A DNA stretch of 64,000 bases, from positions 7,626,001 through 7,690,000 of the forward strand of contig JBHGNT010000004.1 of assembly GCA_043228905.1 (NCBI GenBank), given 5' to 3'. The notes under the pieces are model-generated. The model did no database searches, was not told the DNA's origin, and saw only the letters and a program-made list of their open reading frames with translations. This document shows, in pieces, positions 1-64,000 of the stretch (positions are counted from its first letter, which is position 1; every line of letters starts with the position of its first letter). Both the position numbers and the translations under genes were made by a program. This DNA is from Azolla caroliniana. Lineage: Eukaryota; Plantae; Polypodiophyta.

Positions 1-2
1 TA

Positions 3-2228
3 CGAGGGAAGGACGGCAAGGAGGGCCGGAAGCTGTGGCACGCCGTAGCTCAATGGATAACATTGCTCGTGCCGCCGGTCGAGACCGTCCAGCCAAAGAA
101 GCGGCCAAGAGTATCGGAAGGAAGCACCTCGAAGCCGGCGTCCAAACGACAGCAGCTGCTGGCGTCGAAGGCGACGAAAGGGAAGAAACGGGCCCCAGAA
201 CCGGAGGAGGTGTCACCGGTCCGACCCGTCAAAATAACCTTACGGAGACCAGGACAGAAGGAACCGGAACCCTTGACGGCACAGAAACATGCCGTGACAC
301 AGGAAGAGGAAACGGAGGAGCCAGAAGAGCACCTCCAACGACGGTCAAGAAGTAGGACCGCCGAGACAGGAGGGGAGCGGTCGTACCCGCGAGAGGCAGA
401 AACGCCCCCAACTCAACCTGAGCAAACCACAAGGGAAGAACCGGAACCGGTGCCTAGAGAACCGGTCTTGTCGACTTCTATAGAAGAAGTCAGTCCAACG
501 GCTCCGGAGACGGAGAGAACCGGAACTCAACAGCCGGCGAGCCCAGCCAGAGCACACGGCGGCCAAGGAGTAGAACCAGAACGGCATATGCAGGCAATCA
601 GGCCAGACAATTCCACGGTGAATGAGCCGACCCGACCAGTACAGCAACAAGGCACCAGTAGCATGTGGCTACGGTGGGTAGGCGAACAAATCGCCGGAGT
701 GGTCGAGTATATAGAGGCGGAAGAGAGAACGCACCAGGAACGGTTGCTCGTCACAACCGTAGATCTAGAGACGGCCCGGTCCAGAATCCGGAGCCTTGAA
801 GAAGACTTGGACAGGGTCACAAGGGAAACACAAGTCCAAGCACCGGTGACTCCGGGCAATGTACAGAATAAAGTGTCGGATCAACCTGTACATAGCAATC
901 AGACCCCGGCAACGGAAACCGTTCCGGAGAGAAATGCGGCACAAGCCCAAGAGCTTGCGGATTTAAAGGATGAGCTTGCTGCCCAAGAAGCGCTGAGGAG
1001 CCGCGAAAGAGAACTGAAGACGGCAGCGGAGGCAGAACTCAGAAAGACTGCTGAGAATCTACGCCGGGCCGAGGAGAGCTTACGGAAAGGCCACCAAGCG
1101 TACGACCGGCTCAAGGAGGAGAAGGAGAAAATGCTGCAAGAGAAGGAGAGACTCCGGAGGAACGCCGAAACAGAAGTAGAGCGCCTGAAAGAGGAACTCC
1201 GGCAGGTAAAGGACCGGGAGGACCGGAACCATCGCCAGATCAACGGCAAGCTCAAACTAAAAACAGAGGAATTTGAGAACTTGCACCGGGAGCATAAACG
1301 GTTGCAAACGGAGCACAAGGAACGGATGGATGAGCTCCGGCAAGCAGTTGATCGGACCGCAACCGCATTCGCCAAGGAACAAGCGGAAAACAGAAGACGG
1401 TTGGAAGAGGCGGAGAAGGTTCGGACAGAGCTCCTCAGGCAACAGCAGGCGGAAAAAGAAAGAGCGGCGGAGGTACTGCAGAGGCTGCAAACGACATATC
1501 AAGGGCAGCTGACGCGCTACAGGGAGCAGGCGGAGGATACGGCAAACCTCATCAAGCAGTTGAAGGAGGAGCGACAAGTGGTGGAAAGCAGAGCACAAAT
1601 GGGAGCAAGTCGCATCCAGGATATCATGCGGGCCTGGTTGAACCAGACCAAGAGCTTGATCGACAACGGCTCCGTCAAATGGTGGACCAAGTGGGCCACG
1701 GACGCGGCGGAACTCCAATTGCTCCGGGCCGACGTAGAGAACCGGCGAAAGGAGGGAGATGATTGCTATATGCTGACTTCCGAGGACTTCACCGGCATAA
1801 GAGATGAGCTTGCCGAAGACTTTCAAGCCTTGGCAGAGGACCAACTAGAGCAAGTCCGGCAACTTGTAGCTCAGCTGGACGACGACAGGCTGGAGGCGCA
1901 GATCCAGTTTGAAAGTTACGAGAGGTCCCGGATCCGGGGAGAGAAAGAACGAGAACCAGTTACGGTCAACCTCAGTGATGAGGAACCGTTACTGGAAGAA
2001 GACCGGACCGGAAGCAGTCAATCGGAGATGCCGGAGCCAGAGAGACAAACGGAGCAGCCGGAGGCAGCGAAACAAATGGAGCAGCAGCAGCAAGCAGAGC
2101 AGCCGGAGCAGCTTCAGTCCCAACCGCAACCACAGCAGCAGCAGCAAGCACAGCCGCAACAACCACAACCGGAAGAACAAGTGGAAATTCTTGAACAAAG
2201 TAATTTGGACAATTTAGGTGAACAATGA
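3..2228 (+). CDS. Retrotransposon-associated extra ORF: Glu/Gln/Arg-rich coiled-coil protein, 5'-truncated by the window edge (>740 aa)
   Basis: The frame is open from base 3 to TGA at 2226-2228 (ORF track 63..2228). It has a long heptad-like E/Q/R/K/L-rich centre and a Q/P-rich tail, with no gag, PR, RT or INT motifs. It lies 33 bp from a PBS and LTR. Confidence 0.75.
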   Translation, partial: RGKDGKEGRKLWHAVAQWITLLVPPVETVQPKKRPRVSEGSTSKPASKRQQLLASKATKGKKRAPEPEEVSPVRPVKITLRRPGQKEPEPLTAQKHAVTQEEETEEPEEHLQRRSRSRTAETGGERSYPREAETPPTQPEQTTREEPEPVPREPVLSTSIEEVSPTAPETERTGTQQPASPARAHGGQGVEPERHMQAIRPDNSTVNEPTRPVQQQGTSSMWLRWVGEQIAGVVEYIEAEERTHQERLLVTTVDLETARSRIRSLEEDLDRVTRETQVQAPVTPGNVQNKVSDQPVHSNQTPATETVPERNAAQAQELADLKDELAAQEALRSRERELKTAAEAELRKTAENLRRAEESLRKGHQAYDRLKEEKEKMLQEKERLRRNAETEVERLKEELRQVKDREDRNHRQINGKLKLKTEEFENLHREHKRLQTEHKERMDELRQAVDRTATAFAKEQAENRRRLEEAEKVRTELLRQQQAEKERAAEVLQRLQTTYQGQLTRYREQAEDTANLIKQLKEERQVVESRAQMGASRIQDIMRAWLNQTKSLIDNGSVKWWTKWATDAAELQLLRADVENRRKEGDDCYMLTSEDFTGIRDELAEDFQALAEDQLEQVRQLVAQLDDDRLEAQIQFESYERSRIRGEKEREPVTVNLSDEEPLLEEDRTGSSQSEMPEPERQTEQPEAAKQMEQQQQAEQPEQLQSQPQPQQQQQAQPQQPQPEEQVEILEQSNLDNLGEQ

Positions 2229-2261
2229 AAGGGCCGAGAAGGGTTCGACGTACAAGGTACT

Positions 2262-2278
2262 GTCCCACGGGCGTGCCA
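2262..2278 (-). promoter_or_regulatory. Primer-binding site complementary to tRNA-Arg(UCU)
   Basis: The minus strand reads TGGCACGCCCGTGGGAC, 2 nt from the LTR end. It matches the recalled plant tRNA-Arg(UCU) 3' end (GTCCCACCGGGCGTGCCA) with one gap. tRNA-Arg PBSs are typical of Tat/Ogre-type Ty3/gypsy. Confidence 0.8.
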
Positions 2279-2280
2279 TG

Positions 2281-2689
2281 TGTTACCGGCCGGCAAGGAG
2301 TCCAAAATACGGAATTAATTATATATGGTTGTAAATGAGGATAGTGTGGACGGACGGACTGGAAACGGTATGCCGTTCTAGATCCGGACGGATCCCGAAT
2401 AGGTGCGAGGGGCACCGTTTTGTACTACGGGCCGGAAACCTATTTAAAGGCCCGGACCCTATTGTAATGAGCGGATAATTAATAGAGCTTATGATGTTTG
2501 TACTTCTGTCTTGATTTCCGTTCTGTAATCACTGTTATATCTTACGCGTGTAATTAACCAAGCAATCTAATCGTGTAACCTACGTAAGTCGGTGTAATCA
2601 TTGAATCTTAATCCTATGCCGTAATCACCCTTTGGTGAAGTGTCTCCGTGACACCTTGTGTTAGGCCTTGTCCGGCTAAGCGAATAACA
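2281..2689 (-). mobile_element. LTR (409 bp) of a Ty3/gypsy-type, probably Tat-related, element; inserted into a Copia LTR
   Basis: Termini are TGTTA...TAACA, with a TATA-like CCTATTTAAAGG at ~2439 and an adjacent PBS. Sequence after 2689 resumes in the middle of a family-A Copia LTR. Confidence 0.75.
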
Positions 2690-2899
2690 ACTAACTACAA
2701 CAACTACTCTCTCTTGGGGAATGTGAAGAGTCATAGTCATGGGCAATATGTAACTCATTAGTTATGTGTCATAGAATCATATTCTATGACACATAGTTAA
2801 TGTGTAGAGAGTAGTGGTGTGACTCTTGACCTTTGAGTAATCATATATTCTCAAAAGGTGTGTTCACACGTTGCACTATGTTGAGCTTGATTCTCAACA
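2690..2899 (-). mobile_element. Partial Copia family-A LTR (U3 end)
   Basis: Ends ...GAGCTTGATTCTCAACA. It is the reverse complement of the LTR start at 50909 and homologous to 34116-34499 and 61520-61923, and contains the family hairpin. Confidence 0.85.
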
Positions 2900-3700
2900 C
2901 CTACCAAGAAAGCTTGATGGTACTCAATCTCAATTTTGAGGATTTGTAAACGAAGTGTACGTTATTATCAAATGCATGCCATAATATCTTGGATGGATGC
3001 CACTCAAGTTGCATTGGTAGGAATACTATTAATAGGTACAAAACATCACACAGTTTGCACCATTATTAAGAAAATGGCACTCCCTTGTTAGATGATTTTG
3101 ATGGTTTCATCAAGCAATTTCAAGCAATTTTTTGGGGAAATTGATAGTGTAAGAACAACACTCAATAAGATTGGACAATTGAGATAAGGAGATTACCCTA
3201 CCTCAACGTATGCAATATATTTTCCCATTGTTGTATCTAATATTCATTTCCAGGGATAAAGAAGCCTTAATGGATCATTTCCATCATGGGCTATGCAATG
3301 ATGTGAAGGATTGAGTCAACACTCTTGATAAAGATCCAATAGCACTTACGAATGCTATTAGTTTGGTAGTACAATGTGATAATCAACCAGTTGAATGACA
3401 TTCTAAATGAAAACAAATATTATGAGCTCAAGGATAGAGCAAAGTTATGCATTTGTGGTCATTGTCCCATTGTTAAGCCTTACTCAAGCACCTAACACAA
3501 TTATTAAAGGTGACCCCACTCTAATGGAGATTGATGTACCACGTCATTGAGGGCCATTAACCAAAGTTGAAAAGAAAGGATGTTGAGCAAATAGTTTGTT
3601 TATATTGTGGTGGCCTAGAACACATAGTGATAAAATGTTCTCATCGACCTAAAGGACAATGTAATCAAGTAAGTGCTAAAGTTGTGTTGATTCTCAAGTT
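2900..3700 (+). pseudogene. Degenerate gag of a Tcn1-like chromovirus (Ty3/gypsy)
   Basis: Frameshifted remnants of LPxKxDGTxSxFxGFVN, ALMDHFHHGLxNDVKD, MEIDxxRxxGPL, and a zinc knuckle CLYCGGLEHIVIKCSHRP (ORF 3567..3770). Confidence 0.75.
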
Positions 3701-4039
3701 ACATCTAGACATCCTAGTAAAGCTAGTAGCCTTGCACCACTCGATACGTTTGAAGTTCTTAGCCAAGTAGATGATGTATTAAACAAATTAAGTCTAGCCA
3801 AAATAGGAGTCATTTCGTTGAGCAACCCTCAATTCATAAAGTTAGTCCATAGTGATTGTTCCATTGCATCATGTAGCTATTTCAAACAAATAAAAATCTC
3901 ACCCAGTTTATGCATACATAGCTTTTTCCACATACATTAACCATTTGGTTAAGTGTGTGTCCACAAGTGTGTCATTCTATTAAGTGTTTTTTTATAGATG
4001 TCAAAATCTAGATAAACTTTTTTTTACGTTGTTTCATAT

Positions 4040-7000
4040 TGTGAAGTGCTTTGAATAATAGAATAATCCCCCCCTTTCCATTAAGTTGGAGTTACATCTT
4101 ATAGGCATGTAGCCTGGCGGGTGTTTTCCCACTCCCATCAGTTATGGGGAGTTACCCTAATTACGAGGAGTTGATTGAGCCCTGATTTAGGTACGGTCAA
4201 TGTGACCCTGGTTAGGTGGGGCCTTGGTTAAGGTTCATGGTAATACCACAGTTCCCCTTGTAAAAAGAAGTTACTATGCGGTCGGAGTGAGCTGGGGTGT
4301 GGACGGTGGTTCCGAGCGGAAGGACGACATGGGCGTGGGTGTGGGTGGTGGTAGCGGATGGAAGGGCTTCATGCGGGACTACTGGGCTAAGGTGTAGCGG
4401 TTGTTGGAGGTGCGGCGGAGTAGGTAGGTAGTGTTGCGTATCTATTTTTGAACTTTGAAGGGGCCGATCCATCGATGCATGCGTGACTCGCTCAGGCCAC
4501 GACGACGGATTGGGAAATAGATGATGACTTTGTCACCGGCGTGGTATTGATGGTCAATGTGGCTTGCGTCGTGTTGTCATTTTTGGCGTAGTTGGGCTTG
4601 GTGCAGGTTGCTCGCAATGGCTTTGTGGAGGAGGGGTTGGAGTTGTTGCAAGTGGGACCACCAAGACACTGCTACGTTTGAGTGGAGTGGTGTGGTCAGT
4701 TGGGGGATTGCCGCTTCTGGGGGTAACCGCGGATCTCTGTTGTAGAGGGTGCAGAAGGGGCTAATGCGGGTGGAGGCCTACACAACTGTGTTGTAGGCAT
4801 GTGTAACGAAGGGCAAGATCCGGTCCCAAGTCGAGTGCAAAGGATCAATGTAGGCTGAGATTTGTTGCTTTAAGGTTTGATTGAGGCACTCTATCAATCC
4901 ATTTGTCTAGGGATGGTAGGGTGACGTAAATAATTGTTGGATTCCTAATTGTGCACAAACGAGACTTAGGAGCTCACTATTGAACTGGGGTCCCTGATCG
5001 GGCAAGATTTGGAGTGGGCAACCGTGGGGAAAGATAATTTTCTCCAGGAGTTTGGTGACAATGGTTGTAGCCTTGGCATTTGGGATGGCGATTGTCTCAG
5101 CCCAACGTGTCAAATACTCAGTTATTACGAGGATGAACTTGTTCCCTTCTTGTGATTCGGGAAAGGGGCCCAAAATGTCCCATCTGACAATTTCAAATGG
5201 AGCCTGAACCTGTATCGGATGTAAGAGGCCTTGAGCCACTTGAGGTGATTTGATGGTCTGACATGAGTTGCATGCTTTGATGTAGGAGGCGACCTCGTGG
5301 CGTAGCCCCGGGCAGTAGAATTTGCAACGGATTTTTTCTAGCATCTTGTGGAAGCCCAAGTGGCGGGATAGTGGGTGGTCATGGAAGAAATGAAGGTAAG
5401 ATAGGCACAATTGCTCAGGCACGTAGACTCAGGGTTCCTTGCCTTCTTGGCAAAAAAGTACGACATTATCTTGGATCATGAATTTCTTGGTGAGGGATGA
5501 TGTGGGCTCGGCGCGTAGGCGGTGACAGATGTCTTGAATCTTCTTGTCGTGCTGTTGCGTGCTCGCCATTTGGGATGAGGATACAAGGAAATCGGTTGTG
5601 CAGGAGGTGACCTGGTTCGCCTAAAGTGATATGCGTGATAATCCATCGGCGACGATGTTCTAGGAATTGCGACGATACTGCAAAGTGAACGTGTAATCCT
5701 GCAACGCCAAAACCCATCGGAGTAAGCAACCGGGTGGGTGAGCCTTCCGAATGAGGGAGAGTAATGATTGATGGTCGGTTTCAACTGATGTGGTTGATCC
5801 ATGCAGATACGGGTGGAAACGGTGGAATGCCCAGACGATGGCAAGCAACTCTTTTTTGGTTGTCGAGTAATTCTCCTCGGTTTTGGTAAGTGACCGAGTA
5901 TGTAGGCAATTGGGCATAGTTGGTTGTTGTCATCGGATTGTAGCAGGACGGCACCGAGGCCGACGTTGGAGGCATCTGTTTGCAGATTAAAAGGCTTCAT
6001 GAAATTAGGGTGTGCCAAAAGGTCAGAGGCTTGGAGCGTTCATTTGAGCTGGAGCAAGTTGGATTCGCAGGCGTTGGTCCATAGAAAAGGCTTGTCTTTT
6101 TTTAAGAGTGTGCACAGTGGGGCTGACAGGTCAGCTAGCCGTGGGATGAAGCGGAGAGAGAACATGAGGAGGCCGAGGAAGCGTTGAAGATGCTTGACTA
6201 TGGTGGGGCATGGGAATTTTTGGACTGCTTCCGTCTTCTCTGGGTCCATTTGTATTCCATCAGAGGAGATGACGTACCCGAGGAAGCAAAGGCGTGTACT
6301 ACCCCAACGACACTTCTTCAATTGCAGCTGCAATCGATTGCGCTGAACACGAGTTAGGACCTCTTGAAGGACTTGGAGGTGGGTGGTATCTCACAGGTTG
6401 GTGTGGGTGGTATCTCGCAGGTTGGTGAAGAGCACGATTGGAAGGTGATTTGGGAGGACGAGCTGCCGTGAGGAGAAATTGAGACATGATCCACTACTGG
6501 GGAACCAATCACAGCCTAGAGTGATTGGGAACAGTTGTCGCGGGAGGACATAGAAACAGTGTTGGATCTTGGCGGAACTAATGGTGAGCGTGCATGTGAC
6601 TTGTGTATGTGAGTGGTATAGTTGTTGCCGGTCGCCGAAGAGGATTTTAATGGGTGGTGCATGGTTCGTGGGAAGTTGCAGTTGGGCTACTATGTCTGCG
6701 ATAATGGAAGAGATGCTAGTACCAGAGTCAAGGAGCACTTCTTGGGTTGTGTGTTGGAGGTGGGAGATCATGGTACGAGAGAAGTTGATGACGTGGTGGC
6801 ATGAACATGCAGGGGCGGCTCTCCCTGCGGCACCCCGTAGATTAGTTTTTCGGCGACTCAGAGAGAGAGGCATCATCGGCTAATTGGACGTTCTGCTTCT
6901 ATTGTTGGTTTTGCCACTTCCTGTAGTGGAGCAGGATGTGGTCGTAGTTGTTGTAGTAGAAACATTTGGGGTGTCCTTGGGTGTCTCGTTCGGGCAAGGC

Positions 7001-8053
7001 ACGCTTTGTGCGTAATTGCATGTTCTAGACGTCAATGTCCATGGGAGTGGCCGTTGGCGTAGTGTTTGTATGATCGTGAATGAGATTACCTGGTGTGTGT
7101 AGGTCGTGTGCATCTGCAGCTTCTGTACGTTGGGCGGTGAGGGTGGCTTCGTGTAGTGTTTTCGGGCCTTGATCGCGTACCCGGTGGCGGAGGTCTTGTT
7201 GGATGCGTGGCCAGAAGAAAAACAACTTCATGTCTTCTGACATGTTGGGGTCAGCCCGTCGTAGGATCTACAAAAACCGAACCGCGAACTGGGTGATGGG
7301 TTCACGTGGTTGTTGGGCGATTGATTCAAGTTGTTGTAGGGCTGTCTGATGGGAATCTTGATGTGCGAAATTCCGAATCATGGCTGCCCATAACAGGTTC
7401 CATTGGTTGCATGTCTCCTCGGGTTGTTGCATGAGCCATGTTGTTGTGATATTCTCGAGAAGTGTCTTCATTTCCATTGCCTTCCGTGGGTGTGGCCACT
7501 GGTGGTAATTGGCCACCATGTCGAAATAATCTAGCCAAGAGAGGATGCCCTTTGATGGTAGGCCGGAAAATGGTTTTGGGCAAACTCGGGGGTCTAGGAG
7601 ATTCTGTTGTGGCTTGGATCGTGCTGAGAGGAATGACAACATGGCTTGGTTAGTATGGTTAACTTGTAAAATAATACTAGACATTGTCGAAACCAGTTGG
7701 TCAATTGGCGATGAGTGGTGATGTTCTTGAGTTTGTTGCTGCAAGAATTCTGGACTCATGGAGTTTGTGTTGTCGTTGTTGTTGTCGTGCTGCATTGTGG
7801 CATGTGTTGTTGGGGCTGCTCTGCCCGTCTTCTCCACCAGGATCTAAAGTGCTCTGAATAATAGAATAAACCTCCCCCTTTCCATTAAGTTGGAGTTACA
7901 TCTTATAGGCATGTAGCCTGACAGGGGTTTTCTTGCCCCATAAGTTATGGGGAGTTGCCCTAATTACGGGGAGTTGATTGAGCCCTGATTTAGGTACGGT
8001 CAATGTGACCCTGGTTAGGTGGGGCCTTGGTTAAGGTTCATGGTAATACCACA
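4040..8053 (-). mobile_element. Ty3/gypsy LTR retrotransposon with both LTRs, defective (RT core deleted)
   Basis: 211-bp LTRs at 4040-4250 and 7843-8053, with a 4-bp TSD ATAT (4036-4039 / 8054-8057). PBS TGGTGGAGAAGACGGGCA at 7839-7822; purine tract next to the left LTR. Domain order is gag (7837-6880), protease LLDSG (~6740), RT tail, RNase H TDAS (6018-5660), integrase HLGF/CxxC/DILGPFP (5422-4780). Confidence 0.92.
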
Positions 8054-9128
8054 ATATGACAAAATTACATCAAACAAAATTAAAACATTACATAAACTGA
8101 ATTCAACATATGGACTCCAATTCATGTAGAAGATAACTATGCCATAAAAAACTCATTGGTATAATCTTTAAGATCTAGTTGTTTCTTTATGCATGGTTTA
8201 AGCAATAAAAAAAGGAGTACAATGTTAGAGGCCATTCTTTCATAGTTCCTTAAGATGTCAAGTGGACAACCCATTTGATTATGAAATAGGCCTATGCCTC
8301 CATTTTCATAGTTTGGCAATCAAAACCCATTTTTGGGCATGTACACAAAGTCATCATACATGGGGAAGAATCTATGAATAATGTATGCAACAACATGCTG
8401 AGCAACAACGTAGGGGCGATTATAGCAACAAGATGCGTTTGATCATAATATTGAGTTATCAGAGTGGTTGTTGGGGCTACGCTTTCTCAAAATGTGTAGA
8501 GGAAAAAAATTCATGTAAAAAGCCCTAAGTGCACACGTTTTCCTTGAGATCAAAGTGTGCACTTGACTGTACATATAAAAAACATGAGATAAGCTAATAA
8601 AGCTTAATAAAATAAAGCACAAAACAAACCTATATTAAAGGGAACTATGATGCATTTGAGGAAAGGTTTTTTTTCATTTGGTTGCTATTTACCAATCTTA
8701 TAAATTCAAAAAATTCTCTTTTAATACCATTGCACTACCAATACAACTTAGATTGAGTCTACCTAACCTAATATTGTTTGCACAATCTTGATATCTTTCT
8801 AAACTAAAAAATATATCTTAATTATACTAATATTAGTCGAATATCTCAATTACCATATAAAACATTCTCTCTTATATAATCTTATGAACTCTCTAAACAA
8901 AATAATTAAACCATCTCCTACCACAAAACATTAATTTTGTAGACCTCGTTTTATGTTTCTTGGCTTAGCCTTGAAATCTGGTCACCTAGTATCTACATGT
9001 TTAAATGTTGGACAATTGACCGAAATTAACATAACATTGACTATATTGGCATTCATGGAATATCAACTCATTAATTTTGAGAGGAAGTGGTGGTGTATTT
9101 GGGTCCACTCTACTTTGATAGTCGTGGC

Positions 9129-12100
9129 CAGTGTTGGGCAAAGTTTGTAGCCCCTACCGGAAATTTTCCTGCTTCTCATGAACCTAACCGGAATTTTAAA
9201 ATTTTGGCCGGCCACGTTCCTACCAACGACAATGTCAACCGGAACATGTTGAAATTTTTTTTGGCCACATAACCAAAAAAAAATCTAATGCAATACAAAA
9301 TCAAATCAATCACAAAATTTTGGAACCCAAAAACTAAAGATATATATTTACCAAAAAATATTCTAACTCTATAAACATAATTCACTTTTCAAACCTTTAT
9401 AAAGTAGCATTAACAACATTAGATCAAATTAGATGTAATATATAGAAAGTTCCAAAACAAAATCGATCACATTTATAAAGTTTTAATCTATATCTTCTAT
9501 GAAGTCCTCGATCTCATCATCATGCTCCTGAGATGTTCCTGTAAAAATATGACGATATGCCTTGCTTTCTCGCCACAACAAAATGCTAGCATTGAAGTCA
9601 TGTTCTTCTAGTTCAGGTCCTTCAATAGTTCAGGTCCTTCAATAGAGATTTACAAATGGGAGGAATGGACAGAAATTGATTTGCAATGGTATGAAGTGTT
9701 AATTCATGCACATAAAGATAACTTACACAAGGTAACTTACCCTTATACTTGAAAGTTCAAGGTCAGTTGATGAGATAGGTAAAAACATCCAACATGTTTA
9801 TTGTCTCGATAACATCCCCTTTTACTTTGTTCAAAGAAGAACTCCCCAAGGACAACATGTGTTTCTAAAATTATACATACATAGAGACATGCATCCCCTA
9901 AACCCTTGTCATCTTGGTGATGAGTTTTGGTATATCTCTTCTCAATGGGCAGGCAATTCGATTAATTGAACATATGTGACCCATGTCATCTTAATGATCA
10001 CTTTAGGTATTCTCTTCTTAGTGGACAAGCAATTTGATTAATTGGAGCTAACTATAATTTTTTCGCATGTAGTAGTACTCTTTGTCATCTACTATCCAAT
10101 TTAGTGAAGTTAAGGGATCCCCTCATTAGTCTCTAAATGGAACTGCAATAGGGTCATGTCCTGAAGTTACCAACAACATACAAATGATTAGCCTTATCCA
10201 TGCGTGTACTTCAATCACTTTGTCCTATGGGGCATCAACATGCTTGCATAAGCCTCACAAAGGGGCCTTTTGCACTTCATCCTGCATTTCATCTCTTCAC
10301 GACAACGAGCATAAACCGACATATAACAAATCTTATGTGACAAATCATGGGAGGTTATCTAATGATCGGCATTCTAAATCATGATAGTAATCCATTGGGT
10401 CACGCTTGATGCTTTGAAAGAGATTAGGTAATGACTAATGTATAGATTAGGATTAGGCTATTAGGAAGTAAAAGATAAAAAAGGGAAATGGACTGTATAG
10501 AGGGCATTGGATTACAATGGCAATGGTATTGGCAATGGCAATGGCTATGGTAATGCCCACATCAATGGCAATGGAATTGGTGATGCTAATGATCATTCCG
10601 TGGGAGAAGATCACAAAGGCATCCATCTACTCATAGGTACTACTACAGTTACTACTACTACTACTCAAGTTCAATGCCCACCTTCACCCCTTGGTGGACA
10701 CTTTGCTAGGAGCAAGAGCGTCGGAAGCGTGTCTATCTTATCTTCGAATGTGCCGATGCATAACCACCATGTTATTAGCCCCAAGCCGCCGTCTCGCAAC
10801 GGCGCGACTCGCCTCCTCAAGTGGTTCAAGAAGACATTCAGCAGTAAGCCCAAGAAATGAAGAGAAAAGAAGTCCCTCTCCCCTCCTCCCTCCCCCTTTA
10901 CTATCAATGATTAGTATCCAATGGTTTGTATAAAGGAACTCCATTATCTAGCTCTAATGGGTAATGGTTAGTGATTAATGGGTAGTTTGGTAATCTGTGG
11001 ATGGAAGTTTGGATGATCCATCTATCATTGGGTAATTCAGATATAATGAAACCATGATTAATGGGAGTAACATGTCATATATGCCTATGGGCATTGGGTA
11101 ATGTATCTCAACATATATATGCTTATGATCCTCACTAATCACCACCACTATTCTAAATATGCCTCCAAATTGTCCATTGGATTCATTCTTGCATCATTTA
11201 GTGTATCTAATCTCTGTACAAGACTATGTAATGCGAGGGTTTATTGTCTTTTCATGTCAATGAATCTGGCCATCATTCCACTGGCTAAGGGAGAAACATT
11301 TGCCAGAACCTATCATACATAAAGTTTGGGGAATTACTTTCCTTAATGTCATTAACCAACATTGAAAGATCAATTAAAGCCCTCCAAAACCCAATCAATC
11401 ATACAATTCCATTAGTTGGTCATCACTAAGTCTAGCGAGATCTCAACAACTGAATTACCTCTCTATATTGAAGTTTGCAAAGGACCTTGGGTTATAGTTT
11501 GAACTATATTTAGCTATGTTGCATGCTTTTTTTTTTATGATGGTTTTGTATATACCTTATATGTAATGCATGGATATGCACATCTGAGTCACCACAGTTC
11601 TACGTCACAAACAAAATTATACACAGAAATTCGAGAAGAGAAGTAAAAAAAATCGACCTGATGAAGAGAAAACAAAGGAAATTTCCCGCAGAAAGTTCTG
11701 TAAGGGAATGATGGAGAATACCTGGAGTGTAAGCACCAAGTCCAGTTAGAGCATTTCCATATGAAGGTTGAAAGAGAGTGACGTAGTCTGTTCCAGGAGG
11801 GGTAGATGAAGCAGAAGAAGAAGAAGAAGGAGCAGAAGACGAAGACGAAAGCAAATAATGAACAGGGATCAAGAAACGTGACTATTTGCAGAGTCGAGAG
11901 GGAAGAAAGGGGGAAAGAGGGGGAAAGAGGGGGAAAGTTAAATCTATATATTTGTTATATATACATACCTATATTTTTAAAAAACTATATAACTAGCCGG
12001 TTGAAAAAATATCAACCGGCTAGATTCCTGTTGGTAGGATAACCTGGCCGGAATCAATTCCGGCATTCCCCCACCTTGGCCGGCAAAAGTCCCAATGCAA

Positions 12101-12141
12101 CCGGAAGGCTGACACTGTTCCTGGGACTTTGCCCAACACTG
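9129..12141 (-). mobile_element. Non-autonomous hAT DNA transposon (3013 bp) with transposase end remnants and ~1.9 kb of foreign internal DNA
   Basis: Perfect 16-bp TIRs CAGTGTTGGGCAAAGT (9129-9144 / 12126-12141), 8-bp TSD GTCGTGGC (9121-9128 / 12142-12149), and clustered subterminal (A)CCGG motifs at both ends. The minus strand at ~9650-9490 encodes ISIEGPELEEHDFNASILLWRESKAYRHIF, like the C-terminus of ZNF862-type hAT transposases. Confidence 0.93.
10501..10860 (+). other. Putative captured host exon or gene fragment inside the hAT element (unknown protein)
   Basis: A 119-codon open frame follows an AG at 10499-10500. It has NG repeats, a Thr run, PPSP, FARSKSVGS and a basic LLKWFKKTFSSKPKK end. 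Plant-protein-like composition, with no in-frame ATG near the start. Confidence 0.5.
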
Positions 12142-14778
12142 GTCGTGGCCACAAACTTGGATTTGTGATTGGGTGATTGTATCTTGACATTGAAGAACAT
12201 CAGCATATTATCATCTACTTTAGGTAATCTTGCATCTCTCGCACATTTGAACGTGACACATCCATCGTCAGTAAGTTATCTTGCCTGAAGATGATTAGGG
12301 GTGGTATATCACAAGGAGGTGGAGACAATTTTCGTGCACTTGAATCTAAATTCATATTGTGTATAGGATAAAAAAACTAATTAGAATCAATCAAACATCA
12401 TTTTTCACTTGTGTAGCAAGAGGATTGCAGAATCGGAATATGGTGTCACGAAGCCACTCTTTATGAACAAGACCACTTGGGCACTTTTTTGTAAAGAAGT
12501 GTGTTTAAATATGCAAGCCCCACAAAAAAGGTATGTCTCCTCGATTTTTATCATGTTAGTCAGTATACTTTCTTGTATATTATATTCTAGTATATTGTAT
12601 CGTTGAGTCTGTGATTTTGTGTTCTCTAATAGAAAGTTGTTGTAGTTCATGTACACATGGGCCATGTTTCCCACTTGGGAAGAGGCGACATACAAGGGTT
12701 TAAGGCCCATTTCGTAAGTGTAAATTTGTGTTTCAAGATTTTCTTTTGTGAAAACATAAAATTTTAAGTAGACCTACTTAATGTTTTTTTTTGTAGATAA
12801 AAGTTTATGGCACTCACCTATCATGGATGAGAATAAAAAAGTCGCATACAAAGGGTATAAAAATTTGACAACCACGTATCCTCCACCGAATCCGATGGTA
12901 AATGCATTTTACAAAACATTTCATTTTACATAATCCTAATAATTATTATTTCATTCTCTCTTAATTACATTTTTTACTCCTATACTTTTACATGTTCTGG
13001 AAATTCATGGAATTGAAGATGTCCTTGAGGTCGATGGAGACGAATAAACACCCACTGAACAAGGATTCAAGAATATTGTGGAGTTTCTCATAAGTGAATA
13101 AACACCCACTGAAGTTATGAAGAGGAAAGTTTGTAAGAAACAAGGACAAAGATGAGCATGTCAAACAAGAGATGGAGATGGTGTAGGATTAAAGAATCTA
13201 AATATATTCTATTAAATTGGGAATACAAGATTTTATTTACCAAAGTTACAATATTCCACCGTGAAGATGACACTTTATCTTAGCCAAACTCCAACTTGAT
13301 TGACTTTGATCTTGTTGAAAAACCTTTGCCCATGAGGTGGGTTCTGCTTTGGATTGGTCGACATTGTGATGGAAAGGTGAGGTCAATTGAACACAAAAAA
13401 TATCGACACATCTACGGTATTACCAAAAATCCTAATCAAAAGCTAGTGACAATGGTGCAAAACATGTGTCCCTCATGCACAGATAGGGCATAGACAAGCA
13501 TTGAGCCTCTCTCCCAAGATGAGATTGAGGAGTTAAAAAATAAATTGGAAAGATGTTTTGTTGAGTTAGGTCTCAAACATACAACCTTCACGATAGATTT
13601 GATATGCTACAACAATACATCACAACAAATGATTGACAATATAACACATTTTTTATGCTTATTAAGTCATCGTGTATTTAGTATGCCTAAAGTCGTTTCC
13701 TGTTTTTTTGGAATAAGAAGAAACCGTTTCTTGAACTTAAATTTATAAAGAATGTTATCCTAATGGGCCTCACTTTGTGATTGGTATATAATGTTATAGG
13801 TAAGCCTCATGACACTTGTAATACTATTTGAATTTGTTTTCATATTTTGTAGCAATTGCTTCACCACACCCACCCACTCTAACATACAAGTATGCAAGTT
13901 CACTCTTTTGATCTTCAATACTCCGTAAATTAATTACTACCTTATTGTTATCAGTAATTATTATAGTAGTGCAACTAGGTAATGTTGCACACACATCGCC
14001 TTTACTACTCCTAACTTGGGCTTTTGATTGCTCTTTGGCCCATCACAACCCCAAGCCTTCTAATTCCTATGCACTTGATGGTCATGAAGGTGCTTTTTAT
14101 TTTGTGGTTGGGATACTAACGGTAGGGAATTGAATTGACTCTCCTCCATCTTCACTTTTGATGCAAATGCTGATCCCTTTTCTATCAATTCTGTCTCTCC
14201 ATTCTTACTACAATGATATCGGGTTGATCGGCAAAATGATTGGTTGGAATGGTTTCTCTTGAGAAAACAATTCTGATCAACCAAGTGGACCGAGAACAAC
14301 AGATTGGTGATCCAACCAAGGATCAAGCAGAATGAATAGTAAATAGTGTAGGGAGGAGAACGACAAATTGTGACCGAATAACGATGAGGATTTATGAGAC
14401 CAATAGGCACAATCTAATGTTTGGCATAGAGACAAACAATATTATTAGGTCGAAGGGTGGCTTTTGAACATAGTAGTAGTAATAATAATAGTAATAATAA
14501 TAAAAACAATAATAATGATAATGATGTATGTATGTGTGAGTCTAAATAGATTGCCCAAGTTGAGTGGGAGAGAGAGAGAGAGGCCGGGAGGGTGGTGGAT
14601 GACGTGGAGCATGGCAGCCAATGGGAGACGAGTAAAATAAGGATTTATTTCTTTATTACTACCCTTTTCTTGCTTTATTTATTTATTTATTATTACCTTC
14701 GTCGCCTTTGTGTCATGCAAAACTTTGGTGCAAAGTTTTGCACCCCACCCCTCCTTCCATCTCTTCCCTCATCATTTC

Positions 14779-14809
14779 TAGGGTTAGGGTTAGGGTTAGG
14801 GTTAGGGTT
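14779..14809 (+). repeat. Short telomere-like (TTAGGG) array in the katanin promoter/5' UTR region
   Basis: Five perfect TAGGGT units ~200 bp upstream of the ATG. Confidence 0.85.
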
Positions 14810-15012
14810 GGTCTCCAGTTTCTCTTATTCCATTTCTCTCTGATGTTCACTGCGGAGGCATGAAATAAATCATTTCCTTCTCCGCCAGTCGCTCAATCGG
14901 CTTCTCCAATGCTCACTGTTAGGGTTCCTTCTTCTCCGAAAATGAACCACAATTAATTCGTAAAGCATCCCCCTACCAATATTTTCAACAGTTCAACAGA
15001 TCCTCGGATACG

Positions 15013-18000
15013 ATGGATCGTTCCTACAAACTCCGTATCCTTCCTAATTTCTTCCGTTTTGGGTTTTTTTCTTCTCATATTTTGTTTCTATTTATGTGTA
15101 GAATATGATCGTGCCATATCTCTGGCATCAAATTCTTCCTTCTGTTGTCATTTTGCTAAATTGCTTACAAGTCCTGTACACTAAAGAGAATTTGATGCGA
15201 GTGCAAAAGAAAAAAAAAAGAACAAGAGAATTTGATTAGTCATGTATAGATCTTTTAAATTTTTTTCCCCCTTCCTTAACGAAATATTGTGCTAGAGGAA
15301 TTTGTTGCCCATGGTGGCTCGAATGTGACTTGTTTGAAAATAGGTAAGAAGACATCGAGAATGATTGTTACAGGAGGGGAGGATCATAAAGTAAACACGT
15401 GGGCTGTTGCTAGACCTGATCGTGTCATGGTAATTCTATCAATTTTTGGAAAATCTTCGCTGTAATGTGTGTACAATTGTATGAAATTCAAGTATTTTCT
15501 GATTTTTCTTGACATATTATTGTGTAATCCATTCCATGCTTTCAATCTGAAAACCCAAGGTAAAGTTTTATCTTCTCACGGACATTTGCACTCACAAATC
15601 ACGGAGTTTAAAATATGAATTAACGTTAATGAACCCCATGCGTAAAATCGTAAGATCAAGGTAATATTTTTATGTCAAAATTTTCCTCCATGAATCATGC
15701 AATTTCAAATTCAAATAAATATGAACCTATGCCTTAATAACCTTAAACCTAAGGTTAGCTCCTCTGTTTTTAGATGACATATTGTATTCATGAGTCGTGA
15801 AGTTATTGATTTGAATATGGACTCCCCTCATATTTTTCTAATTACTCTATAAGTTGTGTACATGTTATGAACATTTTGTTTATAGTTTTGCCAGTTTGTG
15901 TATATCTTTCAGTTTTTGGTAACCTTTGAAACATTTGAGGGAGGATTTCAAAGCGCAGAATTGGGGTTTGCATAAAGCACTAATTATTATAATTTGCATC
16001 AATTTTCGTACAATATGTAAGCCATATATATTGGTTAATGTTCTTCTCAGAGCTTATCTGGACACTCAAGTACTGTGAATTCGGTTACCTTTGATAATGA
16101 AGAAGCACTGGTTGCTGCTGGATCTGCAAGTGGAGCAATCAAGTTATGGGATTTGGAAGAAGCAAAAAGTAAGCTAGCTAATTATAAACATAGCCCAATG
16201 ACATTTCCAAAATGTAACAGTTTACTTTAATTTTGGCAATCATTGCAGTTGTCAGAACCCTAAGTGGACACCGTTTGAATTGTATTGCGATGGACTTTCA
16301 TCCATTCGGAGAATTTTTCGCATCTGGTTCGCGTGATACCAATCTTAAGATATGGGATATTAGGCGCAAACGCTGCATCCATACTTACAAAGGACATGAT
16401 CGTGGTATTAATGCAGTCAAGTTTAGTCCTGATGGTCGTTGGGTGGTCTCAGGGGGAGAGGACAATGTGGCAAAAGTGTGCACACGCTCTCTCACCTTTT
16501 GTGTCCGCATGTCCATGTCTAATACATATTATGATGCACATTATTTCTTTGCTTTGTACTTGCACCTTGGTAATATCTTTCACCCTTTATGCAATCATGT
16601 GATAATTGCGATCTTGATATCTCTTAGTGCTCCGATTTTTTGCTTTTTAATCTCAGGAAGCTGAGAAATCTTCTCAAATGATCTTTTAAAGATGTCACTT
16701 CTTTCTTTCTTTCTTTCTTCGGTTCATAGGTTTTCAATAAAAGCTACATATTGGCATTTTCGGATAAACATCAAGGATAGTGTTCTATCTTCTTATGTGG
16801 TATGATTTAATTCTTTGTTTGATTTGGAGTGTTTTATAGGTATGGGATTTAACAGCTGGCAAGCTAATGCATGACTTCACGTGTCATCAAGGTCAAATTT
16901 TGTGTGTAGAGTTTCATCCACATGAATTTCTATTGGCTACAGGTGATTTTATAATTTCATCTTGAGTAATAATATATTCTTTTTAACAAGCATATATTGA
17001 AAATATTTTATTGTTATTGTAATTAAAGTATACATTTTCAATATGGACTTTTGTGAATGTGTTATTGAATCCTAGAAAAGTATTTGCATATCATTGGAGA
17101 TTGTTAATCCTAACTAAAGCGACAAGCTGTCAAACCAAAGGCAACGTAAATAACCACGTTCAAGAAATTAGATCACAATGAAGATTAAGTGTTAGAGCCA
17201 AGGATATTAATGTATGCCATATTTGAGCTTTTGAATCCAAATATGGGCTATGGCTGACTAGGAAACAAGTGATGAAAATTTGTGGATTACTATGACTTTC
17301 TAGAATTTTGTGCCCAATCTAGTCATTAGTGGCAACTATCTTGTCATTGCTTCCGTGCTAAGGGTTGGAGTAGGTGTTATAGGCATGACCATAACTTATC
17401 GCAGGATTGTTTTTAGTGTAGTTTTGTACATGCGTGGATGACAAATTTGAGGGTTAAATTGAGAATATAAAGAAAGGAGGATTACTTTTAATCTTGAGGG
17501 TTGGGAGAACCTTCAAGGGCCTAGTGTGAACTGGACATGGGCCTTGGTTCTTGTTTTAAATATGAGACCTAAATAACCTCATACAACAGTCTAAGGCATC
17601 TTGCACCAAAATCATCATGGTTGTAGTTATTTAGCCATGACATATGACACAATCAGGGCGACCAAGGGTAAAAACAAAACTTTTTTATGGAAGGATGGTG
17701 GTAATGTCTTTCCCACCAATATATGGAGATGGATACCACGATCCAAAAACCTTTAAAAAGGACATCATCCGACGTATGTTAGCCATACGATTGTATGTGG
17801 ATGGGTGCATAAGTGTGTGAGTTTTTGTATGAAGTCTTGTTGTAAAAGTATGTGCACATGTGCACAAGAGTGAGTGTGAGTATGTTCGTATGTGTATGAA
17901 CACATGCACACAAATGTGCATGTGTGTAGATATGAAAGAGTGTAAGTAAGTTGTGTGTGTCATGGCTAGAGGGATTTGTCTACGTCGAGTTTGTGATCGT

Positions 18001-21000
18001 GTGGTGAATAGACTCTTGTGTCAAGCACACATGGTGCCGAGTACAACTCAAAGCCCATATGAGGTGGCATGGAATGCCATTTAGATCTTGGGCTTGTCCC
18101 AATTCCTTCGTTGGGGCTGCTTGGGTGGATTTGTATCCTTCTTTCTCAAATTGTTGTGCACATAGGCCCTGGCCCCACGAACCATGACCCTAACACCCGT
18201 GTCATCGATAGATAAAGGCCATTAATCCCTGCCATTGTAGGTGCTTCGCTTGCTTTGGAGGCCTCTCCATTTTTGTTCAACCTATGCTAAAGATCTTTCG
18301 AAGACAAAAGTTGTAATATATCTAACTTGAGAATCTCACATGTGCCAAAAACCAAATTCTTTCGTCTCTTTTTATCTTATTTACTTTTATATTTATTGAG
18401 TAATATTTATTTTATTTTGATTTGTTGTTCTCAAAGATGAGACAACACTTAAGATGTAGTCTCTTGTTTAGTCTTATCGGCCATTTTGGCCTCGTAAAAG
18501 ACGTTAATATATTTTTCTTTCTGTTTGCTCTTTCATTTTTTATCTATTTACTTCTTGGGAGAGGAAAAGGTGGCATACACACACTTCTACACATCCCTAG
18601 GAGTAACATTTATAGGGTCTAGGTTCTCCTTATGGGAGGCTACTTGTGTTAGACTTTCTTGTGGATATGCAACCAATGGTTCGCAAAAGACAATGCGCAC
18701 ATTTGCCTCTCCAAGAGGCATGATCTAAATTGTGGGTATGTCATACACTTCTAACGCCAACTCTTCTCTTGAGAGTAGAAACATGGGGATTGAATCTTAA
18801 CAAGGCAAATAACTTGAAAGATTTAGAGAGACCTTTAGTGTCAACGATTGCCCGCATAATAAGGAGCAAAGCATTGGTGCCCCATGATATAATTGGGGCA
18901 AAGGTTGGAGCGGCCTCTATAATCATCAAGGTATTATTTTGATCGGTGACCTCTATCCAACGACTTTGGGATCTCCCTAAAGGAAAGTAGTCAAGGTTGG
19001 CACTTACGTCATAAAACTTGCTAAACATGGAGATATTCATTGTTGGGGTGCTGAAATGCAACAATGGTTTGAGTGACATGGCATAACATAAATGCACTAC
19101 TGCCATTCCAGTATAGCTTGGACTATCCCCATCTACACATACCAAAGTGGAAAATAATAGAGCGATCCCTATTGTTTTCAAGATGGCCCACTATAAGACA
19201 CTCTTTTTACAAATTTAGAAGGTGGATTTATCATCAAGCCATCTTAATATATTGACATACATTATTGTAGGCATTGGATAGCGTAATAGGTCAACTGTAA
19301 AATCCATCACATCGGTTAGAGATTGAGGTAGGTAGATATGCATGGCTACCTCGAGAACAAAGAATTTACCAATTGTGCCATTAGGGAGTGGAATTTGAGG
19401 AACACTATCTCATTGTAATGTTTTTTATGAAATAAGAGGCGTTAAACAAGGTGTGGCCCACCAAGCAAGGTAATGGAATATGAGGACCAATGTGCTTGAA
19501 ACTTTCCTTGCTAGAACTTAAGAGACATAGGAAAAGTTGAAGAACAACAATATAGCCACACGAGACCATCCACAAAGGCCCACTACATAAGGTAATGGAA
19601 TATGAAAACCAACAATGCTTGGGACCTTTCTTGCTAGAACTCAAAAGACACAAAGAAAAGTTGTTCAAGGACAACAATACAACCATAGAAAATCATCCAC
19701 AAAAAACAATTGCAATTTTCTTTAGCTCCATTGCTCCTACTAATACTACAAGTGAATCAAGGCATGGGTACTTGACCAGGATATAACAAAGGGGTTACAT
19801 ATAGATCGGGTAATAGCAATTTGTCATGCATGTAAGTCCTAGCCCCATGGATCACGATCTCCCCACCCTTGTCATTAGAAAATAAAGGGAATTATCTCCT
19901 GCCATAGCAGGTGCTTCCCTTGCTTCAGAGACATCTCCATTTTGGGTCGACTTATGCTAGAGATATTTTGAAGACAAAAATTACAATATATCTTACTTGA
20001 GAATCTTACTTTGATGATAACAAGATTCTTTAAATCTCTTTTTATCTTATTTACTTTGTGTTACTTGGTGACATTTATTTATTCGATTTGTTGTTCTCAA
20101 AACTGAGCCAATTACAGTTAAGTTGTAATCTCTTGTTTGGTCTTATAGGGCATTTTGGCCTCTTAAAGTCACAATAATATTTCTTTCTTTCTTTCATACT
20201 TGCATTAGAGGAATCCTTAATAGTGGTAGCTACCCTAATTCTCGCAAGGTGAGTGAGGACTGTTGTATTATTGCTTTGGGAAATAAGAAAGTCTTTCGTG
20301 CCTCTCTGTGCGGAAGATCAAGAAGCATTCGATTGTTGTTGAGTACCTGCGTATGACAGTTTCTATGTCGTTGCACAGAGAGAGAGAGAGAGAGACAGAG
20401 ACAGAGAGGCACGAAAGACTTTCTTATTTCCCAAAGCAATAATACAACAACCAGATACTGCTTCAAATTCGGCAATGGAGCAATTTCGTGGAAGTCGAAA
20501 CTTCAGGAGTGCACAGCGACCTCAACGACCGAAGCAGAATATGTAGCTGCGTCCGACGCAGCAAAAGAAGCTTTGTGGCTCGGTCGGCTGGCGCACACGT
20601 TTCGACAAGGCAACAGCACCTTGACTGTCGCTGTAGACAACTGGAGCCGAGTCATGGTCGACTTGTCGAAACGTGTGCGCCAGCCGACTGAGCCACAAAG
20701 CTTCTTTTGCTGCGTCGGACGCAGCTACATATTCTGCTTCGGTCGTTGAGGTCGCTGTGCACTCCTGAAGTTTCGACTTCCACGAAATTGCTCCATTGCC
20801 GAATTTGAAGCAGTATTCGGTTGTTGATTTCCGACTGTCTATACAACCGGCGAAGTCCGAGTCGGTGTAACCGACTACGCCTGAGGTTCGGTTCGGACCG
20901 AAAAGAATGCCATGGTCTTTTGTGCCAGCCAGATATCTGAACACATGCTTGACTGCGTTCCAATGCGATCGGCCAGGATTGTGCATAAATCTGCTAACGA

Positions 21001-24000
21001 CTCCTACGGCGTGAGAAATATCAGGCCGTGTCGCGACCATCAGGTACATAAGGGAGCCGACTGCCGGTGCATACGGTACCGACTTCATATCTTCCCCCTC
21101 TGGGCCGGATGTCGGGCAGTCTCGCTGAGAGAGCCGAAGATTCATTGGGAGCGGGGTTGAGGCAGATTTGGCTGATTGCATGTTGAAGCGTTCCAAGACA
21201 CGTCCGATATAGTCGGTCTGAGACAAAAAAAGATGTCGTTTGTCGCGATGCCGACTAATCTTCATGCCGAGTATGTGTCGTGCCGGACCGAGGTCCTTCA
21301 TGGCAAACTTCAACCGCAGTTGCCGAATGAGATCGGCAAGTTCGCCCGCGTGGCGTCCAGAAATTAGCATGTCGTCCACGTAAATGATGAGGAAGATGGG
21401 TGATCCATCTTGAGCTGTGTTGGTGAAGAGACAATGGTCCTCATCGCTTTTTGAGAAGCCGATCGATTGGATGAAGTCGTCGAACTTCTTGTACCATTGT
21501 CGTGGTGCCTGTTTGAGGCCGTATAGACTCTTCCTGAGTCGGCAGACTAGATGTTCTTGGCCAGTAGCAACGAAGCCTTTTGGCTGCTCCATATAAATTT
21601 CCTCTTCAAGATCACCATGGAGGAATGCTGTTTTGACATCTAGCTGAATCAGCTCCAGGTTGTCGGCTGCCACTACGCCGAGTAGAAAACGAAGGGTTGT
21701 CATTTTCACCACTGGTGAAAAAATCTCGTCGAAGTCGACGCCATATTCTTGTCGGAAGCCCTTCGCAACTAATCTGGCCTTGTACTTTGGGGTGGTCGAA
21801 TCAGACGTCTCTTTTAGTCGATAAACCCACTTGCAAGGAAGAGCACGTCGGTTCCTAGGTAATTCGACCAGATCCCAAGTCTTGTTTGCCCGAATGGAGT
21901 GCATTTCCGACTCCATCGCCAGATGCCAGGTGGCTGAATCGACAGATGTCGATGCTTCTTCGTAAGACGTCGGTTCGCCGGCGTCGGTGAAGAAAACTCC
22001 AGGAGAGTACCTCTCCGGAGGTTGCGACAGTCTCTCGGATCGTCGAGGTAAGATTGGACTGGTCGCATCGGGTATCAAGGTCGGATGGTCCGAAAGCGGA
22101 TTGTTCTGCTGTGCCGAGTCGGAGTTGTCCGAGTCGGTGGTGTAAGGTTCAGCTACCCGTGAAGCTGACCGTGTGTTGAGAGCAGGGCCTTCTTGAAGGG
22201 TCGGCACATCGGAAAACGTTACCCTTCGGACTTCGATCGATTTTTCGACTGATGGATTCATAGCCGACTCGTTGAACACAACGTCCGAACTTCGAACGAT
22301 TTGCCTGCGTTCGGGGTCCCAGAGTCGGTATCCCATTTCGCCGTCGGATCCATATCCAAGGAAAATGCATTTCCTGGACCGCGGTGCAAGTTTTCGGCGA
22401 TCATCTTTCGGAATAAGGGCGTACGCCTCGCATCCGAAGATCCTCAGCTTGTCGTAATTCGGCTTGCTGCCGATCCATAGTTCCTGAGGAATTTGAAGTC
22501 CTAGAGGTCTACTTGGCGACATATTGATTATGTGTACTGCCGTGAGTAGAGCCTCTGCCCAGAAGCCATCCGACAGTCCGGAGTGTTGGAGCATGGAAAC
22601 TATCCGTTCTTGGATTGTCCGATTCATGCGTTCGGCAATCCCGTTTTGCTCCGGACTGTGTGGTGCCGTAAATTCACGTCGGATGCCGCGTTGTCGGCAG
22701 AATTTGACGAATTCTTCGGATTTGAACTCTCCCCCATTGTCTGTCCGAAAGCATTTCAGCTTTCGGTCGGTTTGATTTTCTACCATAGCGAGCCAATCGG
22801 TGAAGATCGAGAAGACCCGATCTTTGGTGCGAATTGGATAAGCCCACACCTTTCGAGTCGAATCGTCAATAAAAGTGACGAAGTAAGAGGCACCGCCGAG
22901 AGACTGATGCGGCATTGGGCCACAGACGTCCGAGTGGACCAGATCGAGAGGTCTCGTTTCTCTTGGTGCTGATGTCGGGTGTGATGCGGCTACTTGTTTG
23001 CCATACTGGCAATGCTCGCAGAATTGATGGTCGGAGAAGGAGAGTTTGGGGATGTATCCGGCTCTAGATAGGTGCGTGATGCCGGCCTTGCTTAGGTGTC
23101 CTAATCTTCGGTGCCATAGTGATGACACAGGAATATCCACCAAAAACAGGTTACCCTCTCTGAGCGTAACATGTAACGGATACAGGGAGTGTATCTTGGG
23201 TCCTCTAGCAAGCAGGAGGTTCCCCCTGTGGAGTGTCCACCCTCCCGAAGAAAAACCGGCACGAATGCCGTCTTCATCTAGTTGTCCGACTGAGATCAAT
23301 GGCCTTGAGAGCTCGGGTACATGTCGGACATTGTGGAGTACAAGTGTAGAGCCACCTGCAAGGTTGAGCTCTACTGTGCCGATTCCGATGATGTCACAGT
23401 GTTGTGAGTTGCCGACTCGAACTGAGTCGGAGTGACGGATCGTATATTGCCGAAATTGGGATCGATGAGGAGTCACGTGAAATGATGCGCCCGAATCTAA
23501 GAGCCATGTGCTCGATTCTTCAGTTGTGAGTAGAACTTCTGATCCGACTGGATTTTCGATTGATAGTATATTCGGGTCGTCTGGTAGCACATCAGCTGAG
23601 GAGCTGACGTAATTGATCTCCTCATGCCGGCCACTCTTCTTGTAGTTCTTGTTCTTGAGTGCGCGGCAGTCGGCTTTGATGTGTCCGGGTTTCTTGCAAT
23701 AGTTGCAGATTCGGTTATCCCGTGACTGGCTCCGTCTTCGCTGATTGTTCGGCGGCCGTGAGGAATCTCTTCCTCGTATGTTCGATCGGTCTGTCGAACC
23801 TTGTACTACGTAAGCGTCGTCTGTTGAGTCTTTGGCGAAAGACTTTCTCCGAGCTGCTTCGGTCAGGATTGCGCTCGTGACTTCGGAGTATTTAACAGCC
23901 GTGGTTGACGCGTTGCACACGGTTGTGACGAAAGTTTCCCATGATGAGGGAAGGCTGCTCATGAGTATCATTGCTCTGAGTTCATCCTCAATTGCCGTCC

Positions 24001-25192
24001 CCTGTGACGAGATTTGGGAGCTTATGCTTTCGTACTCATTGAGGTGTGCTTGAACCGAATCGGATTCTTTCATCCGCAAGTTGTAGAGGCGCCGGATCAG
24101 AAACATCTTCGTTGCGGCGACCTTCTTTTCGTAAGTGTCCGACAGTGTTTTCCACAGTTCGAATGCTGTCGTACACGATTGCACCGTAAAGTATACCGAT
24201 TCCGATAGGTGCATCCGAATCGTGGCGCGGACAATTCTGTCCAGCTTCTGCCACTCAATCGGTTTGTATCCTTCTGGAGGTTCTTCATTTTCGATGGGAT
24301 CGATTTGCCCCTTGACTATGAGATAGTCCTGCATTTGCTCCTTCCAGAAGTTGAAGTTCGATCCATCGAACTTTCGTAGACTCATTTCTGACGAGCCGGA
24401 TGTTGATGCCATCAAATTTGGTGTCGGTTAACGAAGCTCGGTTCGGAGTTGACTACGAACCTTGTTGGAGTGCAGCCGGTTGGCTCACCCGATATCGTTC
24501 TAGTCGGATTTGAACCTGAGTCGGTTCGGCTTCGAATATATGTATTGTTGAACTTGCTCGAATTGACTCCGGTAACTTGAGGGACAGAACCGACTGGTCT
24601 TCCCGAATGGTTCCGAGTCGAAGTGAGCCCGGTTCGCTTCGGATATATATGCCGAATACCGATTATTGAAACCGATTATCTGGACCGATTCTGCTTCGGG
24701 TGGCTGCAGCGACGAGAGAGACAGATCCAACTGATCCTCTCGAATGTCGATCAGCCGGATGAAGCACGAATTGGGGTTGTTGTCTTGAGACCGATCTGCA
24801 CCGAGTGGTTACAACGAGCGGCGAGCAGCGTTTGTTGACTACTTCGGATGCCGTTTAACCGAATGGAGCACGATCGTGTCAATGATACACAAGGGGATTT
24901 CACCTCGAGCGGTTACGATCACAAGGAACAGAGTACAACCTGATGGCTTACTCCAAGCAAGAGGATCTAACGCGATGAGGTGCAAAACCTCGTTTTTTTT
25001 TTTTTGTTCTTCTTCTCTCTTTTTCGAATGACGCAGGAAACCGAATGCTGAGACGACGGCCGACAGCGGATTGAAGGACCGACTACTGTGCAGGCTCTGA
25101 TACCAGATGTTGTAGAGAAAGTCGTCTGTGCGGAAGATCAAGAAGCATTCGATTGCTGTTGAGTACCTGCGTATGACAGTTTCTATGTCGTT

Positions 25193-25230
<38 letters not shown>

Positions 25231-27296
25231 GCACGAAAGACTTTCTTATTTCCCAAAGCAATAATACAACAACCAACCTTACAAAAAGGTTACAAGGTCA
25301 CTATATATAGTGACCGACTTAGGGCAACTACCCTTTATGCTAATTACATAAATGGCCAAAACGGGATAGTGTGAATACGTCCATTATACACATGTATTCG
25401 ACAAGGACCATTGTCAAATGTCTTGGAGGTTGTCAATAAAGTGAGTAGTTTTCTTTGGAGAACTTCTACATCATATCTTAAAATATAGTAATATATCTTT
25501 CTTCTTCTTCCAATGCTCTTAATGATAATAAAGCAAAGGAAGTTACTTAAGGCAAGCAAGCAAGCAAACTATTGAATAAATACTTAACTAAGAATGGGCC
25601 CCAGACATTGCAAAGGGGTTACATGAGATTGGACGATAGCAATTTGTCTTGCATGTAAGCCCCCCGTGCTCACGATAAAGAAAATCGGATAGGCTTCAGG
25701 AAGGCCAAAAAAGCGGCACGAAATAACATCGGGATTCCGAAAGTATACACTTAAGATAGATCTAGAACAAGACCCGAATCCCACCATAAGTGGCAAACCC
25801 CATGCCTTCATGAACCATGATCTGACCACGCTTGTCATCGATAGTTAAAAGGCCATTATCTCTTTCCATCGCAGATGCTTCCTCACTTCGAAGATCTCGT
25901 CATTCTGGATGGACTCATCTGAAGACAAAAATTAGAAACTATCTAATTTGAGAATCTTGAACGTAAAGATAACAGAAATCTTTAGCCATTTTTTTATTAT
26001 TGAAAGTTTTAATTAGTTAAATTTGTTTAGCCATTTTTATTTTTATTTAAACTTTCAATTAGTTACATTTGTTTAGCCATTTATTTTATTTTTATTGATT
26101 TAGTTATTTTTAGTTTTTGGAAAAAAAGTTACATTTGTTTGGTTTGTTGGTTTAATATAGGGAAAAGTACCAGGATACCCCTGGAAGTTTGTCTATTTAC
26201 CAGAATACCCCTGAAAGTTCTAAATTTACCAAACTACCCCTATATCCAAAAAAATACATTCTATAAAGTAAATATACACTCAAATGTACAAGCCATATTT
26301 ACCAAACTACCCTTAAACCTAGACTTTTTTACCATAGGGCTAGTTTGGTAAATTTGGCTCATAAATCATATCCCCCTCAAACCCTCCACATCCCCATCAT
26401 ATCCCCCTCGAACCATATCCATCGTCCTCATCATCATCTTCACCATACTCATCTTCCTCTTCGACATCTGCCTCATCACCACCACCACCACCATCATCAT
26501 TAGGAATTTCCTCCCCCAATTTACCATCTCTTCACACGACAGCAGCTCTCTGCTAACCTAGACATCTCCATCGACCTTTTCGAAGCTTCGTATCCATGGC
26601 GGTGCAGGATATTATTGCATCGGAGAAGAAGAAAATTGTGGTAAGGATAGCCAAAAAACATCGTGGCCACCACATCGTCTTTCTGAGGGAAGCTTTAACC
26701 CTAGCTCTAATTCCTTTGATCATCACCACGAGCACGAAGATACGGCCATCAAATGGGGTATCCCTTAGACCCTACGCATCAGAACCATCATGCCGCAGTA
26801 AAGGGGAAGCAACATGGTGATCTATCCAAAGTATCGACTTTGGATTACCTTTCTGATTCGGACCTGTCTTCCACTCGGATAAACTCTATCGGTGGGGTGG
26901 ATCCTGATTTTACTCGGATTAAGGCTTCGACCAATGATCAAATCAAGTTAATGTGTAGCTTCGGTGGAAAGATCATGTCTCGGCCAATGGATGGGAAGCT
27001 CCCATATGTAGGAGGAGATACTCACATTTTGAATGTCATTAGCAAAGCCTCCTATTCTTCTCATCATGATCCACAATTCTATATGGCTGCAGAATCTCCC
27101 AAAAATACTCTAGGAAACAAAAATAGCTTGTAAATAGAAATATGTAGTCATGGACCAAAAATAATTTAATCCAAGGGATAAGATTTAAGAGTACTTAGAT
27201 TCTTATGTTGATCTAGCTATACATAGCTTCTCACCACAGACAATTGGTTATGAACCTCGCCTGAGAAGATCTAAAAATGACTACATATAAACACAA

Positions 27297-27359
<63 letters not shown>

Positions 27360-30300
27360 TGACCTTATGAAGACGATTGATGATGAACAAGAAAGGAGAG
27401 AAAACTACCCAAATAATCACTAAGTAAAGAATTTTCTGTTTGAAGGGTAGTTTGGTAAATATGGCTTGTACATTTGAGTGTATATTTACTTTATAGAGTG
27501 TATTTTTTTAGACATAGGGGTAGTTTGGTAAATTTAGAACTTTCAGGGGCATTCTGGTAAATAGACAAACTTCCAGGGGTATCCTGGTACTTTTCCCTTT
27601 AATATACCTCTCTTTCTTAGTTTACTAAGCATTTTAATTTTCTCAAGTTATTCCTTGAGCAGTATATTATGAATTAGTTTACACTATCAAAGATTCTAGT
27701 CTAGAAAAATGTTTATGTTTCCTATCGATCAATTAAGCTAAAATAGAGAAAGTTTAGAAACTGTGTGCAAGCTTAAATTTTACATGTTAATGCACAAAAG
27801 AAAAACAAATCGAATATGCAGGATCCGCTGATAAAACCGTGAAGTTTTGGGATCTCGAGACCTTTGAGTTGATTGGATCTGCTGGACCAGAGGTGTGTTC
27901 AAAATTCAAATTGATCTGTAGCCAAGGTTTTTGCATATTGTGTCATTTAAATGCAGGAAAACTCTGAAATACTGCCGTTTTTATTTCCCCAAGTATCTTA
28001 CATCCTCATTATTTTCCCAAATAATGGGATGCTGCTGAAAAACCAGGCCATGTTTCACAATCATATAAGTGTGTGATTTACCTATTTCTAAGCAGATGAC
28101 TGGTGTGCATTCTTTGGTATTCAACTCTGATGGACGGACATTGTTGGCGGGTTTACAAGAACACATGAAGGTGAGTTTTTAAGCTATATTATGATGGTTA
28201 ACTGTTTTTTTCAGCATTCTTTTGCTAAACTGGATAGAATCAATCAGGTCTTCTCATGGGAGCCTTTGAGATGCCATGATGTTGTAGATGTTGGTTGGTC
28301 GAAAATAGCAGACCTTACTATCCAGGAAGGGAAGCTACTTGGTTGCTCGTATAATAAGAGTAGTGTAGGCATCTGGGTGGTCGATTTATCAGTAAGTGTT
28401 AGCCATGTAAATATTTCTGTAGACTTGGACTGGTAACTCAAATGGGCCTTTTTATATTACAGCGCATAGACCCCTATGCTTTTGGCAGCCATGGTCCTTT
28501 CAAAGGCATACCAATTATCGAACAATCTTCTCAACAAATGATGAATGGGAGATTAAAGAGTAGCAATTTAGCACGAAATATCTCACCTTGTGATGTAGAG
28601 TCACCTGTGGGAGACATCAAGCTAAATACTACAAAGAAATGTATGTCTAAGAATTATGGCACCTGCTACACTATGCATAGCATTAGTTGCTATGTATGTC
28701 TTATAAGTGTTAATTTCTTTTTCAGTAGGAAACAGTCGCTTTTTAATGTATGCACCTATAGCTATAATGTATGTATGTATGTGTACGTGTATGTATTTAT
28801 GTATGCATGCATGTTTGAATGTATTAGTCTATTCATATTTCCGTTTGTATGTATGTATGTATACATGTATGGATGTTTGTATTAAATACGTATGCATGTG
28901 TATTTGGATGTCTGTGACTGCAAGGCACATTGGTAATTGTGGAAAAGGCTCCATTGAGCACTATTATTTAATCAACCAGAAGCCTTGACAATTACACCTG
29001 ATGTTGAACCGAGGAATAATATCTTGCATCAGAATGTATTTTCCTCATTCACATGTTTTGGATACTGGAACATCTAGACCTATACATACACGTCTTTGTT
29101 ATGCAAACTTTTCAACTTAGATGAAGAAGCTCCTATTTGGTTCTTCTACTTTGTCCAACAGTCCTATGACATGTTTACTAGCATTTTCTTTTGTAGTACT
29201 GGCACTTCATAATGAACATCTTCAATTTACTATTTCTGTGACTGTGAAATCTGACGTGTTTTTATTCGTAATGCCAATTCACATTCCTGATCTAAAAATG
29301 AGGCACAACTCCTCAAATGTTGATAGTGAATTTCTAAGCCATGTTGTTGGAGCTTTTATGATTCCATTGAACCTTATAAGACGGACATTTTGCAAACTCC
29401 TCACGTGTCTGTAAGATATAATTATCTAAACTTGGAGGTTATTTATTCCTGTATACATTTTCCAATCTTTAACCTCTTTACCCAGCCTCCAGTTTTTGGA
29501 GCTTGTATTTTGCGTCTCAAACTAATGTTTGATGATGCTCCAGGGCTTCAAAGTGTTTGTTGTATGTCAAATTAATTTTGCATGAATCATTTTACTCGAT
29601 AGATAGCACATAAAGCATTGGAATTTTGCCGTTCCATTGTCCTTCCTGTCTGTTATAAAGTTGTTACTTCAGATATGCTAGTATAGTCCATTATCATGTT
29701 AGTTTCGGAGAACTTTCAATATGCCATTATGAAAGCTTATACTACTTGGTAGTGAACCAAATACCCTTTGGACAATTTTTACGTGAATTTGGTTTACTAC
29801 CAATCATGTAGCTTGGTTCAAAGAGAAATCATAGAAGATTGGGTGTTAATTTGTGCAGAACTGCATACAATTATGCAGGCAAGACTATCCTTAGATGCCT
29901 TCATGTTGGGAACTTTTACTAGTATGAACAGTGATTTTTGAGAGAGAAAAGATCAGTTTTCTTTGATGTGGCTTTCAACCATTGACAAGTTTGTGCTTTT
30001 ATTTTCATTACAAAGCAGATAATGCTGCAGTCAGGGATGAAGATCAATATGTGAAAGCAATAGAAACTTCATGCATCGGTAAATGTTCTCTTTCCTGTGT
30101 CTCTAAACATGTTCACATTAGGTCTATAAGTCATTCTTGGGGATCTCAAATGCAGGTGGTGTAGAGATCAGGCAGGGACATTATGTAGCAAATGTAAACA
30201 ATAAGGACTCCATCGCAGAAAGAGGTATGGTGAGCATGCGAGAGCATGGATTGAGAGCATCTGGTGTTGATGCACATTCCTTTATTTTGGTATGTGACCT

Positions 30301-33300
30301 CTAGTTAATCTTTGACACCAAGTGAAACATTAGCCTTAAGGATTCCCGTGAGGAAGTTGTTTAATCATTTAAGGAATGATATATTACTTATAACTTCCCG
30401 TTTATAATTGAGACCGAGTAGGAACACTTTTAGGTGTAGATAAAACTAACTAACAGTCTGCAACTGGCAGTTCTTTGGCTGATTAAATGAAAGTTGTTTC
30501 AGCATGTACCTAAGAATTGTTATTGCTTTATAATTCCATTTGGCTGTGTGGTTCATGCTAAGATACAGAACTTCTTATGCTTCCTGAATCAGAGAAGGAA
30601 TCAGGGATCAATGGAGAAGGCTTCATCATTAACAATCGATGATGCCAAGATTATAGACAAGTTGATGGAGGATCACAACTCATTTACGAGTTCCATGCAG
30701 TCAAGATTGACAAACTTGCAGGTGAATACAGTGCATTCATATCCATGAATTGAGTTTCTAGTTTTCTCATCACTCTAGTAAGATCATACTGTATATAACC
30801 CATAACTGAGGGGAATACTGCAATTGTCTAGCTGTATATAACCCGTAACTGATTGTCTAATAGATAAATTGCATATATCCCATAACTGACTCCTGTAAAA
30901 TCTTATATAACCCATAACTAAGGGTTATATTTGTTAGATATAATTAATGATCAGCCCCAAGTTGTAAATCTATCCCCATATTTGCTCTTAGAGTGCACAT
31001 TTTGTGATAGCGCCCATAACTGACTCCTGTAAAATCTTATATCCCATAACTGACTCCTGTAAAATCTTATATAACCCATAACTAAGGGTTATATTTGTTA
31101 GATATAATTAATGATCAGCCCCAAGTTGTAAATCTATCCCCATATTTGCTCTTAGAGTGCACATTTTGTGATAGCGCCCCAAATGAGGAGCGGCTAGTGT
31201 GCAACTCGATCATATGGGTCGATAAGGTGTTTAATCTAGGAAACCGTAGATGCGTAGGACACAATGTATTTAGGAAAGAGAGAAATAGGTAATAGGATTG
31301 GCTAATCAAGTCAAATAGAATATTTTGTGGGCAAGTTATGATGTACTTAGTCTTGAAGTATGCGTCATTGACTTCAAGATAAGTACTATCTAGCACTAGC
31401 CTGTACCTAGGGCGTTGGTCATATTAAATGACAAGTCAGTTGACAGAAAAGGAATATCTTCACTACTATTAACTGACTTGCACATTTAATGTTATACTTA
31501 GACCAAACATAGAAAGCAATCCACTTTCTTTTCACAGTGGTCGGCTTGATTATCAGTCCCCACTAATTTTGTAGTGAGCTGGTCCATATCCTATCTAAGC
31601 TCTAAGGTGTGAGTGCATGGGAAAACTACCATTGTGAGCTACTCTCATATGTAATCGAAGTTTTGTTTTCATATATCCCATCTCTGTAGTTGTAACTCTA
31701 TATACTTATCCAATTGATTCTCAATATTTCTAACAATATTAACATCTATAATTGATGAAGTGTCCACCTCTACGAATTAATGACAAGCTTTGACCTAAAG
31801 TGAGTTATCAACTTGTTCAATCCCCGTGCAATCATCTGGTAAATGGGTAGATTTTATCCCAAATAAAGGTCCTTAAAAATAGGGCTCATCACTAGGGTAG
31901 AGAGACAAGTAGTTGTTTTTTAACATCCAGAGGAGACCAATGCACAATTTGTAGGATAGGGCGGCCCATGATGAGGATCAAAGTTGGGTTCCCTCTCTCT
32001 GTCTCTCGCGATAGAGCAAGTAGAGGAATGTTGATGATAATGTGGACCATGACTATTAGGATACAAGGCACATGGGTCATAACATCATTGCTCTCCATTT
32101 TAGTTCTGTTTCAGGAAACCGAGATGCTCTTGTTGAAGTTCATCATAGCCTTGTTCCATGTGCACCAACTAACCAACCTTAGATATGCTGTAGAATCACA
32201 AGTACTCACCATACATGAAGTTATGCACTTCTTCTTGAAACCCTTTCCAAAATTATTTTACAACATGTATTAAGATCATGATGATGGAACTTAGCAAACG
32301 TAGAGCTTTTATTTTTGTTTTAATATGGATGACATGAACTCACCAATATTTGTTCCACTGCACCAACCAACCAACACTACGTAACCTATGCACTTCATTC
32401 TTAAAACCCGTTTGCACGTAGTAAATCATTGGGTCCCAATACATAGTGAGGGAGAGAACATTGACAATTACTTAAATGATTTGTATAGACCTGAAGGACA
32501 TTAGGAATCTAACCTTTATGGTCTGCACCTTTTGTTTTGTTGTCGTGCTCTTTAGACATTGCTCTTTTGTATGACCCTTCTTTTTGCAGAATACGCAAAT
32601 GTTGTCGCTTACAATCGCGATCCATGAATTCGTTGGGTGTCTTGCGTTTCCCAGCGAACTGCGACTGCTTAGTCCCGGGCGCTTCGTTGGGTTTGTTGTG
32701 GTCCTTCAAAGTGCGTTGATAGCGAAGAACTATTTTAACGGCCTCTTCGAAGGATTTCGGATCCTTATCGTGCACTATCCAGTGAAAGTCCGAATTGGGG
32801 ATGCCATTGACAAAACAAGCTATTAACCAATTGTCCCCTTCTAGACCCAATTTTTGGATTTGGGTTCTAGCATGGTGGACATAGTCTTCTAGCGAGGAAA
32901 ACTTCCTGCTAGAGAGGTTCATTAAAGCTTGTGCTGCCTCGGTTCGAGAGGGAGGTTGCAGAAATTGGCCCTTGAAAACTGTGACAAAATCTGTCCAAGT
33001 ATCGGGCAATTTCCCCAAAGTTCAGAGCCCACGCCACCAGGCCCCCCTAGTTCTCGGTTGACATATGCAATCTTTGTACTATTTTCGTCCCATCGGCCCA
33101 GCCACATGCAGATTGCTTCTTCGTTTCTTTCCTTTTTTTCTCCCGTAAATGGGTTTACGACAAATGATGGTTCACCTTGACGCTCATCGGGTCTATTAGT
33201 GTCACGTTGTAAACTAATGACACATGCCTCGAGAGTACTTTGAGATTGCCGAAGTTCAGACATCTAATGAGTGGTTGAACTAAGGAAATTTTGTATTTAT

Positions 33301-36300
33301 AAGAAATACGACTCAATGGAGATTGGCCTTGGAGGATTTCCTTGAGTTCCTTCCGCTTGAGCGGATGATATCGGGTCGTTATTATGAGCCATTGAATGAT
33401 AATTTCTGGCAAAGAAATAGGATAAGGTCAGACAAATAGTCATAACATCATATCGTGATGTAAACATATCATGTGCCAACATTAATCGATATCATGGTCT
33501 CACGTCAATACCCCTCTAGATGTATGAGATGATCAGGTTACTATGGTAACAAAAAGGTGTTTTAAAAACCATGGGGGTGACAAATAAATGTCTTTCTATG
33601 ATCTTTATATCGATTTTTTCATGGCGGCTCCCTGAGGCTCAACCATGTATGTTTGCGTCATGAATAGTTTATACACGAAAAAAATGTTAACAATCAACTA
33701 TGTTTCTGTGCCGATGTATGTGGTTTCAGCTCTTTAAGTCCTATTACGAGGACCTCGAAGTGCACTTAGACGTAAAGTCTAAACATGTATTATAGTCATA
33801 TGTATCAGCAATGTTGTATGGTCTTGGTCATATTTGAACTCGAGACCTCGAGAACAAATGCATTAAACACTTGAGCTAACCAAATAGGTTGCTCTTGTTG
33901 AATGTTTAACGTTTTATGCACATAAGAGATATGCGAGGCATTTGCCCATATATGTTTTTTTAAAAGAAACATATGTGTCAATAGTCCTTATTTCCCTCTC
34001 GTTTACCACAAACTATGTTGGTACGTTACCTAACCTCAAGTCTCATAATTACGATGGCATATGCCAAAGTGCAACCTAATGAGCTAGATCGAACTACCAA
34101 ATCGCTTTGATACCATGTAAAGAATTAAGAGATGGATTCTTGTGAAGCGGAATAGGTGTGAACTGTGTGTGTGTGTGTATGAGATAGATAGAGAGAGAGA
34201 GAGAGACATAGAGTATACGCAAGGTTAAGTATATTAACAAAGAAGAAAGACACAACTAAATACAAGGTGGGAGGAGGGTGCTTTATATAGTCACCCTCTC
34301 TCTTCATTAACTACAAGACTCATGGAGCATGGGGAATGTGAAAGCTCATAAGTTATGTGTCATAGAATATGATTCTATGACTCATACTAAATGCTAGAAT
34401 ACAAAGAGGTGACATAATGGTGACTCTTGACCGTTGGAGTGTCTATTCACTCTCAAGGTGAGTTCACACACTAGACCAAGTTCAGCTTGATTCTCAACAG
34501 ATTCGTTCCACCTCTTGTCCGAATCAGTCGCTCCCGATTTGTTCCGGCTCTTGTCCGAGTCGGTGTTCTCCAACTCGTCTTCCGGTTTTAGGCCTTTCAC
34601 CATATCAGACCATGTCCGGGTCTTGGCCTTGTCCTTCCGGTCGGCTCTGTCCTTCTTGACTCTGCTGCCGTTGCCGCTTGTTCCGACTTGTTCGGATGTG
34701 CTGACTTCCTTCGTCGACTCGGCTTCCTTTTTCCCTTTGTCGCCCCCTTTGTTGGTTCTTTCTTCATCTCCGGCTCCTTGTCTGGTGCCATCCGTTCCCT
34801 TTCCTTCTCTCCCCCTCAAGTGCGGCACGTTGAGATGCTGAACACCAAGCATTTCGGTGAAGTGCTGCAACTTGTCCGATCCGAGCGGTTTAGTGAAGAT
34901 ATTGGCAACTTGCCGATCCGTCTGGACTTACCAAAGTTCAACTTCACCGCTCAAAACCCGCTCACGCACAAAGTGATAGTGAACTTCTATGTGCTTCGTT
35001 TGAGCATGGAACACGGGGTTCTTGGCGAGTTGAATGCTGCTCATGTTGTCACAGTAGATCAGGATTGGGGTTGGTACCTCAATCCGTAGGTCTTGCAGCA
35101 GTCGCAGAAGCCAGATGGCTTCACATGTGGCAACGGTAGTGCCCCGATACTCAGCCTTAGTGCTCGACAGAGCCACTGTTGGTTGCTTTTTGCTGATCAC
35201 TCCGACCGGGTAACTGAGGTCGGGTCGAGTGATTGTCAGGTATGAGGCTTCCGACAATTGGTCGGAACCGTTTCTCATCGTAAGCCGGTCTGGAGTTGGG
35301 ATGGAGCTTCTGGTTCCGGTCCAGGGGTGTGGAGACAGGTTGGCATTCCGTCATGCCGAACTTGTACAGCATATTCAACATATAGTGTCGTTGTGAGAGC
35401 AATATGCTGTCGGGGGTTCGGATCACCTCGATCCCAAGAAAATAATGAAGGTCCCCCAGGTCCTTCATTTCAAATGCGCCCAACAGTTGGGACTTTACTC
35501 GACCGATTTCATTGAGTTCGGGTCCGGTGATGACTAAATCATCAACATAAAGTAGGATGCAAACCGGACCGTCCGGACCTTGCCGGATGAACAACGAGGA
35601 GTCGGATTTAGAGGTCACAAACCCCATCTTACGCAACCGGTGCGTGATCTTCGCATTCCAAGCTTGGGGGGCTTGTTTCAGACCGTAAAGGGACTTCTTA
35701 AGCCGGCACACTACTGACTTGTTCATCTCCGACTGAAAACCGGGAGGTTGGATCATATAGACCCGTTCTTCAAGGTCACCTTGAAGAAACGCATTCTTCA
35801 CATCCATCTGGTGAATATGCCACCCCCTTGCCGTAGCAACCGCCAGTAGCACATGAACTGTCATCATCTTCGCTACCGGAGCGAAGGTCTCGTCGTAGTC
35901 GATTCCGTGAGTCTGAGCGTATCCCTTCGCCACTAACCGGGCCTTGTACCGGTTAACCGAACCGTTGGCATTGTACTTTACCTTGTACACCCACTTACAT
36001 CCAATCGATTTATAGTGTCGGGGAGGGTGAACGAGGTCCCATGTGTCGTTGGCATCGAGTGCCCGCATTTCTTCTTCCATAGTGGCACGCCAATTTGCGT
36101 CCTTTGCCAATTCTGCATAGCTCTCCGGCTCACGCACCTCCGCCACTTTGGTCATATACGCATAGTGATGCGCCATGTGCTCATTGTACCCGTACCGCGT
36201 AATGGGGTTCTTCTGGCGGGAAGACCGGCGTAACTTGTCATCACCCGGTTTGGGGCCCTTCGTGACCGGTTCGGACTTCGTTCCCAAAGATCCGCCTTCA

Positions 36301-39053
36301 TCCTTTCCGGAGTCGGAGTTGCTCCGATCCGATTCAATGTTGCTGATTTCGTATTCCGGCATCTTCTTCTTCCCCTTCTCTTTGCGCGTGAACCGTCTCC
36401 TCGGTCCCTTGTGCGAGGAGAGCACGGCAGAGTCTCCACTACTCGCCGGTTCTTCATCCAACTGGTCATCTCGACTTAGCTGCTCATTCGGTCCACTGAG
36501 CCGGAATGAGATCAGACTCTCTTCTAGAGTGTCGAAGTCTTCTACCTGGACCTCCTTGGGCTCACTAGCCTCATCTTCCAGAATCGGGACTTCGTCGGGA
36601 GTTGGAGTTGGTAAGGAGTACCATGATGCGGTCTCATTAAACTCGACATCTCGGCTTACTCGGACTTGCTTAGTCCGAGGGTTATAGCACTTATACCCCT
36701 TCTGCTCATGCGAGTAGCCGACTAGGATGCATTTCTCTGACTTCGGATCTAACTTCTTCCGCTTCTCATCCGGTACATGAACATATGCTATGCTATCTAA
36801 TATCCGAAGGTGTCTCAAATTCGGCTTCCGCCCGAAATACAGCTCATGTGCTGACACTGTATCCCCGATCCGGTTTTGGATGTAGACGGTCGTCTAGACT
36901 GCCTCAACCCAGTAGAATTGGGGCATGCTCTTCTCCTCCAGCATTGCCCTTGCTGCGTCGACAATCGACCGGTTCTTCCTTGCGGCCACACCGTTTTGCT
37001 CCGGCGTGTATTTGCAACTGAATTCTCTCCGAATTCCGTTCTGCTGCAGATAACTGTTGAATTGGCCGGAAAAGTATCCTTTTCCACCATCCAACCGAAA
37101 TCACTTGACCTTCCTCTCCCTTTCCCGTTCAACTAAGCTTTGCAAGTTCTGGAAACGTTCGAAGACTTTGCTCTTCCGTTCGATGAGGTAGATCCTCGTG
37201 TGCCGGCTGTAGTCGTCAATGAAAGAGACGAAGTATCGACTCCCGCCAAGACTAACGTTCTGTGCCGGTTCCCATACATCCGAATGTATTAGATCTAGCT
37301 TGTTACGGCTCCGGTTTCATTCGGTAGGGAATGGAAGCCGGTGTTGCTTCCCGAGTTGGCAAGCTTCACAAATTTCGGCCTTCCGACCGCTAAATCTTGG
37401 CAAACCGAAGACAAGTTGTTTCGATTGTAGGTCCTGAAGCCTCCGGTAGTTGACGTGGCTGATCCGCTTGTGCCACAGGTCGATGTCCGACTCGATCTTC
37501 TGCCCTTTGGCAAACATGGCGGTGCCAACGTCATTGGTGTTGAGGATGAACATCCTCCCTTCTCTGCGCCCTTGCGCAATTATCCGGCCTTCTTCCTCAA
37601 TGAAGCGCCCTAGGTGCGTAAACCGCACTTGCATCCCCTGGTCGACGATTTGTCCAACTGACACTAGGTTCTTTGTGATGGTCGGAACGTGTAGTACGTT
37701 CATCAGCTTCCCCTTTTGTCCGACATGGCTTAAAGGGACTTCTCCGACATGCACAATCGGGTGAGGGGTGTCGTCTCCGGTTTCAACAATCCCCGGTTGT
37801 TCCGGCTTCTCCAAAAAAGAGAACCACTCTTTATGGCTCGTCATGTGGTTGGATGCTCCGGAATCGACGTACCATACTTCCTCCAATTTGGGAGTAGTCT
37901 TCTTCATCGAGTTAGCCTTGTGCTTCATAACGAAGGCTGGCCCTTTATTGGTTTTCCCGATTCCGGATCCTTCCGATCCTTCCGTGTAGTGCGAGCTTTG
38001 CCGGTTCTCTCAACTGGTTTTGCTGGATCCGGATTTGTCCGAATTGGCGTGCTTCTTCCAGCACTCGCTTTCCCTGTGGCCCTTTTTGCCACAATACCAG
38101 CATTCTGTGTCGGCCTTTCCTTGCCGGTTCCCGGCGCCCCTTTGACTCCCCCTGCTTGTGGAGGGTTCGGAACTGCTGTTGGCACCACCTTTGTGCCTCC
38201 GGTCCTGCTCTTGCCGACCCACCCTGACCATGGGGCCGATCTGTCTCCGTGTATAGCATACGGCCGTCCAATTGAGTGGTCCTTGACCCACTCGTGTGGT
38301 TTTCTTCGACCATCAGCATCGATTGCAAGTCAAAGAAAGACGATGGTTTCTCCCAGGTGCAGATCACTGTCCGGATTGGCCCGTACCTTTGCGCTAGACC
38401 ACCAAGGCAGATTTGTACCATCTCATTCTCGTCCACCGTCACGTTGATGGACCCGAGTGCGTCGCAAATCTCCTTTATCATGGTGGTGTAATCTGTAACC
38501 AACATGTTTCTTTGCCAGATGTTGTTCAGCTCTTGCCGGAGCTGCAACTTACGGGTTGTGGTACTCACGGTGAAAATCTTCCTCAAATTTTCCCCTGGCC
38601 TCCTTCAGCGGCTTTGCATCCTTGTTGTAGCCGAGCATCTGATCGTGCACATAGGATGCAAGGTAGTACAATACTCGGCTTGCTCCTTGCTCCCATACCG
38701 GGAAGTCATTGTGTGCCGGCTCCGGCGCTACCTCGTTCATTCCTTCCACGAAGCTCCAATATCCATGCCCCAACAGGTACTGGTGCATCTTGTATGACCA
38801 GGACGCGTAGTTGCTCCGGTTGAGCTTCTTTGTTGGAAGTGAACTCATCATTCCTCTGTCCACATCCTCTCTCTGTCTGTTGTTACTGGGTTCTAGGGTT
38901 CGTCTATGGAAGCAAGTGTCGGCTGCAGAGGTTCTCAACCCTCATGCTCTGTAAACGTGCAGAAGCGTTAGACAAAACCAACTTAGTCGGATAGCAACAG
39001 AGAATAAGATGAAGGTTTAATGGAGTAGCTTAACACACAGAGAATACACATGG

Positions 39054-39084
<31 letters not shown>

Positions 39085-42000
39085 CAGAACATAAACTCAA
39101 TTCAAAAATATCACTAAAACTCTGTACATGCAACGTGCTAAACAACACTATTTATACAAGTCCATAAAGGACTGATAGAAGTATTGACACGTACTTCAAT
39201 ATTCCTACGTGTGACTAACACTAACTACGAGACAATGATTACCTAGTAGTCTAGGCTACTACTAGGCTTCCGGTTCCTGCTCGAATCCAGCTCTCCGATC
39301 CGTCTCCTTGATCCGGCCGGTTGTTTCCGAATACCATCCGGATACCGATCCGGCTCATCCTTCCGGATGCCGATCCGGCTCAGGCTTATTCAGCTGATCC
39401 GGATCCGGTTGAGCTTGCTCGATCAACAGACATTAATATATCTAGTGTTTCCAAGTGTTTGTATATCGTTCCCAACCACCGATGCTAGGAAATGCTAGAG
39501 GCTCCGGAGGAATGGCTGTATTGTACAGAAAGGAGATGCATGATAGAATGCATGTCGTGCATAATGATGCAGATGCACACTATATGTGGATAAGAATCAG
39601 AAGAGGGAACCTTAGGGAGCTATATATTGCAAAGGCGTCACAATAGATCAACTCCTACTCATGCTACAAGTCAATAGTGGCTACAAAATAGGCTCCCAAC
39701 TATGACATTGCAAAGGGGAAACACCATTACCTCTGTAAGCAAGGCGTTGGCCCATTACCCAAGGTAATGGAATATTAGACAATGGCTTTTCTCACTCAAA
39801 CTCTAGAGATGCAAGAAGTTTCTCGCTGGCATAATAGGTAGTGGCTTGTTGCTCTCAAAGATGAGACAACAATTCAGATGTAATCTCTTGTTTGGTCTTA
39901 TAGGCCATTTTGGCCTATCAAAAGATTTAGAGAGAGCTTTAGTGCCAATGATTGCCCACATGATAAGGAGCAATGCATCGGTGCCCCATGATATAATCCA
40001 GCCAGAGATGGGAGTAGCGCCTATAATCATCGAGGCATTATTTTTCTCAATGACCTCTATCCCAGGACTTTGGGAGCTCCCTAAAGGAAGGTACTCAAGG
40101 TTGGCACTTATGTAATGAAGGCAACTTGCTGAACATGGAGCCATTCATTGTTGGTATGCTAAAATGCAACAATGGTTTGAGTCACATGGCATAAGCAAAA
40201 ATGAGTAGTAACCCCATTCCAATATAGCTTGGACCGTCCCCATTGAAACTTAACTAAATTAGAAAATAATAGAGTGATCCCAATTAATATTATTAACTTG
40301 GAAAGCAAGATAATATGGATCAGCCCCCAAATATCAGTTGGTAGGAAGATGGCCCACAATAAGACTCAGTTTTTACACACATCGGATGATGGATTCATCG
40401 TCAGGCCATCTTATATGGATATACATCTATGCTATGCGCTGCGTAGTGTGATAGCGCATCTATGAACTTCATCACACCAATTAGAGATTGAGGTAGGCAG
40501 ATATGCATCATTAGGGAATGGAATCCCAAGGACACTATGTTTGTCATTGTAGTGCCTTTTATGAAATAAGGAGACACCATTGCCTCTTTGAACAGGGCTT
40601 CACACACTATGCAAGGTAATGGAATATGATTACCAATAGTGCTGGAAACTTTTTTTGCTAGAACTCAAGAGACACAAGGAAAATTTGTTAAAGGACAACA
40701 ATACAAGCACACAAGATTATCCACAAAGAACAATAACAACTTTCTTTAGCCCCATCACGCCTGCTAATGCTACAAGTCAATTAAGGGCCACACAAATGGG
40801 CTCCCGACCAGAACATAACAAAGGGATTACAATAGATCGGGCAATAGCATTTTGTTGTGCATGTAGGCCCTGGCCCATGGGACTGCGATCTCACTACTCT
40901 TGTCATCGATAAATGAAGGCCGTTATCCCCCACCGTCGCATGTGCTTCCCTTGCTTCGGAGACGTCTCCATTGTGGATCAACCTATGCTAAAGACCTTTT
41001 GAAGACCAAAATTACAACGTATCTGACTTGAGAGTCTTACATCTGCCGATATAAGATTCTTTAGTCTATTTTTAACTTAGGTGCCTTTTTTTTTTTACTT
41101 AGCAGCATTTATTTATTTTGATTTTTTGTTCTCAAAGACAAGACAACACTTGAGATGTAATCTCTTGCTTGGACTCATAGGCCATTTTGACCTCTTAAGA
41201 ATGTTAATGAATCTTTCTTTCTTTCTCTGTTTGGTTGTTTACTATCATAAAATTAAAATGAGATATAATGAGGAATTGCATCTTACGATATCACCTCATC
41301 TTTGAAACGACCCAGCCAAAATAAATATGAGTAAATTTGTGAACCGGTTTAGTGCTTAGCTAAGCATGACATTCTGCACCTACTAGATGAACTGAAACTT
41401 CTACCTTTGAAAGATCTCTAACATGAGCTGATCCAAGATGGAAAGTTCTCTGAAGCAGAGGAAGTACCATTAGTTTTGGTTGATAATGGTCTTGATTTGT
41501 ATATGTTAATGATAATGGGTTCATGGTTTAGATGAACCTCTTATGAATGGTTTTGTCAAGTCCCTACTTTTGTACCCCTTGGTTGACTTATAGAAGAGAA
41601 TACTTCTTAGAATTCTATTATGTTGTGTAGTGGACCAAAACTTGTACCTCTGACTGGCACATTCAAAATTATGAGCATTAGCAGATCCATTCTTCCATAT
41701 ATTTGCATGCATATCTGTGTCTCTCTCTTATTAACTGATGTTAAGAGGTCTTGAGCTTCACTATCATTCTATGGAGGCACGAGAGATGTGTATCCATATA
41801 AGAGGGAATCCATCTTGTGACAAGATGAAAAGAGGGCCTTATAGTTCATCTTCCTACTATGAGGCATTGTGTGGCTGATCCATATTCTTAAATCAGCCAA
41901 TTTTATGATATCAGTTCAGGTTACCCTATTCTTTCATACTATGATAATGTTCAAGTGTGAATAATCCAGGGTAAATTGGAATTGATTGTAATACATTTGT

Positions 42001-43164
42001 ATTTACTCCATGTGATTGGAACCTTTCCTGCATGGGCTAACAAACTTGGCTAATCACCAATTTATAGCCATCATATGATAAAAGAAAGGTGATTGCTTGT
42101 ATGGTTTCAGGCTATAAGGCGATTTTGGATAAGGAATGATTTGAAGGGTGCTGTGGAGGCCATGGGGAAAATTGCAGATCAATCTGTAAGTTGATTAACG
42201 CCTTTCTATGTATCAAATGCTTGAATTTAGGTAAAGAATGGCTGTATAATTTGTATTTGTATACAAATTCATTATTTGTCTTTTGCAGGTAGTTGTCGAT
42301 GTACTCAGTTGTTGGATGGACCGGAGTGAGCTCTTTACACTTGAAGTGTCTGGTTTACTTCTTCCCTTATTGAATGGTTTACTGAGTAGTGCTGTGGAAA
42401 GGTAATTGCTTAAATTAATATTACAAAGGGTATTCTATTTCAATACGGTGATAGTAAGTTTTCAGTTAAATAATTACTTTATGCAGATATCTAAGTACAG
42501 CGTTATCTGTATTATCAATGATTGTAAAGAATTTTGGCCAAGTTATTCATACAACTCGCACAACATCGCTAGCTTTTGGTATTGATTTCCAAGCTGAAGA
42601 AAGGTGGGAACTTGTTGCAAATTGATTATTAAGGGGATTCCGAATGCCATTGATTTCTTGTATGCTCATTGACTATAAAACATTTTCTACAATGACACAG
42701 TAAATTTGTTTGAAGTTTTCTCCACTGGTAACGATTCTAATTATTGTAAGCCTTTGGATATGGTTCAGGATTGAGCGTTGCAATGCGTGCTATGCCGAAC
42801 TTCAAATCATCATGAAAAATTTAATTCCCCTTATGAGGTAAATGTGTATGTATACTCTCTGTTTTCATTAGAACTTCCAATTTCACCCTATGATATGTTC
42901 AGTCACCTGCGATTGCTCTTTGTGTGTTCTTTGTATCTCTTATTTCAAGACAGAACAGATTGTCTAAAAACTCCAGAGATTGATAATAAGTTGTTGTTTC
43001 CTCCAAAATACTTAGAACATGTGTTGTTTTCCTAAGCGTTTATCCCAATGATAGAATAGCATTCTAAACCTTGAATGGCATACACATACAACCGTTTTTA
43101 TAGAAAAGGTGGTGATATTGGAAAAGCTGCACAAGATTTGAATGTACGCCTTCAAGATGTGTGA
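15013..43164 (+). CDS. KTN80: Katanin p80 WD40 repeat-containing subunit B1 homolog (17 coding exons, ~610 aa)
   Basis: Exons: 15013-15034, 15296-15429, 16051-16168, 16249-16475, 16840-16942, 27822-27892, 28096-28170, 28248-28391, 28463-28640, 30016-30078, 30156-30289, 30593-30721, 42111-42185, 42289-42401, 42487-42603, 42769-42837, 43104-43164. All introns are GT-AG, phases are consistent, and the total is 1833 nt. Translation includes MDRSYKLQEFVAH...TGGEDHKVN...[13 protein letters not shown]...[30 protein letters not shown]...[10 protein letters not shown] and the con80 domain [15 protein letters not shown]...[12 protein letters not shown]. Linker exons 9-11 are less certain. Confidence 0.95.
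15035..15295 (+). other. U12-type (minor spliceosome) GT-AG intron 1 of KTN80
   Basis: 5' splice site GTATCCTT; branch site TTCCTTAAC at 15272-15280, 15 nt before the 3' end; no polypyrimidine tract. Confidence 0.92.
18160..18521 (+). mobile_element. LINE 3'-end fragment
   Basis: Homologous to 19825-20195, 25790-25990 and 40860-41228; ends in a TTTC-type tail. Confidence 0.7.
18550..20195 (+). mobile_element. 5'-truncated degenerate non-LTR retrotransposon (RTE-X/L2-like C-terminus)
   Basis: Frameshifted RT tail (TPTLLxxVETWG), then [12 protein letters not shown]...RIx[12 protein letters not shown] cysteine region, 3' UTR and a (TTTC)n tail at ~20180-20195. Boundaries are approximate. Confidence 0.75.
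20261..20449. repeat. Inverted repeat (49-bp perfect arms, 91-nt loop)
   Basis: 20261-20309 is the exact reverse complement of 20401-20449. Confidence 0.95.
20445..20826. repeat. Long inverted repeat (165-bp arms, 52-nt loop)
   Basis: 20445-20609 is the reverse complement of 20662-20826 with 3 differences. Confidence 0.95.
20522..24415 (-). CDS. Copia gag-pol polyprotein (1297 aa), uninterrupted, with the RNase H C-terminus replaced
   Basis: Zinc knuckle [14 protein letters not shown], protease WLLDSGAS, integrase [32 protein letters not shown]...YVDDML, RNase H TDSDFAG...EAEYVA. Confidence 0.95.
25590..25990 (+). mobile_element. Diverged LINE 3' UTR fragment (same family as 18550-20195)
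   Basis: Shares the GATAGCAATTTGTC..., CTTGTCATCGATAG and GAAGACAAAAATT...TTGAGAATCTT blocks with the other copies. Confidence 0.6.
26753..27133 (+). pseudogene. Captured fragment of an octicosapeptide/Phox/Bem1p (PB1) domain gene
   Basis: [32 protein letters not shown] matches the plant PB1 N-terminal consensus KLMCSxGGKIxPRPxDxxLRYVGGxTRI; the domain is truncated after this. Confidence 0.85.
27301..27356. repeat. (AG)28 microsatellite
   Basis: Read directly; lies inside the Pack-MULE. Confidence 0.95.
30790..31179. repeat. Tandem duplications, including a 164-bp-period copy of the solo-LTR junction
   Basis: Repeated CCCATAACTGA/CCCATAACTAA units; the block around 30905-31014 recurs at ~31069-31178. 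Confidence 0.85.
31096..31735. mobile_element. Solo LTR (640 bp)
   Basis: TGTTAGA...TCTAACA termini; 5-bp TSD ATATT (31091-31095 / 31736-31740). Confidence 0.85.
32509..33263 (-). pseudogene. Degenerate Ty3/gypsy-type gag (Retrotrans_gag-like)
   Basis: Frameshifted ORFs 32922..33263 and 32509..33018 give PFTGE...WLGRW...KIAYV...[17 protein letters not shown]...LEDYV...FVNGI...DPKSFEEAV. Confidence 0.7.
34104..34499 (-). mobile_element. Copia family-A LTR (34116-34499) with tRNA-iMet PBS (34115-34104)
   Basis: Minus strand reads TGTTGAGAATCAAGC...TTCTTTACA followed by TGGTATCAAAGC; homologous to 50909-51308. Confidence 0.9.
34500..39428 (-). mobile_element. Degenerate Ty1/copia element (family B), 5' LTR 38950-39428, no matching 3' LTR
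   Basis: gag [23 protein letters not shown], knuckle [14 protein letters not shown], protease [12 protein letters not shown], integrase, [17 protein letters not shown] and partial RNase H; several frameshifts. Confidence 0.92.
39430..41228 (+). mobile_element. Composite LINE remnants (AP-endonuclease fragment, plus RT C-terminus and 3' end)
   Basis: [13 protein letters not shown]...YMWIRI...LYIA (endonuclease, 39455-39630). 39920-41228 is collinear with 18815-20195 and has a (TTTC) tail at ~41214-41228. Confidence 0.75.
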
Positions 43165-46100
43165 CTCTACTGACATTTTTCAACCAATTCATTGTCTCTC
43201 AACCATGTTAGCAATGGTAAGATATCAAGCTTCAGCTACTGCAGCATAATTCAAAGCTCAGGATGTTTTACATGATTTTAGTCATCATGTAATCTTTTCT
43301 ACCTGTTCTGTTTCAGAGTGGACGACAACCCTTCAAGAAGCGCTTTCACCTGCTACAATCAATCAAGCAGGTTATTGACATGGTTCTCACATCATTTGGA
43401 GAAGAATCAGTAATACCTACTCTTTGTATGTTTTGCTGTATTATCAATTCTTTTATAGCAAACCAAATGGAGATGTTTTACAAGATACCTGTAAGGATGC
43501 TTGTGGAATCCAGAGGAAATACTTGATATCCATGCATGTACCAATATTATACTTCTGATTTCCGTTGCATCTTTAAGGATGCTTTTCGGATATACCAAGG
43601 GTATTTCCTGCATCATATTTGTAGTGATGGATCAACCAATATTTGATGATTCAGAGATACAAGTCTATACATGGCAACATACAAATGTAATTAACAGTAT
43701 TGTATGTTACACCCAATAGTTCACTATTGAAAGATACAAGTGTACATACAAACAACATAGACACATTGATGCGTTTATGCATATATGTATATTAATCGTT
43801 ATATAATTGTGTATGTGAGACTCATTTTTTTGAGATTTCCAGGGTTTTAGTATAAATCTTTATAGTATTTGCATACATATGTTGACTTAAAGAAGCATTT
43901 GGTATGCTAATGTAAAGCAAAGCATTAGGGCCTTCACTATTTGATACCTTATTCAGGAGAATTATGTGACATTGCAATATTTGAAAATGTTTGAGGTGCC
44001 TCATTTTGAACTTTTCGATGTTTGGTAACAATAAACTCTGTAGTAGGAATGTTTGGAGTGCCTTTTTGAAAATTTTCAATATATTGTTACAATAAACTAG
44101 TAGATGCTATGATTATCATCCTTGATAGGTTCTTTGCAAAATTTAAATGTGGTCGTTGCAATTAAAATGTAGATTGTATTTGTTGTGTGTGAGTTGTTTT
44201 TGGCTTACATGACAATAGTTGCATGTATGTATTTGGCAAGTAGTGCAATGAGGATTTTTGTTATGTATGGTTTATTCTCATGCGAAAATGAATATGATTG
44301 GCACATGGCATCCTTGATTATTTCTTTATAGAGGTTGAACATTCCCACAATCTAATTGCAAATTGATGTGTTTGTGGAGTGTTTGTGTGCATTGAGTTCG
44401 TTTGGCACAAACAAGAACAAATGCATATATGGTATCCTATATGTAATCTTATATGAAAGGTGATTGCATTAGTAAGCTTATTGTATTATGCGTTGCAGAA
44501 AGGAAAAGATCCTATGCAGGCATTGTCATATTGGCTTGCTAAGCTCGTTTGTGGCTCAAATATGGTAAAATGCATTACAATGATGAAACACCCCTAGAAT
44601 AAGGAATATGGATGATTTCTAATACGTGTTAGATGAAAAATATGCATGGATGTGTTGTGAACATGCGATGCATGAGCTTTGTAAGATATGTGATCATTTG
44701 CATGAGACTAGTTGAAAATTATATTGGTGGCAAACTTCAAACAATAATTGACCTTTGAAAGAAAGTAGTGACATATAATTCCCTTTCTCTTTGGAATGGT
44801 TGTAGGTATCAATGAATGCCTATGACTCTCGATCTCTAGTAATAAATATTGATAAAATGAGGAATGGGCTCTTTGATGAATTGGCTCTTTAATCTACCTA
44901 GGTGTTTGCATATACCTTGCATCTATTAACAATACAAAGGAGTGTCCAATAACCTTCATTTAACAACTTTAACATGTGTTCCAAATGTATAAAAATATCC
45001 CTATTGTGGCATGATGTAATGAGCAACAATCCTTAAAGTAGCTTCTATATGCATCTCTCATCTTGGTTCCCCACAAAACTCCTCCACGGGATTGGATGCG
45101 ATGCTTGCACTAGCCTACCATCATCTATAAATTCAAGATTCCTTGCCATTCACCTGACTGCAAATCGAAACTATTTACCAAGACATGCACTCACCTAATT
45201 GAACAATAATTGCGTTTAGAGATGGTTGATATGACGACAATTATGTTTTTAAGATAAGAGACATGATCCATGAAATAAAACATGCCTTGCAAACATTCTC
45301 CCTACTTGACATACTCTTGCCTAACTCAAAAATTGTAGCACAAATAGAATTGACATATGATGATTTAACGTCATACTAGGTAGAAACAATCCATGGGATT
45401 GAAAATGACTTAACAAAACATTCTACAAATGATTGAAAATGGGTATGTGGTTGAACACCTAGAAATCTAGAACTCTTGGCTGAAAAAAATGTAGCAATCA
45501 GAAAGGTAAGAGGTGAAAACATGCACATCGACAAAATGTGCAAGGTGTCTTAGAACAGAAAATAAGGATAAATGTTATGGATTGCATAGTATGGCGTGTT
45601 AAAGGATCATATATAGAAAGCATACAACTACAAATATGAGCGGGCATTGAGAGTTCTCTTGAGTATGTTCTATATGGGGTGGGTGTGGTTCGTATGTGTT
45701 CAAGTAGACATGTCAAAGAATCCTCCATTTATTGATTATGAGGATTTCGGATTCCTATGACCCCTTCCTTACATGTGGAGACATGTTATGTATCCATGTT
45801 TTGACATGGAAAAAATGGACAATGAATAAACATGAAAATCTCCATGGCTTTTAAGTGTTTTTCTAATGTTATTATCAATATTCAAGGAACCGCAATTCAA
45901 GTCTTAAGGAGTCCAATGTCATAAAGTTGATCCTCCCTTGATAAAAAGTGCACAATATGACAAAGTCAAAATTAGGATTACATTGGCATGGAAAGAACAC
46001 TTACACAATGCCTACTTTCTTGCTTGGGAAACGGCTCCACTATATGTATATTGATATAATTAAAGCTATGACCCTCGTTAACTTCAATGCAAATAACCTC

Positions 46101-46259
46101 CTGGCAAGCTCTAAAAATTTAGAGGACATCCAACACGAACAATTATAATTTGGCTCTAACCTCGTAATCGGGGTTCATAAAAACCAATATATGGATAGGC
46201 TAAAAACTCGTGGAGTACAAGAACATCCAAGTATGTTCAAGTTGCCTATCCCAAATCTC

Positions 46260-46635
46260 ATGGAAACCCGAATCTATATACATATACACAGAAACATGAA
46301 TCTCGAAATAGAGGCATATAATAAGTACACGGGAACCCGAACCTTGTGACCGAACTCACGGAGGGAGCCCAAGTTCTGATGACGGATGGAATCTTCCACG
46401 GAACCCGAATCTCTCGAATGAGATCCGAGTCGACCGAGACGGGGGGACAGCCATGCCCATGAAACCCGAATCTCGTGACCAAACTCACGGACGGAACGCA
46501 GGGTCTAATGATGGATGGAATGGTTCCATAGGATCCCGAATCTCTTGATTGAGATCTGAGTCGAGCGAGATGGGAAGACCATGTCCAAGAAACCCGGAAT
46601 CTCGTGGCCGAACTCACGGGCGGACGGAGCCCAGG
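46260..46635. repeat. Degenerate tandem array (~128-bp unit, ~2.5 copies) with recurring AACCCGAATCTC
   Basis: GAACCCGAAxCTxGTGACCxAACTCACGG occurs at ~46333, ~46462 and ~46590, with additional AACCCGAATCT half-units. Confidence 0.75.
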
Positions 46636-47201
46636 CTCGCGCTAATGCCGGGCCGAAATTTACTTCACACGAGAGAGAGCGCATCCGAATGAGACCATCT
46701 CCATGAGATTTCTTTAACATGTTTTGTGGAGGTTGATTGATACTCTTCTCTCTCAATCTCTCTCACCAATTTACTTATTATTGTTATTATTATTATTTGG
46801 TCTAAGACGAGAAAGGAAGACGTGGAGCCATTCTCATAGGTTTGTAAATCCAAAAAGGAGAAAAAAACAGACTGGTTGTCTCGTCGTCGTAGTAGTAGTA
46901 GGGTCCTACTGAAGCGTAGAGGATGAACCTGGACCTGCTCCTCGTCCAGATTCATTCCCATTATACATATACTCCCCCCCCTCCCCCCCCCCCTTTTCTT
47001 CAGCGATTTATCATCATCCATCACCATCTCCTCTCATCAGATTGAAGAAGCAGAAGCAGAAGCAGAAGAAAGAAGCAGACCGAACGGAAGAAGAAGAAGA
47101 AGAAGAAGAAGAAGAAACTGACGGAGAAGCATCTGGAAGCGGACGAAGACAGAAAAGAAAAGAAAGGAAGGTCGTCAGCTCAAGAAAGCAAGCTTCATTC
47201 C

Positions 47202-49380
47202 ATGGCTTCTCCTGAACGAATCATGGGGAAAGTAGTAGAGATGAATAACAATACCATGCCATTCCATGTCTTGCACAAGGTTCCTACGGGAGATAGTCTG
47301 TACGTACGGGCCAAGCATGTACAGGTATTTACTATGAATTTGCTGTGACTGAATCCTTAGTGAATGTCTTTATCTGTGTGTTCCTTTTCTTTACTGTTAG
47401 CCATGAATTCCTGTGTCCTTCTCTTCTTTTCCAATTTTTTCCGATCAACATGAGAGGATGTCGGAAGCATGATTATCCATTGCTGACTCCTTGAACGTCA
47501 TTTTTATATTTGTGAAATTTTCTTGTTGTCTTTTGTATAATGTTTTCCTGCGTCTTCAACAATCGGTTCTGGTCATATTGCGAAGAAATGGGCGTGTTAT
47601 AACAAGCTCTTATCTACTTCTTTCTGTGGCTATCTCTTTCCGCTTCTCCTATTTTATGGTGTCTGTACTTCTCTCTCTATGAATTGATGCGTGTGTGTTT
47701 CTTGTATTTCTTTGGTGTTTGTGGAAATCTTCTTCTCCATTGGTTTATTTAATTAAAGGGAAGAGCGAGATAAAACATGTGTATCTTGTTTTTCGCGCTA
47801 ATCTAATTGTAACTGATCTGCACAATCTCTGTATTTTTTTTCTTGGAGTTACAGATTGTAGATAGAGATCCAGAGAAGGCAATTGCACTCTTCTATGCTG
47901 CCATCGATGCTGGAGATCGTGTAGATAGCGCTCTCAAAGACATGGCCATCGTTTTGAAACAGCAGAATCGCTGTGAAGAAGCTATTCTTGCTATTTCTTG
48001 CTATCGCTCTCGTTGCTCCCAGCAATCTCAAGGCTCTCTTGATAACGTGCTTCTCGACCTGTATAAGGTATACATTTTTGTTCATCACATTAATAATTCA
48101 TGGTCTAATCTCCGAGCAATATTCGATATGATTGTATGATTTATTCTACTACTGATTTTGATTCATCATATTTTCTTAGTCTTTGAATGATCCGAAAACT
48201 CTGTATTTTGCATTGCCTATTTCTTTCAGAGTTGTGGTCGTTTAGAAGACCAGATCGCGCTCCTTATTCAAAAGCTCCAGCTCTTCCAGAACGGACAAGC
48301 TTTTAATGGAAAACGCACCAAAACTGCACGGTCTCAAGGAAGGAAATTCCAGGTTTCCGTGGAACAGGAAGCTTCGAGGCTTCTGGTAAAAATTTCTCAT
48401 TTTTGTTTCACTTTCTTTATTCCTTACATTGAAATTCTTTTCGATTCCTTCTTTTTTTGGTCTGCCTTCTCTTTCTTTATATATATATATATATATAACT
48501 ATATCCTGCGTAGCTCATCCATTTTCTACGCTTATCCGGAATGTCTTCTGCAGGGTAACCTTGGTTGGGCATACATGCAGCAAGGCAATTACACTTCTGC
48601 TGAATTCGTCTACAGGTAATCGATTAATTTTTTTGTCTCCTTTCAATGATCATTTTCCTTCTCCATTGCTTTTCTTTAGCTTCTTTGTTTTTCCTCAGAA
48701 AAGCCATGGCCTTGGAAGTTGACAACAACAAAATCTGCAATTTAGGAGTTTGTTTGATGAAACAAGGTCGGTTTGAAGAGGCCATTGCCGTTCTGAAAGG
48801 TGTTTCCTACACAAACAAACGTAGGGGGAGCTCTGAATCCCACTTGAAGTCATACCAAAGAGCTCAAGAGCTGATCATGGAGGCATACAATAATTCCGTA
48901 ATGAAGCCAATCAAACATAGCCTTTCTGATTCTTCCAATGATTCTAACAATTTCATGAATCGAACCACTATAACAGATGAAATGGAAGTTTCTACTGGGA
49001 CGTGCAATCATAAAGAAGCCACTAGTAATGTGGAAGAAGGGAAAGCTTCTGCAGTAAAATATAACCATAATATAAGCAGTATGGTTGCAGCGGCCTGGAT
49101 GTTTGCTTGCAGTAATAGCTCCCAAAGAGTAGTTAATGATGAGGAATATAGGGATTATAATATTATTGATGATGGTTCAGATCAGTACGCAAATGGAGAA
49201 GAAGAAATTAGATCAGATCAATGTTACCATGAATCCAACACCGGCTATGAAGAGTGTATGAGTGGTGATGCTTCATTCCCTATCTCTTACTTCAAGTCTC
49301 AAGTACTGCAGGAGCCCAGTCTAGTATTAAGAAGACTTCCTGTTTTTCAAGACCTCACTATTCCTGGAAGTGCAGCGTAG
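47202..49380 (+). CDS. TPR protein of the SULFUR DEFICIENCY-INDUCED 1 / MS5 (POLLENLESS3, TDM1) family; 5 exons, 411 aa
   Basis: Exons 47202-47324, 47855-48067, 48230-48385, 48554-48615, 48699-49380; GT-AG introns, 1236 nt in frame. Motifs FHVLHKVPTGDSLYVRAKHVQ, AGDRVDSALKDMA, SLDNVLLDLYK, AFNGKRTKTARSQGRKFQVS, LLGNLGWAYMQ, DNNKICNLG and C-terminal RRLPVFQDL. An upstream in-frame stop at 47043 fixes the start. Confidence 0.95.
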
Positions 49381-49617
49381 TTGGCGTGTCATATTTCTCC
49401 CACTTTCCATGTCCAGATGAATAATGGAATGGCCTTCGCTCTCTCTCTCTCTCTCTCTCTCTCTTTCCTTGTCCATATGCTCTTTTGCTTACACTATCGT
49501 GTAAGACCTAAGACCTAAACCTAAACCTAAACCTAGTCATTGTTATTACTGTGATTGGAATTTGGATATTCAGGTCTTTTGCATGAGTTGAATGTATATT
49601 CAGATAGGTACAGGTGA

Positions 49618-49618
<1 letters not shown>

Positions 49619-49658
<40 letters not shown>
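49619..49658. repeat. (CT)n microsatellite
   Basis: Read directly; a second (CT)n lies at ~49439-49464 and a (GAA)n at ~47087-47116. Confidence 0.9.
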
Positions 49659-49662
<4 letters not shown>

Positions 49663-50908
49663 GCATTATATTTACCTAATCATGTACTAATACATTCACA
49701 TTACTTCCCTAAGAATTGTGAGCCATGTCAACTTGTTGCTATAAGCATAAGCTTGGGTGAGAGACAGTTGGTGTCATTAAACAGTGTGCCATGTAGAGTG
49801 TAGTGTTTGGTGAATGGTATGTACAATGAACCATACGTACAATATGTGCATTCTCATTGGAGTATGTTTCGATCATTCCAGTAATGGTAAACACCCTCGA
49901 GAAGTTTGGTAAATACCATACTTTTGGATTCATTATTTACTATAAGGTAAAACATTTTTTTAAGGTAAAAAAGTGAGAACGGAAAATTAAAAATGTTAAA
50001 AAAAAATATAAGTATTTTTTCATAACATACACATTTGTTTGCAAAACATATGAAAAGGATTGTTTCGAGTAGAAGAATGCAAATATTATGTTCTATGCTG
50101 ACTCAACTTTGGTGAACCATACAAGGAAAACACAAAAAGATTACTGAGGGCGTGGTTGTAATCTATATGAGAAACAAATTGTGGCAACATTTGTGGATCT
50201 TTAGGTATGGAAACATGGAATCTTCTGCCTTTGAAAGTTTGGTTAGAAAAGTGAAGGGAAATCTCATGCCACTTGTAATGACAACCATGAATCCAAATAT
50301 TTTGCATTGTTGCGAGTGCTTTACAGTTCTAACAACGAAGCTTTGTGAGCAGTGATTGCAAGTGTGTTGAGCACATAGGATAAAGGTGAGAAGTGGTGAT
50401 ATAATTATTGGTTGCTCTTGATAATTTGTTAGTCCTTTTCCATTGTACCTTGTTGTAACTCACATTGAATTTTGGCAATGTGCAAAATACACTTGACATT
50501 GCTCTAGAAAAGTGCTTTAATGTTTGATTGTTGGCATAAATTGTGTGATTGAAGAGGATGGCCTCGACACTAAGATTAGCTTGATTGAAAGATAACATTT
50601 GAATGAAGAGGCTAAACTCATTTCAATGAGCTTGATTTAACATACCGTGTTAGTGTATGCGATGGAGAGGGCTAGAATCATGGTAATTCCACAAGTATGT
50701 ATTAATTTGACAAGCAAGTGGTACATTGTTTGCTTCTGACAACTCAACCTTTATGATTTAGGGTTTAGAGTTTAGGCTTTTTTGTTAGATTGGTGAGCTT
50801 TTAAAAGTTTGTTTTATTTTCCCTGGATTGTGAATGCTTTGTGTGTGCCTTGTCAATGATCTTACTATCCACGACCTTGCATTGGCACATTCCTTGCCCA
50901 TCCAAGAC

Positions 50909-53900
50909 TGTTGAGAATCAAGCTCAACCTAATCTAGTGTGTGAACACACCCTTGAGCGTGTGCACTCAAAGGTCAAAAGTCACCACTCCTATTTACACA
51001 TTAACTATGTGTCATAGAATCATATTCTACGACACATAACTAATGAGTTTTCACATTCCCCATGACCCATGAGTTTCGGTAGTTAATGAAGAGTGAGAGT
51101 GACTGTATAAAGCACTCTCCTCCTACTTTGTAATTAAGTCGATTAATCTCCTTTGTAATATACATCTTCTTGAGTATTCTATTGTCTCTCTAATCTATCT
51201 TGTGTTTCTCTCTCACTCTCTCACTCTCTCATACACACTCACAACACATATCTCTAGTCTATTCCGCTGCACAAGAATTACCATCGATTCTTTACATGGT
51301 ATCAGAGCGGTTTGGTAGCTCGATCTAGCCTATCCACGTGTGTTGTGCTTCACGCTGACATTCAAGAAGAACCGGCTCATCGCTATCGTAGTGCAGCTAC
51401 ATAGCTCGTATTCAAGAGAGAAGAAAAAGAAGAAAATCTACATCGAACACCATGAATACTCAAATGGGGAGCGCTCTCCCTAGCGAGAAGTTGGATCGAA
51501 ACAATTTCGCATCTTGGGAGTACAAGATGCACCAATACCTTGTCGGCCAAGGCTATTGGGGTTACATCAAGGGAGCACAAGAAAATCGATTCGACCTGGA
51601 AGACGCCGACTACTCAACATGGGAGCAAACGGTGAGTCGAGAAATGTATTGCTTGGCGACATGTGTTCATGATGACATGCTCGGCTACATTCGAGAAGCC
51701 ACGACGCCAAAGGAAGCATGGGAGAATCTACGAAAGATTTTCGCTGCCAACACGACAGCAAGGAAGCTCCAACTACGCCAAGAGTTGAACAACATCCAAC
51801 AATGGGATATGTTCATCACAAGCTACACCTTGAGGATCAAGGAGCTTTGTGACTCGCTCGGCTCAATAAGCGTCAATGTGGATGAGGATGAGATGGTGCA
51901 AATATGCCTCGACGACCTTGCACCAAGGTTCGGTGCAATGAGAACCGCCACCCTAGCAAGGCAGAATCCTCCCTCTTTCTTCAATCTTCAATACATGTTG
52001 TTGGTTGAAGAAAACCATGTTCGAACAAAGAGCAACACTTCGGAAGTTCACATGCTCTACACACATTCGAATGGAGGAAGAGGACGCGGCCAAGGAAGAG
52101 GGCGATTCGGCTAAGGACGAGGCGGACGAGGTCCGACTTACGACAACAACTCCCAATTTCGGGAACAAAACGGAAGCCATCGAGGAACCTTCGGAAGAAG
52201 GGGGAGCTTCCATTCCGTTCCGAGCCAAAAAATCTCGATCGAATGCAGTTATTGTGGAAAAATCGGCCACCATGAAGAAGAGTGCCGAAAGAAGAAGCGT
52301 GAGTCGACTTCCACAAGCTGACAACTCACAAATTATGTCACTAACTCCGATTATGAAGACCTTGGCGGAATGTTCGTGATGAGACATAGAGAAAATTCTA
52401 TGTCGGCTTCTACTTCGAATAACACATCTAGTCTGGAAGACATATGGTTCGTCGACTCCGGTGCCGCAAACCATATGACGTCTCATCAAGAATGGTTTTG
52501 AGAACTTTTAGAGCTGGACCGACCCAGCTATGTCGAAACTGGAGACGACACTACACATTTGATTCGACACATCGACAATGTCCCATTCGGGAAAGAAGGT
52601 GAACAAACTTGCATAAAAAATGTCTTACATGTACCCACCATAATGAAGAATTTGGTCTCGGTCGGCCAAATTGTGGAGCAAGGGATGCAAGTTCAATTCA
52701 ACCAAGGAGGTTGCTTCATCAAAAAGGAAGGCCGACTAATTGCTCGTGGTCGAAGGGAAGGCCGAATGTTTATCCTCAAAGCGAACGAGGTAAAATCAGC
52801 CATGTTTGCAAAGGACCTCCAAATCAACACCGACATAGAGCTATGGCATAAAAGAATCGGCCATATCAATCACAACAAACTCAAGGCGATGCAATCGAAA
52901 GGAGTCGTCATCGGGCTCCCGACCTTCGAAGAGAAAGAGATTGAAGGAGTATGTGAAGCATGCCAATTCGGCAAGCAACAACATCGGCACCCGTTCCCAA
53001 AGGAGAGGAACATGAGCAAAGGCCTATTGGACGTAGTCCACTCAGATGTGTGGGGACCGGCACAGATGGCCAAATTCGGAGGATGTCGGTACTATGTTAC
53101 CTTCATCGACGACTTCTCTAGATACACATGGATCTTTCCCATGAGGATGAAAGGCGAAGTGTTTACACACTTCCAAAAATTCAAAAGCGAAGTCGAAAAG
53201 ACAAATGGCCGCCATGTACGATGTCTTCGGTCAGATGGAGGAAAGGAATACTTCTCCGATGCGTTCACGGCATACCTTCGATAAGAAGGAATTCAGCGAG
53301 AATTCATTTGCCGACACACACCGCAACAGAACGGTGTAGCCGAACGCACGAATCGGCACATCCTTGAAGTAGCAAGGGCCATGCTAAATGAGAAGCATAG
53401 GCCCAAGTCATATTGGGCAGAAGCTACAAATACCGCCGTCTACCTCATGAACTGGTGCACAACATCCGGAGTGCACGAGGTCACCCCGCACGATAATTAC
53501 TATGGGAAGAAGCCAGATCTATCCCATGTAAGGATATTCGGCTCCATTGCATACGTACACATTCCCGATGAGAAGCGATAGAAGCTTGACCCAAAATCAG
53601 AGAATTGTATCCTCGTGGGGTACTCACTAGAGCAAAAGGGGCACAAGTGCTTAAACCCCTCTACTCGGAAGACTCGTGTAAGTCAGGATGTCGTCTTTGA
53701 CGAATCGACACCCGAGCCGACTCCTCCCAAACCATCTACGAAGACCTCAACAACAGCGAGGACGATGATCAACAAAGGTCAATGCTCGAAGAGAGTTCGA
53801 TCTTAACCAGATTGAGTGGACCACAAGAGCCTCCGAGCAACCAAAGCACATCTCGGCCAAGTCCAAAGATAGACAAAGGGAAGGCCAAAATGCCGGAATA

Positions 53901-54666
53901 TGAAGATGATCACTTTGACGACAACGAATCGACTCATCCACTCGATAGTGAGTTCGATGCCTTTGATGTGTCTCTTACGAGGTTACTCGGAGTTGAGAAA
54001 CTCCATCACTCCACCCGAGAGAAGAATCCGGTTAGCCAATTTAGCTACAACAACTATATGGCATACCACTATGCCTTTATGATGAAGGTGGCAGTAGTTC
54101 GAGAACCGGAGAACTTTGCCGAAGCTGCTAAAGATCCGCGATGGTTTGAAGTGATGAACGAGGAGATGCAAGCTCTCAACAAGAATGAGACATGGGATCT
54201 CGTCCCTCACTCACCGCACAACTAGGCAATTAGTTGTAGATGGATATACAAAGTGAAGTATAATGCCGACGGTTCCGTCAACCACTACAAAGCTCGACTG
54301 GTAGCAAAGGGCTACGCACAAACACAAGGCATCAACTATGAAGAGACCTTTGCCCCGGTGGCAAAGATGACAACCGTGTGAACCGTGATAGTGCTTGCAT
54401 CAACGAAAGGGTGGCACCTCCACCAGATGGATGTCAAGAACGCTTTTCTTCAAGGCAAATTAGAAGAGGTGTACATGATACAACCACTCGGCTTCGAATC
54501 CAACATTCATCCGAAAGCCATATGCCGACTCAAGAAGCCCCTCTACGGCCTTAAGCAAGCACCACGTGCTTGACACTCGAAGATAACACAATATCTTCAT
54601 CAAATTGGTTTTCGAATGTCAAAATCTGACAATTCTCTGTATGTAAGAAGCAACTCCGAAAGTCTG
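50909..54666 (+). mobile_element. Degenerate Ty1/copia (family A): 5' LTR 50909-51296, PBS 51297-51308, gag-PR-INT-partial RT
   Basis: TG...CA LTR, TGGTATCAGAGC, gag ORF 51452..52114, integrase [21 protein letters not shown]. Interrupted at 54666 by a family-C LTR. Confidence 0.92.
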
Positions 54667-57600
54667 TGTTGGGGACAAGGTCGTCAGTGTAGAAGACCAA
54701 ACAACATCTGTGATGTTGAAGGACCTGTGTATGAGAATGAACAAGATACACACACACACACACACACAGGCACAAAGAAATGTTTTATTTCTTAATAGCA
54801 ACAGTTACAAATGACAACCAACCTCCACTAAAGGTTACAAAGTCACTTTATATAGTGACTGTCCTAGGGCAACTGCCCTTTATGCTATTTACAGAAATAG
54901 CCCAAACTTGGGTTGTCCAAAGGGACAGTGTGAATACGGCCATTATACACTCGTATTCGACACTCCCCCGTAATGGGTGTATACATGGGTTATCTGAAAT
55001 TACAGGTATATACAAGGTTTATCAGACAGATCGATTTTGTTCAAGACCGAACCGGTCGAGTCGAAAGAGTTGAAGCCGATCCTTAAAGAACCGATGTCGG
55101 TTGTCCGTAACCATCCTGTGCTGTGTGTCTGACTTTAACCGGACCGATTTTTCGTTACGCCCATCTGGTGCCAAAGGGACCGGAAGCGATCCGCCAAAAG
55201 ACACTTGGTCATTCCATCTACGACATTATCGGTTGTGGATATCTTCTCAAGACCGATTTTCCCTGAAATGACGCAGTCCCGAACAAAGTGATATCAAAGC
55301 AACAACACCCTAACTGTCGTTGTAGACAACTAGAGCTGAGTTGAAGTCGACTTGTCGAAACGTGTGCGCCAGCCGACCGAGCCATAAAGCTTCTTTTGCC
55401 ACGTCGGACACAGCTACATATTCCGCTTCGGTTGTTGAGGTGGTTGTGCACTCCTGAAGTTTCGACTTCCACGAGATTGCTCCATTGCCGAATTTGAAAC
55501 AATATCCGGTTGTTGATTTCCGACTGTCCACGCAGTCGGCGAAGTCCGAGTCAGTGTAACCAACTACGCTGAGGTTGAGTTCGGGCCAAATACAATGTCG
55601 TGGTCTTTTGTGCCAGCTAGATATCTGAACACATGCTTGACTGCGTTCCAGTGCGATCGTCCTGGGTAGTGCATGAATCTGCTGACGACTCCTATGGTGT
55701 GAGAGATATCAAGCCGTGTCGCAACCATCGCGTACATAAGGGAGCTGACTGCCGATGCATATGGTACCGACTTCATATCTTCCCCCTCCGGACCGGATGT
55801 CGGGCAGTCTCACTGAGATAGCCGAAGGTTAATGGGGAGCGGGGTTGAAGCAGACTTGGTCGAGTGCATGTTGAAGCGTTCCAAGACACGTCCGATGTAG
55901 TCGGTTTGAGACAAGAAAAGTTGTCATTTATTGCAATGCCGACTAATCTTCATACCAAGTATGTGTCTTGCCGGACTGAGGTCCTTTTATGGCAAACTTC
56001 AACCACTGTTTCCGAATGAGTTCGGTGAGCTCTCTGGCATGTCGGCCGGAGAGTAGCATGTTGTCCACGTAAATGATGAGGAAGACGGGAGACCCATCTT
56101 GAGTTGTTTTGGTGAAGAGACAGTGGTCCTCATCGCTCTTGGAGAAGCCAGTCGACTGGATGAAGTCGTCGAACTTCTTGTACCACTGTCGAGTTGCCTG
56201 TTTCAGGCCGTATAAACTCTTCCTAAGTCGGTAGACTAGATGCTCCTGGCCGGATGCCACAAATCCTTTCGGCTGCTCCATATAGATTTCCTCCTGTAGG
56301 TCACCGTGGAGGAATGTCGTTTTTACATCTAGCTGAATCAGCTCCAAGTTTTTGGCGGCCACGACACCAAGCATGAAACGAAGGGTTGTCATTTTCATCA
56401 CTGGTGAAAAGATTTCGTCGAAGTTGACGCCATATTCTTGTCGAAATCCCTTCGTAACTAATCTGTCCTTGTACTTTGGGTTGGTCGAGTCGGACGTCTC
56501 TTTTAGTCGATAGACCCATTTACACGGAAGAGCACGTCGATTCTTCGGTAATTCGACCAAGTCCCAAGTCTTGTTTGCGCGAATGGAGTGCATTTCCGAC
56601 TCCATCGCCAGATGCCAGGTGGCTGAGTCAGTAGATGCCGATGCTTCTTCGTAAGACGTCAGTTCACCGGCATCGGTAAAGAAAATTCTGGGAGAGTACC
56701 TTTCCGAAGGTTGCGACAGTCGCTCGAATCTTCGAGGTATGACTGGATTGGTCGCACCGGGTATAGGTGTCGGATGGTCGAAAGCCGAGCCATTCGGCTA
56801 TGCTGAATCTATGGATTCAGGACAGGAGGTGTCGGTTACCCATGAAACCGATCTTGTGTTGTGGGCTAGGCCTTCATGAAGGGTTGGCACTTCGGAAAAT
56901 ATTACCCTTCGGACTTCAATAGGCCTTTCGGCCGTTTTATGCATAGCCGACTCGTTGAACACAACGTCCGAACTTCGGGCGATTTGTCTGTGCTCGGGGT
57001 CCTAGAGTTGGTATCCGATCTCGCCGTCGGATCCATATCCAAGGAAAACGCATTTCCTTGATCTTGGTTCGAGTTTCCGGCAGTCGTCTTTCGGTATGAG
57101 CGCATATGCCTCACAGCCGAAGATCCTCAGCTTGTCATATTTCGGCTTACTGCCAGTCCATGTTTCCTGAGGTATTTTAAGTCCTAGAGGTCTACTTGGC
57201 GACATATTTATTATGTGTACTGCCGTAAGTAGAGCCTCTACCCAGAAGCCATCCGACAGTTCGGAGTGTTGGAGCATGGATACTATGCGTTCTTGAATCG
57301 TCTGATTCATGCGTTCAACGATTCCGTTCGGCTTCGGACTATAGGGTGCCATATATTTACGTTGAATGCCGCGTTCCCGGCAAAATTTGATGAATTCATC
57401 AGACTTGAATTCTCCTCCATTATCGGTTCGGAGACATTTTAGTTTTCGACCATTGCATGCCATTCGGAGAAGATCAAGAACACCCGATCTTTGGTTCTAA
57501 TGGGGTAAGCCCACACCTTCCAAGTCGAGTCGTCAATAAAATTGATGAAGTACGAAGCATTGCCAAGAGACTGATGTGGCATCGGGCCACAGACGTCCAA

Positions 57601-59110
57601 GTGGACCAAATTGAGGGGACTCAATTCTCTTGGTGGTGATGTCGGGTGTGATGCGGCTACCTATTTGCCATACTAGCAATGCTCGCAGAATTGGTGATCT
57701 GAGAAGGAGAGCTTGGGGATGTAACCGGCTCTGGATAGGTGCATTATGTTGGCCTTGCTGAGGTGTCCAAATCGTCCGTGCCATAACGATGACACGGGGA
57801 TATCAACCAAAAATAAGTCACCCTCTTTGAGTTTGACATATAAAGGGTACAAAGAGTGTACCTTTGGTCCTCGAGCAAGTAGGAGGTTCCCTTTGTGGAG
57901 TGTCCACCCTCCTAATGAGAACCCGGCACGGATGCCGGCTTCGTCAAGTTGTCTGATTGAGATCAAGGGTCTTGAAAGCTCAAGAACGTGTCGGATGTTG
58001 TGTAGTACGAGTGTAGAGCCACCCGGAAGGTTGAGCTCTACGGTGCCGATTCCGATTATGGCACAGTGTTGCCAATTCCCGACTCAAACTGAGTCAGAGT
58101 GCCGGTTCGAGTATTGCCAAAACTGAGATCGATGAGGTGTCACATGATACGATGCGCCCGAGTCCAGGAGCCATGTGCTCGATTCCTCAGTCGTAAGCAG
58201 AACTTCTGATTCGACTGGGTTCTCTATGGATAGTATGTTCGGGTCAGTCGTCAAAATTTCGGCTGAAGAGCCGGCATAGTTTACCTCCTCATGTCGGCAA
58301 CTCTTCTGATCTACTCTCTGAGCTTTATCGGTTTTTGCTTTGAGTGCCTGACAGTCGGCTTTGATGTGTCCTGGTTTCTTACAGTAGTTGCAGATTCGGT
58401 TGTCTCGGGACTTGCTCCGGCTTCGTTGATTGTTCGGCAGTCGGGAAGAACTTCTTCCCCGGTTGTTCAATCAGTCGATCGAACCTTGTACTACGTAAGC
58501 TTCATCTGCCAAGTCTTTAGAGAAAGACTTTCTCCGAGTTGCTTCAGTCAAGATTGTGCTCGTGATTTCGGAGTACTTAATGGCAGTTGTTGAAGCGTTG
58601 CACATGGTTGTGACGAAAGTTTCCCAAGAAGAGGGGAGACTACTCATGAGTATCATTGCTTTGAGTTCATCCTCTATTGTCGTCCCCTGAGATGATATTT
58701 GGGAGCTTAGGCTTTTGTACTCGTAGAGGTGTGCCTAAACCGAATCAGATTCTTTCATCCGCAAGTTGTAGAGGCGCCGGATCAGATACATCTTCGTTGC
58801 AGCGACCTTCTTTTCATAAGTTTCTGATAGTTTTTTCCAAAGTTCAAAAGTTGTCGAGCATGATTGCACTGTGAAGTACACTGACTCCGACAAGTGCATC
58901 CGAATCATGGCACGGACGATTCTATCCAGCTTTAGCCACTCGTTTGCCTTGTATGCTTTTGGAGGATTTTCATTTTCAATCGGGTCTATCTGACCCTTGA
59001 CTATGAGATAGTCTTGCATTTGTTCCTTCCAGAAATTGAAGTTCGAACCGTCGAACGTCCTTAGACTCATCTCCGATGAGCCGAATGTTGATGCCATCTC
59101 GGAGGAGACA
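54667..59110 (-). mobile_element. Degenerate Ty1/copia (family C, second copy); 3' LTR 54667-54962, 5' LTR missing
   Basis: 296-bp LTR homologous to 25108-25403, PPT (CTCCCCC on +) at 54963; gag-pol collinear with 20522-24415 but with stops and frameshifts. Confidence 0.92.
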
Positions 59111-60745
59111 CAGAGAGGTGCCAAAGATCACACTACGCCAAAGGCTCAGGGCAAGTCGAAATGGGCCTAACCTTCGTAATGAAGCACAAAGCCAACTCAA
59201 TGGCAGTGAACACCTCAAGGTCAAACGAGGTGTGGTATGTGGATTCAAGCACATTGAACCACATCATGAATCAGAAGGAGTGGTTCTTGACTCTAGAAAA
59301 GCAGGAGCAACCGAGGGTTGTCGAAACTGGCGATGACACCCCTCACCCCATCGAACATATCGGAGATGTCCCTCTGAGCCATGTTGGTCAAAAGGGAATC
59401 ATGAGGAATGTCTTACATGCGCCGACAATCACCAAGAACTTGGTGTCAGTTGGAAAATTTGTCAACCAAGGCATGCAAGTTCGATTCACTCATCTTGGGT
59501 GCCTCATAGAGGAGGAAGGCAAGATCATCGCGCAAGGGCGCCGAGAAGGGAGGATGTTTATCCTCGAGAGGAATGACGTAGGCACTGACTGCTATGTTCG
59601 CGAAAGGCCGGAAGGTCGAGTTGGACATCGACCTATGGCACAAGCAGTTCGGCCACGTTAACTTCCCGCGGCTTCGGGAAATGCAAATGAAGAACATCGT
59701 TTTCGGCTTGCCGAAATTCAGTGGCTGAAAGGGCCAAGTCTACGAAGCCTACCAATTTGGGAAGCATCACCGACTTCCGTTTTGCAATGAGCAAAATAGG
59801 AGCCAAAACAAGCTCGATTTGATTCACTCGGATGTGTGGGGACTGGCATAGAATGTGAGCATCGGAGGGAGCTGATATTTCGTGACCTTCATCGATGACT
59901 TCACTCAGCATACCTGGGCATGCCTAATCAAGAAGAAAAGCGAAGTCTTATCCTACTTCTCAAAGGTGAAGAGCCTTGCTGAACGGGGGACAAGCCGAAA
60001 GATCGAATGCCTTAGGACTAATGGTAGAAAGGAGTACTTTTCCAACCAGTTCTCTAGTTATTTGCAAAAGAAAGGAATTCAGCGTGAATTCTTCTACAGA
60101 TACATGCCGCAGTAGAACGGTGTGGGCGAGCCGAAGAATTAGACGATAGAGGAAGCGGCCATGGCAATGCTCGAGGAGAAGCATATGCCGAAGTTCTACT
60201 AGGCCAAAACCGTCAGAACAGCTATATACCTGCAGAATCAGACTTCTGAAAATGGAGTAGTATCGCCACATGAGCTATATTTCGGGAAGCCAAACTTGGC
60301 ACACTTGAGGGTATTCGGTAGCATTGCATATGTGCATGTGCCGAAGGAAAAGCAGAGGAAGTTAAGTGCGAAAGACGAGAAGTGTATCTTGGTCAGTTAC
60401 TCAGATGAGCAAAAGGGTTATAATAAATGTTATAACCCCCAAACGAAAGAGGTATGAGTAAGTCGCCTTCATAGTACTTGCCTTCACCTCCAACCCCCAT
60501 CCACCCCATTCCAAATTCAGAGGATGAGGTCAGTGAGGCCAAGTTGCCCCTCGAAGAGGAAGCAATCAGAACTCTAGAGGAGAGTCCGATTTAATTTCGG
60601 CTAAGTGGGCCAAATGAGAGACTAAGTCAAAAGGACCAATCGGATGATGAGTAGTGGAGACTCAGTTGTGCAATCCCCACGCCAGAAACCGAGGAGACGG
60701 TTTATGCGCAAGGAGAAAGGGAAGATGAAGATGCCGGAATATGGC
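59111..60745 (+). mobile_element. Copia pol fragment (protease-integrase-spacer), similar to family B
   Basis: [10 protein letters not shown]...VWYVDS...[11 protein letters not shown]...TFIDDF...KEKGKMKMPEY; no LTR. Confidence 0.85.
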
Positions 60746-61923
<1,178 letters not shown>

Positions 61924-62859
61924 AGTCCTTTATAATATTTACAAAACATAAGTGAAGGGTATGTTCACTAATGTTAGAAAGGAACTAATGTGATTGAATA
62001 GAAGGAATGGCAGGTGCATGTACATCATGATCTTCACAACTAATGAATGGAGAGTCTTTTAGAAAAGCACAGATTCTATTCAAGGGGCCTAGGAAGAAGT
62101 ATAAATATGAGGCCGAGCCACCTTCATAACGCACATTATGTCAGAAGGTTGAAGACCTGAGACACTAACGGTGCAGGCTAAGCTTTCATTGTGGCAATCG
62201 TGTTACCTATTCCAAGGTTCTAGTTCTAGTCATCCTAATATCCCTCAATATTGGACGTTCATGGTAGGTTGGTTATGTCTTGATTATACTTTAATTTAGT
62301 CTATCAATGAGTAATAGGCTCTTAACATGGGGGGTGTCAATCCCCGTGTCATGTTCATAGCCAAGAGAAAAAGTGATTTAAAGAAGAAAATGAGAAAAGC
62401 AAAACAAGAGAGAAATAAGAGGAGATTTATGTTATAACGAAAGCGTCGAAGACAATATCAATTTCAAAGATAAGAAGGTAATAACAAAACAAGAAGACAA
62501 TAATACAAGCAAGAAGACAATAATTTTTATTTTCTAGAGACGGCGACGACAAGGGTGTTGAAGACTTGCGTTGGATTAGAATGGTTCAACACTAAGCAAA
62601 TCTTGCACTTACATAGCATACATGGGATCACGCATAATCATCACTTAGCATGTTGTGTGCCACTTGGCATGCATGCATGCCATTTGGCGTTCATGCCAAG
62701 TAACTTTATTCATATTAATAATAATATGAAATATATAATGTTGTGATGGTTGCAGTGTACGACTTTTGTTTGAACATTATATGTCCAATTCTTGATATTG
62801 ACATTTTGTGACATCATCTCCTTTGACAACAAATTTCACGAGTCAATGCATGGAAAAAA

Positions 62860-63700
62860 ATTTGGTTTATTGGGGTAGCGAAGATGAAACTCCTATACAA
62901 GTTTAGGGGCATTAACGACAATTGATCATTAAGTGTGTATCCAAGCTAGTCTAGAACATAATGTAGCTTGTTGTTGATGATTGTGGAGTCCAAAATAGTG
63001 TTTGCCTCATATTCTGGCCCAACAAGTTGAAACAAAGGTGTTGGTGGAACAACCAATTTGTGGATAGAATTTCATGTCCATGACTCTGGTAATCAAACGT
63101 GAAATAATGGATGAAGATGCATATATGAAGGCAGGTCCAAAAGAAATGTAACATTGTTGACTTGATTAGAGATTACAAAGGGACTTGGACGTCGTGATAG
63201 TCATACACGATCAACAACTTTAAACTTAGGTTTCTTAGGTGCAAAATCTAAGTGAGGTTTATTTGTTGCCTTCTAGTACTTCGCTTGACCATAAACTAAA
63301 TGATCGAAAAGCTTGGTTTGAATGCATTTGAGTTGTTCTAGATGATCTTGAATGGCAACATTGTTTGAGACTTTTGGATATTTGTGCATTATCCAAAGAG
63401 GAAGGCATCCTATTTTTGTAAAGGATGGAGTGTATCTCGTGTAAGAATGGATTGAATTATTGTAAGCAAACTTGTCATATGTAGAAAATCAATCCAATCA
63501 TCTTGTTGATAGTTGATAAAGCAATGGAGATACTGCTCTAAAGTTTGATTTGTGCATTCAATTTGACCATCAATTTGAGGATGATAGCTTGACGAGAGTT
63601 TACGAGAAATTGTAAGGATCTCAAGTAAGGCTCTAAAAAAATTGCAAAAAATTACATGGCTCATGATCACTAATGGTTTCATCTAAAAGGCTATGATGTT
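62860..63700 (-). pseudogene. Degenerate chromovirus integrase C-terminus and chromodomain (Tcn1-like)
   Basis: LSSSYHPQIDGQIECTNQTLEQYLHCFINYQQDDW (63410..63682) and downstream EYEANTILDS...KLHY...LGY chromodomain remnant at ~63015-62930. Confidence 0.75.
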
Positions 63701-64000
63701 TGGAAACTTCTCGCATAACAAGATTTATTTTTTCCTTATTAGTAAAAGTCTTTCTATACGATAGATAAAGTTCCATCTTCATAAAATTTCGGCTGAAGAG
63801 CCGGCATAGTTTACCTCCTCATGTCGGTAACTAGTTCCAGTCATACCTCTAAAATGTCTCGCCAATGGTGAATCTTGGCACTAATGTAAAACTTCGAGTC
63901 GAGAAGGTCCATCAAGAATGTACATACGGGTGTTTTGAATAAGAAACCCATCATGCCAACTAAAGTTCACATAATCCATAAAGGAAAACTTGGACTATGA

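Follow-up and report, generated by a model that had tools for sequence, protein, structure and literature searches.

How did the 3' end of an LTR retrotransposon lying in a host intron come to be folded back on itself twice, and could such an end act as a source of silencing RNA? These questions are raised by a Ty1/copia copy at 20261-25403 of the window, by which we mean the whole 64,000-nucleotide stretch of Azolla caroliniana DNA that was analysed. The element lies on the minus strand, antisense within an intron of a katanin p80 gene (Table 1). Its class is evident from the TG..CA LTR ends, the 5-bp target-site duplication and the primer-binding site beside the 5' LTR, the 3' LTR being only partial, and from a domain order which is that of Ty1/copia (gag - protease - integrase - reverse transcriptase - RNase H). 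Pfam placed Retrotran_gag_2 at 39-190, Pol_BBD at 303-382, rve at 486-587 and RVT_2 at 843-1088 of the open reading frame, and the RNase H motifs DSD, TEAEY and SDSQ are visible in its translation. The initial annotation had described the target-site duplications as intact and the 3' end as having lost the tail of RNase H, the 3' UTR, the polypurine tract and U3. Both points agree with what we found: AGGAC stands on either side of the element, and between 20453 and 20606 there is no polypurine tract, no complete 3' LTR bearing U3 and no complete RNase H. The pol frame is cut after ...GAVALSK, about 65-70 residues short of the usual end in its relatives; the region of the KHID motif is missing from the truncated RNase H, and past the breakpoint the frame continues into the inverted arm, where 27 junk codons precede a stop at 20522-20524. 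The first 128 bp of the 3' LTR are missing, but the LTR is not wholly gone, since a remnant copies the 5' LTR directly. This remnant lacks a further 10 bp near the U5 end and, lying downstream of the TATA box, is probably R-U5; the 3' terminus TGTTGTA of the element is kept. The sister copy to which the 3' end had been compared, with its polypurine tract and LTR start near 54963, is usable as a reference but imperfect, being about 84% identical, stop-ridden and itself deleted in the RNase H tail. We conclude that the element is a Ty1/copia copy which was inserted recently, has a rearranged 3' end and is now dead. Since the polypurine tract and the 3' U3 are lost, a full LTR cannot pass to progeny of this copy, and the copy itself would be unable to replicate.

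Table 1. Positions in the window of the rearranged copy, its sister copy and the host intron.
Feature	Position	Strand	Remark
Host intron, GT..AG, 10,879 bp, of katanin p80-like gene; splits a WD40 repeat	16943-27821	+	Pfam WD40 on flanking exons
Target-site duplication AGGAC, left copy	20256-20260	.	read from sequence
Outer arm of LTR hairpin, inverted copy of LTR 25223-25271 (presumed R start)	20261-20309	+	
3' LTR remnant, collinear with 5' LTR 25125-25275	20305-20453	-	1 substitution and a microsatellite length change
LTR hairpin loop with GA/CT microsatellite	20310-20400	-	inside 3' LTR remnant
Inner arm of LTR hairpin	20401-20449	-	inside 3' LTR remnant
Inverted copy of RNase H coding segment 20662-20826	20445-20609	+	sense pol on the window + strand
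Open gag-protease-integrase-RT-RNase H frame, 1269 codons	20606-24412	-	translation and Pfam
Pol hairpin loop, native pol	20610-20661	-	collinear with sister copy from 20606 upward
Native RNase H arm of pol hairpin	20662-20826	-	
Primer-binding site TGGTATCAGAGC, initiator tRNA-Met type, 2 nt past LTR	25094-25105	-	read directly
Intact 5' LTR, 296 bp, TG..CA	25108-25403	-	TATA box at 25301-25310
Target-site duplication AGGAC, right copy	25404-25408	.	read from sequence
Older related sister copy, 82-89% identical, many stops	54667-59098	-	reference for missing 3' region

The double inverted repeat itself is real. The LTR inverted repeat of 49 nt is 100% complementary and the RNase H inverted repeat of 165 nt has the coordinates originally given for it, although a repeat-finding tool extends the latter to 170 nt at 97%. 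In the outer LTR arm, the first 7 nt are the true U5 terminus TGTTGTA and the last 5 nt are the TCTGT of U5. The 165-nt arms differ at three positions, which pair as A.C, G.U and G.U on the + strand and as G.U, A.C and A.C on the - strand; each is a C>T change in a CG or CHG context, and derived states occur in both arms. Folding predicts the double hairpin on both strands (-457 kcal/mol, z = -34, for one and -437 kcal/mol, z = -47, for the other). Rfam matches to MIR2646 (52.6 bits against a cut-off of 245 bits) and to isrG were set aside as sub-threshold, meaningless hits to generic hairpins. The three C>T arm changes, derived in both arms, and the single LTR substitution indicate that the structure has aged in the genome for about as long as the insertion. 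Divergence between the LTR pieces (1/125) and between the arms (2-3/165) does not differ significantly (Fisher p = 0.64 to 1.0), and a rough likelihood ratio of about 1.75 favours a rearrangement as old as the insertion.

The junctions say more about the way in which the structure arose. Every microhomology named in the initial annotation was seen: TGTTGTA (20261-67), TCTGT (20305-09), CAACAACC (20445-52) and CAAG (20606-09), so that the four junctions share 7, 5, 8 and at least 4 nt. Chance homology of such lengths at a junction in this sequence has a probability of 1.4e-4 for at least 8 nt, 4.9e-4 for at least 7, 5.4e-3 for at least 5 and 1.7e-2 for at least 4. The inverted segments have their templates on the same strand, at distances of 52 and 91 nt and in the same polarity, and the rearrangement was accompanied by deletions of 10 bp and about 460-520 bp. 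Nearby inverted template, microhomology at both junctions and accompanying deletion are together the marks of snap-back or quasi-palindrome events, and they support the serial, microhomology-mediated template switching that had been proposed. At the LTR hairpin there is also a pre-existing imperfect inverted repeat. An interrupted inverted repeat links 25223-25271 of the intact 5' LTR to the U5 end at 25108-25129, whose sequence, TGTTGTA-G-AGAAAGTC-G-TCTGT, corresponds to the 49-nt R segment over three blocks in order (7 + 8 + 5 nt). Folding of strong-stop-like DNA or of R-U5 RNA predicts that the two pair with each other, and in the sister copy the start of R is likewise predicted to pair with the U5 end; energetically, the predicted R/U5 pairing in the rearranged copy is unexceptional (z = -0.2). 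The LTR hairpin is thus the perfected form of an imperfect inverted repeat native to the intact LTR. For the pol hairpin a similar pre-existing repeat would follow from conserved ALSK codons only. Relatives carry ALSK(N) at the position of the pol breakpoint, which makes a native CTTGTCGA/TCGACAAG seed plausible, and the CAAG microhomology may extend to TCGACAAG if the parent had the canonical ALSK codons of these relatives.

We hypothesize, with a probability of about 0.68, that two snap-backs of one nascent sense strand account for the whole 3' rearrangement, the 3' end of the element having been rebuilt while this strand was growing. Having reached ...CTTG in RNase H, the strand would have met a short complement of its own 52 nt upstream, folded onto it and used itself as a template for 165 nt. 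It would then have gone back to its proper template at GGTTGTTG/CAACAACC, close to the start of R and about 460-520 nt further along; this jump would have left out the RNase H tail, the 3' UTR, the polypurine tract and U3. R-U5 would then have been copied as far as ...ACAGA, where a second fold-back on TCTGT in R may have led to the self-copying of 44 nt, with the strand returning to its template at the terminal TACAACA. The second fold-back would be a quasi-palindrome correction of the interrupted repeat already present in the LTR. As to the polymerase, it may have been the reverse transcriptase, finishing the plus strand while the element was not yet integrated, or else a host polymerase acting soon after, in replication or break repair. 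Support for the two snap-backs comes from the four junction homologies, each far beyond chance, and both snap-back synthesis and fold-back templated insertions at breaks are documented (PMC11724301, PMC5728401). Ripley-type template switching, known as quasi-palindrome correction, snap-back SD-MMEJ or fold-back insertion (PMC5728401, PMC2943611, PMC11724301), shares with the Azolla copy the adjacent inverted template, microhomology at entry and exit, one deletion per event and an imperfect repeat made perfect. Such repair events are, however, mostly 5-34 bp long (PMC11724301), which a snap-back of 165 nt far exceeds; moreover, in Azolla two events stand side by side and the polymerase may be a reverse transcriptase. 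An accident during plus-strand reverse transcription would also leave a heteroduplex that has to be resolved toward the rearranged strand.

The LTR breakpoints at 25271 and 25274/5 lie near the expected start of the transcript, a proximity which has a meaning only under a minus-strand strong-stop model. Could minus-strand strong-stop DNA be the source? In this case the strong-stop DNA (U5-R) would have run off the 5' end of the RNA and failed in its R-to-R transfer; it would then have invaded a second, already extended minus-strand cDNA of the same particle at CAACAACC/GGTTGTTG, copied 165 nt and returned to the RNA at CAAG, the complete 5' LTR being supplied by plus-strand strong-stop DNA of the sister cDNA. 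Such an origin would explain why the LTR remnant consists of R-U5 only, and why the start of the remnant (25274/5) and the end of the inverted arm (25271) both fall about 30-35 nt downstream of TATA, where transcript and strong-stop DNA should end. An arm divergence which is not below that of the LTRs also accords with it. Yet the transcript start is only predicted, and the closeness of the breakpoints is partly due to a motif, TACAACAACC, which contains both microhomologies. Two cDNAs and an intermolecular rescue are required to account for the intact U3 of the 5' LTR, and a further switch, to yet another strong-stop DNA, is needed for the 37-nt patch that lies in the first 25 nt of the minus strand. 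Retroviral minus-strand strong-stop DNA is known to prime itself in vitro (PMC6088434), and there too DNA of the R region folds back on itself during reverse transcription; the hairpins described in that HIV-1 work are nevertheless dead ends whose integration is not expected, whereas the Azolla element was integrated with target-site duplications. In addition, its hairpin at the 3' LTR has a stem of R and a loop of 91 nt from R/U5, a geometry that fits a nascent plus strand better. For these reasons we consider the minus-strand origin unlikely. With no full LTR inherited, an accident of reverse transcription would be just as unique as one in the genome, and identical junctions elsewhere would not be diagnostic.

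Sequencing libraries are known to yield inverted chimeras with microhomology as artefacts, but a fold-back chimeric read or a mis-join is extremely improbable here: the 165-nt arms are three substitutions apart, with derived states in both when compared with the sister copy; the structure is internal, flanked by matching target-site duplications and correct element termini; and two separate fold-backs share one polarity, the copying going back to its template in an orderly way after each. Scarcely credible is an inverted insertion of a second copy of the family into the 3' end, of which deletions left R and RNase H pieces, for although antisense nested insertion of a Copia element into itself occurs (PMC11624286), there is no second target-site duplication and no second terminus, the interleaving of inverted R, direct U5-R, inverted pol and direct pol demands at least three deletions, each ending in microhomology, and both inverted pieces copy sequence less than 100 nt away.

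Having preferred two snap-backs as the origin, we turn to the consequences for the host. The intron had been placed correctly, the + strand being the sense strand of the host gene, and the katanin p80 type is borne out by the WD40 exons and by two collinear Katanin_con80 fragments at 42.1-42.4 kb (Pfam). The gene was examined exon by exon; its WD40 and con80 exons are open and it is apparently intact. Paralogous repeats within the window end 65 bp short of the insertion point and give no independent empty site. Does this gene silence the Copia family? According to the initial annotation, the KTN80 pre-mRNA constitutively yields siRNAs from both hairpins which silence the family in trans, in the manner of Mu killer. 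In favour of this, both hairpins lie in the sense transcript of the intron and their stems are near perfect on the + strand; Mu killer is transcribed by read-through from a flanking gene (PMC3440606), and LTR hairpins have been sought, without proof, as the trigger of silencing of the Copia element EVD (PMC11624286). Yet selection has left no sign, C>T changes in CG or CHG contexts being what any methylated repeat shows. We also rejected the G-U asymmetry as evidence of + strand function. Two of the three differences are indeed G.U on that strand, but any stem transition appears as G.U on one of the strands and as A.C on its complement, so the pattern carries no weight and is expected half the time (P = 0.5 for at least two of three transitions). 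Nor is the host the exclusive driver: its + strand transcript holds both hairpins, as proposed, but a transcript started by the element's own promoter, in the intact 5' LTR, would likewise run through both pol arms. And what would be silenced? The "young family" finds no evidence in the window beyond this single copy; the only other copy is decayed, and 21-mers of the hairpins match it in three short runs only. A protein word search for other family copies gave a closest relative in the protein collection that is only 53% identical, and an exact LTR 25-mer had no match in metagenome contigs. We therefore regard a host-driven silencer of the family as quite improbable.

The host pre-mRNA, with both hairpins, and the LTR-driven transcript, with the pol hairpin, would hold long near-perfect dsRNA. 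Such dsRNA is normally cut by plant Dicer-like enzymes, and from its sequence the rearranged copy is plausible as a source of hairpin RNA for silencing. Any output of siRNAs is therefore likely a by-product rather than a demonstrated or selected function.

Like Mu killer of maize, a naturally arisen inverted duplication of MuDR (Slotkin et al. 2003, 2005; PMC3440606), the Azolla copy is a transposon rearranged into an inverted duplication of terminal and coding sequence, with a neighbouring host promoter positioned to read both arms and a long hairpin RNA to be expected. Mu killer, however, derives from a DNA transposon, its hairpin is about 4 kb long, and its siRNAs and heritable trans-silencing are proven, whereas the Azolla copy is an intronic LTR retrotransposon with stems of 49 and 165 bp whose hairpins are read from sequence. 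In Arabidopsis, inverted LTR sequences of EVD were likewise proposed as the source of the LTR siRNAs that start transcriptional silencing (PMC11624286), but these are a candidate only and lie about 2 kb apart through an antisense nested insertion, while in Azolla a single element was changed by template switching. LTR palindromes of maize Sireviruses, also Copia elements, are similarly hairpin-forming and tied to siRNA targeting (PMC4728375); they are short, native and family-wide, in contrast to a weak native repeat expanded in one copy. Could the locus nevertheless be a natural LTR-retrotransposon "killer", in which one replication accident gave an LTR and pol double hairpin that is expressed constitutively from an intron of a housekeeping-type fern gene and silences the family? 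We think this very unlikely.

One question still without an answer is how plants come to recognize an LTR retrotransposon that has newly become active. Hairpins produced by rearranged copies are favoured as the trigger but poorly documented; Mu killer provides the example, and for EVD the search was unsuccessful (PMC11624286). The Azolla locus is a clean and datable case of the birth of hairpins within one element, with all four junctions readable, and it places them where a host gene would be expected to transcribe them. It also indicates that the native R/U5 pairing of an LTR can seed a far longer palindrome. If the killer reading were true, the locus would be the very LTR-hairpin trigger that the EVD work sought and did not find.

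The 3' end of the young minus-strand Ty1/copia copy (the element) is a real and neatly readable rearrangement of a kind already known, and it gives no grounds for proposing a new system. The initial annotation had described it as a double fold-back and this is borne out by the repeat geometry, by microhomology at four junctions and by the predicted folds of both strands, each of which forms the double hairpin (z = -34 and -47). One fold-back produces a 49-bp inverted repeat of the LTR (the LTR hairpin) and the other a 165-bp inverted repeat of RNase H sequence (the pol hairpin). The junctions share TGTTGTA (7 bases; P = 4.9e-4), TCTGT (5 bases; P = 5.4e-3), CAACAACC (8 bases; P = 1.4e-4) and CAAG (at least 4 bases; P = 1.7e-2), where P is the probability that random junctions in the same sequence reach those lengths. 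Comparison with the sister copy, an older related Copia, and with the 5' LTR shows what the rebuilt end has lost: the RNase H C-terminus is about 65-70 codons short and lacks the KHID region, neither the 3' UTR nor the polypurine tract is left, and the 3' LTR remnant lacks the LTR's first 128 bp as well as 10 bp near the end of U5. The remaining open reading frame encodes gag, protease barrel, integrase and RVT_2 in Copia order (Pfam). The nearest protein in a large protein collection is only 53% identical, and neither this collection nor a search of metagenome contigs with an exact 25-mer of the LTR revealed a close family member in public data.

Features of the element, its rebuilt 3' end and related repeats in the window
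Feature	Position	Strand	Remarks
Ty1/copia element	20261-25403	minus	
Target-site duplications	20256-20260; 25404-25408		AGGAC, identical 5 bp
5' LTR	25108-25403	minus	intact, 296 bp, TG..CA
TATA box in 5' LTR	25301-25310		
Primer-binding site	25105-25094		TGGTATCAGAGC, 2 bases past 5' LTR
Open reading frame	ATG at 24412 down to 20606	minus	1269 codons
Inverted copy of LTR 25223-25271	20261-20309	plus, read from left duplication	perfect
Direct copy of LTR 25125-25275	20305-20453		one substitution, microsatellite length change
Inverted copy of RNase H segment 20662-20826	20445-20609		three differences
Native pol	20606 upward		collinear with sister copy
Sister Copia copy	54667-59098	minus	82-89% identical to element; many stops
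Dispersed repeat	18131-20192; 39846-41226; 25809-26029		

A single pass of one nascent sense strand would account for the entire rearrangement. The strand would have snapped back at CTTG and copied itself for 165 nt, re-entered the template at GGTTGTTG near the start of R with about 460-520 nt skipped, snapped back again at ACAGA, copying 44 nt of itself, and finally re-entered at the terminal TACAACA. The two fold-backs have the same polarity and their templates lie 52 and 91 nt away. Which polymerase might have taken this route? Plus-strand completion by reverse transcriptase fits and would leave a heteroduplex for resolution after integration; synthesis by a host polymerase, during replication or the repair of a break, fits as well. 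Templated insertions that arise by fold-back have been documented, mostly of 5-34 bp (PMC11724301, PMC5728401). Could the event instead have started in minus-strand strong-stop DNA? This is a serious rival, since both LTR breakpoints, 25271 and 25274/5, fall at the expected start of the transcript, about 30-35 nt downstream of the TATA box, which would make the LTR remnant roughly R-U5, and self-priming of strong-stop DNA is already known (PMC6088434). However, the complete U3 in the 5' LTR then calls for an intermolecular rescue, and a second cDNA is needed as template. As the element has no polypurine tract and U3 would be absent from its RNA, a full LTR cannot pass to progeny; identical junctions elsewhere are thus unexpected under either timing, and the search for them proposed in the initial annotation would not date the event.

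A point beyond the earlier observation is that the intact LTR already contains an inverted repeat. On the plus strand the U5 end reads TGTTGTA-G-AGAAAGTC-G-TCTGT, and the start of the presumed R reads TGTTGTA-(18 nt)-AGAAAGTC-(11 nt)-TCTGT on the sense strand, so that these ordered blocks form an interrupted inverted repeat. The two regions pair in predicted folds of strong-stop-like DNA and of R-U5 RNA, and in the sister copy they also pair, through different bases. In the 49-bp hairpin this imperfect native repeat has become perfect, the long arm having been copied over the short one, which is a classic mark of quasi-palindrome correction by template switching. Relatives read ...ALSKN... at the pol junction, and the parent probably carried CTTGTCGA(AA) at that point, a sequence complementary to TTTCGACAAG, which lies 52 nt upstream. 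We infer this native seed of 8-10 bp for the pol fold-back indirectly, since the sister copy is itself deleted at this spot: at 55280-55300 ...GVVAL is joined straight to YHFVRD with a frame shift, so the sister also lacks the KHID region, through a small deletion close to the young copy's breakpoint. Homology between the two copies stops at the gag ATG (59098), and 59100-60400 on the plus strand holds decayed Copia-like protease/integrase coding sequence from another element, hence the sister's 5' end is truncated or nested. Within the LTR, in the loop of the LTR hairpin, lies a microsatellite, (GA/CT)n, about 35 nt long (25194-25230 and 20374-20408); the two LTR pieces carry it at different lengths. 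Polymerases can stall at mirror-repeat tracts of this sort, and perhaps this one favoured the template switch.

All three differences between the pol arms are C>T at CG or CHG sites, with derived states in both arms when the sister copy is the reference, although for the one at 20453, which lies at the junction, the base may have come from the LTR instead. Outside the microsatellite, a single substitution in about 125 bases separates the two LTR pieces. The arm and LTR rates are not different (Fisher p = 0.64 to 1.0). On these tiny numbers, the fold-back and the insertion are of about the same age. An assembly artefact is argued against by the arm differences, the internal position, the intact target-site duplications and the orderly junctions.

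The host exons were checked one by one, and the placement of the element inside a host intron holds. WD40 repeats are encoded in stop-free plus-strand stretches at 15.3-16.9 kb and 27.8-28.4 kb, and the Katanin_con80 domain in two collinear plus-strand pieces at 42.1-42.4 kb. The exon before the intron stops at 16942 and is followed by GT, and the next begins at 27822, preceded by AG; this places the element, in antisense orientation, within an intron of 10,879 bp in a katanin p80-type gene (KTN80). It is nested in a dispersed repeat with 3-4 occurrences in the window (68-84% identity), two copies being in this intron and one in a downstream 11-kb intron of the same gene. The intron holds a second inverted repeat (26149-26355/27402-27608; 207-nt arms, 88% complementary, 1046 nt apart), which resembles the terminal inverted repeats of a DNA transposon; an ORF of 126-137 aa between the arms had no Pfam match. 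This repeat too would be predicted to form a hairpin in the host pre-mRNA. Just 3' of the KTN80 exon candidate at 30491-30745, a 142-bp direct repeat (30874-31015/31038-31179; 100% identical, 164-bp spacing) looks like a very recent tandem duplication.

Is this a host-driven siRNA locus, as had been proposed? Both the LTR and pol hairpins lie within the sense transcript of the host intron. The plus-strand stems do have one true mismatch, the other differences becoming G-U pairs. This G-U pattern carries no weight as evidence: a transition that yields G.U on one strand yields A.C on the opposite one, and any given strand has a 50% chance of G.U at two or more of three transitions. Both pol arms would be predicted to be transcribed from the intact 5' LTR promoter too, and AATAAG, a variant poly(A) signal in R, might terminate that transcript ahead of the outer LTR arm. 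In the window, hairpin 21-mers had matches nowhere but in the element itself and in the decayed sister, where they fell in three short runs (23-34 nt). The literature supports the general idea of hairpin-triggered silencing: Mu killer is a read-through hairpin (PMC3440606), and a search for LTR hairpins as the trigger of EVD silencing yielded a single antisense nested insertion, itself untested (PMC11624286). A selected silencing role for the locus is unlikely. Production of siRNAs from the predicted hairpins is plausible, and given small-RNA data the locus is a good test case for hairpin siRNAs.
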